DNA from: an uncultured Gammaproteobacteria bacterium
Lineage (GTDB): Bacteria > Patescibacteriota > Patescibacteriia > Magasanikbacterales > GWA2-37-8
Direction: 5' to 3'
DNA: 64,000 nucleotides
Assembly (NCBI GenBank): GCA_964540825.1
Contig: CAZINT010000004.1
Location: 88,835-152,834, forward strand
Shown: positions 1 through 64,000 of the stretch, piece by piece
How the letters are laid out: each line of letters starts with the position of its first letter
Numbering within the stretch: position 1 is the stretch's first letter
Position numbers and translations under genes: made by a program
Notes under the pieces: generated by a model
What the model saw: the letters and a program-made list of their open reading frames with translations, nothing else
Databases searched by the model: none
What the model was told of the DNA's origin: nothing

Positions 1-402
1 CATAACTGGTTTTTCGGTGCGAACTGGTTCTGGCTCTTCCATAGCAGCTGTCTTTTCCATCATCGCCACAGCGCCGTTAGCTTCGCCGGAGTAGGCGATC
101 TTCTGGTTGGCCGACAACTCACTCTTAAAATGAGTAATCATGGCACGGAGCACTTCGCGCATGAGGACAAGCTTGTTTTGGAGCGGTTTAACTTGTTCGT
201 TTTCTGCTTCAAAAACAACGGTGTAGAAATAACCGTAGCGAATTTGCTTCACTGGGTAAGCTAAACGGTTTTTACCGAGTACCGTTAATTCAGCTTTTGA
301 GCCAAACTGTTTAACTACTTCAACAATCTCTTGAGATTTCTTTTCAGCCTCTTTTTCGTCCAGAGTACCCGGCAAAATGAGGAGCAACTCGTATTTGTTC
401 AT
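1..402 (-). CDS. rpsF: 30S ribosomal protein S6 (3' end truncated by window start)
   Basis: Reverse-strand translation from ATG at 400-402 reads MNKYELLLILPG...RLAYPVKQIRYGYFYTVVFEA, matching conserved S6 N-terminal region; ORF runs off window at position 1. Confidence 0.7.
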   Translation of the reverse strand, partial: MNKYELLLILPGTLDEKEAEKKSQEIVEVVKQFGSKAELTVLGKNRLAYPVKQIRYGYFYTVVFEAENEQVKPLQNKLVLMREVLRAMITHFKSELSANQKIAYSGEANGAVAMMEKTAAMEEPEPVRTEKPVM

Positions 403-670
403 AACGACTGATTCTAAATAAAGTAAGTAAGGCGTCTCTTTTTTAGCTGGAGCAGAGCCAAAAGAGACAAGCGAAGACATTTGTAGATGGGCGTATCCTA
501 TCAATTTCCCGGGAGAAAGTCAATACACGACGGCAGTGCTTAAAAAATAGCCTATTTTATGCTTAACCAAGCTTTTTTCTGGTTTTACCGAGCCGACACT
601 TCACCCTCCAGCACAAAAGCAGCCAATCAATTAAATTTTACTTCTCTGCTCAGCCAAAATATGCTATAGT

Positions 671-2419
671 ATGTCTATACTCTCTGTTTTTTGTATGCTC
701 ACGCTTACAACCCTTAAGAAAATCATCAAAAAATATGAATTTCCGGTTACTCCGGCAGCGTTGCGCGCTGCTGAAGCTAAGGGCGAAAAGCAAAACAAAA
801 GTTTAGAGGAAATTCTTATTACCGATGGCGTTGTTAATGAAGAAAAATTTTATACCAAAGCGGCTGAATTTTTAAAAGTTCCTTTTATCGGCCTCAAGGG
901 CCGTGAAATTAAAAAAGAAGTTTTAAATCTTATCCCTGGCCCCGTAGCCGGTACGCATCAGGTAGTTGCTTTTGACCGCGATAAAGACGTCCTTAAGGTG
1001 GCCATGGCCGACCCGACCGATATTCAGATTATCGAATTTTTACACCGTAAAGCCGGCCTTACCGTCAAACCGTACCTCACTACCTTTAGCGACCTGAAAG
1101 AAGCTTTGCACCTATACCACACCGAACTCGAAGACGAACTGCGTGTTATTCAAGAAAATGGCGGTGAAGTCGGTAGCAATGATCTTAAAAAATCCGCTGA
1201 GGAACTGCCTGTCGTTAACGTGGTCAACAGCATTCTCGAGCACGCCGTCTACGAAGGGGCATCGGATATTCATATCGAACCCAACGAAAAAGAAATTCCC
1301 GTCCGCTACCGCATTGATGGCATCCTTAAAAATGTCATGACCCTCCCGAAGAACTTGCAAAACGGCGTCATGGCGAGAATTAAAATCCTCGCGAACCTCA
1401 AACTCGATGAACACATGATTCCTCAGGATGGCCGTTTTAAAATTCAAGTTCAAGATGAAAAGCTGGCGTTTCGTGTTTCTATTTTGCCGATTTACGACGG
1501 CGAAAAAGTCGTTATGCGCTTACTCCACGAAGGCACCAAACCGCTTTCGCTTGACCAGCTCGGCTTTCTTGATGAGCAGCGCGCAATTGTCGAGGAGGCA
1601 ATTAAAAAACCGCACGGCATGATCTTGGTAACGGGCCCAACGGGAAGTGGTAAAACGACTACGCTCTATACGGTACTCGGTATTTTAAATCAACCCGGCG
1701 TCAATATTTCAACCGTTGAAGACCCGATCGAATACCGGGTCAATGGCGTTAACCAGAGCCAAGTAAACCCCAAAGTTGGCTTTACGTTTGCAGCGGGCCT
1801 GCGCGCGCTTCTGCGCCAGGACCCAAACATTATTATGGTCGGTGAAATTCGCGACCAAGAAACGGCCGAAATTGCGATTAACGCTGCAATGACTGGCCAC
1901 TTGGTACTCTCGACGCTGCACACAAATGATGCCCCAACTACTTTGCCGCGCCTCATTGATATGGGCATTCCGCCGTTTCTGGTTGCTTACACAGCGAATA
2001 TTATTATTGCTCAGCGTTTGGTGCGTAAAATCTGCACGTTTTGCCGGAAGGAATACCATTTGGAAAAAGAGACCATTACAGAACTCGGCCGCATGTTTGA
2101 TCTCAAGAAAGTTTTCCCCCTCCTCAGTAAGCACGCCAAACTGAGCGCCGCCGAAAAGCATCTAGAAAAAATGACCTTTTACCAGGGTGCGGGCTGCAGG
2201 CGCTGCGGGGACACGGGGTATAAAGGCCGTATGGGTATTTATGAAATTCTTGAAGTCACCGAAGAACTAAGTAAAAAAATTACTGAAAACGCTGATGCCA
2301 ACCAAATTAAAGAATTTGCCAAAAAAACCGGAATGCTGACCATGCTTGAAGATGGACTCATTAAAGCTAAAATGGGCAGCACAACTATTAGTGAAATTTT
2401 ACGTGTAACTAAAGAATAA
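671..2419 (+). CDS. pilB: Type IV pilus assembly ATPase PilB (GspE family)
   Basis: N-terminal GSPII_E_N-like region, Walker A GPTGSGKTTT, Asp/His boxes, C-terminal tetracysteine CxxC...CxxC motif; alternative start at 695. Confidence 0.9.
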   Translation: MSILSVFCMLTLTTLKKIIKKYEFPVTPAALRAAEAKGEKQNKSLEEILITDGVVNEEKFYTKAAEFLKVPFIGLKGREIKKEVLNLIPGPVAGTHQVVAFDRDKDVLKVAMADPTDIQIIEFLHRKAGLTVKPYLTTFSDLKEALHLYHTELEDELRVIQENGGEVGSNDLKKSAEELPVVNVVNSILEHAVYEGASDIHIEPNEKEIPVRYRIDGILKNVMTLPKNLQNGVMARIKILANLKLDEHMIPQDGRFKIQVQDEKLAFRVSILPIYDGEKVVMRLLHEGTKPLSLDQLGFLDEQRAIVEEAIKKPHGMILVTGPTGSGKTTTLYTVLGILNQPGVNISTVEDPIEYRVNGVNQSQVNPKVGFTFAAGLRALLRQDPNIIMVGEIRDQETAEIAINAAMTGHLVLSTLHTNDAPTTLPRLIDMGIPPFLVAYTANIIIAQRLVRKICTFCRKEYHLEKETITELGRMFDLKKVFPLLSKHAKLSAAEKHLEKMTFYQGAGCRRCGDTGYKGRMGIYEILEVTEELSKKITENADANQIKEFAKKTGMLTMLEDGLIKAKMGSTTISEILRVTKE

Positions 2420-2443
2420 CCAAAAAAAGTTACTTAAAAATTT

Positions 2444-3559
2444 ATGGCTCCCACAAAGGAGAAGGAGAAAAAACTATCGCCGTTTGAACAAAAAATGAAC
2501 GACTTTTTAGATCGTCATCTGCTTCATGTTTCTGTGATGCAGAAAATTTTGTTCGTCCACAATTTGGAAATCATGATCAAAGCCGGCCTCTCCATCGTGG
2601 CAGCGCTCAAAATTTTAGCAAGTCAGGTTGATAGCAAAGGACTTCAAAAAATTGTGATCGATATTGGACTGCAGGTTGAGAAAGGCAGACAGCTGAGCGA
2701 AGTACTTAGCGAGTACCCCAAAGTGTTTCCGCCAATTTATGTCAGCATGATCGCTTCCGGCGAGGCTTCGGGCAAAATGGAAGAAGCGCTGGAACAAGTT
2801 ACCACCCAAATGAAAAAAAGTTATGAGCTTACAAGCCGCATTAAAGGCGCGCTTATCTACCCGGCGGTTGTGTTTACCGCCATGGTCGGGATTGGTGTAG
2901 AAATGGTGGTCTTCGTATTGCCCAAAATCATTGTCATGTTCGAAGACTCTAATTCTAAACTGCCCCTCCCCACTCGCATCATGGTCGCACTGGTTACTTT
3001 TATGCAACAAAACGGACTCTACCTCGCGATTGGCCTGGTTCTTTTTGTCATACTGTGCGCCTGGCTTATTCGTATTCCTCCGATTAAAAAACTAGTTCAC
3101 CGCATGAATTTGCACCTGCCTATCGCTGGTAAAATTATTAAAAAAATCAATTTAGCCCGCTTTACGCTTACGCTCTCCTCACTTCTTCAGAGTAGCCTGC
3201 CTATTATTGATTCCATGAAAATTACCGCACTGGTCGAGGGCAATGTTATTTACCGCGCGGCACTGCTCAACGCGGCAGAGCGGCTCAAAAAAGGCCAGAC
3301 CTTATCTGAAATTTTGCTTGATGACCCAAAACTTTTTCCACCAATGGTAACGGGCATGCTGAACGTTGGCGAAGAATCAGGTCAGGTGGAAAAAATGCTG
3401 AGAGAATTAGCTGATTACTACGGCAACGAAGTTGATGTAACCATGAAAAATTTTGCCACCATCATTGAACCAGTTATTATTCTAGTTATGGGTCTCGGGG
3501 TTGCGGGCATGGCCGTATCCGTAATTATGCCGATGTATAGTCTTGCCCAAGGATTCTAA
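2444..3559 (+). CDS. pilC: Type IV pilus platform protein PilC (GspF family)
   Basis: Two T2SS-F repeats, polytopic membrane protein, immediately downstream of pilB. Confidence 0.88.
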   Translation: MAPTKEKEKKLSPFEQKMNDFLDRHLLHVSVMQKILFVHNLEIMIKAGLSIVAALKILASQVDSKGLQKIVIDIGLQVEKGRQLSEVLSEYPKVFPPIYVSMIASGEASGKMEEALEQVTTQMKKSYELTSRIKGALIYPAVVFTAMVGIGVEMVVFVLPKIIVMFEDSNSKLPLPTRIMVALVTFMQQNGLYLAIGLVLFVILCAWLIRIPPIKKLVHRMNLHLPIAGKIIKKINLARFTLTLSSLLQSSLPIIDSMKITALVEGNVIYRAALLNAAERLKKGQTLSEILLDDPKLFPPMVTGMLNVGEESGQVEKMLRELADYYGNEVDVTMKNFATIIEPVIILVMGLGVAGMAVSVIMPMYSLAQGF

Positions 3560-3572
3560 TTTTCGCCGTACA

Positions 3573-4673
3573 ATGTTTTTACACAATCCGATCACAGGTG
3601 CTTTTGGCCTCGATATTGGGGACAGGTCAATCAAACTTGTACAACTGAGCAAACATTTGGTACCGCTTCGGCACGGTTCTTTTGCTATTAAAGAAATTCG
3701 CGAACTGAGCTTGCCTCCCGGATATATTGTTGAAGGCGAAATTCAACAGCCCGAAATGGTGCGCAAAAAATTAAGCTTACTTCTTGGTAAAGAAGGCAGT
3801 TTTCCGGACATTGGCAGCCCTTGGGTTGTGGCTGATTTGCCTGAGCCAAAAACATTTCTAAAACTTATTGAGTTGTCTGTTCCGCCAGCTGAAATAACGA
3901 CGGAAGATGTTTTATTCCAAGCCAAAAAGCATTTGCCCTTCGAGGCTGAGGATACGTACTTTGATTGGCAAGTGGTACACCAGGGCGGGAGGGGTGAACG
4001 AACTAAAGTACTCCTTGGCGCGGTCCAAAAGACTATTGCTGACTCATACACCTATTTACTTGAGAGTCTGCGGCTCAAGCCCTTAGCACTTGAAATTCAG
4101 GCTATTGCCCTCTGCCGATCCATGATCACCGGCACCAAAGATTATGATGGTGAAGCCAGGGCAATTATTGATCTCGGCGCTACGCGCTCAAGCCTTATTG
4201 TGTACGACCAAGATACGCCGCAATTTAGCACCAGCCTTACCTTTTCCAGCGAACTTGTCAGAGATACTATCGCCAAAGGTTTAGGAATTGACCCGGAAGC
4301 TGCCGAAAAACTAAAAAATGAAGTCGGGTTTACCTACGATAAAACTAATCCCAAGTACTTAAAAATTGTTTCAGCGCTTTCAGCAAAGCTGATTGATGAA
4401 ATTAGACAAGGACTCGAATTTTATGCCGATCATTTTGAAAACGCTGATCCAGTTACCCACATTACGCTTTGCGGCGGCCTGGCGCGATTAAAAAATTTAG
4501 AAGCATTATTATCTAAAGAATTCAAGATTGCTGCCGCGCTCGGTCACCCTTGGAAAAATATTTTTAATGCTCCGGTTGAACGGTATGATAACGATGACGG
4601 GCTTACTTTTGCAACCGCTATCGGGCTCGGACTGCGCGCTGCGCGCAACCCGCTTGAGGAATATCGCTTATGA
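3573..4673 (+). CDS. pilM: Type IV pilus assembly protein PilM (actin-like ATPase fold)
   Basis: FGLDIGDRSIKLV N-terminal actin-like motif; start moved to internal Met (3573) just after pilC stop; longest ORF begins 3543. Confidence 0.8.
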   Translation: MFLHNPITGAFGLDIGDRSIKLVQLSKHLVPLRHGSFAIKEIRELSLPPGYIVEGEIQQPEMVRKKLSLLLGKEGSFPDIGSPWVVADLPEPKTFLKLIELSVPPAEITTEDVLFQAKKHLPFEAEDTYFDWQVVHQGGRGERTKVLLGAVQKTIADSYTYLLESLRLKPLALEIQAIALCRSMITGTKDYDGEARAIIDLGATRSSLIVYDQDTPQFSTSLTFSSELVRDTIAKGLGIDPEAAEKLKNEVGFTYDKTNPKYLKIVSALSAKLIDEIRQGLEFYADHFENADPVTHITLCGGLARLKNLEALLSKEFKIAAALGHPWKNIFNAPVERYDNDDGLTFATAIGLGLRAARNPLEEYRL

Positions 4674-5254
4674 ATATCCTTCACCTAAATCTGGTATCAG
4701 TCGAGAAAAGAAATAAACTCGAAAAGCTTATTAAATTTTTATTTACCAAAAACATCTTAGAATTAGTAATGCTTTTTTGTATTCTCATCGCTTTAACTCT
4801 GCTCTGGACATCGCTCACACTTACCGGCGAATTTACCGCTGCGACCCCAGGAGCAAACCAGCGCAGTTCAGAATACAGCGTTTACAGTCAAGACGCAGCC
4901 ACTATTAATACAGCTGTTCGCAATATAAATCTGGCCAGTATGGGCGCGGTAAGTACTACACCCAAGCTGATCGCACTCATCGAACAAATTCCTGGCGATA
5001 TTAAGCTAAGCAGCCTCAATTTTGATCGCAAGGCAAATACGCTGACACTCTCGGGAACTGCTCGAACCCGTGACGCACTGCTTAACTTACAGGAAATCCT
5101 TAAAAAAATCTCTTGGATCGAAAAAAGTTCAGCGCCGCTCTCGCAACTATTCACCGCCTCCGATGTCTCCTTCGAAATTAAATCGACCTTACAGAGTTTT
5201 CCGCCACTTCGCCCTGACGCAGCAGCCGCGGCACCACGGGCTTCCACCGAGTAA
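4670..5254 (+). CDS. pilN: PilN-like bitopic membrane protein
   Basis: ATGA overlap with pilM stop, single N-terminal TM helix then periplasmic domain; position in pilMNO order. Confidence 0.55.
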   Translation: MNILHLNLVSVEKRNKLEKLIKFLFTKNILELVMLFCILIALTLLWTSLTLTGEFTAATPGANQRSSEYSVYSQDAATINTAVRNINLASMGAVSTTPKLIALIEQIPGDIKLSSLNFDRKANTLTLSGTARTRDALLNLQEILKKISWIEKSSAPLSQLFTASDVSFEIKSTLQSFPPLRPDAAAAAPRASTE

Positions 5255-5263
5255 TAAATTTCT

Positions 5264-5806
5264 ATGAAAATTGGCTTGGAAAGAAAAATTTTTATAACTT
5301 TAATACTTTTTGCTCTTGGCATTCTTGTAATTATTATTGCGATTATTATTCCTTCGGCACGAATGCTCCTTACCCTTCGCGATCGCGGAGCGGCAGCGAG
5401 ATTAGACCTTGAACAGCACCATACCGAACCTGTAAACGTCCGCAGTTTAATTCAAGATATCAAAACGCTCCGGATAACTACTAGCCAATACCCTAGCCAC
5501 CTTTTTAAAGCGGGCGACGAATTAAAGCTGATTACTGCGCTTGAGAAAGTTGCCGCTCAAACGGCTGTAAATCAAAAAATTGAGAATTCCAACTTCGACG
5601 CCATCACCAATCAAAAAGCCAGCGTGTCTTTAGCGGTGACCGGTCATTACCAAAATGTACTTCATTATCTAGAATCCGTCGAAAATCTGCCTTATTTTAT
5701 CATTCCGGAACAAATTACTTTTTCACCCCGCGAAGCCGGAGATGCCGCGTCAAAGGATACCGAGGTTTCATTACATTTGGTTTTATCAGTGTATGTTAAC
5801 CCTTAA
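5264..5806 (+). CDS. pilO: PilO-like bitopic membrane protein
   Basis: N-terminal TM helix (ITLILFALGILVIIIAIII), coiled region; gene order after pilN. Confidence 0.5.
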   Translation: MKIGLERKIFITLILFALGILVIIIAIIIPSARMLLTLRDRGAAARLDLEQHHTEPVNVRSLIQDIKTLRITTSQYPSHLFKAGDELKLITALEKVAAQTAVNQKIENSNFDAITNQKASVSLAVTGHYQNVLHYLESVENLPYFIIPEQITFSPREAGDAASKDTEVSLHLVLSVYVNP

Positions 5807-6146
5807 CAAAAATCATCGTCCCGCGAAGTCCCCCTATACAGCCTGGCGAATAGCTAGTATCTTAGTCGTGCTCGCCATGACTCTTGTTACAGTAATTTGT
5901 TTTTACTTTACCTACCGGTTAGCCTTTGGTATCATTGACGATCAAAGCATTATTGCGCAGCTTCAGGCTGAACCGAACATCACTCCCCTTGATACCGTCG
6001 GAGCAGCTAAAGCGTCGGCGGCACTTACAATCAAAGAACAGCCGCCGCTCTATCCCCCTCTCGTTCGCAATATTTTTGTTTATACCAGCTCTAGCCCTTC
6101 TTCGTATGTTCCGCTCCCCGAGTCACTCCCAACCCCACGGCCTTAA
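5793..6146 (+). CDS. Small membrane-anchored protein (PilP-like position), overlaps pilO stop by 14 nt
   Basis: ATG at 5793 gives MLTLNKNH...ILVVLAMTLVTVICFYF TM helix; longer ORF from 5742 would overlap pilO extensively. Confidence 0.35.
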   Translation: MLTLNKNHRPAKSPYTAWRIASILVVLAMTLVTVICFYFTYRLAFGIIDDQSIIAQLQAEPNITPLDTVGAAKASAALTIKEQPPLYPPLVRNIFVYTSSSPSSYVPLPESLPTPRP

Positions 6147-7326
6147 ACGCTGGTGGTTTATTGCCGGACGTACCCCGCTTGTTTCTTTTGCTGAAATTAA
6201 AACTTTATTTAAAAACGGTTCTCATGAAATTACCGGCCCGCTTATTCGCACTACCTGGAGCGAAATTCCTGGCGCTACCCCGGCTGAAGCGATTAAACGT
6301 CTGGGCGGCACGGTTAAATTAGGCGAGGAACTTACGCTCAACGTTTTAGAAAACGATCTTCAAGCAGCAATGCTCACCGAGCTGGAGCGACTTGAAGGTA
6401 AAATCGAATTTGGCATCAGTCTTTACACCGGAGTCGATACTGTACGTCTTGGAACACTCGAGCAGCTTGAACGCTGGGGTAAAGCCTTAAAACAAAAACT
6501 TAAAAAAACTGGAATATCAGTCCGCTACGTTGAAAGCCGAGAACCAGTGCTTTCATCGGTAAGCGTTGAAAAAAACGGTCTTACTAAACGAGGCTTAGAA
6601 TTTTTAGTTTACGAGGAATCGGACGGTTCTTTTTCGCTTGCAAAAACTTTGGCCGTACAGCCATTTGAAGCATTAGGTGCCCGTGATTTTGGCCGCCCCG
6701 GACGCGACGACACGAGCGGCATGCTCCCCCCAAAACTCGCTCTCATGCTGCTTAACTTAACCGGCGCCGAGAAAGACCAAACAGTACTTGATCCATTTTG
6801 CGGATCGGGGACTATAGTGACCGAAGCGATGCTTGTAGGGTTTAAAAAAATTATTGGCGCAGACTTATCTGACAAAGCGGTTGAGGATACCAAAAAAAAC
6901 GTTGCCTGGCAGCAGACTCAAAATTTTTCCTCCTCAGAAGTAAAAATTTTTCAAAGTGATGCGGCTGAACTTGACGGCAAACTTCCCTCCGAATCGATTG
7001 ACGCCATCGCCACCGAACCGTATTTAGGCAAACCACTGCGCGGCGGCGAGACCAAAGCCATGCTTGACACCCAAGTCAAAGACCTTAAACAAATCTACCT
7101 CGCCGCTTTTAAAGCTTTTAGTAAAATTCTTAAACCCGGGGCGGCTGTGGTATTTATTATTCCTTGTTTTAAATACCAAAATACTTGGCTTCGTATCGAC
7201 TGCGCAAAAGAAATAAAAAAATATGGTTTTATTCCATCCCCACTCCTTTCTGACAGCGACTTTGTCTTATATGCCCGGCCCAACCAGCGGGTGGGACGAG
7301 AAATTTGGCGCTTCAAAAAGAATTAG
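6106..7326 (+). CDS. SAM-dependent methyltransferase, UPF0020/THUMP-associated RNA methylase-like
   Basis: Motif I LDPFCGSGTIVTEAMLVG and motif IV-like ATEPYLG; start uncertain (ORF opens at 5926; 6106 avoids overlap with upstream gene). Confidence 0.6.
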   Translation: MFRSPSHSQPHGLKRWWFIAGRTPLVSFAEIKTLFKNGSHEITGPLIRTTWSEIPGATPAEAIKRLGGTVKLGEELTLNVLENDLQAAMLTELERLEGKIEFGISLYTGVDTVRLGTLEQLERWGKALKQKLKKTGISVRYVESREPVLSSVSVEKNGLTKRGLEFLVYEESDGSFSLAKTLAVQPFEALGARDFGRPGRDDTSGMLPPKLALMLLNLTGAEKDQTVLDPFCGSGTIVTEAMLVGFKKIIGADLSDKAVEDTKKNVAWQQTQNFSSSEVKIFQSDAAELDGKLPSESIDAIATEPYLGKPLRGGETKAMLDTQVKDLKQIYLAAFKAFSKILKPGAAVVFIIPCFKYQNTWLRIDCAKEIKKYGFIPSPLLSDSDFVLYARPNQRVGREIWRFKKN

Positions 7327-7375
7327 TATTTTTACTTAGACCTCCCCCTCCTGCTGCCGAGCACGAAACGACTTT

Positions 7376-9133
7376 ATGCCTACACTTATTGAAATAAAAA
7401 ACTTGTCTAAGTCCTACTTCCAGCAACCCCTTTTTTCAGCTGCGTCGCTTGCTGTCAATACCGAACAAAAAATTGGCGTTATTGGTCGCAACGGGGCAGG
7501 AAAATCAACTTTATTTAAAATACTTCTCGGTGAAGAGCAGCCTGACAGCGGTTCGGTCATCATCCATGACCGAACACGCCTCGGCTACATTGAACAACAC
7601 GATGTTATTGATACCACCGAAACGGTGATTGCTTATCTAGAAAAAACAACTCATCAACCCGTCTGGGAGTGCGCCAAAGTGGCCGCAACATTTGATTTTA
7701 CCCCGGCGATGCTTGAGCTGCCGATCCAAACCTTTTCAGGCGGTTACCAGATGCGCATTAAACTTATTGCCCTGCTCCTCAAAGACCCCAATCTCTTTTT
7801 GCTCGACGAACCGACGAATTATCTCGACGTACAAACTCAACTCCTCTTGGAACAAGCGCTGGTTTCATATTCTGGTGCTTTTTTAATCATTTCGCACGAC
7901 CGAGAATTTTTGGAACGCACGTGCGACATGACACTTGAAGTTGAACATGAAAAATTGTTTTTGTACCCCGGGGATGTTGCCGCGTACTTTGACTATAAAC
8001 GCGAGCAGCTCATCATGAAAGAAGCCTACAACAAAAAAATCGATCGCGAACAAAAACATTTACAAAATTTTGTCGATCGTTTTCGCTATAAAGCCAGTAA
8101 AGCGAGCCAGGCACAATCAAAGCTGAAAGCCCTGACCAAATTAAAAAAACTCGATATAGCCGACCCACTGGCACGCGTCAGAATTACTATCCCCGGGATT
8201 GAAGCCAAAAAGGGGGTCGCATTTTCTTGCAATAAACTCAGTATTGGCTATGGTGAAAAAATTGTAGCCAGTAACGCAACGTTTGATATTGACCGAGGCG
8301 CTAAAGTTGCCATTGTAGGCGCCAACGGCCAGGGTAAAACCACTTTTCTTAAGACATTAGTTAACGAACTTCCGGCTCTTAGCGGAACGTTCCGTTGGGG
8401 GCACGGAACGACCAGCGCTTACTATGCCCAGCATGTTGCGAGCCGCTTACCAAACAACGAACTAGTCTGGGATTATTTGCGCACGCACGCCGACAGCACA
8501 CTTCCCGATGAAATGGTTTTGCAAATGGCCGGAAATTTTTTGTTCAGAGAAGCAGCACTCCAAAAAAAGATTGGTGTTCTGAGCGGTGGCGAAAAGGCCC
8601 GTTTGTGCCTGGCCAGCTTATTGCTTACCAAAAGTAATGTGCTTATTTTGGACGAACCAACTAATCATCTTGATTTTGAAACTGTCGAAGCACTTGCTGC
8701 AGCGCTCGCGGATTATGCGGGAACAATTTTTTTCATTAGTCACAACCGCACGTTCGTGAATTCGTTAGCTACACTACTTGTTGAGGTTAAAGATGGCGTG
8801 GTTAGGCGCTACCCAGACTCGTACGAAAATTATATTTATTCATTAGGAACTGATGCGGCGGAAACCCAAACTACACCAAAAACTAGCAAAGACACACCAG
8901 ACAAAGAAGCGGCGAAACAAAAACACGAAGCAATGAAGTTTCTTAAAAAAAGAAGTCAGTCGCTGGAAAAAGAAATGCAGCGGCTAACCAGCGAGCGTGA
9001 CCGCTTACTGGCACGCCAGGCAAAACGGCCTGAAAAGTTTTTAGCTGCTGACTACGAACTCCTCAGCAAAATTATTCACGAACTTGAGTCAACTGAAGAG
9101 GAATGGTTACAAATAGCTGAAAAACAAAATTAA
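7376..9133 (+). CDS. ABC-F family ATPase (tandem ABC domains, EttA/Uup-like translation factor)
   Basis: Two Walker A (GRNGAGKST, GANGQGKTT), two signature motifs (LSGGYQMR, LSGGEKAR), inter-domain linker, charged C-terminal coiled tail. Confidence 0.9.
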   Translation: MPTLIEIKNLSKSYFQQPLFSAASLAVNTEQKIGVIGRNGAGKSTLFKILLGEEQPDSGSVIIHDRTRLGYIEQHDVIDTTETVIAYLEKTTHQPVWECAKVAATFDFTPAMLELPIQTFSGGYQMRIKLIALLLKDPNLFLLDEPTNYLDVQTQLLLEQALVSYSGAFLIISHDREFLERTCDMTLEVEHEKLFLYPGDVAAYFDYKREQLIMKEAYNKKIDREQKHLQNFVDRFRYKASKASQAQSKLKALTKLKKLDIADPLARVRITIPGIEAKKGVAFSCNKLSIGYGEKIVASNATFDIDRGAKVAIVGANGQGKTTFLKTLVNELPALSGTFRWGHGTTSAYYAQHVASRLPNNELVWDYLRTHADSTLPDEMVLQMAGNFLFREAALQKKIGVLSGGEKARLCLASLLLTKSNVLILDEPTNHLDFETVEALAAALADYAGTIFFISHNRTFVNSLATLLVEVKDGVVRRYPDSYENYIYSLGTDAAETQTTPKTSKDTPDKEAAKQKHEAMKFLKKRSQSLEKEMQRLTSERDRLLARQAKRPEKFLAADYELLSKIIHELESTEEEWLQIAEKQN

Positions 9134-9134
9134 A

Positions 9135-9163
9135 AAACCGCTCTATTCAAGAGCGGTTTTTTT
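9135..9163. terminator. Bidirectional rho-independent terminator between convergent ABC-F gene and ychF
   Basis: AAAAACCGCTCT-attcaa-GAGCGGTTTTTTT perfect hairpin with flanking A/T tracts. Confidence 0.7.
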
Positions 9164-10234
9164 CTAGGTCGCGATGTGAAAATAACAAACGTCACCATCC
9201 TTTACCACATATTCTTTTCCTTCGAGCCGAAGCTTGCCGCTTTCTTTTAATTTTCCCCAACCGCCGAGGGTAACAAAATCTTCCCATCCAACCACATCGG
9301 CTTTAATAAAGCCCTTAATAAAATCGGTATGAATAACGCCGGCTGCATAGGGTGCTTTAGTCCCCGTATTCACCGTCCAGGCGCGCGTTTCGGGTTCGCC
9401 CGAAGTGAAGTAGGTAATTAAATTTAAAAGCTGGTAACCTGCCGTAATCAATTTATCTAAACCTGTTTTTTCAATTCCAAGACTATGTAAATATTCTTTT
9501 CCTTCTTCAGGCGAAAGATCGGCAAGTTCCGCCTCCATTCGAGCGCACACTTCAATTTGAGCCACTCCCGGTTCTACTTGAGTTGCAGCACTGCCGCTTT
9601 CGGCCACATTCACCACATACATCATCGGCTTCATGGTGATAAGCTGCAACGTCTTTAGCAGCACACGCTCATCATCAGTATACTCAAGCATACGCGCAGC
9701 TTTATTTTGCTGGAGCTGGTCGTAGACTTTTTGCAAAAGATCAATTTCTGGTTGTAATTCTTTTAGCGCCGTACCTTTGGCACTTTTTTTAGTCGTTTCA
9801 AGCCGCTTGCCCACCACCTGCAGGTCAGCCAAAACAAGTTCCGTATTAATAATCTCAGCGTCTTCAAGCGGATTCACCCGGTTGTGTACGTGGGTGATAT
9901 TATTATCTTCAAAATTACGTACGACATGAGCAATAGCATCAACTTCTCGAATATGTGACAAAAATTTATTACCCAAGCCTTCGCCTTCGCTGGCACCTTT
10001 AACCAAACCAGCAATATCCACAAATTCAATTGTAGTTGGAATTATTTTTTTGGACTGCGAAACGTCGCTTAGCTTTTGCAGGCGAACATCGGGAACTTCA
10101 ACCACCCCAACGTTTGGGTCGATGGTGCAGAAAGGATAATTTTGGACATTGGCCTGTTTCGTCCGGGTCAGAGCATTAAAAAGCGTCGATTTACCCACAT
10201 TAGGCAACCCGACAATACCAATAGAAAACGACAT
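9164..10234 (-). CDS. ychF: Ribosome-binding ATPase YchF (Obg-family GTPase with TGS domain)
   Basis: [24 protein letters not shown]1 motif, C-terminal TGS-type domain. Confidence 0.9.
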
Positions 10235-10349
10235 AGATTCCGAATAAAAGACTAATTAATCTTCCACACTATACCTAAGTACCCCAAATATCGCAAGGGA
10301 AACCATTGACTTCTCTTTCTGGGGTGCTATACTAACGACGTTAAATTTC

Positions 10350-10423
10350 GGGCCTTTAGCTCAGCTGGCTAGAGCGCTTCCATGGCATGGAAGAGGTCAA
10401 GGGTTCAAGTCCCTTAAGGTCCA
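10350..10423 (+). tRNA. tRNA-Ala (anticodon GGC)
   Basis: Cloverleaf folds by hand: acceptor GGGCCTT/AAGGTCC with G3:U70 alanine identity pair, D stem GCTC/GAGC, anticodon loop aTGGCat, T loop TTCAAGT; CCA not encoded. Confidence 0.85.
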
Positions 10424-10425
10424 CA
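10382..10425 (+). repeat. attL: 44-nt 3' half of tRNA-Ala (direct repeat copy 1)
   Basis: atggcatggaagaggtcaagggttcaagtcccttaaggtccaca identical to 19266-19309. Confidence 0.85.
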
Positions 10426-10554
10426 CTTTCGGCTTACGTTAGCCACTCTGTAGAATAAACTTCAAAAATACATTCAGCCCCCGACCCCTTTCGTCCAAAA
10501 TGCGGTCGTCGGCTCATGATACTGCAAGCAGATTTTTGCAGTATTTTTTGTTCT

Positions 10555-11448
10555 ATGAGTATCGAGTTATTATGCCAAAAATTCTGCGAATACCTTTCCT
10601 ATATTCGCGGCTTCGCACCGACCACCATCATCCGCTACAAGATGGTGCTAAAGCTGTATACCAACTTTGCCAAGATTACTACTATAGAGGAAGTAACCGA
10701 CGATAACACCCGTGATTTCTTCTACTTTGGCCGTACCGACCGTCGGTGGGCCTCAAATTCGTTCATCACCTACCACAAAACCCTGGTTGTTTTCTTCCGG
10801 TGGTGCGTAGAGCACCGATATATGGCTAAAAACCCGATGGACGACATCGAGATACCGAAGCTGCATAAGCGGTTGCCGCCGAAACTGACTAAACAGGACT
10901 CGCTGCGGCTACTGGAGGTGGTCTATAACTACCCGTATCACTATAGGTTTGAGCGCTACCGCAACCATGCGATCTTTGCTACCTTCCTTTTCACTGGTAT
11001 AAGGCGTAAGGAGCTAATAAATCTCAAGTTTACCGATGTTGATCTGCAAAACCTATCTATCTTCATCAACCAAGGCAAGGGTGGTAAGGACCGGGTACTG
11101 CCGATTCCCCTTACCCTGGCCGAAAGCCTCCGGCGCTACCTGGAGGAGCGGAAGCGGTTAAAAAAGACGTGTCCGGAATTCTTCGCATCCCTGTTTAAGG
11201 ACCAGGGGTTCACTACCAGTGGCCTCAAACACCTCGTTGACCGCTTCGTACCTGCCTCAAAAATACAGTTCAATATCCATCGGTTGCGGCACACTTTCGC
11301 CACTCTCATGCTGGAGGGCGGATGCGATATTTTCTCCCTATCTAAGCTTATGGGACACAGTGATATTAAGACCACCACCATTTATCTGGCCGCCAGCCCC
11401 GACCATTTAAGGGGGCAGATTATGAAGCATCCATTAAATAATATTTAA
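10555..11448 (+). CDS. Tyrosine-type site-specific integrase/recombinase (island integrase 1)
   Basis: C-terminal catalytic HRLRHTFAT...GH...Y signature (R-H-R-Y family); ORF opens at 10516, 10555 chosen as more typical N-terminus. Confidence 0.85.
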   Translation: MSIELLCQKFCEYLSYIRGFAPTTIIRYKMVLKLYTNFAKITTIEEVTDDNTRDFFYFGRTDRRWASNSFITYHKTLVVFFRWCVEHRYMAKNPMDDIEIPKLHKRLPPKLTKQDSLRLLEVVYNYPYHYRFERYRNHAIFATFLFTGIRRKELINLKFTDVDLQNLSIFINQGKGGKDRVLPIPLTLAESLRRYLEERKRLKKTCPEFFASLFKDQGFTTSGLKHLVDRFVPASKIQFNIHRLRHTFATLMLEGGCDIFSLSKLMGHSDIKTTTIYLAASPDHLRGQIMKHPLNNI

Positions 11449-11506
11449 CTCTATTTGCCAAATTCACCTCTTTGCCTTAGAATAGTTTAAAGTCTGTTTT
11501 CTTTCT

Positions 11507-12247
11507 ATGCCAAAATCCTACAAGCGCAACTACTTATCAAGCGTCATTTTTAGGCTTGATTTTTTTCAAGATATAGCGATAGGAGAACTTCGTGAATATA
11601 GTAAAAAAATTAAATCTATTTTACCAATTCGCGAAGAAAAGGAGGGCGTTTCCGGAATGATTAATCTTGATTTTACAAGTGGTGATGTGAGACAAGCAAG
11701 TAGAAAAATCTCTACATGGCTTTTTTCTAATAAGAATAAAAATAAAAAACTAGAAGTTGGTTTAAACTACATATACTTAGAATATACAAACCACTCATAT
11801 AAAAACTCTTTGGAACTTCTTTCTGATATTAATGCATTAATTTTTCCTTTTCTTGAAAGCTACGAAATTGGCACAGCTCGCAGAGTTGGCTTGAGGTACA
11901 CAAACGAAATAAATTTAAACGAAAAGAACCCTCTCGATTGGAGTAAATATATTAATAAAAAATTAATTGGTGGTTTAGACTTTGGTTCTAAAAAAATAGC
12001 ACGCTCAATGGGTCAGGTTATCTTAAAAGAAGAAAATGGTGATCTTGTTTTTAACTTTGGTATGTGGAACAAAGACTATCCAAATCAAATCTTAAATAAA
12101 GAATTTATTCTTGATTTTGACTGTTATTCAAATCTAGGAATCTCTAGAGATAAAATTATTGAGAGAGTTAAAGAATACAACAATATAATCGAGGGTTTAT
12201 TTGAAGACAGTATAACAGATAACTTTAGAAAAATACTTAATAAATAG
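11507..12247 (+). CDS. Hypothetical protein (island cargo; N-terminus YxxNYLSSVIFRLDF reminiscent of TIGR04255-type conserved hypotheticals)
   Basis: 246-aa ORF, very AT-rich, Lys/Asn-rich; family assignment is memory-based and weak. Confidence 0.45.
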   Translation: MPKSYKRNYLSSVIFRLDFFQDIAIGELREYSKKIKSILPIREEKEGVSGMINLDFTSGDVRQASRKISTWLFSNKNKNKKLEVGLNYIYLEYTNHSYKNSLELLSDINALIFPFLESYEIGTARRVGLRYTNEINLNEKNPLDWSKYINKKLIGGLDFGSKKIARSMGQVILKEENGDLVFNFGMWNKDYPNQILNKEFILDFDCYSNLGISRDKIIERVKEYNNIIEGLFEDSITDNFRKILNK

Positions 12248-12445
12248 CTGCCATGACAACCATAGACAGTGGAACCCTAAAAGCAAGTTACGCGGATTTT
12301 TCTAAATTCAACTCCAGCAGAAGCCCCGTAACAGGAAGCTTTCCTGGGAAAAATCTAGAGAGCACAAAAGACCACAACGCAGACTACAATGTTTTTAAAG
12401 GTTCTTATTCATACCCTATAAAAAGATCACGCTCAGAAAAAATCG

Positions 12446-13063
12446 TTGTGTATGTTCGCAAGCAAGATTAAGTCGCAATATATTAAGCTTAGAAAAAGCA
12501 GATTCTGCCAAGGTGACATACTCAGAGATATCTACATAAGTTTTGGCTCAGATCTGGGAGAATCAGACAAGAAGCAGCTTGAAAGACATTACTTGCCCTA
12601 CTGCATAATAATGACCCAAGATTGCGACCTTAACTCTGACCATGTAGAAAGAATAAAAAATAGGGGCCACGATAAATATTTGCAAGCGATTTTGCTATGC
12701 CCCGCTTATCAAGAAGATTTGTTTTTTGCTGGTACACATATAGAAAACTGGCAAATGCAACAAATGTCTTCAAAACTAAAAGATAGAATAAAAGAAAATA
12801 ATTATTTTGAACGGTACCACCACATTGAGGGCGATCACACATCTGCTATTCCAAATCTTGTAATTGATTTTAAGCATTTTTTTACCGTTCCTCGTGACTT
12901 AATTTATAAAGACCGAAAAAAAATCTATCTTATAACTCTAAATGAACTTTTTAGAGAGAGGTTGTCTCAAAGATTTGCCAACTACCTATCACGGTTTGGC
13001 TTACCAGATTTAAAAATCAGAACAGACAACCAAGCCCTCTCTGTTCCACAGGACTCCCCCTAG
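12446..13063 (+). CDS. Hypothetical protein (island cargo)
   Basis: 205-aa ORF with conserved-looking QGDIL and IIMTQDCDL motifs; upstream 72-aa ORF 12253-12471 overlaps by 26 nt in another frame (possible frameshifted single gene). Confidence 0.4.
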   Translation: MCMFASKIKSQYIKLRKSRFCQGDILRDIYISFGSDLGESDKKQLERHYLPYCIIMTQDCDLNSDHVERIKNRGHDKYLQAILLCPAYQEDLFFAGTHIENWQMQQMSSKLKDRIKENNYFERYHHIEGDHTSAIPNLVIDFKHFFTVPRDLIYKDRKKIYLITLNELFRERLSQRFANYLSRFGLPDLKIRTDNQALSVPQDSP

Positions 13064-13153
13064 AGAAATCCACATGTAAACAAGGGTTTGCCTAATTTAA
13101 GATTTAAAGGCTGTGCAGTCTTAAAATACCTCATTAAGGATGGGGTGTTTTTA

Positions 13154-13996
13154 TTATTGCACTACTGCAAAACGATAGGGAGGAAAGGGCTCTTCCTTGT
13201 TAGGATTTTTTATAATGGCTAGTGATGGGCCAGTCTTTAATAACAAAGAAAGTACGAGCACCTCGTGAGTAAATCCATTTATCTCATTAATTATTCTGTT
13301 TAAAAAAACACTTACTTCCTCTGGAGTAGAGCCATGAATAATATATTGAGGTGTTACCTGCTGCGTTACATGTTGAAAGGTTATATTCGAAACATTTTTT
13401 AAGCCTCCGTGATGTACAGGGGCATCTCTAAGCAATACTATATAAGAAATATATTCAATTCTATCCTCGATAAATTTTATTAAACTAATCGAGTTTAACT
13501 TGTGTCTTTCAGGAAGGTTGTTTTTTAATTGTTCTATTATACCTCGACCGCTCTCTTCCTTTCCGTTTTCCTTATTCTTTTGTTTATTCCAGCCTCTAAA
13601 TTTCAGATCAAATAAGGGATTAAAGGTCTTTGCTAAGGAATCTAGCGCAGCCTTAATTTGCGTTAAAACCGCATCAATTTCGCCATTTAAATCAGGTGAA
13701 TGCAAAGCCTGGTTCGTATTAGTTGGAGCATTTGAACATTTACTTTTAAAATCATTTATAACTTTTTCTTTCTGTAATAAATATTTTCTTCTATGACTAT
13801 TCGCTTTAAATAAAGCGTCGGTCACTCCTCTTACATGGTCAAAATATAAGTCATGTAATTTTTTATCTGCTAGTATAAAATCTCCTACCTGCAAGCCTAT
13901 TATCATACTTAGGGTGTTATCCAAAATTTCTTTGTCTAAAACATCCTGTGGTTCAAATAAGCTGGTTAATACAAAATTTTCAATTGGGTTTTGCAT
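13154..13996 (-). CDS. Hypothetical protein with R-x4-H-H-G-G (HEPN-like) motif
   Basis: 280-aa ORF; LLRDAPVHHGGL near C-terminal third; otherwise no recognisable domain. Confidence 0.45.
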   Translation of the reverse strand: MQNPIENFVLTSLFEPQDVLDKEILDNTLSMIIGLQVGDFILADKKLHDLYFDHVRGVTDALFKANSHRRKYLLQKEKVINDFKSKCSNAPTNTNQALHSPDLNGEIDAVLTQIKAALDSLAKTFNPLFDLKFRGWNKQKNKENGKEESGRGIIEQLKNNLPERHKLNSISLIKFIEDRIEYISYIVLLRDAPVHHGGLKNVSNITFQHVTQQVTPQYIIHGSTPEEVSVFLNRIINEINGFTHEVLVLSLLLKTGPSLAIIKNPNKEEPFPPYRFAVVQ

Positions 13997-14229
13997 AAAA
14001 TTTTAATTGTAGCTGTTGTGTAAATTAACTATTGCTTTCTTCTAGAGCATACAGTATTCTATATTTGCTGCCTATATTAATCAAAATAACCCTTTCACGG
14101 GCGACTGTTTCTATAGCCAATTGTGGCTAGAGATGGACAGTCGCACCTCCACAATTGGAGCCCGTAAGGGTTTTGATTAATGTGGGCAGCAGGTCGGCTG
14201 TCCTTTTTTATTTCAGCCCTTAAATACCT

Positions 14230-15183
14230 ATGTCTATTACAAAACTTAGTACCTGGCGAACTACATTAGGAATTGGTGTTGTTTTATCCCTACTTACTAT
14301 TGTAGGATGCGCGACCACGCCTACGTCCTCCATTGGTACGGATGGAACCTCGACCGCTATAGAGAATGATACCTTGTTGGCTGCAACCACAGCTAAAGTG
14401 GAATCTATAGATACCTCTAAGGATCAAAAACTGTCGGCCACAACGCCCACACAAACAAAAACTACGGATCAGCGAAAACCGACAACAGATACACCTACAA
14501 AACCGACCACTCCTCAGAACGATCTCTACACAGTTACCAAAGTCGTAGATGGCGACACTATCGACGTAACCAAAGATGGAAAAACCCTTCGTGTCCGGTA
14601 TATCGGCATGGATACCCCCGAAACCGTACATCCAAGCAAAGGCGTGCAATGCTTCGGTAAAGACGCTTCCAGCAAGAATAAGGAACTAATACTAGGTAAG
14701 CAGGTACGCCTTGAAAAAGATGTCTCTGAAACTGATCGTTACGGTCGGTTCCTCCGGTATGTCTATCTAGGTGACACTTTCATTAACTTAGAGCTAGTAA
14801 AGCAGGGTTACGCTACTGCCGCCACCTTCCCACCTGACGTTAAACACTCACAGGACTTCGTAGCAGCTGAGCGTGAAGCCAGAGAAGCCAAACGTGGCCT
14901 GTGGGCCTCCTGTAAGTCTACAGAGGCTACCAGCAGCCCTAAAACGACCACCACAAACCAACCAACCGCCTCAAATCCAACTCCGGCACCCACACCTACA
15001 TCTCCCACACCTAATGGCTGCACTATTAAAGGCAATATTAGTACTAGAAAAGAGAAAATTTATCACCTACCAGGGTGTGGCTCCTATACCAAGACTTCGA
15101 TCGACGAGAGTGCCGGAGAGCGTTGGTTCTGTACGGAGCAACAAGCGGTACAGGCGGGGTGGAGAAAAGCGGAAAACTGCTAG
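14230..15183 (+). CDS. Secreted lipoprotein nuclease, staphylococcal-nuclease (SNase/thermonuclease) family with YncB-type C-terminal domain
   Basis: Lipobox LLTIVGC, Thr/Pro-rich linker, SNase motifs [26 protein letters not shown]; C-terminal [23 protein letters not shown]...[21 protein letters not shown] as in Bacillus YncB. Confidence 0.8.
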
Positions 15184-15264
15184 AACACCATAAAATTATA
15201 GAGAAAAACAGGGCAAACACCCTGCTTTTTTCTTATTTAAAACATCTTAAAAGAATCATACTAT

Positions 15265-16557
15265 ATGATATACTCCTATCATATGAATGATCCAATTCGT
15301 CGTAAATTAACCGGGGAACTATCTATAAGCGCTGACTATAAAAATAACGAATCTACAAAATCTGTTGTTTTTCGTCGTTTAGTTGAAAAAAAATTTGTAG
15401 AAAGTATTCCCAGGGAAAAACTAGAGGAAATGATTCGGAACGATCTTAAAAAAGTTTCTATCACACCTGTAAATGGCATATTTAACGCTCACCAGTTATT
15501 TCACTATACTAATTCTGATTTTTTAAAAGATTTTGACTTTGGAAACACCTTGATTCAAGCTCATATACCATATTGCCTTCATTTTCCCAATCATTACGAA
15601 ATAATTGTAGATATTCCTGAAAAAAAACTAGAAGCCCTTGTTATCTTTGAAAAAATCTGGACGAGCCGCGCCCAAACAGAAGACAAAAAGTCAGATACCG
15701 TTGATTTCTTTGCGGAAGACTGCGTAACTTATTTTAAGGATAGTATTATCCAGACCCCTCAAATACCTTTATCCGCTCAAGAGGGGTGGGAGTCTCTTTT
15801 TACAGGAACGAACATAGAAAAAATGAGTGACCAGAACGGCATTTTTCGTTTTACAAGAGTTCTTATCCAGTTTGATACCAATTTTCCGCAAGATATGAAC
15901 CAGGGCGACTACAAATCTTTGTTGCCACGAGTCGAGGAAATAGCACTTACCGCTATTAACCGCGTAATTGATGTATATCGCGAGGTCACAAATGAATTTT
16001 TCATAAGAAGACTTGGAAGTTTAAATATAAATTTAATTTATTTTATTCCTAAGAATGAAGGTTTTTACCTACTTCCTACCAATATTGAAACAGCAAAGAT
16101 TAACCGATCAGGCAAAGAAATTGAAGAAATATCAGCTAAATTAGAGGCGGGACACAAACCAGAAGTTTACAAGTTACTTTTATTTAACGCATATAGTTCT
16201 TTTGAAACAAAGGATTACACATTGGCTATAGTAGAATCATTCCAGTCTCTAGAAATTTTTTTGGAAAATTATTTAGTAAATCTTTTCAAAGTAAAAAATA
16301 TTCATAAAAAAGAATATCGTAAAATCCTCAAAAAAAACTGGAAGACAAAAGATAGATTAACCGAAGTGCTCAAAAATCTTATTGGGGTGTCTCTCGATAA
16401 ACAACTAAATATTTGGCCTAAATGGTGTGCTCGCTACGATCAAACTCGTAACAGAGTAATACACGGAGGCAAAGAACCATCACCGTTAGAAACCAAGGAA
16501 ACACTGGAAATTAACCAGAAAGTTATTGAATGGCTAAACTCAATAACGACTAAATAA
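15265..16557 (+). CDS. Hypothetical 430-aa protein with C-terminal HEPN-like R-N-x3-H motif (candidate abortive-infection/toxin RNase)
   Basis: C-terminal WCARYDQTRNRVIHGGKEP fits the common RNxxxH HEPN signature; large uncharacterised N-terminal region. Confidence 0.45.
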   Translation: MIYSYHMNDPIRRKLTGELSISADYKNNESTKSVVFRRLVEKKFVESIPREKLEEMIRNDLKKVSITPVNGIFNAHQLFHYTNSDFLKDFDFGNTLIQAHIPYCLHFPNHYEIIVDIPEKKLEALVIFEKIWTSRAQTEDKKSDTVDFFAEDCVTYFKDSIIQTPQIPLSAQEGWESLFTGTNIEKMSDQNGIFRFTRVLIQFDTNFPQDMNQGDYKSLLPRVEEIALTAINRVIDVYREVTNEFFIRRLGSLNINLIYFIPKNEGFYLLPTNIETAKINRSGKEIEEISAKLEAGHKPEVYKLLLFNAYSSFETKDYTLAIVESFQSLEIFLENYLVNLFKVKNIHKKEYRKILKKNWKTKDRLTEVLKNLIGVSLDKQLNIWPKWCARYDQTRNRVIHGGKEPSPLETKETLEINQKVIEWLNSITTK

Positions 16558-16571
16558 CATCTTCAAATCAT

Positions 16572-17366
16572 ATGGTTGTAAATAGTCGTAAATTAAAAAA
16601 CGCTATCTCAAATAATATAAAAAATTACTTTGCCAAGGATAAAACGGTTTTTGATAACCTCAATTCCCTATTCAACCTTTTGTTTGACCACCCGGTTTAT
16701 ATTGAACGAGCTAAAAGGGTGCGGGGTATTTTTCTACTTCCAAAAGACACTGGCCTGTTGTCAGGTGAAGAAGCGTTGGTGTGGGAAAACGATAATGGAG
16801 ATAAATTAAAAAAATTGCGTGACGCCGTCACAAAACTCCTAACTGGTTTTGCTATTCCTGAGGCTTTTCGGGACCGTGTTTTTTATTTTACTTATGACTA
16901 TATTATATCTAAAAATAGCATCCTCTCTTTGTTAGTCGAAAATTTTGATAGCCCAAACCAGAAAGATGAGGGATACAAACGTGCCCCCAAACTACTTAGC
17001 TTCCGCACCGTTCACACCTTACCTGACCGTGAATTGAATAAATATTTGTTGGACACCAACGCCTTATACCTTCAAATAGGCCCTGGTATGAACTTAGCAA
17101 CACTGCAAAAAGTCTACACGGAAGTAATTATGAAAAATAAAGAACAGCTTTTACCGCTTGAGGCACCGAGTCCAGAGGAAAAAGCGCGACTGATCTGGCG
17201 CATGCGAATGGAAAAATTTAGACCTAAAAAAATTATTGAAGTTTTGAAGATAAAGTATATTCATGAGCCAATAAAAATCGACCACCACTTCGTCAAAACA
17301 AATACTTACCGCTACACCAAAGCACTTCAGACACTCAAGATGTTTGATCCAAAAAAGTATTTATAA
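16572..17366 (+). CDS. Hypothetical protein (island cargo)
   Basis: 264-aa ORF 14 nt after previous gene, followed by clean terminator. Confidence 0.45.
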   Translation: MVVNSRKLKNAISNNIKNYFAKDKTVFDNLNSLFNLLFDHPVYIERAKRVRGIFLLPKDTGLLSGEEALVWENDNGDKLKKLRDAVTKLLTGFAIPEAFRDRVFYFTYDYIISKNSILSLLVENFDSPNQKDEGYKRAPKLLSFRTVHTLPDRELNKYLLDTNALYLQIGPGMNLATLQKVYTEVIMKNKEQLLPLEAPSPEEKARLIWRMRMEKFRPKKIIEVLKIKYIHEPIKIDHHFVKTNTYRYTKALQTLKMFDPKKYL

Positions 17367-17367
17367 A

Positions 17368-17396
17368 AGAGCTTGCTAAAAAGCTCTTTTTCTTTT
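17368..17396 (+). terminator. Rho-independent terminator
   Basis: AAGAGCTT-gctaaa-AAGCTCTT followed by TTTCTTTT. Confidence 0.65.
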
Positions 17397-17500
17397 AACA
17401 AGTGTGCCAATATTTTTATCGGCTGATTTTTGTTACCCTAGGGTCAGTGTTTGCACGATAGCGACCACAATCTCATGTCCATAATGTCCTAGTTAAAAAT

Positions 17501-17965
17501 ATGCAGCCAAACGAAAAAGAGGACTTTGATTTAAAGTCGCTTGAAATTCAAGAGCGCAGACAAAAGGTCGAACAGTTTCATATTCAAGGCTTTTCTATCC
17601 TGCGGATGGCCCAAGAGTTAAAAGTAAACCCCCGAACCATTGTTCGCGACATTCAGGCGAACCGACAAGAACGGCTCTCTATGCTTGATGGGTACAGTGG
17701 AAGCATAGACTGGCTCCGTAACAGACTTGGTGATCACGTCAGTCTTATGGATAACGCCCGCTACCGCTTACTGCAAATTGCCGAAAACTCTACAGATGAC
17801 ATGGTAAAAGCTAAAGCCTTAAAACTCGCCACAGAGGTCGACAAAGACACTGTCGATACAGTTCTCAAACTTATGTGGTCGTTTAAAGATTTTATGTATG
17901 CTGGACCCTACCTTGCTAGACCTGTCGGCCTTAAAAAAGAGGACGGACTTCAGGAAAAAGCGTAA
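17501..17965 (+). CDS. Small HTH-containing protein (possible excisionase/regulator of the island)
   Basis: FSILRMAQELKVNPRTIVRDI helix-turn-helix-like segment; immediately upstream of second integrase. Confidence 0.45.
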   Translation: MQPNEKEDFDLKSLEIQERRQKVEQFHIQGFSILRMAQELKVNPRTIVRDIQANRQERLSMLDGYSGSIDWLRNRLGDHVSLMDNARYRLLQIAENSTDDMVKAKALKLATEVDKDTVDTVLKLMWSFKDFMYAGPYLARPVGLKKEDGLQEKA

Positions 17966-18132
17966 ATTTTCCCTTTCCTTGAAGCCGCCTTATAAAAACA
18001 TTTCTGAATGTCCGCCAGAGAAAAAGACTGATTACCTATTCTATCTGTACTTACGTGGCATGCAAACCGGCAGCGGACCGGATGTTAGAAGGTTTCTTGC
18101 AGCCACTAATCAATTGCCAGAAAAAAAATCTT

Positions 18133-19083
18133 ATGACTCACAGCCTACAAGAACTGCATAAACAATTTATAAGGGAAAAAGAACTGGTTGATGAGTTTCG
18201 GCCTGCAACTTCAACAAATCATCGGGTAACTCTTGATTTACTATTAAAATTTAATCCTGCTATAACCCTAGCAGATCTAACCTATACTACTATGCTTGAT
18301 TTCTTTCAATTTCTAAAAAAACGCACAAGATTAGTTAGCGGAAGTGCTTCCAAACAAGGAGTTAAAACATCGACCTTAGCCACCCATTACGGAAAGCTGA
18401 ACACCTTTCTTAAGTGGCTTATCGTACACAACCACTTAGCGGAGAATCCTTTAAAGGACATCCCCTACCCCGAACCTGATTATAGTGATCGTCGGGCTTT
18501 AGACGAAAGTGAGTTGGCAAAAATTTTCGGCGCACTAGAGCACGGCATTGCCTACACCGATCTTTTTCGAAAAAAGCGTGACGCTGCTATATTTGCGGTA
18601 CTGCTTGGATGCGGCTTACGAAAAAATGAGCTTGTTAATCTCAGACTTATTGATATCAATCTCGAAAAACGTGAGCTTCGTGTGCGAAAGGAAACTTCTA
18701 AATCGAAAAAAGATCGTCATGTAGGTTTGAATTCAGACGTCACCATGCGTCTTGAAGATTACCTAAAAGCCCGCAGTGAAAAAGGCTACCAAAATGAATA
18801 CTTGTTTGTTTCCACAACTCATGACAATAGGTTTACAGCTAACGGTTTGAAGCACCTGATTCAAAGAGTCATCAGCGCTTCTGGGGTAAAATTTCACCCT
18901 CACCGTTTCCGCCACACCTTTATGTGGAACGCTGTACGTGCCGGAGTGCATATTGTTAAAATTCAACAAATGATGGGACACAAAGATCTACGCATGCTTC
19001 TTACCTATGCTCGTGGTATGCCTGCTAACAGTATGCTTGGTGATATGGAGCGAATACATCAGCAGCACTTCTATAGAAAATAA
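18133..19083 (+). CDS. Tyrosine-type site-specific integrase/recombinase (island integrase 2)
   Basis: HPHRFRHTFMWNAV...GH...LLTYA catalytic signature; ORF opens at 18055, 18133 Met gives typical length. Confidence 0.85.
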   Translation: MTHSLQELHKQFIREKELVDEFRPATSTNHRVTLDLLLKFNPAITLADLTYTTMLDFFQFLKKRTRLVSGSASKQGVKTSTLATHYGKLNTFLKWLIVHNHLAENPLKDIPYPEPDYSDRRALDESELAKIFGALEHGIAYTDLFRKKRDAAIFAVLLGCGLRKNELVNLRLIDINLEKRELRVRKETSKSKKDRHVGLNSDVTMRLEDYLKARSEKGYQNEYLFVSTTHDNRFTANGLKHLIQRVISASGVKFHPHRFRHTFMWNAVRAGVHIVKIQQMMGHKDLRMLLTYARGMPANSMLGDMERIHQQHFYRK

Positions 19084-19265
19084 TTGCTTTTCTGCCATGA
19101 ATTTGATACTTTACAGATACTTTATTCAGCAAAAACTGCACGCATTTCACCGAGTCAGTTTGGGCAGAGAAGCGGTCGCGGGCACTGATGTAAATTCGAG
19201 TAAAATTCTACACTATTTTATCTCAACCAAGCCATGAAACCCATGTATTGGGACCGGTTGAATTG

Positions 19266-19309
19266 ATGGCATGGAAGAGGTCAAGGGTTCAAGTCCCTTA
19301 AGGTCCACA
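19266..19309 (+). repeat. attR: 44-nt copy of tRNA-Ala 3' half (direct repeat copy 2)
   Basis: Exact match to 10382-10425, followed by the tRNA's original terminator. Confidence 0.85.
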
Positions 19310-19335
19310 AAAACGGTATGCATACCGTTTTTTTA
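19310..19335 (+). terminator. Rho-independent terminator (original tRNA-Ala terminator)
   Basis: AAAACGGTATG/CATACCGTTTTTTT perfect hairpin plus U-tract. Confidence 0.75.
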
Positions 19336-19401
19336 TTTTAGTTTATAACTAAACGTAAATTTTAAGCATTAAGGAGAGCTCTATACGGCCGTACCACTTG
19401 T

Positions 19402-19430
19402 TTGACACTACGAATTAAAACTGTCATTAT
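19402..19430 (+). promoter_or_regulatory. Sigma70-type promoter (TTGACA-17-CATTAT) for GC-rich lipoprotein gene
   Basis: TTGACA at 19402-19407, 17-nt spacer, CATTAT at 19425-19430; AAGGAGG RBS at 19464-19470. Confidence 0.5.
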
Positions 19431-19476
19431 CCCAACAGCCTCTCGGCTTTTTTGCCGAAAAATAAGGAGGAACACC

Positions 19477-19923
19477 ATGCGTTCACAGACGAGCTTGTTG
19501 TTGGTCGTCGTGGCACTTCTTGCCTCCGCCTGCACGCCGCAGCTGCAGGTTCGGGACCCCCGCCCGGAGATGAGGTCGGGCACGGTCTTCATGGCTGCAC
19601 AAGCCATGGCCGTGATGCCGATCAAGTTCGTCCCTGCTCCGCTGCCCTCCAAGCCGGGCATGTCCTACGCGTTCGATCTGAATGACGGCTTCGGAGAGCG
19701 CACGCTGCGCTGCCCAGGGAGCTACTCGCTCCGGGTGGCGCTCCGGCGCCTGGACGAAAAGGATGATCGTCAGATCGTCTATCCGCCCACTCGCGACACG
19801 AGAGGGCAAACCTCGATCACGATCGACCCCGTCCGTGCCAAAGGAGTGTATCCGGGAGTGCAGGTCGCCTACCTGGTCGACTGCATGATCCCGCCGCCTC
19901 GCGTGGCGACCCGAACGCCCTAA
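19477..19923 (+). CDS. Putative lipoprotein, strongly GC-rich gene (compositional outlier)
   Basis: AAGGAGG-6nt-ATG; signal/lipobox MRSQTSLLLVVVALLASAC; GC-rich third codon positions unlike neighbours. Confidence 0.55.
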   Translation: MRSQTSLLLVVVALLASACTPQLQVRDPRPEMRSGTVFMAAQAMAVMPIKFVPAPLPSKPGMSYAFDLNDGFGERTLRCPGSYSLRVALRRLDEKDDRQIVYPPTRDTRGQTSITIDPVRAKGVYPGVQVAYLVDCMIPPPRVATRTP

Positions 19924-20008
19924 CACCGCCCCCCCCCTTATTCCGCCATCCCTCGTCCGTTCCTATTCCAGGACGCGGGATGGCGTGTTATCTACTTTTT
20001 TCAAAAAA

Positions 20009-20040
20009 CAAAACATCTTTGCATTTGCAAAGATGTTTTT
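20009..20040. terminator. Bidirectional terminator between GC-rich gene and giant protein gene
   Basis: AAACATCTTTGCA-t-TGCAAAGATGTTT perfect 13-bp palindrome with flanking A/T runs. Confidence 0.6.
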
Positions 20041-20045
20041 ATGTT

Positions 20046-23000
20046 TTATGGCGTGCTGGTTGGCGTCTCACTTTCCTCCGCCACGGACGGCGTTGAGCTT
20101 GCATCACTGGGCGGGGCTCCATCGAGCGCTGCGGTTGAAGAAGCCACCTCGACAACTGGTGTTTCCGCGGGAGAGGCGTCTAGCGTAGTCGTTGAAACGG
20201 TTTCAGGAACAGGATTACTTTTATTTTGATCTCGCCGTTTAGCGACCACAATCCAGTCAAACGTAGCAGTGCCAGCACTACCGTCAATTTCCCTTACCAC
20301 AAAACCTTGAGCTGATTTTTCAGCAACATAGACGCCCTTTGAGCCTGCTGAGGTAAGCGTCACCGTTACTTTAAGCGGCTGAGCCTGGTCAATAATATCC
20401 TGCGTTCCTTGATCGAAGACAATGCGTGCTTCGCCCGCGACAAGTGCGGACGAACTCGAGAAGACAAATTCTGATGTGGGCGACTGAACAGCAAACATAT
20501 CTTGCGTCCCGACCGATGTAGTAAGATGTGTTATAAAATGCCCCTCAGCATCAATAGACCATTTTTTATCTTTCGAAGTAATTGCCGCAACATTCAAAAG
20601 CACATGGCCTTGCAGGTTTAAATCACCGCCTTGATACATTAATTGTCCTTTTGGTGCTTCAACTTTCAAGTCATTACCACCATTTGCAAGATCAATGCCT
20701 TGAGCTGTTGCGAGCTGTTCTAGGTTAGTTTGGAGCGAGGTAATATTTTTGTTTTGTGAGTAGGCCCAACCGGTTCTAATGAGCGCGGGGATTTTTCCTT
20801 CGGTTCCACTGAAGGGGTCAAGCGCAATACCAATCACCCCAACCATCTTTTGGCTGTTATCAAGTGTGGGATCGTATTTCATCGCGTAGCCGGGTTTCGA
20901 CGATGCCACAAGAAGATCTCCGCGATTAATCAAACCATTTTCATTAACTACTTTAACCGGCACACGGCCAACCATAGCAAGCACAGCGGTAGTATCGGTT
21001 TTGCCCCTGCCTACCACGATGGTTGGGTTGGTTGAAATGACACCAGCAACTGCCACATCGTATGCCGCACCGCTGCGGCGATAGGTGTCCGGACTATTTG
21101 GGTCAACAATCATAACATCCCCAGCTTCAGCAATATCGTCAGCAGCTATATCTACACGTTCAGCTAAATCGCCGGGATTAGTCGAGGATCCAAAGGTTGC
21201 GCTCGCACCATAATAATTTCCCACGGTATTAACGTCACCATTAGCTGCTACGGAGAAAACCGGCGTGTCGTGCGCTCGGAGTGAAAACACAATTCGATCA
21301 GGCGTACTGGTTGGCGCAAAATTTGCGGCATTTAAAATAAACGCCCTAGCATTAGCAAAATCGCCCACATTTGAAGTTAAAAGACTACTTGTGGCAAACG
21401 AAATGGTATTGAGCGATGTCGAGAGGAGCGACAAGTTACCGTTGAGTGCAAAGTTATACGGCGTTGTTGAACTGCCGACAATAATATTCTTATTTTCCGT
21501 ATCAATGGTAAGTGTTTGGTTGAGGTTGCTCGTTGCCGCAGCGGACGAATCAATATTTACAAAGGTCGTAATCGTACCGCTGCCATTACCGGTAAAGTTT
21601 TCCATCGCAATACCAATAGTTGGCTGACCTGCCACAGCCTTAACCGCAACACCTGAAATTGACGAAGCGGAAAGTTTGTCCCCAACAGTAATTGGGCCGT
21701 TAAGGCTAGAAACAACTAAAGGCACGCGACCAGCCAAGGCCAGCGAGACCATTTTGGTTCCACTTGCAAAAACCGCGTCCTCCGGCCCCCACTCTGTCAG
21801 CAGCAGACCAGGTTTAGTCGAAACGATACCAATAGCGTGCGGGTGATCTTTAATATCAGCTTTTACTACTCGATTAGGATTATTTTTATCAAGCGCAACA
21901 ACATCACCTGGTTTTAAGGTTGGATCATCTGTCAGATATGATTCAGCTAAATCAAACCCGGAAAGATATGCTTGTTTGGCATAAATTTCTTGAGAATAGA
22001 TCTTATAAAAATACTGCCGTGAGTTACCGAGTGAAGTGCCTGAAAGAGCCGTTGTCGTCCTGCACCCGCCATTATCGAAATCATTGTCTGAGCACCCCTG
22101 CCACATCATCAGGTCTCCGGTGTCTGATTTGTAGTAAAAAGCAGTGAGGACACCGGCACCACTACGAACTAAAGACAGACCCTTGGTGTAATTAAAGGGG
22201 TCTGGCGACCCAAAAGGAAGTTGTGAATTTGTTCCTGAATAACAATTTACGCTGCCGCAGGAATAAATAAAGGGGTCGGTATCTGAATCAGTTATACGCT
22301 TTAAAAATGCAACTGCAGGTATTCCTCTACTGTCTATAGCAATACTTGGCCACGCCCCCTGGCTGCTCGTATGGTTTCCAACGGAAAGTGAGGTCTGTGA
22401 GATATTTGAACAAGCTGCGCTTTGACACGGACCAAAATACACGTTTGCATCTCCGTCATCATAGTAAGCTAAAAAAGGAACGCTTAACCCGCCAGGGCTT
22501 CCGGATTGGAAACCTCCATCAGCTTTGGCCATGCCAAGAGTAATATAACCACCTTCGTTTCCAACGTTATTGTCAATGGTATTGCCAAAAGAAAATGACG
22601 CACAGCGGATTGCTTGACAGTGAATCATCTTGATGGCGTTATTATTATCCTTAAACGCTATAAGTGGTGTGCCGTCTGAGGCGATAACCATTTTGATATA
22701 AGGATCAGTAGCGAGACTGGTTGACAGCGTAGAAGAAGCATCAAAGGCCGAACAATCCTCAGCAGTACAGTGTTTAAAAAGCAGATTATTTTCTGTTGAA
22801 TTTTGGTATGCTACTACCGGCATTCTATCCTGACCAACCGCTACTGCACTATATTTTCCATTATCCGAAAAAGTATCAAGCGTTCGGATACTAGCGGTAC
22901 TACAATCAACACTATAGCATTTCGCTAATTTAAGTTTTTGGTTAGTCGCATCATAATAAGTAAGAATCGGATACCCATCCGCACTGATGACCATAGAGGG

Positions 23001-26000
23001 ATTCTTACCGACATCCCCGGTCGAATCCAGGACTACTTCCGTATGAGAAGAACAGTTTTGAACACTACAGTGCATGACTATAAGATCAGCATTAGTAATG
23101 TCGTAATACGCAACAACCATAAGGTTATCACTGCCAACAACGGCAACTGGATAAGCGCCCACATCGTTTGTGGACACTAAAGTGCTTGAAGTACTTGTTG
23201 CGTTGCCTGCAATAGCGGTTGACGTAACGACACCGCTCAAAGGTACGATATTGCCCGCAATTTGGAGCGTACCGGAGCTAAAGATATTCCCGCTGCTATC
23301 AATATAAAGCCGACCAAGAGCATAAGCAGTGCTTGTATTAACCACAACCGCGGAAGTACGAGTAAATGTAGTTGTTGCCGAAAAAGTATTAAAACCAGTA
23401 AAATTTTGATCAGCTGTCAAAGAGGCTACATTAGCACCTCCGCCACAACCACTGCACGAGCCTACTGTAAGCGTTCCGATATAACCACTCGTTACATTTA
23501 AATTTTGAATGGTTGAACTTGCTGCTGTTGTGGTTGTAAATGTAGACGTTGCACTTACCCCGAGTGTTCCGGCAACATCTAATAAATTTACTGGCGCGCC
23601 AGTACCAATCCCCACATTGCCGCCAAAAATACCCAGCGTGTTTGCTTGGGATATAAAACCTGAAGCACCTCCGAGCCCAAAGCCAATTGAGTTAGTTCCG
23701 CCGCCGGTAATGGTCATATTTGTCCCAAGGGCAATTGAGTTGTTGCCTAGAGCGTGCGCTCCATTACCAAGCGCAATGGACGTGTCACCCCCAGCTTCAC
23801 TGCCAAAACCAGCTGCAAAAGCATTTTGATTCGTTACCGAGTTGCTACCGCCAAATGCAGCGCCATTATTTCCCGAAACGCTATTGCTTGCCCCCACCGC
23901 AATACCACGATCACTAACAATATTATTAAAACCAGCTGCAAAAGCATCACCCCCACTTGCAGTATTCCCCGTACCAAACACAGCCGAAGTATTTCCACTC
24001 GCTTTATTATTAAGGCCAAAAGCAACTGAATAATTTCCGATATTAGCATCGTCCCACTGTGTATTATTAACCGAACCAGCCCGAAACGCCGCTTTGTTTG
24101 GCACCCACATCAAACGAACACCTGCTCCATCATACGGTGTGACACCCGCCTCTCCAAGTGTGCCGATCGCCAAAATCGCCCCGTCTTTTATGGTAAATTT
24201 TGCCACCGGTGTTGAAGTGCCCACGCCAAGGCCACCGGAAAAGGAAGAGGTGGCGCTAAAAATATTTGAACCGGTAAATGTCTGATCAGCCGAGAGTGAT
24301 GCGCCTCCACCAGCCGAACAGCCTGTACACGTTCCAGTGACAACTAAATTGGTAATATTAGCCCGGGTGATCGAACTGCTGGCCATTGTAGTAGTGGTAA
24401 AAGTTGATGTACCCGTTACTGCAAGTGTACCGCCCACTGTCAAAAGTGAACTTGGAGTCAGTGTGCCGATACCAACATTACCGCCCATAATCGCTAACGT
24501 ATTGTTTTGGGAAAGCGTGCGAGAATTTGTATCAAGACCAATACCAACCGAATTATTTCCACTCACCGAAATTCTTGAGCCAAGCGCAATTGCCGAGGTT
24601 CCACCGGCGCTATTATTGGCACCGATCGCCGTAGAACCGGTGCCACCTGCAGAGGTATTGCCTGTACCGATCGCTGCTGCCGAGCTTGCGCCGCTCACCG
24701 TGTTGCTCAAACCAGCTGCAAAACCACCGCCGCCGCCATTAATAGTATTGCTCGTTCCAAAAGCAGCTGAGTAGGTTACTGTGACGTTATTACTGCCACC
24801 AAAAGCAACTGAGCCAGTTTGAGTAACCGTATTGCCGGTTCCACCTGCAAATGCCCTATCACCTGACACCTGATTATTTTCGCCAAAAGCAGCTGAATAA
24901 ACTCCGATATTTGCCGCATCCCACTGCGCCCCATTTATATAGCCCGCTCTAAAGGCGGCTTTGTTCGGAATCCACATAAGCCGCGTACCTGCACCATCAT
25001 ACGGAGTTGTACCTGCCCCGCCAAACGTTCCGACGGCCAAAACCGCTCCTTCACTCACCGTTAGCTTGGCTACTGGTGTTGACGTTCCCACACCAAGCCC
25101 AGCGCTAAACGAAGACGTCGCGCTAAAAACATTGGCACCAGTAAAGGTTTGGCTTGCCGATAACGACGCACCACTCGCTGCACAGCCAGTACACGTACCA
25201 TTTATAACTAAATTGGTAATATTGGCATTCGTAATGGTTGAACTGGCAATAGTCGTAGTTGTAAACGTGGTCGTAGCACTGAATACATTTAGGCCTGTAA
25301 AAGTCTGATTACCTGCTAAATACCCTAGCACGCCTGTGCCCCCAATGCTTGCTAAATTAATACCGCTTACCGTTCCATTAACTACCAAGTTGGAAACATT
25401 TGCATTGGCAATACTTGAACTAGCTATAGTAGTGGTGGCAAACGTCGATGTCGCACTAAAGGTATTGAGGCCAGTAAATGCTTGGGTATTGCCGAGATAT
25501 GCCAAAACACCCGTCCCAAAAATACTTCCGAGAGAAATGCCACTTACCGTACCGTTTACCGTTAAATTAGTGATGTTTGCAGTGCCGATTGTCGAACTGG
25601 CAACTGTTGTTGTGCTAAGTGTTGTAGTAGCGTTAAAAGTGTTTAAACCATTAAATATTCCTGAACCATTAACAACTAAACTATCCGCGGTCAGAGCATT
25701 AATACCGGTAATATTGTTACCTCCAAGCATTAAATTGCCGGCGAGCGTTCCGCCGGCGAGCGGTAAATAGTTACTTGCCGTGATAGAATCAGCCACCATA
25801 GCATCAGTAATACTGTTCGAGGGTAAAGAAACCGACCCATTAACCGTTAAGGCAACAATATTCGCACTATTTATAGTACTGCTAGCAATGGTAGAGGTTG
25901 TAAAAGTAGTCGTAGCATTAAAAACATTGGCCCCAGCAAAAGTTTGTGAATTAGCAAGGTAGGCCAAAACACCGGTACCACCAACACTCCCTAAATTTAG

Positions 26001-26828
26001 GCCGGTCAATGTACCTGTCAAATTTAAATTATTAATCGAAGCATTCACTATAGTAGCGGTGGTAATCGTTGAACTTGCCGCTGTTGTTGTTGTAAAGGTC
26101 GTAGTAGCACTAAACGTATTAGCGCCCGTAAAAGTTTGCGTACCGGCAAGCGACGCGTCACCTGTTCCTGACCCACAGCCCACACAACTACCGGTTACTA
26201 CCAGATTAGTAATATTTGCATTCGTGATCGAAGAACTTGCCGCAGTTGAAGTAGCCAGTGTCACAAAACCGGTACTGGTAACATTGGTGAACCGAAAACC
26301 ACCTTGACTGTCTGACAATGGAATATACACCGAACTTGACGCCGTATTTAAACCGTAGCCATTTAAAAAACCCGCATTAATAGCATAGGGGCTAGCCGTA
26401 ATTTGCTTGCGCGGCGTCAGGACTTCAGCACCTACCACAAGCTGCAGGTATATCCCTGAATTATTTCTAAAAATACCCGGATCAAGCGGGTTCGTACCCG
26501 CCCCGCCTAAATCCACACTAAATATACCGCTTGAGGGCGTAATACTGAGCGCAGCCGGAGTCGCTACTGTACCAGCCGCGGTGTATAACAAATTACCTGC
26601 AGTAGCAGCATCGTAAAGTAAAAACTGAATGTTAAGTGCTGTATCGATTGGTGTATTGGTGCTATCTAAAATTTTGCCTTGGTACGTTACTATTGAGGGT
26701 GGCGCCGCCGGGGCAGCACGTCCAATTTGAGAAAACAAAAAAGCTCCTACAAAAAACAAAAACAAGCCAATGAAGAAGAATTCCCGGCGCACGCGAACGG
26801 AGTGAGTCTCTCTATTTTTTACATTCAT
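20046..26828 (-). CDS. Giant repeat-rich surface protein (2260 aa) with N-terminal signal anchor, beta-helix/tail-fibre-like repeats
   Basis: Single uninterrupted ORF; N-terminal hydrophobic segment FFFIGLFLFFVGAFLF; ~40-aa Thr/Ser-rich repeats (TFTGANxFSATTTF...SSTIxNANITNL), YadA-head-like SxAxG runs, CxxC 'AYYD' repeats, duplicated C-terminal beta domain; paralogous to 26909-32371. Confidence 0.85.
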   Translation of the reverse strand: MNVKNRETHSVRVRREFFFIGLFLFFVGAFLFSQIGRAAPAAPPSIVTYQGKILDSTNTPIDTALNIQFLLYDAATAGNLLYTAAGTVATPAALSITPSSGIFSVDLGGAGTNPLDPGIFRNNSGIYLQLVVGAEVLTPRKQITASPYAINAGFLNGYGLNTASSSVYIPLSDSQGGFRFTNVTSTGFVTLATSTAASSSITNANITNLVVTGSCVGCGSGTGDASLAGTQTFTGANTFSATTTFTTTTAASSTITTATIVNASINNLNLTGTLTGLNLGSVGGTGVLAYLANSQTFAGANVFNATTTFTTSTIASSTINSANIVALTVNGSVSLPSNSITDAMVADSITASNYLPLAGGTLAGNLMLGGNNITGINALTADSLVVNGSGIFNGLNTFNATTTLSTTTVASSTIGTANITNLTVNGTVSGISLGSIFGTGVLAYLGNTQAFTGLNTFSATSTFATTTIASSSIANANVSNLVVNGTVSGINLASIGGTGVLGYLAGNQTFTGLNVFSATTTFTTTTIASSTITNANITNLVINGTCTGCAASGASLSASQTFTGANVFSATSSFSAGLGVGTSTPVAKLTVSEGAVLAVGTFGGAGTTPYDGAGTRLMWIPNKAAFRAGYINGAQWDAANIGVYSAAFGENNQVSGDRAFAGGTGNTVTQTGSVAFGGSNNVTVTYSAAFGTSNTINGGGGGFAAGLSNTVSGASSAAAIGTGNTSAGGTGSTAIGANNSAGGTSAIALGSRISVSGNNSVGIGLDTNSRTLSQNNTLAIMGGNVGIGTLTPSSLLTVGGTLAVTGTSTFTTTTMASSSITRANITNLVVTGTCTGCSAGGGASLSADQTFTGSNIFSATSSFSGGLGVGTSTPVAKFTIKDGAILAIGTLGEAGVTPYDGAGVRLMWVPNKAAFRAGSVNNTQWDDANIGNYSVAFGLNNKASGNTSAVFGTGNTASGGDAFAAGFNNIVSDRGIAVGASNSVSGNNGAAFGGSNSVTNQNAFAAGFGSEAGGDTSIALGNGAHALGNNSIALGTNMTITGGGTNSIGFGLGGASGFISQANTLGIFGGNVGIGTGAPVNLLDVAGTLGVSATSTFTTTTAASSTIQNLNVTSGYIGTLTVGSCSGCGGGANVASLTADQNFTGFNTFSATTTFTRTSAVVVNTSTAYALGRLYIDSSGNIFSSGTLQIAGNIVPLSGVVTSTAIAGNATSTSSTLVSTNDVGAYPVAVVGSDNLMVVAYYDITNADLIVMHCSVQNCSSHTEVVLDSTGDVGKNPSMVISADGYPILTYYDATNQKLKLAKCYSVDCSTASIRTLDTFSDNGKYSAVAVGQDRMPVVAYQNSTENNLLFKHCTAEDCSAFDASSTLSTSLATDPYIKMVIASDGTPLIAFKDNNNAIKMIHCQAIRCASFSFGNTIDNNVGNEGGYITLGMAKADGGFQSGSPGGLSVPFLAYYDDGDANVYFGPCQSAACSNISQTSLSVGNHTSSQGAWPSIAIDSRGIPAVAFLKRITDSDTDPFIYSCGSVNCYSGTNSQLPFGSPDPFNYTKGLSLVRSGAGVLTAFYYKSDTGDLMMWQGCSDNDFDNGGCRTTTALSGTSLGNSRQYFYKIYSQEIYAKQAYLSGFDLAESYLTDDPTLKPGDVVALDKNNPNRVVKADIKDHPHAIGIVSTKPGLLLTEWGPEDAVFASGTKMVSLALAGRVPLVVSSLNGPITVGDKLSASSISGVAVKAVAGQPTIGIAMENFTGNGSGTITTFVNIDSSAAATSNLNQTLTIDTENKNIIVGSSTTPYNFALNGNLSLLSTSLNTISFATSSLLTSNVGDFANARAFILNAANFAPTSTPDRIVFSLRAHDTPVFSVAANGDVNTVGNYYGASATFGSSTNPGDLAERVDIAADDIAEAGDVMIVDPNSPDTYRRSGAAYDVAVAGVISTNPTIVVGRGKTDTTAVLAMVGRVPVKVVNENGLINRGDLLVASSKPGYAMKYDPTLDNSQKMVGVIGIALDPFSGTEGKIPALIRTGWAYSQNKNITSLQTNLEQLATAQGIDLANGGNDLKVEAPKGQLMYQGGDLNLQGHVLLNVAAITSKDKKWSIDAEGHFITHLTTSVGTQDMFAVQSPTSEFVFSSSSALVAGEARIVFDQGTQDIIDQAQPLKVTVTLTSAGSKGVYVAEKSAQGFVVREIDGSAGTATFDWIVVAKRRDQNKSNPVPETVSTTTLDASPAETPVVEVASSTAALDGAPPSDASSTPSVAEESETPTSTP

Positions 26829-26908
26829 ACATAGCTCAAAAATCTGGCTAATTGATTTTTGCCAGTCGAAATGAGCTTAAGGGACTATACCACAAAATTA
26901 AAATTTAC

Positions 26909-29900
26909 TTAAGGGTTTGAAGCGGAAGCATCGGCGGGCGTGCTGCTGGCGGCAACATTTAAAACTGTACTCGTACTTTCAGGGGACGGCCCACTGGTAA
27001 TTTCCGGATTCTGGGTGCTAAAGTTAGCTGAATCCATACTTTCCACCGTACTCGTTACTGCGCCTGAATCTTCGTCGGCATTTTTAGAAAAATCACTCGG
27101 CGCTTCGGGCGCAGGCATTGCTTCTGACGGCGGAGTGATTAAGTTATCAACAGGCGTAGTTGGAACAAGCCAATAATCAAAGGCCACATCTTCTTCTGCG
27201 GGAGTATCCAGCATAATTGTAAATGCACCCGCCTCCTTGTTTGAAACCCACCAAAAATGCTTGGGGTTATTTACGAAGGTGACAAAAATCTTAGTACTGG
27301 TGGTAAATAGACTGTTTTCCACTCGAACACTTGATTCGCCATTATTAATTGTTGCTTGTCCGATAGTTGTTTTGCTTTGATCTGAATTTGGCGTAATAAC
27401 AAGTTGTTTGGTGACAACCTGGTCGGCAGTCAATTTTTTAACACGGGCATTTCCTTGTTCGTCAATTTCCCAAGCATTATTCACGCCCTGAACCCGACCC
27501 ACCGCCAGAAGCGCGCGGCCCCCGAGCGATAAATCTTTAGCCAAAGTAATACGGCCTTCTTCGCTTGTGACGCTCATTGTTTCTACGTTTGCACTAAGAT
27601 TTTCGCTATTAGTGCCGGCCAAACTATCCACCGTTGCCTGTAAATCTGTTAGGGTCTTGGTCTGGCTATAGACCCAGCCGGTGCGGATCAAGGCGGCGAT
27701 TTTGCCTTGTTCTGCAGTAAGCGGATCGAGCGCAATACCAATGATACCAACCACTTTCGAACTTACATCAAGCGTTGGATCATACTTCATGGCGTAACCT
27801 GGGCGCGACGAAGCCACCAGCAAGTCACCACGCTGAATTGAGCCGTTTTCGTTAACCACTTTAACCGGAACACGACCGACCATCGCCAAATTTGCCGTAT
27901 AATCAGTTTTGCCTTTACCTACCACGATTGTTGGATTACTGGAGATTACCCCGGCAACAGCGCTGTCATACGAAGTGCTGCTGCGGCGATAGGTATCCGG
28001 ACTGTTGGGGTCAACAATCATAACATCCCCTGCTTCCGCAGTATCGTCGCTGGCAATATCTACTCTTTCAGCCAAATCCCCCGGGTTCGTTGACGAACCA
28101 AAGGTAGCACTGGCCCCATAGTAATTGCCGACCGTGTTTACGTCGCCGTTTGCAGCAACCGAAAATACCGGCGTATTATTTGAACGCAGTGAGAAAAGAA
28201 TGCGATCAGAGGTGCTTGTCGGCGCAAAATTCGGCGCATTAAGAATAAAGGCCTTGGCATTTTCAAAATCCTGAACATTGGCCGCAAGAAGCGTGGTGGT
28301 CGAGAATGATACTTTTACGATTGACGGATCAACCACAGACAGGTCGCCGTTTAAGACAACTGAATACGGCTCAGTTGATGTGCCAAAGGTAATAGAGTGG
28401 TCTGTGCTATTCACTGTGAGTCCTTGGTAAATATTACCAGATGATCCTGAATCAAGGTTTACAAAAGCCGTGATAACCCCGGTCGTACTACTTACAAAAT
28501 TATCCATTGCAATGGCAACAGTTCTTTTGCCGGTCGCTCGAGCTGCTGTACCTGGCGTATCAGAAAGTTCCAAACGGTCACCTACATGAATGTCACCATG
28601 GCTTGAATTAACCTTTACCGGTACACGTCCGGACAGCGCTACCGGAACATGGAAGCCGCCCGAACTGCTGTTTTTCCATTCTGACAAAAGTAAACCCGGC
28701 TCAGTTGATACAATCCCGATTACTTCATCAGCCGCAACCGCTCGCCGTACATACCCCGGACGCTCCGGATCAAACGCCACAACGTCCCCCGCGCCGAGTG
28801 TTGGGTCGCTCGTAGGGTAATCTTCGGCCACGTCAAACGCTGCAACCTGAAATCTTTTCCCAAGAAACTGATTGGCAAAAACATTATTGAAGTAAGCTCC
28901 TGCACTGCCCAAGTTTTGTCCGCCGCTAACTACCTGCGTGCTTGTAGCAATACAATCAATATCAGCACACCTTAAAAAATTAAGTTTTGAATTCCCGTAA
29001 TATGCCACTATCGGCAAACCATCGGCTCCTATCGCCAAGCTGTTGCCGTAACCTGTAGCCGATGCGCCATCAAGCAGTGTTGATGTGGACCCGTAGTTGC
29101 AGTTCGCTTCACCGCACGTATAGGCAAAGAGCTTAAAAGTGGTAGTCGCCGACTGATATACCGTAATAACACGCCCGTCAACACCAACTTTAATTGAATT
29201 ATAAAAACCCGGAAAAGGTACGTTGGAGTCAACTTCTTGGCCGGCTGCGCTGCCGCTTGTACAGTCTGCAGCGTTACATTTAAAAATAAGAAAACGATTA
29301 AAAAAGCTTTCCCGATAACTTATAACCGGGAAGTTATCGTTTCCGATGGTCATGGAAATAAACCTTCCCGGATCGCCGGTAGTATCCAGTGTAGTAATAA
29401 AAATTTTGCTTGTTACAGTACATGACGGTTCACCACATCTAGCAAAAACAACTGAATCATTTGTTGCGTTATAATAAGCCATTACCGGTCTTCCGTCCGT
29501 TGGAATTGCCAGCGTTACCTGTTGCCCTACATTGGACCCTGAGGTATCAACTCCCGTATCTGTTCGAGTGTTGCATGACAGATCGAGACAATGAATAAAC
29601 CTAACATCCGCATTGGCATCGTCGTAATAAGCAATCGCCGGCAAACCATCCTTGCCGACAGCAAGCGATAAATATGAACCTCCGAAATTTACGAACGAAT
29701 TACCTATACTAACAATATCTCTTGAGGAACAATCTAAGTTTGTACAGTGATAGAAGTTAATTCTCTGCCGAAAAGAATCGTATATAGCAACCGCTGGAAA
29801 ACCGTCTGATCCAACCACGGCTGAGACATCATTACCGCCTGCATCACCACCAAAAAGCGTGTTCTGTGTCGCAATTGTAGCACAAGTAACGTCAGCACAT

Positions 29901-32371
29901 TTTACAAAATTAAAATCCCCACCATCCTTATAAAATACAAGCGGCAACTTATCAGTACCAACTACCAAAGAAATTATTTGCTCACCGGAAAAGCTCATGG
30001 AAGCATCAAGTGTGCGCGTAACAAAAGCTGCGGCCGTATAGGTTGGAATTGTAGTAGGCAAAAGATTACCCGCAAATTGAATCGAACCTGAGGATGAAAT
30101 ATTTCCGTTACTGTCAATATAAAATTTACCCTGGTTACTGCCAGCCGCCTGTCCTAAGACCAAACTACTGCTATCTAAAGTGGAGGTTGTAACACCGTTC
30201 GAAACCACCACTCCGCTTTGGACATTCAAATACCTCCACCTTGTCGACGAGGCACCCAAATCATACAGATTATTGATTGAAGGGACGATATCCCCTGCCA
30301 CTGTAGTTGTTGCCAAAGTTGTAGTCGCAGCAAATGTATTTAAGCCAATAAATGTTTGATCCGCACTTAGCGACGCTCCAGCACCCGCACACCCCGTACA
30401 GTTGGTTACCGTTAAGCTGGTAATTGTCGCCGTGTTGGCAAAAAGCGAGGTGATGTTGCCGCTTTCAATGGTCGAGCTTGCAGCGGTTGTAGTTACAAAC
30501 GTTGAGGTTGCGCTCACACCCAAGGTACCGCTGACCGACAATTTAAACCCCGGATCAACCGTACCGATTCCGACCGATCCACCAAGGATTCCGAGTACAT
30601 TGCTCCGACTAATAGTCCCGCCTGTTCCAAGCCCTATGCCAAACGACCCACTTCCATTTACCACCATGCTTGTACCAAATGCCAGACTATTATTCCCCGC
30701 GACTGCGTTCGACTGACCGGCTGCAAAGCTGTACGATCCGTTGACTGTATTTGATTCGCCAAATGCGCCTGACCAATTTCCTCCAACCGAGTTTCCTTGT
30801 CCATAACCAAATGAATACTGACCGTTAACGGTATTATTAAAGCCGCCAGCAAAAGAGCCTTGATCGCCCGCAGTGTTACCATTGCCAAACGCAGCAGCAA
30901 AATTACCGCTAACCGTATTGCTTCGCCCAAAAGCAAATGCGCCGTTTCCGCCGCTTACTGTATTACCAAAACCACCCGCAAAACCGTAGTCTGCACTGAC
31001 CTGGTTATTAAAACCAAAAGCAGCCGAATTAGTGCCGATATTTGCCGCGTCCCACTGCGCGGCATTCACCGATCCGGCTCTAAACGCACTTTTGTTCGGT
31101 ATCCACATGAGCCGCGTTCCCGCTCCTTCATACGGGGTGCCACCAACAGTTCCAACAGCTAAAATACTTCCATCTTGGATGGTAAGCGCAGCGAGTGGCG
31201 ACGAGGTGGCTATTCCTACGGCGGTTGCAAAAGTGCTGGTAGCAACAAATGAAGCCGGACCACTAACTGCTAAGGTGGAAGAAGCGTTCAAAGCACCTGT
31301 TACTGTAAAAGTGCTTGTTACAGTTGACGAAGCAGCGATAAAACCACCATTTAAAATGGACAAACCAGTGTTAGTAAGAGTTCCGCTCAGGCTGAGGGAA
31401 TTTAGCCCGGTGATATTGTTGCCGCCAAAAGCAACACTTCCGGTCAAAGTGCCGCCAGCAAGGGCCAAATAATTGCTTGCCGTAATCGTGTCTTGAACCA
31501 TTGCGTCTGTAATCGAATTGTTTGGCAAGGTAATCGTACCATTTACTCGTAGGTCGGTAATATTTGCCGTTCCCGCTGTTGAACTAGCGATTGTTGTGGT
31601 GGTAAACGTGGTTGTCGCCGAAAAAGCATTGAGCCCGGTAAAGCTTTGGTTGTTCGCCAAAAATGCTAGCACCCCAGTTCCTGAAATACTCCCAAGCGGC
31701 AGCGTGAGGCCGCTAATGGTCCCGCTCAGATTTAAATCTCTAATATTAGCAGTCGTAATTGTAGTGCTTGCTATAGTTGATGATGAAAAAGTACTGGTTC
31801 CCGAGACAAATATGTTAGTACTGCTGATAGTATTAAATTGAAAATTTCCTTGACTATCCGAAACTGGAATATACGCTGAGCTTGAAACAGTTTTTGCTCC
31901 AAATCCACCAAGATACAAACTGTTTAGGGCATACGGGGCAGCTGTAATTTGCTTACGCGGTGTCAAAACCTCTGCGCCAATAGTTATCTCTAAATACACA
32001 CTTCCGTTATCTCTAAAAATTTCTGTGCTCAGCGGATTTGTCCCCGTATCACCAAAATTAACACTAAATATACCGCTTGAGGGTGTAACACTTATTGCCG
32101 CCGGGGTACCGAGCGTTCCGCCAGCTGTATAGAGCGCATTGCCTGCGGTAGGCGCGTCGTACAAAACAAACGTCATGTTCGTCGCCGTGCTGATTGGCAC
32201 ATTGGCACTACTCAAGAGCTTTCCCTGGTAGGTTATCATTGACGGCGGATTGGCCGCACGAACTGTTGATAAAGCCCACAAAAACGAACTGGCAAAAAAT
32301 AAAAACAGGCCGACGAGAAAAAATATCCGGCTTTTTGAAGCTGAGTCTTTATATTTCTGCAAAACCTCCAT
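26909..32371 (-). CDS. Giant repeat-rich surface protein (1820 aa), tandem paralog of the 2260-aa protein
   Basis: N-terminus and C-terminal ~230 aa about 80-90% identical by eye to the downstream paralog; same repeat classes. Confidence 0.85.
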   Translation of the reverse strand: MEVLQKYKDSASKSRIFFLVGLFLFFASSFLWALSTVRAANPPSMITYQGKLLSSANVPISTATNMTFVLYDAPTAGNALYTAGGTLGTPAAISVTPSSGIFSVNFGDTGTNPLSTEIFRDNGSVYLEITIGAEVLTPRKQITAAPYALNSLYLGGFGAKTVSSSAYIPVSDSQGNFQFNTISSTNIFVSGTSTFSSSTIASTTITTANIRDLNLSGTISGLTLPLGSISGTGVLAFLANNQSFTGLNAFSATTTFTTTTIASSTAGTANITDLRVNGTITLPNNSITDAMVQDTITASNYLALAGGTLTGSVAFGGNNITGLNSLSLSGTLTNTGLSILNGGFIAASSTVTSTFTVTGALNASSTLAVSGPASFVATSTFATAVGIATSSPLAALTIQDGSILAVGTVGGTPYEGAGTRLMWIPNKSAFRAGSVNAAQWDAANIGTNSAAFGFNNQVSADYGFAGGFGNTVSGGNGAFAFGRSNTVSGNFAAAFGNGNTAGDQGSFAGGFNNTVNGQYSFGYGQGNSVGGNWSGAFGESNTVNGSYSFAAGQSNAVAGNNSLAFGTSMVVNGSGSFGIGLGTGGTISRSNVLGILGGSVGIGTVDPGFKLSVSGTLGVSATSTFVTTTAASSTIESGNITSLFANTATITSLTVTNCTGCAGAGASLSADQTFIGLNTFAATTTLATTTVAGDIVPSINNLYDLGASSTRWRYLNVQSGVVVSNGVTTSTLDSSSLVLGQAAGSNQGKFYIDSNGNISSSGSIQFAGNLLPTTIPTYTAAAFVTRTLDASMSFSGEQIISLVVGTDKLPLVFYKDGGDFNFVKCADVTCATIATQNTLFGGDAGGNDVSAVVGSDGFPAVAIYDSFRQRINFYHCTNLDCSSRDIVSIGNSFVNFGGSYLSLAVGKDGLPAIAYYDDANADVRFIHCLDLSCNTRTDTGVDTSGSNVGQQVTLAIPTDGRPVMAYYNATNDSVVFARCGEPSCTVTSKIFITTLDTTGDPGRFISMTIGNDNFPVISYRESFFNRFLIFKCNAADCTSGSAAGQEVDSNVPFPGFYNSIKVGVDGRVITVYQSATTTFKLFAYTCGEANCNYGSTSTLLDGASATGYGNSLAIGADGLPIVAYYGNSKLNFLRCADIDCIATSTQVVSGGQNLGSAGAYFNNVFANQFLGKRFQVAAFDVAEDYPTSDPTLGAGDVVAFDPERPGYVRRAVAADEVIGIVSTEPGLLLSEWKNSSSGGFHVPVALSGRVPVKVNSSHGDIHVGDRLELSDTPGTAARATGKRTVAIAMDNFVSSTTGVITAFVNLDSGSSGNIYQGLTVNSTDHSITFGTSTEPYSVVLNGDLSVVDPSIVKVSFSTTTLLAANVQDFENAKAFILNAPNFAPTSTSDRILFSLRSNNTPVFSVAANGDVNTVGNYYGASATFGSSTNPGDLAERVDIASDDTAEAGDVMIVDPNSPDTYRRSSTSYDSAVAGVISSNPTIVVGKGKTDYTANLAMVGRVPVKVVNENGSIQRGDLLVASSRPGYAMKYDPTLDVSSKVVGIIGIALDPLTAEQGKIAALIRTGWVYSQTKTLTDLQATVDSLAGTNSENLSANVETMSVTSEEGRITLAKDLSLGGRALLAVGRVQGVNNAWEIDEQGNARVKKLTADQVVTKQLVITPNSDQSKTTIGQATINNGESSVRVENSLFTTSTKIFVTFVNNPKHFWWVSNKEAGAFTIMLDTPAEEDVAFDYWLVPTTPVDNLITPPSEAMPAPEAPSDFSKNADEDSGAVTSTVESMDSANFSTQNPEITSGPSPESTSTVLNVAASSTPADASASNP

Positions 32372-32547
32372 AGGCTTGTTTCAAAATAGGCTGTTGTTCA
32401 CCTATTTTTCCTTACTATAAGTATACCACTAATTACAGTAAAATTAAATAAAAATAACTACCGCCTATCCACGCCTCCTGCTTTAAAAAATAACGACCGG
32501 TTATTTAAGCCGGTCGTTATTTTATAAAGTATACGTAGTGCTGCTTT

Positions 32548-35460
32548 TTAACGAGGTTTTTCCTCAGTTGGCGTACTGGCAGCATTTTCGGAATTATTTT
32601 TTTTAACGAGCCCCACATTAGATCCGATTGTTGCCACTTCTGTACCGCTCAGATCAATCACGTTAGTCTTAGCCGGCTGGTATTCCTTGTGGTCGTACGT
32701 GACATAATACCGGTTATCTCCGGCCAAGAAATAATATCGACCTCGGGAGTCAGTTATCTGTGTTGAAACGAGTTTGTTGAACTGTGAACTAAATAAACGT
32801 GCTACAGCCCGAGCAACCGGTGTTCGAGACTTTGCGTCATAGACAATACCCCAGCTCTTTGGTTTTGGCGGCAAAGCCAGGCGCCTAAAGACAAAAAACA
32901 TTACCACGTGCCCCGCCAAAAGCGCTGCAACATACCACTTAGGAGTTATGTAGAGGGAAACTGCTGTAACGGCCAATCCAAACCACGACAGTGCAACTTG
33001 AATTTTTTTACCCATCTTTTCCCAAATCAAACGACGCGGAGTCTTGTTTTCGCCAGTCGGATCAAGCGGAATATTGGCGGTAATAATTGGGTCCTTTTCT
33101 TTAATGACCACTGGCTCACCGTGGTAAATATCTGCCTTTTTACCATCGGTGGCAAAACCGCGCAACAAAACAGATGGAAAAACCATTTTTTCCTTTGAAA
33201 CCTCCAGGCGGTACTTGCCTGGATTAACGGTAAAATAATAGCGGCCGTTCTTGTCGGTGACACGCGACTGAATAACTTTTCCCGTTTCAAAATCAACGAG
33301 ACGTATAATAGCAAGATCTACCGGCAACTTGCTGAGTGAATTATATACCTGGCCCCATCCTTGGCGCTTTTTGCGACCAAGCAATAAAACTGGCTGTAAA
33401 AATAACAGCCGAAGAAGCGGCAGTAAATCAACCCACGAAATTAACGGGGCCGCACTTACCGCGATAATACCGGCGGCAGCAGGAGCAACGACCGTGCCAG
33501 CTGCCTGCTGCACCTGAGGGTTATCGGCTAAATTCTGAAGCACCTTAGTAACAGCTTGCGATTTGGCTGCTAAATTTTGCGCGACATTCTTAATGTTTTC
33601 ACCAAGCGGCTTTTTTAAATCAATAACTTCAGCCAGTGTCGGCGGTATCGTAATAAGCGTTACTGATGGAGCAAAAATGTTATTCGTCACTACTTCAAGC
33701 GGCACGCTATAGTCGTATCGCCCCGCTGCCGAAATTTTGGCATAGTATCGGCCGTTTGGCACAACCCAACCAAACATACCTTGCTCGTTGGCTGTTTGAG
33801 GATTTACTTGGGCATAACGATCAAGAGCAACTGCATCGCCGCTTTCAGACAAGAGTGTAATTTTAGCCCCAGGAACAGGGGCTTTTTTATCGCCCAGGAC
33901 TTGGCCGAAGGGACGGCTATCAAGCGTAAACGCAACGGTATCCACTTGTCCAGCACCATAATCAATCTTCACATAGGCCTGATGTACACCAACATTTGGA
34001 AAAATAAAATCCGTATAATACTTTTTATCTCCTTCATTATATGAAAGAAAGTGTTCATTTGTGCCATCAACAACCACAGCGATTCCGATCGGTTTTTGAC
34101 CCAAAACTGCCGAATTTATAGCGGTTGTAAAAGTAAACCCGGTTATATTCGTGACAGCTCCGCTGAGCAGGGTGAGCTGCACAGTCCGATTGGCTGCCGA
34201 AAATATTAGTGCGTCAGCAGTAATTTTCAAAAAACTTGGTACTGTCGAGGTAGGTACTACCACCGTCGGCTCCTCCGGAGTTGGCAGCGTAGGTGTCGAG
34301 GTTGGCGTCGGCACTTGGCAGCTGCTCGCCAGTGAGCAGACGGTATCAGCGCAGTCTATCAGACCATCAGCATTGTCATCGATTCCATTACTACACATTT
34401 CCTGGCCGACCAGTGCTGGGAGCTCTGCGCTTCCTGAGACGCCTGAGCTAAAATTATTGGATGTATCAAAAGAAAAAAGTGTATAAAAATATTGCACGTT
34501 TGTCGCGAGCCCCGTATCAACAAACAGTTGACCTTTGCCGCTATAAACTTCAAGTCCGTCGGTAATCGATCGGGGTGCGCTGCCAGTTTTACGAATAATT
34601 TTTACCCCCTCAAAATCTGGGGCGACCATCTCGGTTGGATTTTCCCAGCTGAGCACAATTTTTCCATCTGTCGCTATAACTTTAAGATTACTTACGTCAG
34701 GCGGCGGCACTACTTTTTTAAGAGTGGTAAACGTCCCATCGCCACTATTAGTACTGTTACCATTTGCATCGGTCGCAATAACTCTAAAGTGATAGATGGT
34801 GTTCGCTGTCAGACCAACTAAAACAATTTTATGCTTAACAACGGAGCTAGCGTCTGTAGCTAAACTGCCATAGCCAGCCGTTATACCATATTGTACTTGA
34901 CTATCAGAGGCTTCATCTGTATCCCATGTTATTGTGGCAGTAGTTTCACCAGGAACAACCGCTACATTAGTTAGTGCGGGGGGTGTTGTATCGGTTTCTG
35001 ATTTTGTTTTGAAAGAACCGGCCGACTCGGTAGTGTGGTTAGCGGTATCGGTTACACTGATTTTATAAAAATAGAGGGTGTCTGTTGCAAGCCCTGACAA
35101 AGAAACTTGGTATGCGCCCGTAATGCTTCCAGTCATTCCATATGCAGCACTTGTTCCATAGACAAAACTACTCATGCTTATTCCTTTGTCGTCGCTGGCT
35201 GACCAGGTAACACGAGCACTCGTAAAATCAACTGTTGCGTTTACACCCGCGATCACGGGCGGGTTATCCATCTCAGGCGGCGGCGTGTCGGTAGTCCCAC
35301 CACCACCGCCACCTCCGCCGCCGCCGTTATTAGTTTGATTTGGAACCGTCGCTCCAACCGTAATAGCGCCAGACTGAGTTTCAGCAAAAACAACCTGAAC
35401 CATAGCTTGTGAGGCAAGCAGTGCGCAGACCAAAATAAAAACCAAAATTTTACGCCACAT
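32548..35460 (-). CDS. Large surface/membrane protein with fibronectin-III-like repeats, Cys-rich motif, CnaB/carboxypeptidase-regulatory-like domains and C-terminal TM helices
   Basis: Signal peptide, poly-Gly linker, three ~90-aa FN3-like repeats (VTWSASDD..., ITWDTDEASD..., LSWENPTE...), CxxGxDDNxDGxxDCxDxxC motif, GRYYF/GKYRLEV beta-sandwich motifs, two hydrophobic helices near C-terminus. Confidence 0.65.
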   Translation of the reverse strand: MWRKILVFILVCALLASQAMVQVVFAETQSGAITVGATVPNQTNNGGGGGGGGGGTTDTPPPEMDNPPVIAGVNATVDFTSARVTWSASDDKGISMSSFVYGTSAAYGMTGSITGAYQVSLSGLATDTLYFYKISVTDTANHTTESAGSFKTKSETDTTPPALTNVAVVPGETTATITWDTDEASDSQVQYGITAGYGSLATDASSVVKHKIVLVGLTANTIYHFRVIATDANGNSTNSGDGTFTTLKKVVPPPDVSNLKVIATDGKIVLSWENPTEMVAPDFEGVKIIRKTGSAPRSITDGLEVYSGKGQLFVDTGLATNVQYFYTLFSFDTSNNFSSGVSGSAELPALVGQEMCSNGIDDNADGLIDCADTVCSLASSCQVPTPTSTPTLPTPEEPTVVVPTSTVPSFLKITADALIFSAANRTVQLTLLSGAVTNITGFTFTTAINSAVLGQKPIGIAVVVDGTNEHFLSYNEGDKKYYTDFIFPNVGVHQAYVKIDYGAGQVDTVAFTLDSRPFGQVLGDKKAPVPGAKITLLSESGDAVALDRYAQVNPQTANEQGMFGWVVPNGRYYAKISAAGRYDYSVPLEVVTNNIFAPSVTLITIPPTLAEVIDLKKPLGENIKNVAQNLAAKSQAVTKVLQNLADNPQVQQAAGTVVAPAAAGIIAVSAAPLISWVDLLPLLRLLFLQPVLLLGRKKRQGWGQVYNSLSKLPVDLAIIRLVDFETGKVIQSRVTDKNGRYYFTVNPGKYRLEVSKEKMVFPSVLLRGFATDGKKADIYHGEPVVIKEKDPIITANIPLDPTGENKTPRRLIWEKMGKKIQVALSWFGLAVTAVSLYITPKWYVAALLAGHVVMFFVFRRLALPPKPKSWGIVYDAKSRTPVARAVARLFSSQFNKLVSTQITDSRGRYYFLAGDNRYYVTYDHKEYQPAKTNVIDLSGTEVATIGSNVGLVKKNNSENAASTPTEEKPR

Positions 35461-36379
35461 ATTTTTTTACGATGCTTCTTTGGCGAAGACGCCTAATAAA
35501 CCAAGCAATACTAACTAAAATCAGGACTGCAACGGCTAGACTCCAATATGAAAAATACCAAAATGATGTTTCACTGATAGCAACCTGCCCTGTTTTACCA
35601 TACGTAACCTGCACGGACATTTTATAAAGCCCCGGCCAGAAGAGTTTAGCGCATACCGTTCCTTCAACTGCACAAGTGTCTTTTTTAGTTGCTGTTATTT
35701 TTTCAACCACTAAACGCTCTGATTGCGGCAGCACCTGATTACCGAGCGAAATGTCTTTTGCGTCAATTTCTTTTCCACCCAGCGAGCGAACAGTCACCCT
35801 GCCCCGGAGCGGAACTTCTATGGTACCGACATTTTGAATTCGTATTTTGGCATCAAAAGGTTTGGCGCCAAAGACTACAGGGTGCGGCACATCGGCCGAT
35901 ACTGTTACCGACTCCGTTACAACACCAGCCACTTGAATAGACAGGAGGCTGATTAAGCGCGGCGTTAAAACAGCGGTACCTGTCGAATCTGGCCGGGACT
36001 CAACAACCAGCCCTACCCAGTGTGAACCGGGCAACGCTCCACGAGGAACACTTATTTTAAAAGCAGCGGTCGCTTGTTTGCCGGGTGCAAGCACGATAGG
36101 CTCAGGCGCCGGTACCACCCATTTTTCTGCATCATCAAGACCACTGCCAAAAATTGGCTTGCCCGTCGGATCTTGCTGTAAACCAGTTACTAAAAGCTGC
36201 AACCGAACAGTGCTGGCATCATTGTTCGTAACGGTGACTTTTAAATCTTGGGTTGTGCCTGGGTCAATCGTAATAATTCGACGAGCCGGACTGAGCGTCA
36301 ACGCCGCGGCGCTAGAAACGTTTGCAAAAAAAACCACCAACAGCGCCGCCAAAAAAGTTGTACCTAAAAATCGCTTCAT
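35450..36379 (-). CDS. Secreted beta-rich protein with C-terminal membrane anchor (Ig-like/chaperone-like fold suspected)
   Basis: Signal peptide, beta-strand-pattern sequence, C-terminal TM WYFSYWSLAVAVLILVSIAWFIRRLRQR with basic tail; 11-nt overlap with downstream gene. Confidence 0.55.
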   Translation of the reverse strand: MKRFLGTTFLAALLVVFFANVSSAAALTLSPARRIITIDPGTTQDLKVTVTNNDASTVRLQLLVTGLQQDPTGKPIFGSGLDDAEKWVVPAPEPIVLAPGKQATAAFKISVPRGALPGSHWVGLVVESRPDSTGTAVLTPRLISLLSIQVAGVVTESVTVSADVPHPVVFGAKPFDAKIRIQNVGTIEVPLRGRVTVRSLGGKEIDAKDISLGNQVLPQSERLVVEKITATKKDTCAVEGTVCAKLFWPGLYKMSVQVTYGKTGQVAISETSFWYFSYWSLAVAVLILVSIAWFIRRLRQRSIVKKYVA

Positions 36380-36384
36380 ACTAT

Positions 36385-37014
36385 TTAAGGATTACTACTC
36401 GCGCTCAGCGTAATGTTCTGACTATACGTGGCTGCTGCAGAAGCGCTTGAAATTGATGCCTTGAAGGTGAGGGTTGTGGCGCTTCCAGTGATTGCCGATG
36501 CCTTTGTTGCCAGATTGAGCCCGTTCGTTACGGCGACATCAGTCGTAATTAAACGCTCGTTACCCGTGGTGGTTAAACCGTATTCTTCAGATCCGGCCGT
36601 AACCATACCATCTGCTACTGGTGTAAGGCTTGTTCCTGTTACCGCGCCAACTGAAAGAGTGTACCCTGTCGGTACATCGGTTGTTACAGTCGCAACTGTG
36701 GATGCAGTATTTACTGCGGCAGTGCTCAACGTGCCGAGATCGAGCGAAGCGTTTGTAATTGACAGACTGATTTGCCCTGAATCAGTGGTCTGAAAGCCCC
36801 CCATAACCCTATAACTCGTGCTACTCGCTATACCAACAGATACGCCGGAAATGCTGTCCTGGAGACCAAATGAGGTGCTCGTGCTTAAACCGCCACCAAC
36901 CCCAATTGTATCTGAGATAATCTGAAAATTGGTCGACGACATAAATGCCGACGAACGAAGCGGATAGAGCACCAGAACTACCCCGGCGAGAAATAGAAAA
37001 ATCTTAGAATGCAT
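36385..37014 (-). CDS. Small secreted Ser/Thr/Gly-rich protein (possible fibre/pilus-like subunit)
   Basis: Sec signal (cleavage near SSA/F), repetitive S/T-rich low-complexity body. Confidence 0.55.
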   Translation of the reverse strand: MHSKIFLFLAGVVLVLYPLRSSAFMSSTNFQIISDTIGVGGGLSTSTSFGLQDSISGVSVGIASSTSYRVMGGFQTTDSGQISLSITNASLDLGTLSTAAVNTASTVATVTTDVPTGYTLSVGAVTGTSLTPVADGMVTAGSEEYGLTTTGNERLITTDVAVTNGLNLATKASAITGSATTLTFKASISSASAAATYSQNITLSASSNP

Positions 37015-37040
37015 ACACGCGTTCGCTCATGAATAAATCT

Positions 37041-39329
37041 TTATTTAACAAGCGCTTTAATCTTAGCGGCCACGTCTTTATTATCCGGATTCAAATCTTT
37101 AACACGGTAATAGTACTGAAGCGCCACTGTTTTTTGACCTTTGGTCTCATATGCAAGCCCAAGACTGTAAAGCGCATTAGAATAATTGGGCTGCAGGCGC
37201 ACTGCTTCAAGCCATAATTTTTCCGCCTCAGCACGATCGGTTCCTTGATTACGGTTATACAAGAGCCGTCCGTAGTTAAAAATAATTTCAACATTTTGCG
37301 GTGACTGGGCTAGAGCGTCTTTATAGGTTTCAACCGCCTTATCAATTTTTCCCGACTGTTCGTAGGCATTAGCCAGTTGTGTTTGGGCGCCCAAATAGTC
37401 ACTCTTTAAATAGAGCGCGTCATTATATTGTTTAATTGCCTCATCAAAATTACCGCTGAGCGCGTAATTATTTCCTAAGCGCCAGGCGAGCACGGGATTT
37501 GTTGGTTCATGCTTTTCGGCTTCAATCAAAGATTTTATTGCCCATTCGCGCGCCTCGGGAATAAGTGTGGCCGCGTTTTCATACATTGTGGCCAAATTTT
37601 CCCAGGTTGCCACCGAATTTGGTTTAAGGTCACTCGCACGGCGCGCTTCATTAACTGCGCTGGCCATAAAGGTGCTTACCTTGGCAACATCCGGTTTGAA
37701 CGTACGGCTTTCAGCTACTGCTTCAAGTAAATAAATTTGAGCGAGTGCCGTATGATACACTTCCGAATCATCACGCAGTGCCAAAGATTTTTTTATGAGC
37801 GCTTCGGCATCGGCATAGCGTGTGGTTGAAAGTGCTTGGGCATAATACACGTCAGCGACATACAGACGAGCACCCCACACTCCAAAAAGAGCGATGCCAG
37901 CCATGACAACAATCATGATAAATGAGAACGACAAATTATACTCCGGAGTGTTTGCAATCGTCATTCGCTTGGTGGTAGTCAGCCGCGGCTGGATGAACAA
38001 AAGACCCGTTATAGCGAGACCCATCAGTGTCCACCAGAGCCACCATAAAACCGGACCAAAGAAAATGACCGCCGAACCAATAGTTAAGGCAACCCAACCG
38101 ATAACAACCAAAAATGTTTCCCAGTGGACTACGAGGCCGCGAGTTTTTTCAATCATTGCATTAATGCTCGAAACACCGCCTTCAAGACGAATACGAAGCC
38201 ATCCCGATAATGACTGGCCCACAAACGTAACTGCCAAAAATGCTAACACCAGCATAAAGATAATGCCGCCCTCAGCCAATAGTCCAAGCAGTGTAGAAAA
38301 AGGTGAATTGAACCGGATAGTCCAGGCCAATGCATCAGCATTAAAATCACGCGATCTAAATTGCGAAAAATCAGTCGTAAAGGTACCTGGACCGCTCCCA
38401 AGGAATAAATTCTTGGCACCTGAAACAAGTGTTTGAGAAGAAATAATCCACGATGACTTGAAACTCAGAATCGTTTCAATCGGCAATACATATTGAAACG
38501 AACGAGGTGTGTCAAAGAAAATAAAAATTACTACTAATACCAAAACCGCAAACAAAACCGACAGGGCAGATAAACGAGCTTCACGAATAAAGCCAATTCC
38601 TAAAAGGAGCAGTAAAACGAGCGCAGCCAAAAGGACCCACCAAATTAATTTAAAGCTGAGAAGTATTAAACCGATAAATGCGAGTACTGCAGCCACTCCA
38701 TATAAAAGCCCACCAACAACACCAATATTCTTTTTAATAAGCTGTCCAGCAGCCAGAATAAAAATGACCACCAGCCAAATACCAAAGGTTCCATTAAAGC
38801 CTTCGATCGTATTAGAAATTGTTGTGTAGCCCGTTAGCCAATTAAAGATATCTACGTTAAAAGCAGCTTTAAGCACAAAAAGTCCTGACGTTACCGCACC
38901 AATGGCAACCAGCACATTAAAAAGAAGCATCCAGCGGCGTGGGCTCGTAATAACCTGAACGACTAGAAAATAAAATAAGGCCAAGAAGCCCAGGTACAAG
39001 ACACTCAGTCCAAAATAGTCATTGCGACCCAGTAAACTCTCACGCAACATTCCTGAAAAAAGTGCCGATACTAGCGCGCTTACAAACAACCCTACGACCG
39101 GTATATCAAGCGGCGAACGGCGAAAAGAAATTTGTTTGGAAAGCACGGCGCGCGCAGCAATAATGAGGAGACCCGTGAGCACCAGCCCCACCAACAAAAT
39201 TGTTTTGGGCAAAATGTAAAAATTTACCAATCGCGTATCGATCGCGAGCGGCAGTACAACAGCGGTTAGCAAAACGACAAAAAATAAGGCGTATTCTAAC
39301 CACCCCAGAAGGCGATGTTGGCTGACCAT
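37041..39329 (-). CDS. O-antigen ligase (Wzy_C)-family polytopic membrane protein with C-terminal TPR repeats
   Basis: More than 10 predicted TM helices in N-terminal 450 aa followed by multiple TPR units (AYYxLG.../NNYALSGNFDEAIKQY...). Confidence 0.75.
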   Translation of the reverse strand: MVSQHRLLGWLEYALFFVVLLTAVVLPLAIDTRLVNFYILPKTILLVGLVLTGLLIIAARAVLSKQISFRRSPLDIPVVGLFVSALVSALFSGMLRESLLGRNDYFGLSVLYLGFLALFYFLVVQVITSPRRWMLLFNVLVAIGAVTSGLFVLKAAFNVDIFNWLTGYTTISNTIEGFNGTFGIWLVVIFILAAGQLIKKNIGVVGGLLYGVAAVLAFIGLILLSFKLIWWVLLAALVLLLLLGIGFIREARLSALSVLFAVLVLVVIFIFFDTPRSFQYVLPIETILSFKSSWIISSQTLVSGAKNLFLGSGPGTFTTDFSQFRSRDFNADALAWTIRFNSPFSTLLGLLAEGGIIFMLVLAFLAVTFVGQSLSGWLRIRLEGGVSSINAMIEKTRGLVVHWETFLVVIGWVALTIGSAVIFFGPVLWWLWWTLMGLAITGLLFIQPRLTTTKRMTIANTPEYNLSFSFIMIVVMAGIALFGVWGARLYVADVYYAQALSTTRYADAEALIKKSLALRDDSEVYHTALAQIYLLEAVAESRTFKPDVAKVSTFMASAVNEARRASDLKPNSVATWENLATMYENAATLIPEAREWAIKSLIEAEKHEPTNPVLAWRLGNNYALSGNFDEAIKQYNDALYLKSDYLGAQTQLANAYEQSGKIDKAVETYKDALAQSPQNVEIIFNYGRLLYNRNQGTDRAEAEKLWLEAVRLQPNYSNALYSLGLAYETKGQKTVALQYYYRVKDLNPDNKDVAAKIKALVK

Positions 39330-39910
39330 AAGAGCCTATATATAATGAGTAATTTGTTCTTGAGAAAGTATAGCATAGTTTTGTCGACTTTAGAATGTTT
39401 TTTTCACTGGAGCGCGGGTGTATAAAAAATAATAAGAACCTTGTCATGAAGAGCAGAAAAAATTTGACTGTTATCAACTATTTTTATGAAGTTTTTTGTT
39501 CTAACAATACAACCACTGCAAAAGATCAAAAGGTGAAGTGATAACGGCAAAAGTCCACGACCGCCCCACCTATCTCCTTTGTTCTCTACCCCTGCTGCCA
39601 GGCTTATCATGGCGCTTACATATGCTTCGAAGTACCGCGCAAAATTCTCCCTGTCAGATTTTTGGCAGCACACCGTGGCTCTTACTCTTTTCTACTTTTA
39701 AAGTAGTGCTATGTAACTACCTTTGAACCCAGCTAAGCGTAATTTTCTGATTTTCTTCGACTATTAACCTCTGAATATACACTTTATTATTTTTGTCAAT
39801 AATAATATCGCATTATTTAGCTTTAATTTTGTTTATTATTAGCCATATTTTATATTTATTGTCAGAATTATTGACACATATTTGACGGTTCGGTATACTA
39901 CAAAAATACT

Positions 39911-40630
39911 ATGGAACTCGCCTTCGCACTTACCCATTTAGGCCTAACACCCAAACAAGCTGACGTTTACCTGGCTTTGCTTCAGGCAGGCAGTGCGTCG
40001 GTCGCTCAATTGTCAAAACGAGCCGATACGAAACGCCCAACCACTTATTTGATTTTAGAGGAACTGCGTGCCAAGGGACTAGCCACCATTACACCAGGCA
40101 AACGAATTGTCTACACGGCCGAATCTCCAGAACGACTGGCTGAAGAGGAACAGAGAAGAAGCAATCTTTTAAAGGCTAAGATTCCTGAGCTAGCCGCTCT
40201 CTACAACTCCAAAAAGGAGAAACCGAAGATCCGTTACTACGAAGGCGCTGATGCTGTTATCACTCTTTATCGCCAGATATTCAATAGTCCAGAAATCGAT
40301 ATGTTCGGATCCATTATTACTATTGATCCGGCAGTGTTCAAAACTATATGGCCCTGGTTAGAAAAATTCGTTAAAGCCAAAAAACGAATTCGAGATTTAG
40401 TACCCCACGACAACAACTCATTTGAATTTGCTAAAAAACGTAATTCTGAATTTCACCAAATAAAAATTACTCCGCGCGAAGCTGAATTTCCAACCGACAA
40501 TATTATCTTTGATAACAAATTAGCCATTTTTTCTTACAAAGATGTGCCGCTTGCAGTAGTTATCGAAAGCGAGGATGTTGTCAAAACCTACCAATCATTG
40601 TTTAATCTTGTTTGGGCCAGTCTGAAATAA
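39911..40630 (+). CDS. TrmB-like HTH transcriptional regulator
   Basis: N-terminal LGLTPKQADVYLALLQAGSASVAQLSKRADTKRPTTYLILEELRAKGL winged-helix; paralogous architecture to 44241-45020. Confidence 0.65.
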   Translation: MELAFALTHLGLTPKQADVYLALLQAGSASVAQLSKRADTKRPTTYLILEELRAKGLATITPGKRIVYTAESPERLAEEEQRRSNLLKAKIPELAALYNSKKEKPKIRYYEGADAVITLYRQIFNSPEIDMFGSIITIDPAVFKTIWPWLEKFVKAKKRIRDLVPHDNNSFEFAKKRNSEFHQIKITPREAEFPTDNIIFDNKLAIFSYKDVPLAVVIESEDVVKTYQSLFNLVWASLK

Positions 40631-40713
40631 GTGAGTTTGACAAAACACTTTATTTAAAATAAAGTGTTCCACGGGGGAACAAAAAGTTTCCCGTGAAACA
40701 TTTCTAATTTTAT

Positions 40714-41073
40714 ATGCTATCACTTGATTTCATAGCAGGCCTCGTTGCCGGAGAGGGTTCGTTCATGTGGATTAAACAAGGAGGAAACGAAATTCCTGTT
40801 TTTCAGTTAAAAATGCATGCATCTGAGCGCTCTTTATTTGAAATGGTTAAGGAAACTCTGGGCTTAAAGGAAAAGATTTATGAATATAATCATCAAAACC
40901 GTCATTACGTGGTAATTTTGGTACGTAAAAGAACAAGTATTGAAGATACAATTATTCCCAGCTTTGAAAACCGCCTCTACGGGCTTAAAAAAATTCAATT
41001 CGATGAGTGGAAAAATAAATTCTTTGAAAGAAAAACACTCTATAAATATAAAATTAAAAAACGGCTAACTTAA
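40714..41073 (+). CDS. Free-standing single-motif LAGLIDADG homing-endonuclease-like protein
   Basis: LDFIAGLVAGEGSF LAGLIDADG motif near N-terminus, ~119 aa typical of homodimeric I-CreI-type enzymes; own TTGACA promoter. Confidence 0.7.
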   Translation: MLSLDFIAGLVAGEGSFMWIKQGGNEIPVFQLKMHASERSLFEMVKETLGLKEKIYEYNHQNRHYVVILVRKRTSIEDTIIPSFENRLYGLKKIQFDEWKNKFFERKTLYKYKIKKRLT

Positions 41074-41279
41074 GCCGTTATTTTTATTTTTGTATACAAT
41101 AGTGTAGACATTTATCCACTTACTAGCGACTTATACACTGGCTTATCCACAGTTTTGTGCACTTTTACATAAAAATAAAAACACCCCTGATTGTATAGAG
41201 GTGTTTTTAGAAGTGGCCGAGCGCAATCCAAAATATGGAAAGGCTCGGCCGAAAAGGAACGGCGCGAAGGCCGGCGTAG

Positions 41280-41831
41280 CTATGGGAACGTGACGAGGCT
41301 GATGACCTTGTAGCCGTCGAGTGCTTGCCGTCCGCCGCAGGACTCGATCTCGAAGAGGAAGAGGAAGCCGGCGACGATGCCGCCGAGCCTCTCAACGATC
41401 TTGGCCGTTGCCGCGGCTGTACCGCCGGTAGCGAGGCCGTCGTCGACAATAAGGACCCGCTGGCCCACCTCGATTGCGTAGTCTGGCATCTCGATGGCGC
41501 TCGCGCCGTACTCGAGGCCGTACGACTCACGGACGAGCTCGGCGTACTTGCGCACCGGTATCTTGCCGGCCTTGCGCACCATGACAGAACCCTTGCGACC
41601 CCACTGAGAAATGGGCTCGCCGAAGATAAAGCCGCGGGCGTCGATCATGGCGACCAAGTCGAAGCCGATGCCCGCGAGCTCGAGCTGGCGCTGCATCTCG
41701 CGGAAGCAGGTCTCTTTGGCCGCGGGGTTCCGGAGCAGGGGGCTGATGTCACGGAACACGATGCCCGGCTGCGGGAAGTCCGCGATAGGTTCGAGGAACT
41801 GAGACAGGTAGTGAGCTGTTGAGCGGTTCAT
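41280..41831 (-). CDS. apt: Adenine phosphoribosyltransferase (type I PRTase); GC-rich
   Basis: PRPP-binding VLIVDDGLATGGT motif, 183 aa. Confidence 0.85.
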   Translation of the reverse strand: MNRSTAHYLSQFLEPIADFPQPGIVFRDISPLLRNPAAKETCFREMQRQLELAGIGFDLVAMIDARGFIFGEPISQWGRKGSVMVRKAGKIPVRKYAELVRESYGLEYGASAIEMPDYAIEVGQRVLIVDDGLATGGTAAATAKIVERLGGIVAGFLFLFEIESCGGRQALDGYKVISLVTFP

Positions 41832-41847
41832 GGTCGGTGGTCTCCTT

Positions 41848-42915
41848 TTACCGATGATCCGGGGAGCTCCAGGCCTTTATGATGGCGCTGAGGCTGGCGT
41901 CGTTATCGCTGCGCATCGACTGGTAGAGCGCCTCGCTGAGCAGCTCATCGAGCGGCAGCACTGTGAGCCACTCGCTGTTACGAGCACAGTACTCCTGGTC
42001 GCGCGGAATGGACTCGGTGATGAACACCTCGGCGCCGAGCGCCTTGAGCCGTTCCTCAGCAGAACGCGGAAGGGACAATGGATCGCTACCCTTGTCCCGC
42101 GAAGGAGAGAAGACACCGTGAGTTGCCGCGATATATGTCTGGCGAATACCCTGCTGCTTGCCGACGGTGACCGATGCCTGAAGCGACTTGGCAGTGTCGA
42201 TGAGATCATCGATGTAGACCGCATCCTTGCCATCGACCTCGCCTTCACCGGTGAAGTAGGTGATCTCCGCCTCGTTGGCGCGCGGACGTCGCTTGCCAAA
42301 GTTGTAGACCTTCACGGCTCCATCGATCATATCAGCGAAACGTCGCGCACGGGGCAAACCGCCATCGTCGGTCGAGATGACAACGAGGCTACGATAGTTG
42401 CCCGCATACCGCTCGCGAAAGTAGCGAGCGAAGACGAGGGCACCCGGCAGGTTGTCGGCAGGCCTCGAGAAGAAGCCCTGCTCCTGATCGGCGTGGAAGT
42501 CCATCGTCATGACGTTCTTGACGCTGTCACACAGCTCGAGCATGTCGGCCACGTCGCGTGCCGAGATCGGCTCGCGTCCTTCGGCCTTGCGATCCTGCCG
42601 CATGTACGGCAGATAGGGCAGGACGAGGAAAATGCGGTCGACCGAGGCGCGGTGGAGCGCCTTAATGGTCAAGTAGAGTCGCATGAGCTGCTCGTTGGGG
42701 TTCGGATGCAGCTCCCAGAAGAGGTAGACCTCCTGACGACGCACAGTCACCGGGATCATCGGCTTGCCCTCGCCGTTGGCGAAGGCGATGTAGTTGACGG
42801 TCGCCGCACGAATCGGTTCGCCGATCTGACGGAGACGCTCCTGGATACGATGCACGAGCGGGGCCATACCCTCGGAGCACAGAATAAGCCGGGGTGCACT
42901 GATCATCTTTACCAC
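41848..42915 (-). CDS. prs: Ribose-phosphate pyrophosphokinase (PRPP synthetase) with N/C-terminal extensions; GC-rich
   Basis: Collinear Prs motifs: FANGE, LPYLPYMRQDRK, DFHADQEQGFF, KRRPRANEAE, YIDDLIDTAKSL. Confidence 0.8.
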   Translation of the reverse strand: MVKMISAPRLILCSEGMAPLVHRIQERLRQIGEPIRAATVNYIAFANGEGKPMIPVTVRRQEVYLFWELHPNPNEQLMRLYLTIKALHRASVDRIFLVLPYLPYMRQDRKAEGREPISARDVADMLELCDSVKNVMTMDFHADQEQGFFSRPADNLPGALVFARYFRERYAGNYRSLVVISTDDGGLPRARRFADMIDGAVKVYNFGKRRPRANEAEITYFTGEGEVDGKDAVYIDDLIDTAKSLQASVTVGKQQGIRQTYIAATHGVFSPSRDKGSDPLSLPRSAEERLKALGAEVFITESIPRDQEYCARNSEWLTVLPLDELLSEALYQSMRSDNDASLSAIIKAWSSPDHR

Positions 42916-42949
42916 CTATTTCCTTGTTGTTCGTTGCGTTTCAGCAATT

Positions 42950-43459
42950 CTAGAACTGAGCCATGGCCGCAAGTATTGCATCAGCGATGACTCGCTCGCG
43001 CTTGAGGCGGCCTTGGCTGAAGATACTCTGCAAATCCTGGTGATCCGCACCTGGATGGGTCTCACAGTAGATCTTGCCCGCAGTCGTGGTCTTGAAGCCG
43101 CGCTTGCGAGCAATGTGGATCAGGTACGTCGGCACCTGGGTGCCAACCGACCAGACGCGCACTGTCTTGCCGGCCCGGTTACGGATAATGACGCAAGCAA
43201 CATCGTACCAGCGGCGCGCCAGGCACTGTAGACCGCTCTCAATAGCGATCCAGTAGTCAGCCTTGGGGCAGGCCCGAACGATCGCCTTCAGTCGATTACA
43301 TGCGCCGCGCTCGGTCTCAGTCGCACCAACCGGATTATCGCTGACGAGCGATTGAGCCGGGAAGCTGCGAACACTGTCCTTCGGGCAGGCAAGCTTGGCT
43401 GCGGTAATCTTGGGGTGACTCTTGGAAGACACAGCCACAAGAAGCTTTTTTCTTCTCAC
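42950..43459 (-). CDS. Inosine/xanthosine triphosphatase YjjX-like (DUF84, Maf/Ham1 superfamily); GTG start; GC-rich
   Basis: Collinear similarity to E. coli YjjX (VAVSSKSHPKI..., ETERGACNRL, ADYWIAIESGL); AAGGAGAG RBS 4-5 nt upstream of GTG. Confidence 0.6.
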   Translation of the reverse strand: MRRKKLLVAVSSKSHPKITAAKLACPKDSVRSFPAQSLVSDNPVGATETERGACNRLKAIVRACPKADYWIAIESGLQCLARRWYDVACVIIRNRAGKTVRVWSVGTQVPTYLIHIARKRGFKTTTAGKIYCETHPGADHQDLQSIFSQGRLKRERVIADAILAAMAQF

Positions 43460-43475
43460 GGGCTCTCCTTGTTTC

Positions 43476-43530
43476 CGATATGTAGTGCAGCAGAAGCATG
43501 ATCATCAAACTGCCGCTGCACTACATATCG
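43476..43530 (-). promoter_or_regulatory. Perfect 16-bp stem / 23-nt loop hairpin in 5' leader of yjjX-prs-apt operon
   Basis: CGATATGTAGTGCAGC...GCTGCACTACATATCG lies between promoter and RBS. Confidence 0.55.
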
Positions 43531-43591
43531 TTTGGTTGTGAATGAACGGTCAGTAAAACCACGGACTTCAGACAGGCCGGAAAAACAGCCA

Positions 43592-43620
43592 ACTATAGCC
43601 GACAATCTTATGTTTGTCAA
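43592..43620 (-). promoter_or_regulatory. Sigma70-type promoter TTGACA-17-TATAGT driving yjjX-prs-apt
   Basis: Reverse strand reads ttgacaaacataagattgtcggctatagt. Confidence 0.55.
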
Positions 43621-43800
43621 TGCTAAAGCATAGAGTTTTAAAACTCCTGCCTCCAGCATTTTTATTGTCAAAGAGCAGTTTGCGAGCAACTGACGTGCCA
43701 GCGCTCTACCCAGTTCAAAAACCGGGCAGAGAAATGGTCCGGTCGAGCATAGAAACGTCGACCGGAAAAGTTGAAAAGGCACACACAAAGCAAAACCGAA

Positions 43801-44067
43801 CTACCGGTCACCCGACCACGTGCGGTTCACCTTCCGCTTCTTGTCGAGCGCTTCCTTGATCCGGAGCGGCAAGTCCTTCGGCGGCACATCGTTCTTCTTA
43901 CCGCACACGGGGCACAGGAACTCGTACCGAGCTGCCTGGTTATCATAGCGCTCCGGCGCCATAAGATCTGCCTCGTCCACGAGAAGCGTCGCGGCGCAGT
44001 CCTTTTCGTTGCAGACGTACTCGTGACTCCAAGGATTCTTCCAATTGCCTTCTTTGAGGATCTTCAT
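43801..44067 (-). CDS. Small zinc-ribbon protein (CxxC...CPVC); GC-rich
   Basis: GGAGAAG RBS 4 nt before ATG; two Cys pairs. Confidence 0.45.
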   Translation of the reverse strand: MKILKEGNWKNPWSHEYVCNEKDCAATLLVDEADLMAPERYDNQAARYEFLCPVCGKKNDVPPKDLPLRIKEALDKKRKVNRTWSGDR

Positions 44068-44240
44068 GGGTCTTCTCCATTGTGAAAGAGCGGTTCGTCA
44101 GCACTTCGCTAACAAGACAACTCTATGACAACAGCGATTTTATTTATATAATTTTTGGTATATTTTTTGACTAATTAAATAATTTACTTTAAAATAAGGC
44201 AAATATATATAAATATTTACTACGTAAAATTTAGTAGTTT

Positions 44241-45020
44241 ATGTCTTTAATTAAAATTACCGCTCTGCAAAGCAAAGAAATTAATGAGGTACTGGGACGT
44301 TTTGGTTTAAACGATAAGGAGCGCAAGGTCTATCTAAAATTACTCACCTTTAAGCCCACAACACTCACACCACTCGCACGAAGTGCCGGATTACCCGTGA
44401 CTACGGTACAGGCCGTGCTGGGGAGGCTAGTCGATTTTGGTGTTGTCAACGTAACAAAGCGCAAATCTCGTCATGTCTACGAGGCAGCTGAACCTGTTGT
44501 TCTTAAACAAATCATGGAACGTAAAGTTGAAGAAGCGACAGAAATAATTCCCTTTTTAAAATCACTCCAAGGGCAGAGTGAGGGTAAGGCAAAAATTCGT
44601 TTGTACTACCGCGAACGTATGAATGATATTTTTTTGGAAGCACTTGAAGCAAAAAATAAAACACTGTATGAAATTGTGGCCGGTAAAGAAATTCAGGATA
44701 TTTTTGGTGAACGTTTTCACTTTACAAGGCGGCGGGTGGAAAAAAAGATTTTTCTCAAAAGCCTGCGTGTAGAAAGTAGGGAAATAAAAAAATACTCCCG
44801 CCTCAGTCATGTGCGAGAACTGCGTGAAGCTAAATTTTTAGCTCGTGAATTTACTTTTCAGGCCTCGATTTTTTTCTGGGATGATAGCGTTGCTTTTTTT
44901 AGTACCCGCGAAGAAGGCTTGGCCTGGGTTGTTGAAAGCAAAGTTATCCGAAAGATGATTGAACAAATTTTCAATCTCTGCTGGAGTCTGGGGAGACCAA
45001 TGGAAACGGCTCAATCTTAA
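44241..45020 (+). CDS. TrmB-like HTH transcriptional regulator (paralog of 39911-40630)
   Basis: N-terminal winged helix (KVYLKLLTFKPTTLTPLARSAGLPVTTVQAVLGRLVDFGVV) and similar C-terminus (IFNLCWSLG vs LFNLVWASL). Confidence 0.6.
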   Translation: MSLIKITALQSKEINEVLGRFGLNDKERKVYLKLLTFKPTTLTPLARSAGLPVTTVQAVLGRLVDFGVVNVTKRKSRHVYEAAEPVVLKQIMERKVEEATEIIPFLKSLQGQSEGKAKIRLYYRERMNDIFLEALEAKNKTLYEIVAGKEIQDIFGERFHFTRRRVEKKIFLKSLRVESREIKKYSRLSHVRELREAKFLAREFTFQASIFFWDDSVAFFSTREEGLAWVVESKVIRKMIEQIFNLCWSLGRPMETAQS

Positions 45021-45045
45021 AAAAATAAATCTTCCTCAAGAGAAG

Positions 45046-45119
45046 ATTTAAAACTTGGTGGACCTAGGCAGAATCGGACTGCCGCTCCGGCAATGCGAAT
45101 GCCGTGTCATACCACTAGA
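45046..45119 (-). tRNA. tRNA-Ala (anticodon CGC), CCA encoded
   Basis: Reverse strand GGGCCTATGGTCTAGTGGTA...CGGCA-TTCGCAT-TGCCG...GGCAG-TCCGATT-CTGCC-TAGGTCC-A-CCA; G3:U70 pair present. Confidence 0.8.
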
Positions 45120-45139
45120 CCATAGGCCCGTTTTTTCTT

Positions 45140-45166
45140 AAATCTTATTCGTTCAATGCTGTGCCC
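45140..45166. repeat. 27-nt direct repeat copy of tRNA-Arg 3' end plus trailer (second copy 45265-45291)
   Basis: cgttcaatgctgtgcccccgaagggaa occurs twice 125 bp apart. Confidence 0.7.
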
Positions 45167-45276
45167 CCGAAGGGAAATTTCACGCGTCGTTTCACTCCTT
45201 CACGAAAAGGGCTTCCGCCCTCTCGTGTGCTCTCCCGGGCAAAAGTGGGAAACTCCCGTTTCCCAAACCCTTCCCG

Positions 45277-45348
45277 TTCAATGCTGTGCCCCCGAAGGGA
45301 ATTGAACCCCTATCTCACCCTTAGGACGGGTTTGTTCGATCCGTTGAA
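45277..45348 (-). tRNA. tRNA-Arg (anticodon CCT)
   Basis: Reverse strand GCCCCCG-TA-GTTC-AACGGATC-GAAC-A-AACCC-GTCCTAA-GGGTG-AGAT-AGGGG-TTCAATT-CCCTT-CGGGGGC-A; one A:G mismatch at top of anticodon stem. Confidence 0.65.
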
Positions 45349-45557
45349 CTACGGGGGCAACCACTTTTCGGGATAGCTCGTGGGCGTCATGGTAGCGTAA
45401 AATACTTCGTTTGGCAAGCAACTATATTGTCTACTAAAAAAATAAAAATCCCTTTGGTAAGGAATTTTTATGCAACGCTTTACTCTCAACATTAAAGAGA
45501 TACTGTGGAGAGAAGAGCGGCGCCTGGGGGACAGGCGCGCGAGAGAATGGTCAGTGG

Positions 45558-45956
45558 CTACGGTGCGCAGACCTCAGGCGCAAAGGGTCTCGACGACGTA
45601 CGCGACGTCCGGAGCGTCGGGGCGTCGGGGCCCTCGATCTCACGAATGAAGTCGTCACCCCCCAAGTCGAGGGCTGCGGCTGCGGCTGCAACCCTCTCGT
45701 CGTGCTCGAAGAACCAGCACTTGGGGATCGCCGGGAGCGTTCCCATATCGACCACGGTACCCTCCTCCACCGAGTCCACTACGGAGGAAGCAGGCAACGG
45801 TAGGGGCGGGGCCGTGCGGCCCTGGAGACGATCGAGCGCAGCGCTAAACGTCGCCCACGGGACGAGCCCGGTGGGGACGGGCTTGAGCGGAGCGCGGCGC
45901 GGGTAGCCCCGCAGATCATGCAGCGCGAAACAGGGCGGATCAGAAAAGAACGGCAT
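45558..45956 (-). CDS. Hypothetical protein, GC-rich compositional outlier
   Basis: GGAGGG-6nt-ATG; the opposite-strand ORF (45505-45906) shares wobble positions and is low-complexity, so the minus-strand frame is preferred. Confidence 0.4.
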   Translation of the reverse strand: MPFFSDPPCFALHDLRGYPRRAPLKPVPTGLVPWATFSAALDRLQGRTAPPLPLPASSVVDSVEEGTVVDMGTLPAIPKCWFFEHDERVAAAAAALDLGGDDFIREIEGPDAPTLRTSRTSSRPFAPEVCAP

Positions 45957-46219
45957 TGGACACCCTCCAAATAGACGGTTACTTAGCAATTCAAACGATT
46001 TAAACAGCTAATTGACCGCTTATTTGGGGGATCCGTTATTTGAACTTTAAAACAAAAACCGGCCTTTCGTTCCGGCCGGACGCCGCAGCATAGCATATTT
46101 TAAGTCTTTTGTCAAGGGTGTTTTGGGAATATTTGGCTAATATTACTCTTTTTTTCCTTCTTTTGCTTGTCGCCCGGACCGAAACAAGCTACAATGGGGC
46201 TTACTAACTCTCTACATAT

Positions 46220-47314
46220 ATGGAAGCAGCCTCTGTACTTATCGGCATACTTATCATTCTCCTTTTAGCTATCCTTGGATTAGTTTTTGTTTTGTACCGA
46301 AAAATTCAAGCGGGCCAACAACCCAAAGAAGGCGAACAAAACATTTACATCATGCTCCAAAACCAGATTCAAGATTTAGGTCGCCTAGTAGATCAAAAAA
46401 TGAACGACACCAATAGGAACATGAACGAGTCGCAGAAAAACATGCATCAAACCATTCAGACGCAATTTGGGCAGAGCGTCAAAATTATTACCGAGGTTAC
46501 CGAGCGGCTCACCAAGCTGGACGAAACCAACAAACAGGTGATGGGTTTTGCCGACCAATTACAACAGCTGGAAAGTGTGCTGCAAAACCCTAAACAGCGC
46601 GGCATCTTAGGTGAATATTATTTAGAAAATGTTTTAAACAATGTGTTGCCGCCTGGCAGCTACCAGATGCAGTACAAATTTGAAAATGGTGACATTGTCG
46701 ACGCGGCAATTTTTGTGAAAGATAAAATTATTCCGGTTGATTCGAAATTCAGTTTGGAAAATTATAACCGAGCGATTGAAGAAAAAGATCCGGATCGCCG
46801 GGCAGAGCTTGAAGCACTCTTCAAAAATGATTTGAAAAAACGGATTGACGAAACCAGTAAATACATTAAACCCAAGGAAAACACGATGGATTTCGCGTTT
46901 ATGTTTATTCCGGCCGAAGGGATTTATTACGACCTGCTTATTAATAAAGTTGGCGCGCTCAAAGTAAACTCTGCAGCACTTATCGAATATGCCTTCAAAG
47001 AAAAACGCGTCATCATTGTTTCGCCAACATCGTTTCTTGCGTACCTCCAAACCGTCATGCAAGGCCTGCGCGCGCTTAAAATTGAAGAATCGGCCAAAGA
47101 AATTATGGGCCGCGTCGAAGAGTTGGGTCGGCACATTTTGGCGTATGATGATTATTTTAAAAAACTGGGCAATAACCTAGCAACAACTGTGAACTCATAT
47201 AACACTGCCTACAAAGAACTCAACAAGATTGATAAAGACGTGATGAAAATTACCGGCAGCGAGAAAAAAATTGAAACACTGCTTATCGATAAACCAAATA
47301 CGGAATTACTTTAA
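46220..47314 (+). CDS. rmuC: DNA recombination protein RmuC
   Basis: N-terminal TM helix, long coiled-coil, C-terminal RmuC nuclease-like region (FMFIPAEGIYYDLL). Confidence 0.75.
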   Translation: MEAASVLIGILIILLLAILGLVFVLYRKIQAGQQPKEGEQNIYIMLQNQIQDLGRLVDQKMNDTNRNMNESQKNMHQTIQTQFGQSVKIITEVTERLTKLDETNKQVMGFADQLQQLESVLQNPKQRGILGEYYLENVLNNVLPPGSYQMQYKFENGDIVDAAIFVKDKIIPVDSKFSLENYNRAIEEKDPDRRAELEALFKNDLKKRIDETSKYIKPKENTMDFAFMFIPAEGIYYDLLINKVGALKVNSAALIEYAFKEKRVIIVSPTSFLAYLQTVMQGLRALKIEESAKEIMGRVEELGRHILAYDDYFKKLGNNLATTVNSYNTAYKELNKIDKDVMKITGSEKKIETLLIDKPNTELL

Positions 47315-47388
47315 AATAAAGAAGGCTCCCGTGGCGCGCAGGCAATGAGCCGACGAACCGTGGGAACCAGGAATCCGTAAAGAGCTTT

Positions 47389-47844
47389 TCAGCGGAGCGT
47401 GCAGTTGATGTACCGTCCAGGGGTTTGCGGGCTGTAGCTCACGGACAACCCGTTTGCCGCGACACTCCGCGTCAACAGCCAGTGCCGGTAGCGGGGCGGC
47501 AGCGCCTCACCGGTCAGGGTACCCTTCACCATCAGGTAGCAGTTCAGCTCCGGTCCGTCGTAGGTGGGGATGATGTGGACGAAGACGCTGAAGCGCTCCG
47601 GCGGACCATGCATGATTGGCCCAAACTGGTTCCCCGGGAGCGGCCAGCGCAGCTCGCACGCTGACACCCGAGTGCTTCCCGGGACCACCAGGAAGCCAAG
47701 GCGTGCCCGCTCTTTTCCGCATCCGTCATCAGCCTGAGGAAGTGTGAAAGGGAGGCCGTCCGCGAACACCTTCGGCACATCGTTGCCAAGGTAATTCGGT
47801 CCGACGAGCGACAAGGCAACAAGGGCAAGACTTTTGGCCTGCAT
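47389..47844 (-). CDS. Secreted hypothetical protein, GC-rich compositional outlier
   Basis: GGAGAA-4nt-ATG; signal peptide MQAKSLALVALSLVG; longer ORF to 47907 lacks RBS. Confidence 0.45.
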   Translation of the reverse strand: MQAKSLALVALSLVGPNYLGNDVPKVFADGLPFTLPQADDGCGKERARLGFLVVPGSTRVSACELRWPLPGNQFGPIMHGPPERFSVFVHIIPTYDGPELNCYLMVKGTLTGEALPPRYRHWLLTRSVAANGLSVSYSPQTPGRYINCTLR

Positions 47845-47979
47845 CCGATTCTCCAAAACAAGTTGGTGGACGGACAGTATGTACACACAACACATCACTT
47901 TTGTCAACGCCTTGACTTTTCCTTACCTATCAGCTATACTGTGCGTATTCGCTCTCAAATTTAGTCTCTTACTTATACT

Positions 47980-48237
47980 ATGCCTAATAAGCAAAACGCC
48001 AAAAAAGCTTTGCGCCAAAGCCGCAAACATGCCGCTCTCAATAAAGTTCGTAAAGACGCCTTCAAAGATGCAGTTAAAAAAACACTCAAAACGTCTGGCG
48101 ACGAAGCTAAAAAATTAGCTCGCACTGCTCAGCAAGCCCTCGACAAAGCAGCCAAAAATGGTGTTATCAAAAAGAACACAGCTGCCCGCAAACTTTCTCG
48201 CCTCATGAAGAAAGTGAACGCGATGGCGAAGAAATAA
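47980..48237 (+). CDS. rpsT: 30S ribosomal protein S20
   Basis: 85-aa Lys/Ala-rich helical protein, MPNKQNAKKALRQSRKHAALNKVRKDAFKDAVKK typical S20; TTGACT-17-TATACT promoter upstream. Confidence 0.85.
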   Translation: MPNKQNAKKALRQSRKHAALNKVRKDAFKDAVKKTLKTSGDEAKKLARTAQQALDKAAKNGVIKKNTAARKLSRLMKKVNAMAKK

Positions 48238-48268
48238 GATTTCTGCTAAAATAGATCCTGAACGCATC

Positions 48269-49171
48269 GTGTGTTCAGGATTTTTTATTATGAACCAAAA
48301 GGAAGAAAATTTTTTTGAAAAGCTTGTAGCTCGAAAAATAACTTCTCGAGTAGTTGTTAAAGACTGGGCGGTCACACAAATTAACCGTGTCCTCGGTGAG
48401 CTTCGTGTCGAGCTTTTTAATCTATCATTTGATCCTCAACCTTTTCTTGAACCCGACTTTTCTCCAGACACCATTCCGCAAGGTGAGTGCGTTTCGTTCG
48501 CTCAAAACTTCGCCTTGTCAGAAAATGCAAGCCGCAAAGAAATTCGAGAGACTAATCGTAAAATTTTAGGCATTTTTACCACGCCTTTTTTTACTGAAAT
48601 GAGCAGCCAGAACACTAAGACTGTACTGGTTGAAAACAAAGACGGTTCACTCGAACATGTGGGCATACCCGAAGAAGAAAACAATTTTTTTGAACGAATT
48701 TTTCCACCCACCACATACCCCAATCTGTATCAGGATCTAGAAAAAGGGACGGCCAATATTCTTCAGGTGCTTTCAGAGCGTTTTCCGGAAACTGTAGGGC
48801 GGGTCATAGAGCATGCCAAATCTGAAGCTTTGTTTGAAAAAATTAATGATCTGTTAAAGACTACGTTTGAAGATACTATTGCCAGCATCAAACGAGGAAA
48901 ACGCTTTTTAGAAAAAACTAAAACCACCGCCTTGCGCGATATTAGCGAAGAGGAGCAGACTGCCGAACTAAAAAGTCAGGCGGAGTTACTTCTTAACGCT
49001 ATTTCGCACGATTTAGAAACAGCTATCTACCGCAAGACAGAAGAAATCGGTCGATCAGAAAAAGAGTTTGAAAAATTTTTTGAGCGAACGATCAGCAATG
49101 GACATCGCGAACACTTAGTAGAAAAACATTTCGCGACAAGCGAACACCGCCTGCTTAGCTGGCGGCAATAA
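48269..49171 (+). CDS. Hypothetical protein
   Basis: 300-aa acidic ORF, no recognisable motif. Confidence 0.45.
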   Translation: MCSGFFIMNQKEENFFEKLVARKITSRVVVKDWAVTQINRVLGELRVELFNLSFDPQPFLEPDFSPDTIPQGECVSFAQNFALSENASRKEIRETNRKILGIFTTPFFTEMSSQNTKTVLVENKDGSLEHVGIPEEENNFFERIFPPTTYPNLYQDLEKGTANILQVLSERFPETVGRVIEHAKSEALFEKINDLLKTTFEDTIASIKRGKRFLEKTKTTALRDISEEEQTAELKSQAELLLNAISHDLETAIYRKTEEIGRSEKEFEKFFERTISNGHREHLVEKHFATSEHRLLSWRQ

Positions 49172-50117
49172 ACCGATCAACCAATATTCCTTGATCTGCA
49201 AAACCAGTTTTCATTCCAAGGTCGATCTGCATAAGTTCGCGGTACCGGGCTTCAAGCTCGGCAAGTGAAAAACGCCTGGCAACTCCGGCGCTTTTTTTGA
49301 CTACAAATGGAGACAGGCCGAGCAGCTTGGCGATCGTGTCGGGCGAAGGATTATTTTCGCGCTCTTGGCAGTCTTTGATCTCAAGTAAAATTTTAAATTG
49401 GCGCACGAGCATATTAAAAATAAAACCTTCTTCTTGGCCCTCGGCGCGCTGCGCCATAAGAAGGAGAAATGCTTTTTTGGTATTACCTTCAGCAACCGCA
49501 TCGATCGCATTAAAAATCGTTTCCGATCCTTTTTGGTCTAAAAATAAAGCGACGTCCGGCTGCTCTATACGAATACCGTTTTTGTAAGCAACTAACTGAT
49601 TAAGGAGCGAATGTAAAAGCCACATTTCACCGCCGATATTTTGAGCCAGATAGCCGGCTGCAGCCGGAGAAATACTGCCGCTGCGTTTTTTACATTCTTG
49701 ATCGATAAAAGCCTGGAGTTTACTTCCGACAAGCAGCGGAAATTCTTGAACATATTTTTCCTTTTGCAAAAGCGCCTGTAACTCTTTAACTTCTTTTACT
49801 TTACTGAGGGGTTCTGCTTGCCAAAAGAGCACGGCGGTTGAATCCGGAATTTTTTGAGCTTTGATACGCTCAATGATTACGGCGAGCAGGGTTTTGTCAG
49901 AACTTGATAGAATGTTGTTAATAAGCACCATGCGGCGTTCGGCCAAAAAAGGGGCGGCCAAAAGCCCGTCCATAATTTTTCCTAAAGATTCTTTGGCGCC
50001 ATCAAGCTCGGCCACATTGTAACCGGCCGGATCGCGCGCTTTTTTAAATTTTTCGATCTGTTCTACGGCGTAAGCACGACTGCGAAACGTATCTTCGCCG
50101 TACACGTAAATAATCAT
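49155..50117 (-). CDS. holA: DNA polymerase III delta subunit
   Basis: MIIYVYGEDTFRS... N-terminal delta fold signature, ~320 aa. Confidence 0.7.
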   Translation of the reverse strand: MIIYVYGEDTFRSRAYAVEQIEKFKKARDPAGYNVAELDGAKESLGKIMDGLLAAPFLAERRMVLINNILSSSDKTLLAVIIERIKAQKIPDSTAVLFWQAEPLSKVKEVKELQALLQKEKYVQEFPLLVGSKLQAFIDQECKKRSGSISPAAAGYLAQNIGGEMWLLHSLLNQLVAYKNGIRIEQPDVALFLDQKGSETIFNAIDAVAEGNTKKAFLLLMAQRAEGQEEGFIFNMLVRQFKILLEIKDCQERENNPSPDTIAKLLGLSPFVVKKSAGVARRFSLAELEARYRELMQIDLGMKTGFADQGILVDRFIAAS

Positions 50118-50302
50118 ACTTTTTTACTCTTTGAAGGCATGGTTAAAAACTATCATATACCCAGATACCATGGAAGGCAATGGTTAAAAATACTTACGAG
50201 CGGTGCTCAGCGTTATTTTTTATGCATTCGTGCTATTTTTAAAATTTAACAATTATACCCAGTGTGCTATACTTCGCTTACTTTTAGTATTGGCATCTTT
50301 CT

Positions 50303-51535
50303 ATGGAACAACCAGCCTGGCAAACAGACATTTTAATACTCGGAGCAGGAATTGGTGGTTATGAAACCTTTCGCACCCTCGCCAAGCTGCTCAAAAGAAG
50401 CGGCCTACCACAAAAAATTACCATTGTTGACCACAACAACTATTTTACCTTCACACCAATGCTTCATGAAGTGGCTTCGGGCTCAATTGAACCAAGTCAT
50501 TGCACTATTCCACTCAGAGCACTAACGTACGGAACGCCGCACACATTTCTTAAAACGCGAGTGCTTGAGGTCAGGCCGGCTGAAAAAACAGTTATAACTG
50601 AAAATGGCCCTATCACGTACGGTTACGTTGTTATCGCTTTAGGTAGCGGCGTTAATTACTTTAATACTCCAGGGGCAGCTGATTATACCTATACAGTACG
50701 CACCCTGCCTGCAGCCATAGAGCTGCACAAAGATCTTATTGCTGCTTTTGAAGCGGCAAACGGGCCGCTGACGCTCACTGTTATCGGCGGAGGATATACC
50801 GGCATTGAAACAGCGGGGCAACTGCAATACCTTATTAAACACGACCTTATCAAGCTCTACCCAAAACAACAGACAACCCTCCGTGTTATCGAAGCCGGGC
50901 CGACCATTCTAAGTATTCTGCCGGAAAAAGTTCAAACTCGAATAAAACGCCATCTGATTAGAAGCGGCATAGAATTGTCGGAAGGGCGTCCGGTAAAAAC
51001 AGTTTCAGAAACTGCTCTTACCCTGAGTGACGGACAAGAGTTCGCGAGCGATTTTACCATCTGGTGTGCCGGCATAAAAAATCAGGCGGACGCGTATATT
51101 AACGCACCCTACCAAGAAAACGGCCGGGTGCTCGTAGATGAATTTTTACAATCCCCGGTCGATCCAACGCTGTATGCAGTCGGTGATATTGCCCGCTTCT
51201 GCAATCAGGGTAGCACCCTACCTGCCCCGCAACTTGGCGAAGCGGCCCACAAAGAAGGCGGTTATGTTGCAAAACATATTATAGCGAGCATTCAAAAGAA
51301 AAAAATTAAACCCTTCTCATTCACTTCTCGCGGAATGCTTATTCCGGTCGGAGATTGGTATGGGGTCATGGTCTCGGGCTCGTTGATTCTTTTTGGGCCA
51401 ATTGCCTGGTGGATACGACGTACAGCGTACCTTTTATTTATGCCCGGTTTTCTCCGAAAACTCAAAATCGTCGTTGATTGGACCTTGCATGCATTAAGTT
51501 TTCGCTATATAATCGACATTGAAAGTAAAAAATAA
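50303..51535 (+). CDS. ndh: Type II NADH dehydrogenase (NDH-2), FAD-dependent pyridine nucleotide-disulfide oxidoreductase
   Basis: ILGAGIGG dinucleotide fold at N-terminus, second GGGYTGIE Rossmann motif, C-terminal membrane-anchoring helix. Confidence 0.8.
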   Translation: MEQPAWQTDILILGAGIGGYETFRTLAKLLKRSGLPQKITIVDHNNYFTFTPMLHEVASGSIEPSHCTIPLRALTYGTPHTFLKTRVLEVRPAEKTVITENGPITYGYVVIALGSGVNYFNTPGAADYTYTVRTLPAAIELHKDLIAAFEAANGPLTLTVIGGGYTGIETAGQLQYLIKHDLIKLYPKQQTTLRVIEAGPTILSILPEKVQTRIKRHLIRSGIELSEGRPVKTVSETALTLSDGQEFASDFTIWCAGIKNQADAYINAPYQENGRVLVDEFLQSPVDPTLYAVGDIARFCNQGSTLPAPQLGEAAHKEGGYVAKHIIASIQKKKIKPFSFTSRGMLIPVGDWYGVMVSGSLILFGPIAWWIRRTAYLLFMPGFLRKLKIVVDWTLHALSFRYIIDIESKK

Positions 51536-51559
51536 CGTATTTATTTTTAATCTATTGGT

Positions 51560-52123
51560 ATGACGTGTTCACATGCTTCAAAGTGTTGCCCTGCTATGGC
51601 CCCTATCGGACTTCTCGCCCTGCGCGTTGCTGTAGCCGCCGTATTTGTCTACATGGGCTACAACAAATTGTTTGTTAACACGGGCATGACCATACAAATG
51701 TTTAACGGCCTTGGTTTCCCGGCCCCATCTTTTTGGGCATACTTGATTGGCCTCGCTGAACTAGTCGGTGGACTCATGGTACTTTTGGGTGTGTTTACAC
51801 GTATTGCTGCCGGCTGGCTCGCAATCATTATGGTAGTCGCGCTCCTTGCCGTACATGTTAAGGGACCCTATATGGCTGCCCTCTTGCCAATCATGATGCT
51901 CGGCGCATCGCTTGCACTCGCTGGTGTTGGGGCTGGACGATATCGCTTGGTACAAATGGAATGCCCATGCCCTAAATGCCGCGCCGCCTGTAAAGACGGC
52001 TGCGCTGACGGAAAGTGTGGTGACAAGATGGACGGCGCAATGATGCGCGGCTGCTGCGGACCGGACGGCAAATGCAAATGCGGCGACACGATGACGCAAA
52101 AGGATGAGGGAATGAAAAAATAA
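51560..52123 (+). CDS. DoxX-family membrane protein with Cys-rich C-terminal tail
   Basis: Four TM helices typical of DoxX, then CPCPKCRAACKDGCADGKCGDKMDGAMMRGCCGPDGKCKCGD. Confidence 0.7.
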   Translation: MTCSHASKCCPAMAPIGLLALRVAVAAVFVYMGYNKLFVNTGMTIQMFNGLGFPAPSFWAYLIGLAELVGGLMVLLGVFTRIAAGWLAIIMVVALLAVHVKGPYMAALLPIMMLGASLALAGVGAGRYRLVQMECPCPKCRAACKDGCADGKCGDKMDGAMMRGCCGPDGKCKCGDTMTQKDEGMKK

Positions 52124-52127
52124 ACTA

Positions 52128-52160
52128 AACGCAAAAAACCACCGAGCGTCGGTGGTTTTT
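52128..52160 (+). terminator. Rho-independent terminator
   Basis: AAAAAACCACCGAGCGTCGGTGGTTTTTTT. Confidence 0.7.
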
Positions 52161-52178
52161 TTATTACGAATATATATA

Positions 52179-53246
52179 TTATTTTTTAATAGCGCTTTGA
52201 CCCTCCGCCTGCGCTCGTCGAATCATCGCTTCAACTTCGGGCGCTGCATTCACAAACGGTATCTCCACATCGGGATGAAAATTTTTGTACACCCGGAAAA
52301 TTTCATCAGCAAAACCCTGGCCGATAAATTCGACACGGTTGAAATCAAGGACAATGCGTTTGAACTCATCAAGACCAGCCAAAAGCCTTCGCGCTTGTGA
52401 GCGCGAGACAAAACTGTCTTCCATTGTGTAAAGCTCAACCTTAATTTCCGTTTTATCAAAGCGCTGTTCGCTGTTGGTAAACTGATTAAAGACGTCTTGA
52501 ATCTTCTTTTGACTTGTCAGATTAATCAAAAAACCAACCAAGGTACCCATGCGTTGACGATGCGGCTTAATAAAAAAATCAGGAATTGTATTGTCTACCA
52601 ACACTTCGGTCTTACTGCTGATAATCCAAAACTTATCGGCCATTTTGGAGGTGAAAAAAATACCCTGGCCCGAGTGCGTCGCTGGCATCGTGGTTTGTTT
52701 ACCTTTAAAAATATCCTGGGCCGCTTCGATATCACTCGCCAGGTTTCGTTTTTGCCGAACATTGTGAAAAATACCGATACCGTGATCAACAATTTCAAAT
52801 GAAAAAGTTTCTTTATTCGCGCGGACTTCAATTTCGATTCGAGGTGATTCAGAATGTTCAATGGCATTATTAAGCATTTCTGTAAATCCGTGTTCGACAA
52901 TTCGGGCCACATCTTTAGCAAGATGTGCGCCTTGAAAGAATGAAGAGTTTTTGAGTTCGGCAAAGAGAGCCGACTCGCTAAGGTTGGTATTTTCAAGGCG
53001 ACGGCGCCACGCCGCTTCACCCGGGAGAGCTATCCGCCCAACTTGTTCAAAGGGGACATAGCGCACATTGTTGGTTTGCCCCACACGAGCAATTTTTTGG
53101 CCTGTAATAAGCCTGTTTAGCACAACAACCACCGACTGTTTTGACAGTCCGGTTAAAGCGCTCACTTCCTTTGCCTGTATTGAGCCTTTTTCGGTAATTT
53201 GATCTAAAATACGGGTTTCGAGATTCATACACCTATATACTACCAA
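52179..53246 (-). CDS. HTH + GHKL-type ATPase (anti-sigma-factor-kinase-like) + STAS-like/DUF4325 C-terminal domain protein
   Basis: N-terminal HTH (SALTGLSKQSVVVVLNRLI), HATPase_c motifs (EMLNNAIEHS, IVDHGIGIF), C-terminal STAS-like region. Confidence 0.55.
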   Translation of the reverse strand: MVVYRCMNLETRILDQITEKGSIQAKEVSALTGLSKQSVVVVLNRLITGQKIARVGQTNNVRYVPFEQVGRIALPGEAAWRRRLENTNLSESALFAELKNSSFFQGAHLAKDVARIVEHGFTEMLNNAIEHSESPRIEIEVRANKETFSFEIVDHGIGIFHNVRQKRNLASDIEAAQDIFKGKQTTMPATHSGQGIFFTSKMADKFWIISSKTEVLVDNTIPDFFIKPHRQRMGTLVGFLINLTSQKKIQDVFNQFTNSEQRFDKTEIKVELYTMEDSFVSRSQARRLLAGLDEFKRIVLDFNRVEFIGQGFADEIFRVYKNFHPDVEIPFVNAAPEVEAMIRRAQAEGQSAIKK

Positions 53247-53332
53247 AATTTAACTAACTTGTCAAGATATAAATTAACTTGTCAAGCTACTTGTCAAGTA
53301 AACAAACAAGAAAAAACCGCTTATTGTAGCGG

Positions 53333-56038
53333 TTATTTTTCCATTTCACCCCAGTTTTGCCCGGTCTTAAGGTCAGCGCGCACCGGAACTTTGAGTTTAA
53401 CAACGTTTTCGAGTGTTTCTTTGAGTAATTGTCCGACTTCTTTTTCCAAACCCTTTTTAACCTCGACAACCAATTCGTCGTGTACTTGGAGGATCATTTT
53501 CACATCACTCCCATATTTTGAAGTATGAAGCTTTTTATGCACCTCGATCATTCCCATTTTCATAAGATCAGCTGCCGTTCCCTGCACCGGGTGGTTCACG
53601 GCCATACGTTCACCGGCCGCGCGCAGCTGATGGTTTTTGCTGGCCAGTTCCGGAATATAGCGGCGGCGACCAAAGAGTGTTTCAGAGTAGCCTTCTTTGG
53701 TGGCAAATTCAACTGTGCGGTCCAAATATTTTTTCACCCCGCTAAATTGTTCAAAATATTTTTCAATAAATTCTTTGGCTTGCCAATACGGAATGCCGGC
53801 GCGCCACGATAGGCCGTGCGTGCCCATACCATACAGCACACCGAAGTTTACTTCTTTGGCTGCGTAACGCATTTCTTTGGTAACATTTTCCAAAGAAACA
53901 TTATTAATGGCAGCCGCTGTAGCCTGGTGAATATCGAGGCCCTCGGAAAAAATTTCAATCATGCGCTTGTCTTCAGCGAGCGACGCCACAATGCGCAGTT
54001 CAATCTGGGAATAGTCAGCGCTAAGTAAAACATTTCCTTTTTCTGCTACAAAGGCAGTGCGCACTTCGCGCCCCAGTTCGGTGCGTACCGGAATATTTTG
54101 CAAATTCGGATCAGTGCTTGAGAGCCGGCCAGTTGCAGCAACGGTTTGGTTGTAGGTGGTGTGAATTCGACGTGTCGTCGGATTCACCAAAGTTGGCAAC
54201 ACATCAATATAGGTATTTTGCAATTTACTGAGTTCACGGAATTCCGAAATTTCATCAATGATGGGGTGAAGTCCGCGCAGCTTCTCGAGTTCTTCGGCCG
54301 ACGTCGATAAACCGGTTTTGCCTTTTTTAATTCCTTCTGCTGGAATGTTCATTTTTTCAAACAGCACTTCGCGGAGTTGAATAGGGGAGGCAATATTAAA
54401 TTCTTCGCCGCTCTGGTCATAGATTTTCTTGGTACACACGGCGAGCGCTTTCACTGTTTTTCGGGAAAGCTCAATGAGACGTTCGGGGTCAACCGCTACA
54501 CCGTTCAATTCCATTTCCGCGAGTACACTACTGAGCGGTATTTCAATTTTTTCCATGAGCCCATAATCGTCAATCGCTTTCAATTCACGCGACAATTCAG
54601 GCACGGTTTCACTCAGTAAAAATAATTCATGCGCAAGTGTCTTGGTATCAACACCAAACAAACTTTCTTGGCCGCTGCCGGCCAAGAGCTCTTTCCCAAG
54701 AACCTTCAGGACCACGCTTGCCGGATCGTGTGCGCGACTGCCCGGGTGAAGCAGGTACGACGCGATCATGACATCGAATAATTTATTTTTAATTTCAATG
54801 CTGTGAATGGCGGCAATTTTTAGCAGCTGTTTAAGATCATGTCCGTTTAGCGTCAATTGGGGGTTTGCAAAAACCACTTGAATATTTTTAAAAAGATTTT
54901 TGGGAACAAAATAACCATGGTGGTCAACAACAAACAACGCTCCGACAAACGTGCTTGCAAAAAAATCTTTGCCCATTACGACCAGACGGGCGGCAAAACT
55001 TCCTTTCTCCGTTATATGTTCAACTAAAGTTTTTACTTCTGCCGCCGAAACTACCTCAGCATACTCAAGCGTTTTGGTTTGTTTTGCCCGTGCCACTATA
55101 GGCGACGGTGAAGATTTTTTTTCTTCAGTTACCGCCGGATTACCTGCAAAGTCTGGCAGGCGTTTAAGAAGCGAAATAAATTCAAATTTTTGAAACAGGG
55201 CGATTATTTTTTCTTTATCAAACGGTTTAATGCTGCAGTCGGTTACTGAAAAATCTAGTTTTGGAACAGAACAATCAATCGTAGCTAGATAATAACTCAT
55301 TTCGGCGCTCTCGCGTCCTTCTGTTAATTTTTTCAGGATTCCTGGTTTAAAATCCGTGTGGATCGCGGAAGTGGGTTTGGCCAGCTCTTGATAAATTTCT
55401 TTAATGCCGCCGATTTTTTGAATGAGTTCGGTCGCAGTTTTTTCACCAATCCCGGGAACACCTGGAATATTATCCGACGTGTCACCGCGCAGAGCCTTGT
55501 AATCGACAATCATCTCTGGACCAAAGCCGTAACGCGAGCGAACTTCGGCCGGATCATACACCACAATATCATTAAGGCCTTTTCGGAGCGTGTAGATCTT
55601 GACGTGGTCATTCACGAGCTGGAGCGTATCCATATCACCCGACACAACATATACTTCTGGTTTTTCTTTAGAAGCGATTGCTTCTTTGGCAAGCGTACCA
55701 ATAACATCATCGGCTTCAAATCCTTTTTTTTCAAAAATAGGTATTCCAAACACTTCAACGATCTGGTGCACGAGCGGAATTTGATCATACAGATCTTGAT
55801 CAGCTTTTACGCGCGTGGCTTTATATTTTTCAAACTTTTCGTGACGAAAGGTTCCGCCGGCCATATCAAAAGTTACGGCCAAGTATTCAGGCTTAAGATC
55901 TTTCCAGACCTTGAGCAGCATGGAAACAAAACCATAGACCGCGTTTACCAAAACACCATCTTTGGTAGTAAGCGGAGGAATGGCGTGATACGCGCGGTGA
56001 ACTATGGCGTTACCGTCGATAATGACAAATTTTGACAT
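53333..56038 (-). CDS. polA: DNA polymerase I
   Basis: 5'-3' exonuclease domain (MSKFVIIDGNAIVHRAYHA), 3'-5' exo-like domain, C-terminal family-A polymerase motifs (DYSQIELR, QVHDELV). Confidence 0.95.
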   Translation of the reverse strand: MSKFVIIDGNAIVHRAYHAIPPLTTKDGVLVNAVYGFVSMLLKVWKDLKPEYLAVTFDMAGGTFRHEKFEKYKATRVKADQDLYDQIPLVHQIVEVFGIPIFEKKGFEADDVIGTLAKEAIASKEKPEVYVVSGDMDTLQLVNDHVKIYTLRKGLNDIVVYDPAEVRSRYGFGPEMIVDYKALRGDTSDNIPGVPGIGEKTATELIQKIGGIKEIYQELAKPTSAIHTDFKPGILKKLTEGRESAEMSYYLATIDCSVPKLDFSVTDCSIKPFDKEKIIALFQKFEFISLLKRLPDFAGNPAVTEEKKSSPSPIVARAKQTKTLEYAEVVSAAEVKTLVEHITEKGSFAARLVVMGKDFFASTFVGALFVVDHHGYFVPKNLFKNIQVVFANPQLTLNGHDLKQLLKIAAIHSIEIKNKLFDVMIASYLLHPGSRAHDPASVVLKVLGKELLAGSGQESLFGVDTKTLAHELFLLSETVPELSRELKAIDDYGLMEKIEIPLSSVLAEMELNGVAVDPERLIELSRKTVKALAVCTKKIYDQSGEEFNIASPIQLREVLFEKMNIPAEGIKKGKTGLSTSAEELEKLRGLHPIIDEISEFRELSKLQNTYIDVLPTLVNPTTRRIHTTYNQTVAATGRLSSTDPNLQNIPVRTELGREVRTAFVAEKGNVLLSADYSQIELRIVASLAEDKRMIEIFSEGLDIHQATAAAINNVSLENVTKEMRYAAKEVNFGVLYGMGTHGLSWRAGIPYWQAKEFIEKYFEQFSGVKKYLDRTVEFATKEGYSETLFGRRRYIPELASKNHQLRAAGERMAVNHPVQGTAADLMKMGMIEVHKKLHTSKYGSDVKMILQVHDELVVEVKKGLEKEVGQLLKETLENVVKLKVPVRADLKTGQNWGEMEK

Positions 56039-56064
56039 GGGGCGATTGTAGCAAAGTAAGAACT

Positions 56065-56117
56065 AAGCAGCGTAGGCAGAACAAATTTTTAAACTACTTG
56101 TTCTGCCTACGCTGCTT
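56065..56117. repeat. Perfect 20-bp inverted repeat with 13-nt loop in divergent polA / tRNA-Cys intergenic region
   Basis: AAGCAGCGTAGGCAGAACAA-atttttaaactac-TTGTTCTGCCTACGCTGCTT. Confidence 0.8.
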
Positions 56118-56209
56118 AATCTGCCTAAAACTTATTTCTTTATACCATACCCGGCCCTTGAAATGAAGTATGGCCTATGGTATCCTAAGTGCGTCTTTCT
56201 TATCCCCAG

Positions 56210-56284
56210 GGCCTGGTAGCCAAGTAGTAAGGCAGGAGTCTGCAAAACTCTTATGCGCGGGTGCGATTCCCGCCCAGGCCTCCA
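56210..56284 (+). tRNA. tRNA-Cys (anticodon GCA), CCA encoded
   Basis: GGCCTGG/CCAGGCC acceptor, anticodon loop CTGCAAA, T arm GCGGG-TGCGATT-CCCGC, discriminator T. Confidence 0.85.
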
Positions 56285-56313
56285 CACGGAGCACAAACAA
56301 ACGTTTGTGCTTT

Positions 56314-57633
56314 TTATTTTACATACCCCAGCGGGTTGACCCGTACCCCACCAACGATAACTTCAAAGTGCAGGTGAATACCGGTGATACCGCGCACATT
56401 ACCGGTGTTGCCCATAAGCGCAATGGTTTGACCCTGCTCAACACGCTCGCCTACGGAGACAAGCAGTTTGGAAGAATGTCCATAAAGGGTCTTAATACCA
56501 CCGCCATGATCAATGATGATTTCACAGCCATAGCCGCTATTCCAGCCACACTGAGACTTTTCAACCGTACCGCCCTTCGCGGCATAGGTTGGGGTAGCAA
56601 ACGGACCAGCAATATCAATAGCGTGATGAGTATACCCAAAGTATTGCGTAATAAGGTGGGCGCCCGACGGCCAAACAAACCCTGAAGCACCAGCGGACTG
56701 ACGGGACGATGGGGGAACAGCCACCTTGCCGATTGTTCCGGTTGTGCGGGGCACTTTTGCAACCACCTGGGATTCTGGTTTGACACCATCAGGAACCATA
56801 ATCAATTCACCAGCCTTAAGGTCGGTTCCATCGGCTTTTAGCTTGTTAAAACCAACGATATCTTCTTCTTTGGCTTGGTAGAGACTAGCGATCTTTTTAA
56901 GTGTGTCACCGCGTTTTACGGCGTGCATTACACCAGTTGTCGGCGGAATTTTAAGCGAGTCACCGGGGCGGATAACCGACCTAACGCCCAAATTATTTTG
57001 CCAAAGAATGGTTGCAACGCTTACACCAAAGTCATAAGCGATGCTGCTCAGCGAATCACCGGATTCAACAACATACGTTTCAACTTCACTACGGCGACCA
57101 CCCAGTGCTACGCCCGGCATGATAGCGGGTTTAGACAGTGCCGTGCCACCAGCCATAATGGCTGCAAAATCCTGATTTGGAACAAACGCTGTACCCATGC
57201 TCGGCAAAATCTCACCGTTTACTACCCCCTCACGCCACGAACTATTGGACGGATTGTATATAATGGCGTCAGCATTTTCTTCTTCAACACCTAAAATTTC
57301 TTCGGGGGCGGTCAGCGCAAAAGCAATAGCCTTTTGTCCTGGCAAAAAAAGGTCTTTTTGAGCATAGAGTTTAGTTTGGGGAAATGCGATAAAAAATAGT
57401 ACAGCTAAGCCAAAAATTTGGAGCAGCGTACGCTTAAGCAGCAGTGCTCGCACGCGATTAAGGCCGCTTTTTTTAAGAAAATAGGCAACTTTATACCTAA
57501 TAAAGAGTACGCTGCGCCCAATTACACCCACAAATCTGCCTAAAACAAAAGAAAATCCGGTACCAAGCCACCAGAAAAAGCGCTTAACAAAGATAAGAAT
57601 GCGTAGCGTGCGAAGCCACAAACCGTATTTCAT
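56314..57633 (-). CDS. M23 family metallopeptidase with LysM domains (peptidoglycan DD-endopeptidase-like)
   Basis: N-terminal TM, two LysM repeats (GDSLSSIAYDFGVS..., GDTLKKIASLYQAK...), C-terminal HxxxD...HLHFE M23 motifs. Confidence 0.85.
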   Translation of the reverse strand: MKYGLWLRTLRILIFVKRFFWWLGTGFSFVLGRFVGVIGRSVLFIRYKVAYFLKKSGLNRVRALLLKRTLLQIFGLAVLFFIAFPQTKLYAQKDLFLPGQKAIAFALTAPEEILGVEEENADAIIYNPSNSSWREGVVNGEILPSMGTAFVPNQDFAAIMAGGTALSKPAIMPGVALGGRRSEVETYVVESGDSLSSIAYDFGVSVATILWQNNLGVRSVIRPGDSLKIPPTTGVMHAVKRGDTLKKIASLYQAKEEDIVGFNKLKADGTDLKAGELIMVPDGVKPESQVVAKVPRTTGTIGKVAVPPSSRQSAGASGFVWPSGAHLITQYFGYTHHAIDIAGPFATPTYAAKGGTVEKSQCGWNSGYGCEIIIDHGGGIKTLYGHSSKLLVSVGERVEQGQTIALMGNTGNVRGITGIHLHFEVIVGGVRVNPLGYVK

Positions 57634-57717
57634 AGTTTTGCTTGACTATTTGAAGAGTTTACCATAGTATAGGGGGCAAATCAATCTATTTTTAAGCTTT
57701 TAATCTTAAGTAATGCT

Positions 57718-59709
57718 ATGCTCATTATCGTTTTGGGAGCAATTGTTCCCGCGGCTCTTGCCATTCTGTACGGTCTTATTCTCATTCGCTGGGTTCTCGG
57801 CCAACCGGCCGGCGATGAACGGATGCAAATGATTGCGCGGGCAATTCAAACCGGCGCAAAAGCCTATCTTCTGCGTCAATACAAAACGATTGGTTTGGTA
57901 GCAATTTTCATCTTCTTAGCCCTTGGGCTTGGTATTGACTGGGTAACCGCCTTTGGCTTCGTGGTCGGTGCGGGTTTTTCATGCTTAGCCGGCTATGTTG
58001 GCATGACTATCTCGGTTAAGGCTAACGTTCGCACAGCCGAAGCTGCTAAAACAGGTTTTAAAGAAGCGATGACCCTCGCTGTTCGCGGCGGTTCGATTAC
58101 CGGTCTTTTGGTAGCCGGTCTTGGGCTCCTCGGTGTAGCTGGTTTTTATTTGGTAACCGGGGGCGATCTTTCCGCACTGATCGGTCTTGGTTTTGGCGGC
58201 AGTTTAGTTTCGGTCTTTGCCCGTATCGGTGGCGGCATCTTCACTAAAGCCGCCGATGTTGGAGCAGACTTGGTAGGCAAAGTAGAAAAAGGAATTCCCG
58301 AAGACGACCCACGCAACCCAGCAGTTATTGCCGATAACGTTGGCGATAACGTTGGCGACTGCGCTGGCATGGCCGCTGATCTTTTTGAAACATACGCCAT
58401 CACAACTATTGCCGCAATGCTTCTGGCCAGCCTTTTATTCCCTGGCAACACCAAAGTTATTGTTTTTCCTCTCATGCTTGGCGGCGCTTCAATCATCGCT
58501 TCAATCATCGGCACGTTCTGCATTCGCCTTGGTAAAAACATGAACGTAATGAACGCCTTGTACAAAGGCCTTATCGCTGCCGGTGTTCTTTCGCTCGCCG
58601 CTTTTTATCCTATTACTAACTGGCTCCTTGCTGATCTCGCCGGTCACTCTGTCTTGCGTTTGTTTGGCACCGCTGTTATCGGTCTTGCACTCACCATTGC
58701 AATGGTTTTTGTTACTGATTATTACACCTCTACCGAATACTCCCCGGTACAGCATATTGCCAAAGCAAGCACGACCGGACATGGCACCAACATTATTGCT
58801 GGGCTTGCCGTTTCCATGAAATCAACCGCCGTTCCGGTACTTCTTATCCTTGCTGCCATGCTTGGATCGTTTTGGCTCGCCGGACTCTTTGGGGTTGCGA
58901 TCGCAGCGGTGAGCATGCTTTCCATGACCGGTATTGTGGTCACCATTGATGCCTACGGCCCAATCACTGACAACGCCGGCGGTATCGCTGAAATGGCTGA
59001 ACTTTCTGATAGCGTTCGCGCCATCACCGACCCCTTGGACGCGGTTGGCAACACCACCAAGGCGGTTACTAAGGGCTATGCTATTGCTGCCGCTGGTTTG
59101 TCGTCACTCGTTCTGTTTGCCGACTTCACGCACAAACTTCCTGAATCCACAATCTTCTTGATTAATGATCCTAAAGTATTGGTGGGCCTCTTTATTGGCG
59201 GCCTCTTGCCTTACCTCTTCGGCTCATTCCTCATGGAGTCAGTTGGAACGGTTGCCGGCCAAGTGGTGGAAGAAGTTCGTCGTCAATTCAAAGAAATTCC
59301 GGGTATCATGGAAGGAACCGGCAAGCCAGATTATGCTAAAGCCGCTGACATCGTTACCAAAGGTGCGCTTCGCCAAATGATTGTTCCCGCCCTTCTCCCC
59401 GTTGCCGCCCCGATTGCCGTCGGATTCCTTCTTGGTATTCCAGCACTCGGCGGCCTTCTCGTCGGCACAATCGTTACCGGTATTTTCCTCGCTATTTCCA
59501 TGACCACCGGTGGCGCCGCTTGGGATAATGCTAAGAAATTTATTGAAAAAGGAAACTACGGCGGCAAAGGATCGTTTGCCCACCAGGCTGCAGTTACGGG
59601 CGATACGGTTGGCGACCCGTACAAAGATACTGCCGGCCCTTCCATTAATCCAATGATTAAAGTGGCCAACATCGTGGCGCTTCTTATCGTCGGACTTCTC
59701 CTCAAATAA
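57718..59709 (+). CDS. hppA: Membrane-bound H+/Na+-translocating pyrophosphatase
   Basis: [36 protein letters not shown] signature motifs, about 16 TM helices. Confidence 0.95.
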
Positions 59710-59766
59710 TTGCTTCCTTCTCAAAAAGAGCGCTTACCCGGCGCTTTTTTTGTTTTGTTATAAGGA

Positions 59767-59795
59767 TTGACACAGACATGGTTTTGTGCTATATT
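59767..59795 (+). promoter_or_regulatory. Sigma70-type promoter TTGACA-17-TATATT upstream of GC-rich ORF
   Basis: Exact -35 hexamer, 17-nt spacer, TATATT -10. Confidence 0.5.
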
Positions 59796-59891
59796 CTGAC
59801 GTTGCCCTAGCAAACATGTGGCGAAATCTGCCCGCGTCTACGGTACACACCTTAGGCGTGGACAGATTTTAACAGCACAAGAGGTGCCCCA

Positions 59892-60281
59892 ATGGATTTG
59901 CCCGACATCGTCTTGCCTCCGCCGCCGAGCAGAACTCCGCTCGAAGAAGCCGAGCACCAACTCGCTGAAGCTGAGGGTCATGCGCGCAGAATCGCCGCCC
60001 TGCAGGAGAAGAGCGGCCGGCGTATGCGCGAAGCCTTGACCGGCTTCGAAGTCCAGCGCGACGAGGCCGCGCTCGAAATCGCCTGTTGCGCCAACGGCGC
60101 GCTGTCGTTCGCCGCCCTGCACAAGCGCCAGGCCTTCCAGCAGGCCATGAGCGCCCTGACCCAGGCTCAAGCCGAAGCAATAAGCCTTGCCGAGCAGCTG
60201 CTCACGGCGGAAACGCTTGCCATGAAGGCACGCGCGAACGTCGAGCTTTTCCGCCAGCTCAAGCTCGAGCGAGCCGCCTAA
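59892..60281 (+). CDS. Hypothetical coiled-coil protein, GC-rich compositional outlier
   Basis: 129-aa Ala/Glu/Leu/Arg-rich helical ORF; antisense ORFs in same block share wobble positions and are rejected. Confidence 0.4.
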   Translation: MDLPDIVLPPPPSRTPLEEAEHQLAEAEGHARRIAALQEKSGRRMREALTGFEVQRDEAALEIACCANGALSFAALHKRQAFQQAMSALTQAQAEAISLAEQLLTAETLAMKARANVELFRQLKLERAA

Positions 60282-60368
60282 CACGCCACCACTCGCACCT
60301 CCCCCCTCGGAGCTCTGCGTCTTTGTCACTAACACAGATTAGTTGTAAAGACGCTCCGGGGCGGGCAC

Positions 60369-60399
60369 AAAACAACCCTGCAAAAGCAGGGTTGTTTTA
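60369..60399 (+). terminator. Rho-independent terminator
   Basis: AACAACCCTGC-aaaa-GCAGGGTTGTTTT. Confidence 0.65.
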
Positions 60400-60460
60400 G
60401 TCTGTTTTCGTTGACACCAAAGGCTTTTGCTGCTATGTTTGCTCCATCAAGGAGCACATT

Positions 60461-60754
60461 ATGAAAAGCGAGACGTCCTCCATGAAGGGGTTGAAGAAAA
60501 AAATTCGAAAAATTTTTCCTGGAGCATCATGCTTTGAAACAGAAAAAGGCAAAAACCGAATCCAGTTCCGAGCGTTAACAACACAACTAGGTGCTGACAT
60601 GGTCTGGTTCTTCCACCTCAGCCAGCTCGCCACACTCCTCGGTACCAGCCGACTGTACGTTACGTGTGTCGCTGACACCGAGTACGAGGCCGTACCGCAG
60701 TTCCACGTCGTCATTGTTGCCGAGCGCGTCACCAACCCCGCGCTTCAGGCGTAG
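60461..60754 (+). CDS. Hypothetical small protein (AT-rich 5' half, GC-rich 3' half)
   Basis: TTGACA-17-TATGTT promoter at 60411-60439, AAGGAG RBS 6 nt before ATG; competing TTG-start ORF on the opposite strand is rejected. Confidence 0.35.
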   Translation: MKSETSSMKGLKKKIRKIFPGASCFETEKGKNRIQFRALTTQLGADMVWFFHLSQLATLLGTSRLYVTCVADTEYEAVPQFHVVIVAERVTNPALQA

Positions 60755-60905
60755 CCCTGCCGCGACGCCGATCACCTGATCCTCGTCGCGCCCTACCAAA
60801 AACACCTCAGCAAAAACTGGGGTGTTTTTGTATTGGTCACCATTTGACAAATCCCTTATTTTTCAATAAAATAGGCCGTATTCTTACTTACTCTTTTTAC
60901 TGAAT

Positions 60906-62186
60906 ATGTCCTACGAAATCAAAAAAACTGACAAATCGACCGCTGAGCTGACTATTACCGTTCAACCTGCTGATTACAAAAAAAACATGGAGGCAGCCGC
61001 CATCCGTATATCGGAGCGCGCCGCCATCAAAGGCTTCCGCCCGGGTAAAGCACCATATGACCTGGTAAAACAGGAAATGGGTGAAATCCGCATTCTTGAA
61101 GAAGCCATGCAGTCAATTGTGGAAAGCAACTTTTTTAAAGCTGTCTCTGAAGAAAAACTCGACACACTAGGGATGCCCCAAATTAGTTTACAAAAATTTG
61201 CTCCAGGCAATGAGCTCGTCTTTACCGCAACCGTTGCTTTACTTCCAAAAGTTACTATACCCGACCTCTCAACGATCAAAGTCGAGGGTAAGCCCGTAAA
61301 AGTTGACAAAAAGCAAGTTGACGAAACAATGGAAAATCTCCGCCGCATGCAGGGCAAAGAAGTTATTAAGGCAGGCGCAGCGACCAAAGAAGACAAGGTT
61401 GTGGTCAACATGGACATGTTCATCGACAAAGTCCCGATGGAAGGCGGCCAAGCCCCCAACCACCAGGTATACCTCAGCGAGCCGCATTACATTCCAGGCT
61501 TTGCCGAAGAGCTGGTAGGACTCAAAAAAGACGACACCAAAGAATTTACACTTAAATTTCCTAAGGAGCACTACCAAAAACAATTTGCCGGCAAAGATGT
61601 TGATTTTAAAATTAAAGTAAACGAAGTCTACGAACTCAGCTACCCTGAACTTAATGATGAGTTTGCCAAAGCGCTCGGCCAAAAAAGTTTGGAAGCAATG
61701 GTTGAGCTTCTGACCGCCAACCTCACTCGAGAAGGCGAACGTAAAGAAGAGGAACGGTTTGAAATAGCGCTTCTCGAGCAATTGATTGAAAAAAGTAGTT
61801 TTGAAGTAATTCCTGATGTTTTGATTGACGCAGAAAAAAACAAGATGTTCTACGAACTCAAACACAATCTTGACGAACAAGGTATTCCAGTCGAAAAATA
61901 TTTGGCTGACATGAAGAAAACTGAAGCAGAAATCTTGGCCGACTTTACCGCCCAGGCAGATAAGCGTGCCAAAGCCGCTCTTATCTCGCGCCAAATCGCC
62001 CTTCAAAACAATATTAAAGTTGAAAAGGAAGAACTCGAAAAAGAACTTACTGCTATCCGCGCAGCATATCCAAACAATCCTCAGGTAGAAGAAAATCTCA
62101 AACGTCAGGAAGTTATTCAAACCATTGCAACTACCCTGCAGAATAAAAAAGTGATACAGTGGGTGAAGGAACAAATTAAAAAATAG
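60906..62186 (+). CDS. tig: Trigger factor
   Basis: N-terminal ribosome-binding domain with GFRPGKAP motif, PPIase-like middle, C-terminal arm; 426 aa. Confidence 0.9.
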   Translation: MSYEIKKTDKSTAELTITVQPADYKKNMEAAAIRISERAAIKGFRPGKAPYDLVKQEMGEIRILEEAMQSIVESNFFKAVSEEKLDTLGMPQISLQKFAPGNELVFTATVALLPKVTIPDLSTIKVEGKPVKVDKKQVDETMENLRRMQGKEVIKAGAATKEDKVVVNMDMFIDKVPMEGGQAPNHQVYLSEPHYIPGFAEELVGLKKDDTKEFTLKFPKEHYQKQFAGKDVDFKIKVNEVYELSYPELNDEFAKALGQKSLEAMVELLTANLTREGERKEEERFEIALLEQLIEKSSFEVIPDVLIDAEKNKMFYELKHNLDEQGIPVEKYLADMKKTEAEILADFTAQADKRAKAALISRQIALQNNIKVEKEELEKELTAIRAAYPNNPQVEENLKRQEVIQTIATTLQNKKVIQWVKEQIKK

Positions 62187-62197
62187 CCCTACTTTAA

Positions 62198-62230
62198 AAA
62201 CCAGCCCGATAGAAGGGTTGGTTTTTTAAG
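62198..62230 (+). terminator. Rho-independent terminator after tig
   Basis: AAAAACCAGCCC-gatagaa-GGGTTGGTTTTTT. Confidence 0.65.
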
Positions 62231-62276
62231 CAGCGTATGATAGCTTAGTACCTATAAACTATTATAAATTAAACCT

Positions 62277-63107
62277 ATGCTCTTCGGTGCTCATGTTTCC
62301 ATAGCCGGCGGACTGCCTAACGCCCCACTGAACGCGGCCAAAATTGGCTGCGAGGTTTTTCAGATGTTCAGCCGATCCCCGCAGGGCGGCTGGATTGCAC
62401 CCTTGGACGAAAAAATTGCTGCAGAATTCAAAGCGAATTGCAAAAAAGCCGGACAAAAAGAGTGGTATATTCATACCCCGTATTTTATTAACTTTGCATC
62501 AACCAATAATCGCATCCGGTTTGGTTCAAGCGCCGTTATTCGTCAAGAACTGGAGCGTGGGTCTATGCTTGGCGCAACGTACGTGATGACCCACCTCGGC
62601 AGCTATAGCGGCATGGGCGAAGAAAAAGGTTTTGAAGCGCTTATTGAGGGCCTCGAAAAAACACTCAAAGGATATACAGGTGAAACACAACTACTCTTAG
62701 AGAATTCTGCTGGCGCTGGCGCAGTAATTGGTGACACATTCGAAGAATTAGCCGAAATCGTGCACCACCCTAAACTCAAAAAATATAATCTCGGCATTTG
62801 TTACGATACCCAGCACGCTTTTGCCAGCGGGTATGATGTACGCACCCCGGCAGCAGCAAAGGCTACACTTAAAAAATTTGATGATACAGTAGGATTAGAT
62901 CGCTTCAAAATGTCCCACTGCAACGACTCAAAAATTGAATTTGGCGGCAAAAAAGACCGGCACGAACATATTGGCGAAGGAAATATTGGTTTAGAGGGAT
63001 TTAAAAATTTATTTTCCAATAAAAAAATTGCTAAGGTAAATTTTATCGCCGAAACTGAACACGACAAAATTGTCGAGGATTTAAAACTCTTAAAAAGCCT
63101 TCGTTAA
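62277..63107 (+). CDS. nfo: Endonuclease IV (AP endonuclease family 2)
   Basis: HTPYFINFAS, THLGSY, LLLENSAG, CYDTQHAF motifs of the Nfo TIM-barrel family. Confidence 0.85.
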   Translation: MLFGAHVSIAGGLPNAPLNAAKIGCEVFQMFSRSPQGGWIAPLDEKIAAEFKANCKKAGQKEWYIHTPYFINFASTNNRIRFGSSAVIRQELERGSMLGATYVMTHLGSYSGMGEEKGFEALIEGLEKTLKGYTGETQLLLENSAGAGAVIGDTFEELAEIVHHPKLKKYNLGICYDTQHAFASGYDVRTPAAAKATLKKFDDTVGLDRFKMSHCNDSKIEFGGKKDRHEHIGEGNIGLEGFKNLFSNKKIAKVNFIAETEHDKIVEDLKLLKSLR

Positions 63108-63123
63108 GCACAAAAACAAAAGT

Positions 63124-63348
63124 ATGTTGCTACGACTTCGAGTATTACCACGCTCAAGCAAAAACGAAGTGGTAGGGGAGGCAGGGAATAAAGTACTTAC
63201 AATTAAAGTGCGTGCTGCCCCAACTGATGGAAAAGCGAACGAAGCTGTGCTTGAGGTACTCGCCAGCCACCTCAAGGTACCAAAAAATAAATTACGCTTG
63301 GTTCGAGGTCACAAAAGTAAAAATAAAATAGTTGAGATTTTAGACTAA
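63124..63348 (+). CDS. yggU: YggU/DUF167 family protein
   Basis: 74-aa ORF LRLRVLPRSSKNEVVGE...LKVRAAPTDGKAN typical DUF167. Confidence 0.65.
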   Translation: MLLRLRVLPRSSKNEVVGEAGNKVLTIKVRAAPTDGKANEAVLEVLASHLKVPKNKLRLVRGHKSKNKIVEILD

Positions 63349-63357
63349 CCTTAAACA

Positions 63358-63383
63358 AAAAACAGCCTTTGGGCTGTCTTTTT
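63358..63383. terminator. Bidirectional terminator between yggU and yidD
   Basis: AACAGCC-tttg-GGCTGT followed by CTTTTTT. Confidence 0.6.
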
Positions 63384-63664
63384 TATGGCAAGTCCATTCC
63401 GCCTTTAGTCCACGGGTGACAGCGAATAATGCGCCAAAGCGCCGGCGGAAATCCTAAAAAAATTCCTTTTTTTTCAATTTTTTTATAGGCATAGACGCTA
63501 CACGACGGATAAAAAGGACAAAAACCGTGCGGAAAACGATTTTTTAAGAGTCCGTGGTCGGGCGAAAATGTAACCTGATACAGTCTGATGCACGCCAAAA
63601 AAACCTGGCGAGGCAACAAAAATAATGAGGCTATGATAGTTTTATTTTTTGGCTGAAGTTTCAT
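63383..63664 (-). CDS. yidD: Membrane protein insertion efficiency factor YidD
   Basis: CIRLYQVTFSP...CPFYPSCSVYAYKKI signature. Confidence 0.85.
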   Translation of the reverse strand: MKLQPKNKTIIASLFLLPRQVFLACIRLYQVTFSPDHGLLKNRFPHGFCPFYPSCSVYAYKKIEKKGIFLGFPPALWRIIRCHPWTKGGMDLP

Positions 63665-63695
63665 AAAAACAAGCGGAAGAAAACGGCTTGGGCAG

Positions 63696-63995
63696 CTATA
63701 TTTTACAGACGCCGGAGCGTTTTAAGAGCATAGTGAGATCGGCGGATACGGCATCGTACTCTTTATTAAGAGCGTCTTTGCGAGCAACAACAAGTACAAA
63801 AAAACCTGGTTGTGGCACACCATTTTTAAAAGCAAGACGAACTATTTCACGCAGCTGCCGACGCAGCCGGTTGCGCACCACTGCCTTTTTAGAAATTTTT
63901 AAACCCACTGCAAAGGCTAACTTAAGCTGTTTTTTAAAACTTTCCGGATCTTCTTTAGCAGGAAAAAGTGCGCTATTTTTTTCTAAATTAAGCAC
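63696..63995 (-). CDS. rnpA: RNase P protein component (possibly 5'-truncated by window end)
   Basis: Basic RNR motif region VVRNRLRRQLREIVR; located upstream of yidD as in the conserved rpmH-rnpA-yidD-yidC arrangement. Confidence 0.7.
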   Translation of the reverse strand: MLNLEKNSALFPAKEDPESFKKQLKLAFAVGLKISKKAVVRNRLRRQLREIVRLAFKNGVPQPGFFVLVVARKDALNKEYDAVSADLTMLLKRSGVCKI

Positions 63996-64000
63996 TTTAA

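Follow-up and report, generated by a model that had tools for sequence, protein, structure and literature searches.

Structure of the tRNA-Ala locus

We analysed a stretch of 64,000 nucleotides (the window) from a MAG of Candidatus Magasanikbacteria. Its tRNA-Ala(GGC) gene is followed by an 8.9-kb segment that carries a tyrosine recombinase gene near each end and is closed by a second copy of the tRNA 3′ half. The following features are found in the segment and at its borders:

10306–10333, + strand: promoter-like site of the tRNA gene (TTGACT-16-TATACT), native, outside the island
10350–10424, + strand: intact tRNA-Ala(GGC), a hybrid of the native 5′ half (10350–10381) and the att copy (ARAGORN, Rfam)
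10382–10425, + strand: attL, the 44-nt identity block, beginning at base 1 of the anticodon loop and ending 2 nt beyond the discriminator base
10426–10554, + strand: left arm of the element, with arm motif and terminator-like hairpin
10555–11448, + strand: Int1, Xer-like tyrosine recombinase, 297 aa, next to the tRNA and facing inward (ORF open from 10516)
11507–12247, + strand: TIGR04255-family protein, function unknown, GC 0.30
12253–13063, + strand: two overlapping ORFs with no known function (72 aa at 12253–12471; 205 aa at 12446–13063)
13154–13996, − strand: o280, helical protein, 280 aa, probably HEPN-like
14230–15183, + strand: secreted staphylococcal nuclease, lipoprotein-type, with a C-terminal 'sunset' domain, GC 0.48
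15265–16557, + strand: o430, 430 aa, N-terminal beta-rich domain and C-terminal HEPN domain
16572–17366, + strand: protein of unknown function, 264 aa, operon-like with the HEPN gene o430
17501–17965, + strand: helix-turn-helix protein, 154 aa, upstream of Int2
18133–19083, + strand: Int2, tyrosine recombinase, 316 aa, facing attR (ORF open from 18055)
19084–19265, + strand: right arm of the element, with arm motif and pre-core stretch
19266–19309, + strand: attR, the displaced native 3′ part of tRNA-Ala, a fragment and not a gene
19309–19335, + strand: native tRNA terminator (hairpin and T-run), directly after the distal copy, outside the island

Both ARAGORN (10350–10424) and Rfam (10350–10423) recover the intact tRNA-Ala(GGC) of the original prediction, and its G3:U70 pair and stem pairing can be read directly from the bases. 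The exact 44-nt repeat claimed with it is also present: the copies at 10382–10425 and 19266–19309 are identical, lie in direct orientation and are 8,884 bp apart. This pair is the sole match in the window, even with three mismatches permitted, and none of 100 shuffles yielded any 44-nt repeat match. Since the sequences flanking the two copies are unrelated, the repeat boundaries are sharp. Neither ARAGORN nor Rfam calls a tRNA at 19266; the second copy is therefore a fragment, and not a second complete tRNA gene, which the original prediction had named as an observation that would speak against it. The terminator described 3′ of this copy corresponds to a terminator-like hairpin with a T-run at 19309–19332. 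In agreement with the claim of AT-richer cargo, GC is 0.391 in the island and 0.465 in the remaining window; within the island it is uneven (0.48 in Int1 and the staphylococcal nuclease, 0.30–0.39 in other cargo). An assignment of the 8.9-kb segment as a tDNA-integrated island is thus supported; attL holds the intact tRNA, and attR the displaced 3′ fragment of the native gene and its native terminator.

In attL, the anticodon stem (CTTCC/GGAAG) brackets the 7-nt loop ATGGCAT (10382–10388). By analogy, this loop is probably the crossover region; we infer its position because the cores of two related elements described below, L076 (ATGGTAA) and L079 (TTGGTAAT), are the anticodon loop itself. A repeat whose start coincides with the first anticodon-loop base is of the classic anticodon-centred att type, which Williams is said to have designated class A in 2002. 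The left arm contains a conserved motif, GCGGTCGTCGGC (10502–10513), and an element-borne terminator-like hairpin (10518–10545) that can terminate the restored tRNA. The right arm contains the motif GCGGTCGCGGGC (19172–19183), and a stretch 'aaccaagcca...ggttg', common to the attP-type junction of the related locus L084, directly precedes the core. The arm motif is shared among related elements, the window's arms included; the conserved GGTCG..GG motifs, located ~100 nt out in both arms, are putative accessory binding sites.

Recombinases, cargo and known elements

Both terminal proteins match PF00589 (E = 5e-29 and 1e-32), in line with the prediction of a tyrosine recombinase at each end; their likely true starts, 10555 (Int1) and 18133 (Int2), were set from homolog alignments. 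Int1 has a complete R-K-H-R-H-Y catalytic set, as does Int2, which also features a 10-aa basic insertion in its N-terminal domain, and these six residues are invariant in 12 of 12 aligned recombinases. The two proteins are only 28% identical. Each is a simple Xer-type enzyme of two domains that lacks an arm-binding domain; among solved structures, archaeal XerA and XerD are the closest. In this architecture, they resemble XerC/XerD and the single-Xer systems XerA, XerH and XerS. Unlike these, they are island-encoded, target a tRNA anticodon loop rather than dif, and do not reach the NCBIfam Xer cut-offs, and their heteromeric action is presumed. The best family and PDB matches of Int1 are XerA, XerC and XerD, with scores below the equivalog cut-offs (167/220, 159/335 and 157/330 bits, respectively). 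Int1 has more than 2,200 homologs, the best 120 of which are 62–74% identical and ~297 aa long. Its very high conservation and host-like GC are also compatible with host-level selection. Scans of IMG/VR with the single Int1 and Int2 sequences gave one 34% partial match and nothing useful. Upstream of Int2, the 154-aa helix-turn-helix protein may serve as a regulator or directionality factor.

The original prediction described the cargo as almost entirely uncharacterised. This remains true of several ORFs that match no family, but a staphylococcal-nuclease lipoprotein, a TIGR04255-family protein and a HEPN protein could be identified. o430 is clearly a HEPN protein, with an invariant R395-x4-H400 and the four-helix fold and Rx4-6H motif that define HEPN domains. 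From its sequence, o280 is probably another: R190-x4-H195 is kept in at least 90% of 33 relatives, and the protein shows no similarity to the o430 profile. The 264-aa gene is followed by a terminator-like hairpin (17365–17390). The 72-aa and 205-aa ORFs have no family or PDB match, PDB sequence searches with five cargo proteins gave no match, and Pfam at E ≤ 5 returned nothing credible for the unknown cargo. The cargo may have a role in defence.

In Islander-type tDNA islands (Hudson, Lau and Williams 2015, PMC4383910), too, one end holds an intact tRNA and the opposite end a displaced 3′ fragment in direct orientation; a tyrosine integrase gene lies between them, and the identity block extends from the anticodon loop to the 3′ end of the tRNA. 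The window's island shows the Islander features of intact tRNA, displaced fragment, internal tyrosine integrase and absence from flank-keeping relatives, and differs in carrying two Xer-like recombinases in a conserved pair. The Islander search purposely leaves out Xer-subclass recombinases (PMC4383910); therefore, elements like this one may be under-reported. Prochlorococcus tycheposons, as outlined by their authors (Hackl et al., bioRxiv 10.1101/2020.12.28.424599), are also small cargo elements of streamlined genomes that target tRNAs, with an inward-facing tyrosine recombinase at one end, partial-tRNA flanks, tandem junctions and defence or adaptive cargo. In that outline, a recombinase lineage of their own and hallmark genes for replication (primase, helicase) define them, and the definition includes no second, distal-end recombinase such as the island has. 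Pfam, NCBIfam and PHROGs detect no primase, helicase or polymerase in the island, which is set apart from tycheposons by this gene content.

Vibrio pathogenicity island 1 (PMC7574455) lies downstream of a tmRNA gene between direct repeats and likewise carries a gene for a mobility enzyme at either end (vpiT, intV), but VpiT is transposase-like, and the island is ~40 kb long, carries virulence genes and belongs to an unrelated host with unrelated recombinase families (PMC7574455). Pipolins (PMC11551731) are tRNA-integrated, direct-repeat-flanked reservoirs of defence genes as well; they are defined by a primer-independent PolB (PMC11551731), and no island ORF contains piPolB or another polymerase domain. 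A prophage or phage satellite was rejected since capsid, terminase, portal and replication genes are absent; PHROGs matches are limited to integrases, nucleases and one weak HTH, and the island has no DNA match among 50,697 phage records. The defining genes of integrons are absent from the island as well. The element is of a known kind; its paired-recombinase design was not found described in the open-access literature, where we also found no account of such CPR elements.

Absence from relatives and recurrence of the integrase pair

The YchF proteins of the two closest relatives (L009 and L010) are 96% and 94% identical to that of the host. In both loci, collinearity with the window extends to the tRNA 3′ end, including the promoter-site region, and resumes at the lipoprotein and giant-protein genes; both keep ychF, tRNA-Ala and the downstream genes without any of the island genes. 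The sibling comparison proposed by the original prediction therefore confirms the absence of the island from otherwise conserved flanks, but not a clean attB, for the same spot holds other, integrase-less DNA (6.5 kb and 2.6 kb). The comparison is thus one of presence and absence at a variable hotspot. Among 57 ychF loci, none encodes even one of the island proteins (the positive control worked). Scanning with the 44-mer revealed neither a clean empty site nor the circular attP junction of this island in JGI metagenomes or IMG/VR: IMG/VR gave no match, and each of the five matches in JGI metagenomes is an intact tRNA-Ala gene from an unrelated organism. At k = 31, Logan contigs are expected to end at the repeat, and they do; this has no bearing on mobility or circles. 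The window's copy may be mobile at present.

Shared tRNA sequence could also create an island artificially, if assembly had stitched in that of another organism with the same tRNA-Ala via the common 44–75 nt. Identical 44-mers do exist in unrelated organisms, a further locus (L007) has an identical whole tRNA, and k = 31 contigs break inside the tRNA. However, a repeat of 44 nt is short enough for ordinary reads, and for k of at least 55, to span it, such that the right junction (island, attR, native terminator, lipoprotein, giant protein) should be read-supported, and synteny with the relatives' ychF–tRNA locus covers this right flank. We consider such an artefact extremely improbable.

The combination of an Int1-like and an Int2-like recombinase recurs outside the window. 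In all six assessable loci (the window, L069, L076, L079/L080, L084 and L086), a tRNA is followed by an Int1-like gene, with an Int2-like gene no more than 8 kb away. The Int1-like proteins are 60–70% identical to each other, and the Int2-like proteins are 34–44% identical to the window's Int2 and 35–50% to each other; pairwise distances of the two families show no significant co-variation (n = 6, Mantel p = 0.20). Int2 always lies ~180–250 nt from the attR core, and in the window, L076 and L079 the att boundaries enclose Int1. The arrangement of the genes is not fixed, since they lie tail-to-tail in L069 and L084, and in a further locus (L066) an Int2-like gene has a different partner and no adjacent tRNA. 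Cargo differs each time, comprising CBASS, restriction-modification or toxin-antitoxin genes in related islands. The payload of the element is exchangeable and conflict-related, here consisting of HEPN proteins (one clear, one probable), a secreted nuclease and a TIGR04255 module.

One metagenome (L079) contains a whole unit with both integrases in single copy, and another (L080) contains two exact tandem copies of it, 100% identical over 9,388 bp and joined by an attP-type junction at the anticodon-loop core; L084 has an attP-type junction as well. The att core is the anticodon loop in L079/L080 and in L076, where the diverged attR matches at 36/46 positions (score 56 versus a shuffle maximum of 34). 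When joined, the native halves of these loci fold as tRNA-Thr(GGT). The relatives' islands interrupt tRNA-Thr, into which they are inserted, and supply a replacement tRNA of their own, whereas in the window tRNA-Ala is restored by the island's 44-nt copy. The insert in the L086 tRNA has no Rfam match, and a group I intron is a candidate only.

The original prediction left open whether the recombinases form a pair or stem from a composite of tandem elements. In the latter case, two elements, one with Int1 and one with Int2, would have inserted independently at tRNA-Ala, followed by loss of the middle att. The low identity of the integrases and the uneven GC would fit this, and tandem arrays are common at tDNAs (PMC4383910). 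Yet the degraded third att that the original prediction suggested looking for is absent from both strands in exact, 3-mismatch, ungapped (≥27/44) and 16–24-nt sub-window scans, and only one fragment is present, where the Islander tandem-array criterion expects one per member. Furthermore, both families co-occur in five other, independent loci with different cargo and a different tRNA, and the duplicated unit of L080 holds both genes. A composite is thus quite unlikely, and the pair alternative gains support.

Alternatively, Int2 could be the sole island integrase, and Int1 in effect a housekeeping CPR Xer-type recombinase (acting, for example, in chromosome dimer resolution) that is tRNA-linked and either carried along or depended on by the host. 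The many close homologs of Int1, its host-like GC of 0.48 and its Xer matches are consistent with this, as is the constant position of Int2 near attR. On the other hand, Int1 lies within the att bounds and in the L080 duplicated unit, fails the XerA, XerC and XerD cut-offs, and is missing from the ychF–tRNA-Ala locus of all relatives; moreover, no GC-skew switch marking a terminus or dif region was seen in the first 30 kb profiled. We regard a housekeeping Int1 as unlikely, if less so than a composite. What was observed is the anatomy of the segment, its lack in relatives, the repeated occurrence of the pair and the duplication of a related element as a unit; on these grounds, we favour as likely that the 8,884-bp segment is one integrative element with a conserved two-recombinase module, rather than two fused elements that each left an integrase.

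Proposed mechanism and implications

As one such element, the island would have entered the Candidatus Magasanikbacteria chromosome by tyrosine-recombinase site-specific recombination. The native tRNA-Ala(GGC) gene would provide attB, in its anticodon loop, for exchange with an attP on a circular element; the proposed order of this attP is right arm, core ATGGCAT, the other 37 nt of the tRNA 3′ half, and left arm. Since a perfect copy of the 3′ half and a terminator hairpin would arrive with the element, the tRNA at attL would stay intact, and the native 3′ half and terminator would come to lie at attR, at a distance of 8.9 kb. Int1, the slowly evolving, Xer-like enzyme encoded next to the tRNA and facing inward, and Int2, the fast-evolving enzyme encoded near attR, would constitute a module of a CPR element family. 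They may act jointly on the att sites, most simply as a heteromeric complex similar to XerC/XerD, for which the principle of two paralogous recombinases on one site is outlined in PMC9226527. An obligate heteromer would be a mobile-element-encoded analogue of XerC/XerD.

More tentatively, it is possible, though short of an even chance, that the related loci represent a large, apparently undescribed Patescibacteria-specific family with paired Xer-like recombinases, tRNA anticodon-loop insertion and swappable defence cargo. Most members would split the host tRNA-Thr(GGT) unrepaired and bring a complete tRNA-Thr, and the tRNA-Ala element would be a derived variant that returned to, or kept, the classical 3′-half restoration. 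If true, the host would come to rely on the element for its tRNA-Thr; the destruction of a tRNA gene by relatives that provide their own copy suggests addiction-like retention.

With its two Xer-like recombinases, the island allows the idea of heteromeric integrases on a mobile element to be put to the test. The finding also concerns annotation: Int1-like genes are now labelled XerC or XerD, and island finders that discard Xer-like recombinases would miss such elements. The genomes of CPR/Patescibacteria are very small, few of their mobile elements have been described, and little is known about the routes by which they gain and pass on defence genes. A recurrent element that targets tRNAs, keeps its two-recombinase chassis fixed and freely swaps its cargo (CBASS, restriction-modification, toxin-antitoxin, HEPN) would give such exchange a concrete means.

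Borders and att site of the tRNA-Ala island

The original prediction had described an intact tRNA-Ala(GGC) gene whose 3' end recurs exactly as a 44-nt repeat, and both parts of this description were borne out. ARAGORN makes a single call in this region, at the upstream copy, and Rfam concurs; no tRNA is called at 19266, so that the second copy is partial rather than a second complete gene. The 64-kb window holds no further copy of the repeat with up to three mismatches (0/100 shuffles). The flanks of the two copies are unrelated in sequence, and the repeat edges are therefore sharp. The main features are as follows:

10350-10424, tRNA-Ala(GGC) gene
10382-10425, upstream 44-nt copy (attL), at the end of the tRNA-Ala gene region
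10518-10545, terminator-like hairpin of the element
10555-11448 (+), Int1, tRNA-proximal tyrosine recombinase
14230-15183, island nuclease
18133-19083 (+), Int2, attR-proximal tyrosine recombinase
19266-19309, distal 44-nt copy (attR), an exact match to attL
19309-19332, hairpin and T-run directly after the distal copy

The terminator and the recombinases beside each end were thus found as predicted, Int1 and Int2 being the first and last of ten island ORFs and both matching PF00589. The cargo is also AT-richer than its surroundings (island GC 0.391 versus 0.465 elsewhere), though unevenly so: Int1 and the nuclease are host-like (0.48), while most cargo lies at 0.30-0.39.

Direct reading of the sequence shows that the 7-nt anticodon loop ATGGCAT, enclosed by the stem halves CTTCC and GGAAG, begins at 10382, and the 44-nt block extends from this loop to the 3' end of tRNA-Ala plus two bases. 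On sequence grounds, the att site belongs to the anticodon-centred class, which is the most frequent one among the tDNA islands of Islander (2,083 of 3,919 islands; PMC4383910); a 3' tRNA fragment, as seen here, is present in 3,760 of the 3,919 (PMC4383910). We reconstructed attB as GCTAGAGCGCTTCC-ATGGCATGGAAGAGGTCAAGGGTTCAAGTCCCTTAAGGTCCACA-AAAACGGTATGCATACCG and attP as GGGACCGGTTGAATTG-ATGGCAT...GGTCCACA-CTTTCGGCTTACGTTAGCC; in ARAGORN, attB folds as tRNA-Ala and attP does not. The 5' half of the window gene is as far from ychF as its counterpart in the relatives and is thus native; the element contributes no more of the tRNA than the 44-nt 3' half, after which comes the element's own hairpin. 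The two copies are identical, and the proposal that the distal one represents the ancestral 3' end of tRNA-Ala appears sound by analogy with the related locus L076, where the native upstream half is the only partner with which the distal half pairs.

The host genome and its tRNA-Ala locus

Scanning the neighbouring YchF protein against one genome per species places the host as a Candidatus Magasanikbacteria (Patescibacteria/CPR) MAG. The closest genomes by YchF identity, L009 (96%) and L010 (94%), are collinear with the window in two blocks, one running from the window start up to the tRNA 3' end and the other starting right of attR with a small lipoprotein and a 2,260-aa protein. Between these blocks lie 6.5 kb (L009) and 2.6 kb (L010) of other genes, with neither an integrase nor a tRNA fragment. 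Homologs of island proteins were found in none of the 57 retrieved ychF loci, in which the YchF positive control worked. Taken with the other DNA in L009 and L010, this absence indicates that the island is specific to the host genome and that the spot is locally variable; a clean empty site was not seen among the ychF-locus relatives. The att 44-mer had no match in IMG/VR and five in JGI metagenomes, each a complete tRNA-Ala gene of an unrelated organism. As is to be expected with k=31, Logan contigs stop precisely at the repeat and are uninformative here.

The segments downstream of tRNA-Ala differ between the two relatives (L009:3250-9810, L010:7034-9632); they lack integrases and repeats, encode a TrmB-like regulator and large unknown ORFs, and reach GC 0.63-0.68 in some 500-nt windows. 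From such comparisons, this spot is a variable hotspot in the host lineage. The lipoprotein ORF directly right of attR, outside the island (19477-19923), has a GC of 0.644 against 0.455 for the genome, and L009 carries a 44%-identical homolog in the same place. The adjoining repetitive 2,260-aa protein (20046-26828, minus strand), conserved in both relatives, is probably surface-exposed. The tRNA-Ala(GGC) genes of L009 (9811-9884) and L010 (9634-9707) differ from that of the window in the acceptor, D and T arms. Despite YchF identities of 94-96%, the L010 tRNA region is only ~84% identical to the window's, with some changes compensatory; the window tRNA-Ala has an exact counterpart in L007, an unrelated metagenomic organism.

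A recurrent pair of tyrosine recombinases

Int1 and Int2 are simple two-domain enzymes with archaeal XerA and XerD as nearest solved structures. Their catalytic R-K-H-R-H-Y set is complete and invariant across 12 aligned family members, yet both score under every NCBIfam Xer or integron cut-off. They share 28% identity with each other. Int1 has more than 2,200 homologs, the best 120 being 62-74% identical and ~297 aa long, whereas Int2 has 40 detectable homologs, the best at 48%. Between elements, Int1 is the slowly evolving partner (60-70% identity) and Int2 the rapidly evolving one (35-50%); the two sets of distances showed no significant correlation in a small, star-like sample. Known phages and plasmids offered no relative of either above 28-31%, and the island DNA matched no phage record.

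Two same-strand integrases had been explained either as two tandemly integrated elements or as an integrase with a partner recombinase, and a degraded internal att copy had been proposed as a sign of the former. Searching the interior revealed no third copy, exact or degenerate, but it was the genomic context of Int1 and Int2 relatives that proved decisive. Within 8 kb of an Int1-like gene, L069, L076, L079/L080, L084 and L086 each carry an Int2-like gene (34-44% identity to Int2, E 1e-63 to 1e-96). With the window, this makes six of six loci with enough visible sequence among the contexts retrieved (a seventh, L073, was left out, as the retrieved stretch ends early). L076, L079 and L086 share the window's order of tRNA, Int1-like gene, cargo and Int2-like gene on a single strand; in L069 and L084 the pair is tail-to-tail. 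The cargo differs each time and has nothing in common with the window, comprising a DNA methyltransferase and a large unknown gene; SocA/Panacea, a KAP-NTPase-like gene and Imm_superinfect; or a CD-NTase and Cap15. Two samples yielded the scaffolds L079 and L080. The former holds a single 9,380-bp unit (its own tRNA-Thr, Int1-like gene, nine cargo genes and Int2-like gene), the latter two tandem copies, 100% identical over 9,388 bp, that meet at the core CTTGGTAAT, an attP-type junction. L080 may be a genuine tandem or a circle as assembled; in either case, a unit with both recombinases has had its two ends joined at the core, which argues directly against two fused elements and in favor of the integrase and partner.

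Aligning the arms (130-230 nt from core to recombinase genes) uncovered a motif, A(A/C)(A/G)GGTCG..GG, conserved ~95-120 nt from the core on both element sides. Its exact window form, GCGGTCGYSGGC, occurs only twice in the 64 kb, at 10502-10513 and 19172-19183, both on the plus strand. These motifs are candidate accessory binding sites; they also look like remnants of tRNA variable-loop and T-arm sequence. The right arm closes with 40 nt (aaccaagcca...ggttg) similar to the arm of the L084 attP-type junction.

We propose that a circular 8,884-bp form would recombine with the chromosomal tRNA-Ala gene via the 7-nt loop sequence. Int1 and Int2 would most likely act on the sites jointly, as XerC/XerD do: Int2, fast-evolving and always beside the attR core, would contribute target specificity, and Int1 would supply a conserved function. 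The loops at element sites are those of Ala-GGC and Thr-GGT, with CTTTTAA in the retrieved locus L081. As the main rival, Int1 could in effect be a housekeeping Xer, carried by the element or depended on by the host, with Int2 alone as the integrase. This fits the conservation of Int1 and its host-like GC, but Int1 lies inside both the att boundaries and the duplicated unit, and we consider this rival unlikely. The cooperation that we infer for Int1 and Int2 remains the preferred reading, and the window copy is putatively mobile.

The island nuclease is a secreted, lipoprotein-type SNase with a C-terminal 'sunset' domain (NF051437); NCBIfam models this domain as extending the C-termini of ribosomal proteins L4, L17 and L20 as well. 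The cargo also includes a protein of the functionally uncharacterised TIGR04255 family, and the ORFs o72 (12253-12471), o205 (12446-13063) and o264 (16572-17366) had no credible family match. None of the island ORFs was recognised as a replication, transfer or virion gene; dispersal must therefore rely on something else.

Split and replaced tRNA genes in related elements

The relatives target tRNA-Thr(GGT), exactly in the anticodon loop, and leave it unrepaired. The native 5' half breaks off at the loop, directly beside the left end of the element (L069/70, L073, L076, L080, L086), and the 3' half lies right of it, after the Int2-like gene (L076, L079). The L076 3' half shares 36/46 positions with the element's tRNA (local score 56 versus a shuffle maximum of 34), and the joined native halves are recognized as tRNA-Thr(GGT) by ARAGORN. 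These elements carry their own complete tRNA-Thr(GGT), with different stems, ~120 nt inside the left end. The window element restores the tRNA 3' half, whereas its relatives split the tRNA and bring their own.

In L084 and L086, the element's tRNA-Thr(GGT) is interrupted after the anticodon by a ~200-nt insert (L084:~9660-9960, L086:9690-~9965); ARAGORN misses the gene, and the joined exons form tRNA-Thr. Rfam gave no match for the L086 insert, which may be one of the group I introns reported in Patescibacteria tRNAs (PMC13011429). In L066 (17023-17433), an 82-aa GIY-YIG ORF (17110-17358) sits between two exact 38-nt copies of the tRNA-Trp(CCA) 5' half, reaching up to the anticodon loop, an arrangement suggestive of insertion in the manner of a homing endonuclease, with duplication of the tRNA 5' half; a comparable GIY-YIG ORF lies between tRNA genes in L079 (5101-5343). 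The final 26 nt of a tRNA-Met gene in L076 (6315-6340) recur exactly 159 nt downstream (6474-6499), perhaps as a scar left by a further integration at that tRNA. L084:1-9540, to the left of its attP-type junction, encodes a four-gene CBASS (SAVED, SMODS, Cap2, JAB), Phage_rep_O and a T4SS coupling protein. This stretch represents either one far larger member of the family or several elements arrayed at a single site. L084 also has a third tyrosine recombinase (12966-13891), which adjoins tRNA-Ser.

By definition, the window island is a tDNA island; it is not a tandem array, and neither is it a pipolin, prophage, satellite or integron. It resembles tycheposons in ecological logic and in its inward-facing integrase, but is devoid of their hallmark genes, and shares with VPI-1 a mobility gene at each end. 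The limited literature searched yielded no paper on paired Xer-like recombinases of tRNA-targeting CPR elements, which is weak evidence. The finding is real, the initial reading of a tRNA-integrated island is right, and as an element the island is of an ordinary kind. What goes beyond the routine is the conserved two-recombinase chassis, together with the splitting and replacement of a tRNA gene by the island's relatives.

Follow-up and report, generated by a model that had tools for sequence, protein, structure and literature searches.

A HEPN protein and a candidate HEPN-like protein among the cargo of an integrative element at a tRNA-Ala gene

An integrative element and its cargo

The window analysed here, a stretch of 64,000 nucleotides, contains an 8.9-kb integrative element inserted at the 3' end of a tRNA-Ala(GGC) gene, and the region 13154-17366 is cargo of this element. 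The island is real, as 44-nt repeats at tRNA-Ala occur together with two tyrosine recombinases and low GC. The perfect 44-nt direct repeat is present in two identical copies on the forward strand, spaced 8,884 bp repeat to repeat: attL (10382..10425), which is the 3' part of tRNA-Ala(GGC) (10350-10424), and attR (19266..19309). Island GC is 34-39% vs ~45% in the flanks. Each end carries a forward-strand tyrosine recombinase with a Pfam Phage_integrase match. Recombinase 1, at the attL end (10516..11448; E = 4.9e-29), is XerC/D-like, with NCBIfam Xer-type matches that all fall below the cut-off, and recombinase 2 lies at the attR end (18055..19083; E = 1.4e-32). The two share 28% identity. Furthermore, an independent Logan contig of 8,900 bp (L027) corresponds to window positions 10396-19295. 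The first-pass annotation had assumed a mobile island, and the repeats, recombinases and GC shift bear this out; both motif-bearing genes discussed below lie inside.

All three open reading frames that the annotation had singled out are present: those of a 280-aa protein on the reverse strand (13154..13996), a 430-aa protein on the forward strand (15265..16557) and, also forward, a 264-aa product (16572..17366). The 264-aa ORF follows the 430-aa gene after a gap of 14 bp, and the two are probably co-transcribed here. Terminator-like hairpins (15209-15224 and 17365-17390) flank these two ORFs, with a promoter-like site immediately before them.

Between the 280-aa and 430-aa genes is a forward-strand gene for an SNase-type protein (14230..15183; Pfam SNase, E = 2.2e-27). 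It has a C-terminal "sunset" domain (NCBIfam, E = 3.8e-10) and matches the PADLOC SNc+LTD candidate model (E = 5.1e-41). By eye, its N-terminal hydrophobic segment, with a Cys at its end, looks lipoprotein-like. Upstream of recombinase 2, a 154-aa helix-turn-helix protein (17501..17965, forward), which may regulate the element or act in its excision, matches Pfam HTH_11 and HTH_38 below threshold and Sigma70_ECF at 21.7 bits, barely above the cut-off of 21.1. The forward-strand cargo of 11507..13063 comprises a TIGR04255-family protein (11507-12247; NCBIfam TIGR04255, E = 9.9e-29), together with a 72-aa ORF and a ~205-aa ORF (12446-13063), for which family-profile searches (Pfam, PADLOC, NCBIfam) and a homologue search gave zero matches.

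Motifs, conservation and predicted folds

The 430-aa and 280-aa proteins each contain exactly one R-x4-6-H motif. The R-x4-H form that the first-pass annotation reported is present in both, but in a single sequence it is not significant because it turns up in 15 of the 53 mechanically called window ORFs that are 150 aa or longer. The longer form R-x4-H-x-G occurs in 3/53 such ORFs, two of which encode these proteins. It is conservation that carries the weight: the motif exceeds chance because it is conserved in both families.

In the 430-aa protein the motif reads RNRVIHGG at residues 395-402 (R395-N-R-V-I-H400-G-G; codons 16447..16470, forward strand; context ...YDQTRNRVIHGG...). The RNxxxH signature is thus present as described, but the protein does not end with it; the motif lies ~30 residues before the C-terminus. 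Translation of this protein probably begins at M7 (15283), the start shared by 23/25 homologues. Our search found 64 homologues, and an alignment of 25 of them (A2; 33-59% identity) has R395, H400 and G402 invariant (25/25) and N396 conserved in at least 90%. The AF2 model places the motif at the end of helix 384-399, running into the loop before helix 407-428. This matches the canonical HEPN motif position, the end of helix 3 (PMC3710099).

Modelling and sequence profiles indicate that the 430-aa protein is a genuine HEPN protein, with a predicted C-terminal four-helix domain (~300-430) following an N-terminal domain (~1-295). C-terminal pLDDT is ~80-90. The high-probability Foldseek matches of the model in the PDB are HEPN proteins only: 2q00 (0.98), 1o3u (0.97) and 2hsb (0.72), in addition to Csx1-Crn2. 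The E-values of these matches are weak (0.14-2; TM ~0.65 per target), so the HEPN call rests on probability, TM and agreement with the sequence profiles. Pfam HEPN_Apea matches 16/25 homologues, mostly weakly, and Pfam HEPN matches 12/25; the window protein itself falls below every Pfam HEPN threshold, while homologue P0060 exceeds the HEPN_Apea gathering score (26.5 vs 24.4 bits). The HEPN part of the PADLOC Csx1/Csm6 model is matched by the window protein (E = 1.8e-5) and by 15/25 homologues, and two family members weakly match the RnlA toxin HEPN-type domain. With a modelled bundle, the motif at the end of its helix 3 and R and H conserved throughout, the HEPN assignment of the annotation held for this protein. 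So did its remark that the N-terminal region has no recognisable domain: ~290 residues match nothing. This domain is conserved in the family and moderately modelled, with pLDDT 30-60 over 133-194.

The 280-aa protein belongs to an unannotated family that forms at least 395 clusters when grouped at 50% identity, and is a candidate divergent HEPN-like protein. Its motif, LLRDAPVHHGG, spans RDAPVHHGG at residues 190-198 (R190-D-A-P-V-H195-H-G197; codons 13406..13429, reverse strand). Across the superfamily alignment (A4; 94 sequences, mean column identity 18%), R190 is conserved in 92/94 and H195 in 91/94, both among only six near-invariant columns. D191, which follows the arginine, reaches 85%, K115 98%, L118 100% and D119 98%; the near-invariant residues are K115, D119, G150, R190 and H195. 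K115-A-A-L-D119 (codons 13640..13654, reverse strand), the second near-invariant block, lies in helix 101-123 and may supply the acidic residue that a HEPN site has in helix 2. The AF2 model is all-alpha and confident (pLDDT 89, pTM 0.88). In it, R190 forms the C-terminal end of helix 170-191 and H195 sits in the next loop, at pLDDT below 50; an insert separates helices 2 and 3, and a beta insert precedes helix 4. A polar residue after the HEPN arginine and a helix-2 acidic residue are both expected (PMC3710099). As modelled, the near-invariant residues would be placed as in a HEPN site, with the acidic residue in helix 2 and R-D-x3-H at the end of helix 3, before a flexible loop.

We think it possible, but doubt, that the 280-aa protein is something other than a HEPN RNase and that its K/D/G/R/H residues form another hydrolase site, or a nucleic-acid or ligand site, in a novel helical fold. 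The R-x4-H match could be convergent or coincidental, given how often the motif arises by chance. The protein has no Pfam, NCBIfam or PADLOC match and no significant PDB match, and despite the pLDDT of 89, Foldseek against the PDB placed no HEPN structure among the best 50 of 177 matches (down to E = 10). Structurally, the 280-aa protein comes closest to an unnamed phage protein of 275 aa (BFVD A0A514TZW7; probability 0.92, TM 0.44). Comparison with the 430-aa HEPN family by hhalign aligned the motif only (P = 0.15-0.69, not significant). However, four features fit the published HEPN definition: where the motif lies, the polar residue that follows R, the acid in helix 2 and the insert between helices 2 and 3. 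HEPN_Apea is the only Pfam family to match more than two of the 94 members (7/94; best E = 0.0074, all sub-threshold), the ApeA HEPN domain is itself split by insertions (H3/H4), and HEPN families are notoriously divergent (PMC3710099). The HEPN-like claim of the annotation thus stands as regards motif conservation and topological position, but finds no PDB HEPN match by Foldseek. HEPN status is plausible yet unproven, since neither solved HEPN structures nor HEPN profiles give a significant match. The 280-aa protein is most likely, judging from model and alignment, a very divergent HEPN-like RNase acting alone.

Gene neighbourhoods of the two families

Neighbouring genes were compared at 16 distinct loci of the 430-aa family, including the window, and at 8 loci of the 280-aa family. 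Both families recur in prophage, integrative-element or defence-type neighbourhoods. The only recurrent neighbour of the 430-aa family is a large serine recombinase (8/16 loci), and the genes downstream of its members vary in size, strand and sequence. Among its contexts are a prophage end with terminase and recombinase, and a conjugative region that has T4SS genes and TA modules. Members of the 280-aa family occur beside an EcoRI-type methylase, AIPR and a terminase (L023), and beside MazG and a Schlafen-type helicase (L009). Neither family was found in viral contig and phage collections, and neither gave a whole-protein match to any validated defence model.

That the 430-aa family serves the mobile element and not host defence, for example by acting as a toxin for addiction or stabilisation, by excluding competing elements or by processing element or host RNA during transfer, seems to us unlikely. 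Its members nearly always lie by recombinases or in prophage- or conjugative-type regions, as the serine recombinases, the T4SS genes at one locus and the two tyrosine recombinases around the window gene illustrate, and they match no validated defence system beyond the generic HEPN part. Such surroundings are nevertheless compatible with abortive infection, mobile elements being the usual carriers of defence genes, and the absence of a conserved partner antitoxin argues against classical addiction.

An element-specific toxin-antitoxin or toxin-immunity pair of the 430-aa HEPN protein and the 264-aa ORF is, in our judgement, improbable. The two share a strand and a 14-bp gap, the hairpins bracket just these two ORFs downstream of the promoter-like site, and HEPN toxins are often paired with antitoxins, such as HepT-MntA and RnlA-RnlB (PMC3710099). 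An antitoxin-dependent toxin would, however, be expected to keep its antitoxin, and tblastn found no homologue of the 264-aa ORF at any of the 15 other 430-family loci. Profile and homologue searches with this ORF also gave no MNT, nucleotidyltransferase or other family match. Its suggested role as partner or antitoxin was therefore not borne out.

The 280-family gene has a similarly inconstant association. Among the 16 loci of the 430-aa family it lies within 10 kb in the window only, and none of the other 15 has a 280-like or 264-like gene nearby. A 430-like gene is found near 2/8 280-family loci, counting L024, where a distant 322-aa relative (E = 1.5e-10) lies 750 bp upstream of the 280-family gene, so the two families may be loosely linked. 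We regard it as very improbable that the two proteins are halves of one defence or toxin system, a HEPN heterodimer or sensor-effector pair as first proposed: they have the conserved R-x4-H-x-G motif in common, their genes are 1.3 kb apart on one island and the 2/8 exceeds random placement of two rare families, but 15/16 and 6/8 loci lack the other gene, the window genes are divergent with the nuclease gene and its own terminator-like site between them, those of L024 are on the same strand around a deaminase gene and so differ in order and orientation, and profile-profile comparison was not significant, with no homology detectable beyond the motif.

Proposed mode of action and comparison with known systems

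On balance, we lean towards reading the 430-aa and 280-aa genes as unrelated, independent single-gene effectors on a mobile element, most likely abortive-infection RNases. Their proximity, and that of the 264-aa ORF, would reflect the tendency of such genes to gather in mobile and defence islands. Its predicted fold and conserved motif suggest that the 430-aa protein acts alone as a HEPN ribonuclease, with its N-terminal domain fused to the HEPN domain. If it works like ApeA and the other Abi-type HEPN proteins, it would homodimerise via the HEPN domain and so form a composite metal-independent RNase site. We infer a sensor role for the N-terminal domain, which might keep the protein switched off in the absence of a signal from infection or stress. 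Once active, the protein could cleave tRNA or mRNA and so arrest either the cell or a competitor, be it a virus or another element.

Csx1/Csm6 provides the best defence-library match of the 430-aa family (model 204-339 of 357, best E 1.5e-7), and Csx1-Crn2 and Csx1 are also among the Foldseek matches. The CARF half is unmatched, however, and the N-terminal domain as modelled is not Rossmann-like. No cas family is matched by the island proteins or by Pfam-annotated neighbours in those related loci that were examined.

Among solved structures, minimal HEPN/HepT proteins (1o3u, 2q00, 2hsb; HepT 5YEP/7AE8) come closest in fold to the C-terminal domain, with Foldseek probabilities of 0.72-0.98, TM of 0.63-0.67 per target and R-x4-H likewise at the end of helix 3. 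These are single domains of ~120-140 aa paired with an MNT nucleotidyltransferase antitoxin, whereas the 430-aa protein has a 290-aa N-terminal fusion, and neither the island nor the related loci of its family contain an MNT gene.

RnlA and LsoA have dedicated antitoxins. RnlA/LsoA, AbiV, AbiD/F Abi_2 and AbiU2 are Abi-type HEPN RNases with variable N-terminal regions (PMC3710099). Mobile-element or defence-island location and an abortive-infection logic liken the window genes to this group; neither the 430-aa nor the 280-aa window protein matches the AbiV, Abi_2, AbiU2 or RnlA/LsoA profiles.

ApeA was reportedly described as a single-gene HEPN anti-phage system by Gao et al. in 2020. The window protein differs from it in several ways. 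At 430 aa it is shorter than E. coli ApeA, which has at least ~580 aa and a HEPN region at 335-583. The model predicts a mixed, beta-rich N-terminal part where ApeA is predominantly helical, and a compact HEPN domain of ~130 aa that lacks the large insertions of ApeA. In PADLOC the window protein comes nearer to the Csx1/Csm6 HEPN model, and neither an ApeA-named PADLOC model nor the Pfam ApeA N-terminal domain is among the 430-family or window matches. Even so, HEPN_Apea (PF18739) is the most frequent Pfam match of the 430-family HEPN domain (16/25, one above threshold). ApeA offers a precedent for HEPN defence by one gene: its non-HEPN part senses a ligand, whose pocket the N-terminal domain helps to form, the HEPN domains dimerise, and the protein cleaves tRNA in the anticodon loop (bioRxiv 10.64898/2026.01.26.701840). 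The 430-aa family resembles it in having no conserved partner gene and a mobile or sporadic distribution.

A tRNA-targeting integrative element and its cargo

The element at window positions 10382-19309 is a tRNA-targeting integrative element. A perfect 44-nt direct repeat (10382-10425 and 19266-19309) bounds an interval of 8,884 bp, and its first copy is the 3' part of tRNA-Ala(GGC) (10350-10424). A tyrosine-recombinase gene lies at each end, at 10516-11448 (Pfam Phage_integrase, E = 5e-29) and 18055-19083 (E = 1e-32); their products are 28% identical to one another. GC content is 34-39% in the island, against ~45% in its flanks. The mobile island assumed by the first-pass annotation is thus borne out by repeats that duplicate a tRNA 3' end, integrases and atypical composition. 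Furthermore, window 10396-19295 recurs at 100% identity as an independent contig of 8,900 bp (L027), assembled from a public run and broken exactly on the 44-nt repeat.

The cargo is heterogeneous. Adjoining the first recombinase is a one-strand block (11507-13063) with no assigned function as a block, comprising a TIGR04255-family protein, a 72-aa ORF and a ~205-aa ORF that contains the sequence MTQDCDLNSDH. A literature search found no paper on TIGR04255. A staphylococcal-nuclease homologue (14230-15183) has a hydrophobic N-terminal segment with a Cys at its end (lipoprotein-like, as judged by eye), a low-complexity Thr/Pro linker and a C-terminal "sunset" domain, and it matches the PADLOC candidate model SNc+LTD (E = 5e-41). 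The island also carries a 154-aa HTH protein. The three ORFs named in the first-pass annotation were all recovered at the coordinates given there: a 280-aa protein (13154-13996, minus strand), a 430-aa protein (15265-16557, plus strand) and a 264-aa ORF (16572-17366, plus strand).

Several other features of the window were recorded. A 21-nt inverted repeat (14066-14191; arms 90% complementary, 84 nt apart), which could be an operator or terminator structure, lies between the divergently oriented 280-aa and nuclease genes. Just outside attR, the second copy of the 44-nt repeat, begins a 2,260-aa repeat-rich ORF (20046-26828, minus strand) that is Thr/Ser/Gly/Ala-rich and surface-protein-like. 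Over ~7 kb (41000-48000), GC content switches in patches between 55-60% and 39-41%. tRNA genes for Ala-CGC and Arg-CCT lie at 45056-45358, and no rRNA or other Rfam family was found within 41000-48000.

HEPN-type features of the 430-aa and 280-aa proteins

The R-x4-H motif by itself is weak evidence; conservation makes it meaningful. Among mechanically called window ORFs of at least 150 aa, 15 of 53 contain R-x4-H and three of 53 contain R-x4-H-x-G. The 430-aa and 280-aa proteins have one R-x4-6-H motif each: ...WCARYDQTRNRVIHGGKEPS... (R395-N-R-V-I-H400-G-G) in the former and ...IVLLRDAPVHHGGLKN... (R190-D-A-P-V-H195-H-G-G) in the latter. The 430-aa motif is indeed present; it lies ~30 residues from the C-terminus, not at the very end of the protein as had been stated. 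According to Anantharaman et al. 2013 (PMC3710099), HEPN domains are defined by a conserved R-x4-6-H whose R is followed by a polar residue (N, D or H); they also have a conserved acidic residue in helix 2, and helices 2 and 3 are separated by an insert.

The 430-aa protein belongs to a conserved family. We detected at least 64 homologues at E 1e-63 or better, mostly metagenomic. The named sources are candidate-phyla-radiation lineages, among them Woesebacteria, Curtissbacteria, Kaiserbacteria, Staskawiczbacteria, Saccharibacteria and Paceibacterota, and two homologues carry the JGI label "HEPN domain-containing protein". In an alignment of 25 sequences, whose identity to the window protein is 33-59%, the invariant residues include R395, H400 and G402 and, in an upstream helix, S325, Q327, E330 and E334. 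The polar residue after R395 is N396, which is at least 90% conserved.

Matches to curated HEPN profiles cover part of the family. The PADLOC Csx1/Csm6 model is matched by 15 of the 25 family members, and by the window protein over the model's HEPN half (E = 1.8e-5). Pfam HEPN_Apea matches 16 of 25 members, one of which (P0060) scores above the gathering threshold, and Pfam HEPN matches 12 of 25. The window protein itself has no Pfam HEPN hit.

The predicted structure of the 430-aa protein is HEPN-like. The AF2 model has a pLDDT of 70 overall and 80-90 across residues 290-430, where four helices (318-343, 348-373, 384-399 and 407-428) were modelled. The third helix has R395 in its final turn, and the loop after it opens with H400; HEPN domains are described with the motif in this position (PMC3710099). 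The high-probability Foldseek matches in the PDB were all HEPN structures (2q00, 0.98; 1o3u, 0.97; 2hsb, 0.72), followed by Csx1-Crn2; TM scores of these HEPN matches were 0.63-0.67 per target, with weak E-values (0.14-2). We therefore regard the 430-aa protein as established to be HEPN at the level of fold and motif, in keeping with the earlier HEPN reading.

The N-terminal part of the 430 family is strongly conserved over ~290 residues. Conserved blocks in the 25-sequence alignment are LPYCLH, KIWT-RA, SD--DFFAE, EGW, FTG-N-E---D-NG-FR(Y/F)T, N--ID-YR, RRLG and MNRS. The earlier description of a large N-terminal region with no recognisable domain holds for this protein: searches of Pfam, PDB sequence profiles and Foldseek returned no family or structure match. 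This part of the AF2 model is well modelled in part only. The start codon is probably the ATG at 15283 (seventh codon), judging from the alignment, in which 23 of 25 homologues start there. A promoter-like TTAAAA-16-TATACT lies at 15247-15274, and a start at 15283 would give a nearly leaderless mRNA.

The 280 family is large and lacks annotation in the databases searched (Pfam, NCBIfam, PADLOC, PHROGs and PDB). An initial search returned 7 relatives and a profile-based one 19; when 1.84 billion representatives were searched exhaustively with a profile, 395 matched at E up to 1e-3. The family comprises at least 395 clusters at 50% identity. In a 94-sequence alignment of this superfamily, with a mean column identity of 18%, six columns besides the start Met are at least 90% conserved: K115, L118, D119, G150, R190 (92/94) and H195 (91/94). 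The polar residue D191 follows R190 in 85% of the sequences. In one close homologue (P0072), the R-H spacing is one residue shorter in the alignment.

The 280-aa AF2 model is confident (pLDDT 89, pTM 0.88). It contains four long helices (45-88, 101-123, 170-191 and 228-254), small beta elements (138-149 and 205-227) and a low-confidence loop (194-197). The second long helix holds K115 and D119, and the insert between helices two and three (124-169) holds G150. R190-D191 end the third helix, and H195 is in the flexible loop after it. Compared as helix and residue positions, the model reproduces all the qualitative HEPN features listed in PMC3710099.

Searches for known relatives of the 280 family gave little. 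Nothing exceeded threshold in Pfam, NCBIfam, PADLOC or PDB-sequence profiles, scans of PADLOC, NCBIfam and PHROGs yielded no consistent family, and all ten distant members inspected are "hypothetical protein" in their source annotation. The sole recurrent weak profile signal is HEPN_Apea, which matches none of 19 close and seven of 94 broad members, all sub-threshold (best E = 0.0074). When the two families were compared by hhalign, the motif region alone was aligned, without significance (P = 0.15-0.69), and an HMM of the 430-family HEPN domain matched the motif of 280-superfamily members at noise level only. The HEPN reading of the 280-aa protein stands as to its conserved motif and HEPN-like topology, but not as to a match with a solved HEPN fold: Foldseek against the PDB found nothing significant, and HEPN was absent from the best 50. 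We lean modestly towards a divergent HEPN-like RNase, and give an appreciable, clearly smaller chance to the protein being something else with a conserved R/H site.

Some 280-family members have N-terminal extensions (P0069, P0071 and P0074). Some extensions are Cys-rich (CxxC) and zinc-ribbon-like by eye, with Pfam matches that are sub-threshold only, and two members of the wider family carry a SEC-C motif. This points to variable accessory modules.

Genomic context of the two families

The 430 and 280 families do not form a fixed two-gene system. We compared 16 distinct 430-family loci and eight 280-family loci, with up to 10 kb on each side, searching all locus ORFs by tblastn and with HMMs of both families, and clustering the neighbours. 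Apart from the window, no 430-family locus contains a 280-family gene. The genes immediately upstream and downstream of the 430-family gene differ in every locus, and the sole recurrent neighbour is a large serine recombinase (8/16 loci). One 430-family locus (L004) is a prophage end with a terminase and methylases; another (L006) is a T4SS region with Fic, MazE and PIN modules after it.

The settings of 280-family genes vary just as much. In L009 (7734-11196), GIY-YIG and 280-family genes are followed by genes for a MazG-like protein and a Schlafen-group-3-type helicase. In L023 (6571-16436), the 280-family gene has phage-type genes (terminase large subunit, ParB-N6/N4 methylase) on one side and, on the other, genes for an EcoRI-type adenine methylase and an AIPR abortive-infection-family protein; a SEC-C-motif protein and an uncharacterised 264-aa ORF lie in between. 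Two further loci (L028 and L030) have housekeeping flanks. A small GIY-YIG protein (77-97 aa) is encoded directly upstream of the 280-family gene in L009 and in L030 (3678-5055). A link between the staphylococcal nuclease and the 280 family was also considered and rejected: a homologue lies ~3.7 kb from the 280-family gene of L023, and this pairing, found in two of eight loci with differing order and distance, appears coincidental.

A 430-like gene occurs near a 280-family gene in the window and in one other of the eight loci (L024). In this metagenomic locus (215-4792), the 430-like gene lies 750 bp upstream of the 280-family gene and encodes a distantly related protein shortened to 322 aa (HMM E = 1.5e-10), which keeps LPVCLH, FRFTR, N--L--YRY and RHRVVHRG. 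A cytidine/dCMP-deaminase-family gene lies between the two, and all three are on one strand. Two uncharacterised genes precede them, one with a weak proteasome-subunit-like match. For two families this rare, being found together twice exceeds what random placement would produce; our reading is that both consist of defence-island or mobile-cargo genes. There is no conserved order, orientation or obligate co-occurrence; therefore, a fixed system of the 430-aa and 280-aa genes, as the first-pass annotation had proposed, is ruled out.

The suggestion that the 264-aa ORF is a partner or antitoxin is likewise not supported. No homologue of this ORF, nor of the HTH, TIGR04255 or 205-aa products, occurs in the other 430-family loci. 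Terminator-like hairpins (15209-15224 and 17365-17390) and the promoter-like site at 15247-15274, all consensus matches only, suggest that the 430-aa and 264-aa ORFs are one local transcription unit in the window. No relative of the 430-, 280- or 264-aa protein turned up when viral contigs were scanned and GenBank phages searched by tblastn.

Proposed mechanism and relation to known systems

Stand-alone HEPN RNases are well known as abortive-infection and toxin effectors. We show that a tRNA-integrated element carries a gene in which a HEPN fold with the R-N-x3-H motif, invariant at its R and H, is fused to a conserved N-terminal domain, and that the family is stand-alone in distribution and tied to mobile elements. 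By analogy with ApeA and other Abi-type HEPN proteins, the 430-aa protein would dimerise via its HEPN domain to create a composite RNase site, and the N-terminal domain would gate activity in response to an infection-derived cue. Once activated, the protein may cleave tRNA or mRNA, causing growth arrest that would block a phage or competing element. As far as conservation and topology indicate, the 280-aa protein might act likewise and alone, with K115, D119, R190 and H195 as its site.

A bolder combined reading is improbable in our view. In it, the 280 family would be a large, unannotated HEPN-like RNase clade in which a beta insert separates helices 3 and 4; the 430-family N-terminal domain would be a new ligand or infection sensor, the counterpart of the ApeA pocket in small (CPR/Patescibacteria-type) genomes; and the proximity of the two genes in the window and L024 would reflect a functional cooperation of two RNases rather than island clustering.

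The 430-aa and 280-aa genes are of a known kind: stand-alone HEPN-type effector genes on a mobile island, in new variants. The 430-aa protein is best filed as a new family-level variant inside the HEPN superfamily; the 280 family, if confirmed, would be a further divergent HEPN-like clade. What is new is an N-terminal domain with no recognisable relative whose conservation extends over at least 64 proteins, most of them from candidate-phyla-radiation-type genomes, together with a sizeable database-unannotated family whose best-conserved residues resemble a HEPN active site. The two genes also give concrete cases of candidate defence genes carried by a mobile element in ultra-small bacteria, a group with immune repertoires that are, to our knowledge, poorly described. 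The case also advises caution, as a short common motif and physical proximity did not here equal a common system.

Several known systems were considered for the 430-aa protein. Membership of ApeA itself was rejected: at E up to 1, neither the window protein nor the 25 homologues matched an ApeA-named PADLOC model, the Pfam ApeA N-terminal domain was not among the family matches listed, and the protein is smaller than ApeA as described by cryo-EM, with a different predicted N-terminal secondary structure (bioRxiv 10.64898/2026.01.26.701840). Csx1/Csm6 was rejected since the CARF half of the model is unmatched and annotated neighbours include no cas family; the match to the HEPN half only and an N-terminal model that is not Rossmann-like argue against any CARF-type sensor. 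A HEPN-MNT toxin-antitoxin module was dismissed for want of an MNT gene, as no island protein matched a nucleotidyltransferase family and none was a recurrent 430-family neighbour.

ApeA nevertheless offers a close comparison. Its HEPN domain, like the 280-aa model, has an insertion between helices 3 and 4 (bioRxiv 10.64898/2026.01.26.701840). The 430-aa protein resembles ApeA in architecture and probably in logic, and its N-terminal domain could be an infection sensor, as the non-HEPN part of ApeA proved to be.

Follow-up and report, generated by a model that had tools for sequence, protein, structure and literature searches.

The focal gene, island 1, encodes a 148-aa lipoprotein precursor (19477-19923, plus strand) within a window of 64 kb, the whole stretch of DNA analysed here, which belongs to a Magasanikbacteria-like member of the Patescibacteria (CPR). 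Its promoter (19402-19430, plus strand) combines TTGACA and CATTAT at a spacing of 17 nt with the TG of an extended -10 element, and alignment shows it to be conserved in the sister genome L006. Position 19402, at which the range given by the sequence-only reading begins, lies in the -35 box and is not a start codon; the CDS begins at 19477, after the Shine-Dalgarno (SD) site AAGGAGG (19464-19470). The 5' UTR (19437-19470, plus strand) includes this SD and a small hairpin, CUCGGC/GCCGA, that is retained in L006, with a fold (-12.1 kcal/mol, z -1.1) that is not significant by itself. Downstream, a GC-rich hairpin with 15-nt arms (19944-19985, plus strand) lies within a C-rich, G-poor 3' UTR, followed by an AT-rich bidirectional terminator (20010-20039) common to the focal gene and a convergent gene for a 2260-aa surface protein. 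The extended -10 promoter would drive the focal gene, with translation initiating from the SD.

The N-terminus of the focal protein carries a signal peptide, MRSQTSLLLVVVALLASAC, with the lipobox LASAC and a cysteine, Cys19, that is invariant in the homologue P0014. The segment fits the lipobox rule for bacterial lipoproteins as Lgt/Lsp substrates, and the protein is a predicted lipoprotein. Neither an Lgt nor an LspA gene was found within the window; a Peptidase_A8 (LspA) gene is present in the relative L090. The C-terminal domain is all-beta, contains two conserved cysteines (C79 and C136) and is probably Ig-like. The protein has no Pfam match, while HMMER matches it to repeats of P0013, a PKD/FlgD_ig protein, with weak PKD/Ig signals, and its profile weakly matches Ig light chains (E 0.008). 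In an AF2 model built from two aligned sequences (pLDDT 44), residues 62-137 form beta structure throughout. These features suggest that the protein would be exported and probably lipidated at Cys19, placing one disulfide-bonded Ig-like domain on the cell surface.

P0014, encoded by a gene that is also GC-rich and occupies the same slot of L006, is the sole homologue of the focal protein among 1.84 billion representative proteins. The two align over their full length with lipobox and Cys pairs conserved, at 42% identity against 83-96% for core proteins; the focal protein is thus fast-evolving, which fits a role at the host or phage interface. A word-based homologue search returned the focal protein itself alone, and a JGI metagenome scan with the focal alignment gave no match. 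A JGI scan that took the giant protein next door as its anchor gave distant relatives only, with neither a focal homologue nor a GC-rich neighbour.

Island 2 is a purine-salvage operon, NTPase-Prs-Apt, on the minus strand. Its apt gene (41280-41831, minus strand) encodes an adenine phosphoribosyltransferase of 183 aa that scores above the curated equivalog cutoff of NF002636 (172.7 bits versus 125) and matches PDB Apt chains at 8e-39. The prs gene (41848-42915, minus strand) encodes a ribose-phosphate diphosphokinase of 355 aa (TIGR01251, 198 bits versus a cutoff of 113) with the Pfam domains PF13793, PF14572 and PF00156 (N-terminal and PRT). The third product, a 169-aa NTPase_I-T/DUF84 protein (42950-43459, minus strand; inosine/xanthosine triphosphatase-like), is assigned by Pfam PF01931 (2.3e-21), and its NCBIfam matches fall under their cutoffs. 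The operon has a promoter of the form TTGACA-17-TATAGT (43592-43620, minus strand) and a leader hairpin with 27-nt arms (43476-43530, minus strand). It would supply adenine salvage, through PRPP synthesis and Apt, together with an ITP/XTP-type NTPase, and the organism itself probably depends on salvage. A gene for an 88-aa Cys-rich, zinc-ribbon-like protein with a GC3 of 0.79 lies at 43801-44067 (minus strand).

The remaining islands are single genes. Island 3 (45558-45956, minus strand; tract 3) encodes a 132-aa orphan and lies between tRNA-Arg and rmuC, an arrangement seen on a Logan contig. Its resident expression shell (45957-46115, minus strand) contains a promoter at 46115-46087 (TTGACA-17-TATGCT with TG) and two predicted hairpins, of which the 5' one has a U-run and the other, a long one, would sequester the SD. 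The leader fold is strong (-54.4 kcal/mol, z -5.8), as is that of its counterpart in L088 (z -5.6), with different arm sequences. Island 4 (47389-47844, minus strand), between rmuC and rpsT, encodes a 151-aa secreted orphan with a Sec signal. Island 5 (59892-60281, plus strand) encodes a 129-aa helical orphan, with a variant at 96% identity in another sample, and lies between a promoter at 59767-59795 (plus strand; TTGACA-17-TATATT with TG) and a terminator at 60369-60398. Island 6 (60461-60754, plus strand) is a 97-aa mosaic gene whose first ~150 nt are native-like at 40% GC and whose remainder is at 60%, with a promoter at 60411-60439 (plus strand; TTGACA-17-TATGTT with TG).

Islands 1, 3, 5 and 6 each comprise a single gene with its own promoter and terminator between conserved genes. 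Consensus-like sigma-70 promoters with SD sites occur in five of seven transcription units; the sequence-only reading had placed one before every block, but island 4 has only a weak candidate (TTGACA-18-TACATA, picked by eye) and none was found for the 88-aa gene. Its description of several products as secreted proteins or lipoproteins was too generous, as signal peptides are present in only two of the nine window cargo genes, those of islands 1 (lipoprotein) and 4 (Sec). Neighbours of the window cargo are ychF, tRNAs, rmuC, rpsT, holA, polA, tig and an H+-PPase gene. PHROGs and PADLOC searches of the cargo returned nothing beyond Prs, a weak unknown-function PHROG for the 88-aa gene, a weak ShosT match and, for a TIR gene of L006, ThsB.

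Maximum-likelihood change points on GC delimit six compact tracts of 59-69% GC, with GC3 of 0.68-0.84, in a window of 45.5% GC overall. Tract 1 (19503-19985) has 65.8% GC with flanks of 44.9%, tract 2 (41215-44034) 58.9% with flanks of 37.9%, tract 3 (45517-45938) 69.2% with flanks of 40.1%, tract 4 (47324-47847) 63.0% with flanks of 40.6%, tract 5 (59900-60319) 66.7% with flanks of 48.7%, and tract 6 (60613-60793) 65.7% with flanks of 42.5%. These agree almost base for base with the six GC-rich blocks that had been picked out from the letters, although the genome around them, described then as AT-rich, is only moderately so at 45% GC. The edges also agree broadly with the gene boundaries at which that reading had placed them. 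Tracts start at the start codon or slightly inside it and end 38-65 nt beyond the stop; tract 1 starts 26 nt into the focal CDS and ends 62 nt 3' of its stop.

The dominance of GC at third codon positions was likewise borne out, with the cargo GC3 range standing against 0.33-0.50 in most native genes. The native outliers are an integrase (10516-11448, 0.61), a DoxX gene (0.55) and, at 0.26-0.39, a set of four AT-rich genes (11507-17366) in the tRNA-Ala island. GC1/2/3 is 0.64/0.50/0.79 in the focal CDS (64% GC), 0.64/0.43/0.84 in apt and 0.63/0.42/0.76 in prs. This is the codon-position pattern of genuine coding sequence from a GC-rich genome, and the cargo genes resemble those of a genome of roughly 63-67% GC. 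Cargo proteins contain far more arginine than lysine (15 R and 4 K in the focal protein), whereas native proteins favour lysine (445 K, 220 R). GC-normalised dinucleotide signatures of cargo from three genomes are close to one another (delta* 55-74), as are those of native DNA (32-58), whereas cargo and native DNA differ by 170-256. With outlier ORFs defined by GC above the median plus 0.12 and GC3 above the median plus 0.20, the window has 6 among 50 and 80 other CPR loci have 6 among 1196; GC-rich outlier ORFs are strongly enriched in the window's lineage.

The junctions are reproduced in independent data. Logan contigs from SRR11567520 and SRR11567528 span both edges of islands 2, 3, 4 and 5 at 100% identity with native flanks, and islands 5 and 6 also occur in a strain from another sample, SRR12901024, at 97.1% identity. 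GC-rich genes are present in the same slots in three to four related genomes from other samples and assemblers, and one of these genomes, assembled independently by both JGI and Logan, has the GC-rich cargo in both assemblies.

The tracts occupy a few fixed gaps, or slots, between core genes of one genus-level lineage. The slots between tRNA-Arg and rmuC (slot 3) and between rmuC and rpsT (slot 4) are filled by GC-rich genes that are not homologous between the window, L088 and L089, with cargo lengths of 132, 207 and 272 aa, while the slot flanks retain 66-88% nucleotide identity in L088/L089. Smith-Waterman comparison with shuffling detected no residual homology between same-slot cargo pairs. 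In the more distant L090 (RmuC 83%) these two slots contain no GC-rich cargo. Presence or absence in sibling genomes, which the sequence-only reading had named as a check, comes out as different genes in the same slots of close relatives and no GC-rich cargo in these slots of L090.

The slots differ in how much of the unit changes. In slots 1 and 3 the shell of promoter, 5' leader and terminator is conserved between relatives; homology breaks off close to the start codon, or at it, and picks up again soon after the stop, with the GC-rich coding part and 40-65 nt of 3' UTR either replaced or far diverged. In slot 4 the entire unit differs, including the promoter, and is thus moron-like. The Prs operon of island 2 is patchy, with no match between 63% and 100% identity, and is thus apparently absent from the two closest relatives. 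In the sister L006, a ThsB-like TIR gene with a GC3 of 0.97 adjoins the same tRNA-Ala as the window's integrase island, which marks an HGT hot spot. Gene callers picked the wrong strand for this TIR gene.

The donor lineage presumed by the sequence-only reading did not emerge: no donor, and no relative of the focal protein outside its slot, appeared among the 1.84e9 representatives. Apart from the same-slot CPR copy, no relative of Prs is more than 47% identical. The 18 cargo proteins on record, among 20 looked up, are all singletons in 90% clusters, a count that disregards same-locus copies and close strain variants. No cargo relatives turned up in phages, plasmids, JGI contigs or IMG/VR; the TIR gene, prs and islands 1, 3, 4 and 5 matched nothing in IMG/VR, and tblastn of the relatives' cargo against phages and plasmids yielded nothing or distant TIR or Apt similarity only. 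The cargo dinucleotide signature compared with 80+ CPR loci gave a minimum delta* of 105, which means no CPR donor match. HGT is documented for Patescibacteria, mostly from CPR to CPR (PMC12455944). A literature search on GC-rich islands in CPR returned nothing specific.

Cargo that differs between relatives while same-slot GC persists argues for recurrent turnover or maintenance and not for a single recent event. The reading that we favour, at about even confidence, is that these accessory genes are of foreign type and turn over at hot spots of recombination. GC-rich genes would enter repeatedly from an unsampled reservoir, related strains would then exchange cargo by homologous recombination through the conserved flanks, and copies would be retained only where a functional AT-rich sigma-70 promoter and SD precede them. 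Against import stand the lack of a donor, a focal family confined to the same slot of two sister genomes, and sampled CPR loci that are free of the cargo signature. Homology that breaks repeatedly at gene edges in slots 1 and 3 is also unexpected for illegitimate insertion.

A second explanation, which is possible but distinctly less probable, holds that the cargo genes are long-term residents whose GC is made or kept in situ by a locus-restricted process. Candidates are gene conversion biased towards GC at hot spots of recombination or double-strand breaks, which may lie at hypervariable surface-protein loci and next to a homing endonuclease, and selection on the DNA or RNA of the cargo genes. 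The expected decay of GC speaks for it. Core four-fold sites in the genomes of the focal pair are 41.4% identical (n=2563), so a GC excess is expected to fall to 0.46 of its value per lineage; the observed GC4 of 0.80 in the window (n=93) and 0.66 in L006 would require ancestral values of 1.18 and 0.88. GC4 in the window and L091 is 0.75 and 0.74 for Prs and 0.78 in both for Apt, despite saturated four-fold sites (0.29) in TrmB, the orthologue adjoining the Prs operon (72% aa identity). Same-slot GC4 of 0.66-0.80 at near-saturated or saturated neutral sites thus requires repeated replacement or a GC-maintaining force. GC3 also climbs 5' to 3' along the Prs operon in both genomes, and towards the LAGLIDADG gene in the window.

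Regulatory shells conserved as far as the ATG and the lack of outside homologues agree with in-situ maintenance, and a single process could also give one signature common to all cargo. However, we know of no bacterial precedent for biased conversion shifting GC by 20 points (30-40 at third codon positions). The slot 3 and 4 cargo is unequal in length and without residual similarity, the slot 4 promoters differ too, L090 lacks any cargo in these slots and the operon is patchy among close relatives. Differences between the window and L107 show no evident GC bias, in a comparison of 15 sites only. The specific proposition that a locus-restricted process holds fast-evolving accessory genes at 60-67% GC in a 45% GC genome is one that we regard as rather doubtful; the candidates would be strongly biased conversion or some different process acting on transcription units as a whole, and resident promoters, leaders and terminators are AT-rich beside the GC-rich cargo.

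A reading in which each island was acquired once, long ago, from a very GC-rich donor and has since ameliorated at the usual slow pace appears unlikely. The foreign-type composition fits it, the GC3 of the TIR gene shows that such donors reach the lineage, and an ancestral GC4 of ~0.95 would lead to an estimated ~0.69 (0.47 + 0.46 x 0.48), which the sister copy at 0.66 matches. The window copy of the focal gene, however, lies ~2.6 SE over the expected value, Prs and Apt are too high even for the upper bound if TrmB had the same history, slot 3 and 4 cargo is unshared between close relatives, and donor-side relatives are lacking; the single-acquisition reading is already strained. The sequence-only reading, that the genes came from a high-GC donor and have ameliorated little, stands in part. 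Codon-position GC, Arg-rich proteins and the dinucleotide signature are of foreign type, but no donor was found, slot cargo differs and GC persists past saturation. The alternative offered in that reading, unusual selection on these genes, may still apply.

That the tracts are GC-rich structured non-coding RNAs, with ORFs as chance products of stop-poor sequence, is very improbable. Every tract has overlapping ORFs on both strands, and the mis-stranded TIR gene of L006 would suit this idea. Against it, three-base periodicity is strong (GC3 > GC1 > GC2 by 0.2-0.4), the focal protein aligns with P0014 from end to end, and Apt, Prs and the NTPase match curated families. Four tRNAs alone reach the Rfam gathering score in the window, and sub-threshold matches in 19200-20100 are noise. 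The non-coding RNA reading is already refuted for islands 1 and 2. A chimera, in which assembly or binning joined GC-rich reads of another organism into the contig, is effectively refuted, as the sequence-only reading had judged, by the Logan and JGI junctions, the SRR12901024 strain and the related genomes, and twelve joins each returning to the same syntenic genome are implausible.

CPR bacteria are tiny and host-dependent, and their accessory genes are believed to serve in contact with the host and in the salvage of nutrients. In the present case, verified at the assembly level, roughly every sixth gene in 64 kb of DNA falls into a class that is distinct in composition. Its members, surface lipoproteins and a purine-salvage operon among them, occupy fixed slots downstream of resident promoters and vary from one sister genome to another. 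Should the genes be imported, their common signature is a handle for finding an unknown partner or mobile reservoir. If their GC is maintained in place, they would argue strongly for a GC-biasing force that acts locally in bacterial genomes, an isochore-like phenomenon at single-gene scale.

Several known systems share features with these islands. Like a tRNA-linked integrative island, the focal gene lies 168 nt from the attR of one, at tRNA-Ala(GGC). Its start at 19477, however, is outside the 44-nt direct repeats of that island (10382-10425 and 19266-19309), and the island itself is AT-rich (30-37% GC), unlike the GC-rich tracts. No integrase or transposase was found in any GC-rich tract; two recombinases belong to the AT-rich island. 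Seventeen 3' regions contain no common k-mer beyond shuffles that could serve as a shared recombination motif, and the slot-3 palindrome occurs once in the window. Integron cassettes were rejected because there is no attC and the units are dispersed, each with its own promoter. A DGR-like adenine-specific mechanism was rejected as well, since A is not depleted against T on the sense strands; 9000-21000 contains no repeat of the focal gene, and no RT domain was found among 27 window proteins scanned, a set with a minority of the core genes at 20-57 kb.

The low-GC O-antigen (rfb) clusters of enterobacteria are compositionally atypical, hypervariable surface-antigen loci. The slots resemble them in fixed position, diverged or non-homologous alleles, long-lasting atypical GC and surface-exposed products. 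In contrast to rfb loci, the islands deviate upwards in GC and consist of small single genes, and cytoplasmic proteins and salvage enzymes have the same composition.

Phage morons, a concept of Hendrix and Juhala, are compact promoter-gene-terminator units of deviant base composition between conserved genes. The cargo is similarly compact, deviant in composition and present or absent in close relatives. Unlike morons, it lies in a CPR chromosome among housekeeping genes and not in a phage or prophage, its GC is always above that of the resident genome, and slots 1 and 3 keep their own promoter and leader across changes of the coding part.

Oliveira et al. 2017 reportedly described HGT hot spots in chromosomes as intervals bordered by core genes. 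The window intervals differ from these in holding single genes or one operon without mobility genes, and their units all have the same non-native signature, with no identifiable donor in very large databases. CPR genomes carry islands as well as individually transferred genes (PMC12455944). As in HGT hot spots, accessory genes are concentrated here in a few core-gene intervals, often near tRNAs, and turn over between relatives.

The 400-nt GC profile shows sharp peaks of 59–65% at the sites named in the sequence-only reading, against 45.5% for the window overall, and GC is not uniform. Two-change-point likelihood fits delimit six tracts, islands 1–6, whose genes are referred to here as cargo: 19503-19985 (65.8% GC, flanks 44.9%), 41215-44034 (58.9%, flanks 37.9%), 45517-45938 (69.2%, flanks 40.1%), 47324-47847 (63.0%, flanks 40.6%), 59900-60319 (66.7%, flanks 48.7%) and 60613-60793 (65.7%, flanks 42.5%). 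Cargo genes exhibit strong codon-position periodicity of GC, with GC1/GC2/GC3 of 0.64/0.50/0.79 in the focal gene of island 1, 0.64/0.43/0.84 in apt and 0.63/0.42/0.76 in prs. Native GC3 is mostly 0.33-0.50, with outliers in an integrase gene (10516-11448, 0.61), a DoxX gene (0.55) and four AT-rich genes of the tRNA-Ala island (0.26-0.39). Cargo proteins are Arg-rich and Lys-poor (R 15 and K 4 in the focal protein), whereas native proteins show the opposite usage (R 220, K 445). Applying one fixed GC/GC3 threshold marks 6 of the window's 50 ORFs as outliers, compared with 6 of 1196 across 80 further CPR loci. The GC-rich blocks are thus real and require only small corrections.

The 5' tract edges lie at the start codon or slightly inside it, and the 3' edges fall 38-65 nt past the stop codon, immediately ahead of an AT-rich terminator hairpin. 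The view that genes bound the blocks therefore stands, except for the 97-aa gene at 60461, whose edge lies ~150 nt inside the ORF. In this gene (60461-60754), the first ~150 nt are Lys-rich (40% GC, GC3 0.45) and the rest has 60% GC and GC3 0.74, which suggests an in-frame junction of native and foreign-type sequence. Many cargo genes have C-rich, G-poor 3' UTRs (C 0.37-0.53, G 0.16-0.21), located at 19924-19985, 45517-45557 and 60282-60319 and in corresponding regions of relatives. These share no common sequence motif, and they resemble Rho-utilisation sites.

Independent assemblies span island junctions. The source contig measures 185,663 bp (NCBI), and Logan assemblies of SRR11567520 and SRR11567528 match the window perfectly (100% identity) across islands 2, 3, 4 and 5 and the native sequence on either side. 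A strain sequenced in a third run (SRR12901024) has a contig that includes islands 5 and 6 and is 97.1% identical over 59858-61003. Relatives from other samples have GC-rich genes at the same positions, and for one of them the independent Logan (L089) and JGI (L108) assemblies are identical. A chimera, which the sequence-only reading had already argued against, is effectively excluded. Of the 27 substitutions between the SRR12901024 strain and the window, 15 crowd into 165 nt where the island-5 gene begins (59888-60052), causing five amino-acid changes, and the adjoining island-6 gene is identical save for its last base; this cluster suggests recombination at that spot or diversifying selection.

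A native-looking promoter had been proposed for every block. Upstream of five of the seven units lies a consensus-like sigma-70 promoter, in several cases with an extended -10 (TG); the match at island 4 is weak, and none was found upstream of the 88-aa gene of island 2. The focal gene had been reported to start at 19402, but this is the -35 hexamer, and the coding sequence (19477-19923, forward strand) begins at 19477 behind AAGGAGG. At 45957-46115 (reverse strand), in the slot between tRNA-Arg and rmuC, two hairpins lie downstream of a promoter: the 5' one has a U-run, and the second, a long one, sequesters the Shine-Dalgarno sequence. This leader folds at -54.4 kcal/mol (z -5.8; z -5.6 for the sister leader, L088 1068-1250) and matches no Rfam family. 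Promoter and sequestering leader are kept in the sister genome (GCA_964510495.1), although the hairpin arms differ in sequence and the downstream genes are unrelated. The leader may be a translational control element.

The focal product (148 aa) begins with a signal peptide whose last residues read LASAC (Cys19); a low-complexity linker leads to an all-beta C-terminal region, in which two cysteines are conserved. HMMER searches of 1.84 billion representative proteins returned a single protein related over its full length, P0014 (145 aa, E 9e-20); other matches were short and to repeats in large proteins, one of them a PKD/FlgD_ig protein (P0013). A profile of the focal protein and P0014 weakly matches immunoglobulin light chains (E 0.008), and the AlphaFold prediction, at pLDDT 44, cannot be relied on. 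We read the product as a small lipoprotein of the cell surface whose single domain is probably Ig-like. The P0014 gene occupies the same slot in the sister genome, tail-to-tail with the orthologue of a 2260-aa surface protein, and has 60% GC and GC3 0.73 between genes of 43-47% GC. Promoter, leader hairpin and signal-peptide codons align between the two loci, whereas the mature part aligns poorly (48-49% nucleotide identity, counted from the alignment). Core proteins are 83-96% identical (one 65%), versus 42% for the focal pair. This value needs no hypermutation because synonymous sites are near saturation between the genomes; a weakly constrained protein would reach it.

The cargo neighbours housekeeping genes: ychF, tRNA-Ala, tRNA-Arg, rmuC, rpsT, holA, polA, H+-pyrophosphatase and trigger factor. 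RmuC (46220-47314) is 72-75% identical to its nearest species representatives, from Candidatus Magasanikbacteria and other Patescibacteria. At tRNA-Ala(GGC), a classical integrative island of 8.9 kb (10350-19309) carries two identical 44-nt direct repeats (10382-10425 and 19266-19309) and, at either end, a gene for a tyrosine recombinase (10516-11448 and 18055-19083); its cargo is AT-rich (30-37% GC) and includes a staphylococcal-nuclease homologue (14230-15183). The island does not include the focal gene, which starts 168 nt past attR. In the sister genome, GC-rich genes rather than the AT-rich island follow the same tRNA-Ala, and a gene next to this tRNA (L006 4991-6697, reverse strand) codes for 568 aa that include a ThsB-like TIR domain (PADLOC 3e-15). 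Its GC3 of 0.97 suggests that it was imported very recently, though its Lys/Arg content is unremarkable (K 29, R 35). Because public gene calls chose an antisense ORF here (593 aa), the protein collection lacks this product. A 27-nt copy of the tRNA-Arg(CCT) 3' end (45150-45176) recurs 125 nt downstream (45275-45301), between two tRNA genes, and may be a scar of integration; one Logan contig stops at 45268, 7 nt upstream of the second copy. Elsewhere, the window contains type IV pilus genes (pilB, pilC, pilM; 671-4673) and two adjoining, repeat-rich giant surface-protein genes (20046-32371, reverse strand; 2260 and 1820 aa), which share 72-77% nucleotide identity with the sister over aligned parts (2260-aa protein, 85% aa).

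Presence and absence in sibling genomes bear out acquisition only in part. Beyond the focal homologue, the tRNA-Arg|rmuC and rmuC|rpsT slots also hold GC-rich genes (57-65% GC) in the sister and a second relative (L089), but these are homologous neither to the window genes nor to each other, and a more distant genome (L090, RmuC 83%) has no GC-rich genes there. In the first slot a 3' GC palindrome is also conserved and similarity ends at the ATG; in the second, even the promoters differ, and most genes encode secreted proteins or lipoproteins. The products of islands 3-6 are orphans that match nothing in Pfam, PHROG or PADLOC; that of island 4 has a Sec signal. Island 2 is an operon for an NTPase_I-T/DUF84 protein, a ribose-phosphate diphosphokinase (Prs) and an adenine phosphoribosyltransferase (Apt), the latter two exceeding curated cutoffs, with a gene for an 88-aa Cys-rich protein upstream. 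TrmB paralogues (39911-40630 and 44241-45020; 29% identical) bracket the whole island, and a free-standing, single-motif LAGLIDADG endonuclease gene (40714-41073, 34% GC) directly adjoins the apt 3' end. The operon is apparently missing from the two closest relatives and present in a more distant CPR contig (L091, 40.7% GC), adjoining an orthologous TrmB (72% aa), with identities of 62% (Prs), 31% (Apt) and 33% (NTPase). Prs has no other relative above 47% identity; the next are CPR and DPANN proteins.

Cargo is alike across three genomes in its GC-normalised dinucleotide signature: delta* among the three is 55-74, against 170-256 between cargo and native DNA (native versus native 32-58; 5-kb native samples 48±16). 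Together with the GC1/2/3 pattern and amino-acid usage, the signature has the look of genes from a 63-67% GC organism. With the TIR gene at tRNA-Ala and the patchy Prs operon, it favours horizontally mobile cargo at hot spots. The high-GC donor with little amelioration proposed earlier thus keeps its compositional basis, but no donor is visible. Among the 1.84 billion proteins the focal family occurs only in the two sister genomes; viral, plasmid, phage and JGI searches for cargo were empty; and the signature appears in none of the sampled CPR loci. All 18 recorded cargo proteins (of 20 looked up) stand alone in their 90% clusters, same-locus copies and close strain variants aside.

Nor has GC decayed as expected. 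Core four-fold sites are 41.4% identical to the sister (n=2563; random expectation 25.8%), from which a GC excess should shrink to 0.46 (0.43-0.49) of its original size per lineage under an F81 model. The focal copies, with GC4 of 0.80 in the window and 0.66 in the sister (equilibrium 0.47), could be reached only from ancestral values of 1.18 and 0.88. Between the window and L091, four-fold sites of the adjacent TrmB are saturated (0.29); GC4 is nevertheless equal in Prs (0.75/0.74) and Apt (0.78/0.78), and GC3 climbs along the operon in both. Undecayed GC implies either repeated replacement from a GC-rich pool or an in-place force.

The best-supported reading, to which we give an even chance, is that these are foreign-type accessory genes in recombination or transfer hot-spot slots, drawn from a reservoir not yet sampled. 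Such cargo would be expressed from resident or co-transferred AT-rich promoters, and its turnover would outpace speciation within the genus. The main rival, in-situ maintenance of GC by a process such as GC-biased gene conversion in hot-spot regions, accounts for GC persistence, the missing donor and the exact coding-region boundaries, but it struggles with the non-homologous cargo and the empty L090 slots and has no known precedent for an effect this large; we consider it rather unlikely. One ancient acquisition that ameliorated slowly is a strained explanation and improbable, and a non-coding RNA reading of the tracts is effectively excluded. The islands are best compared with horizontally acquired gene units, of which they represent a real, somewhat unusual variant.
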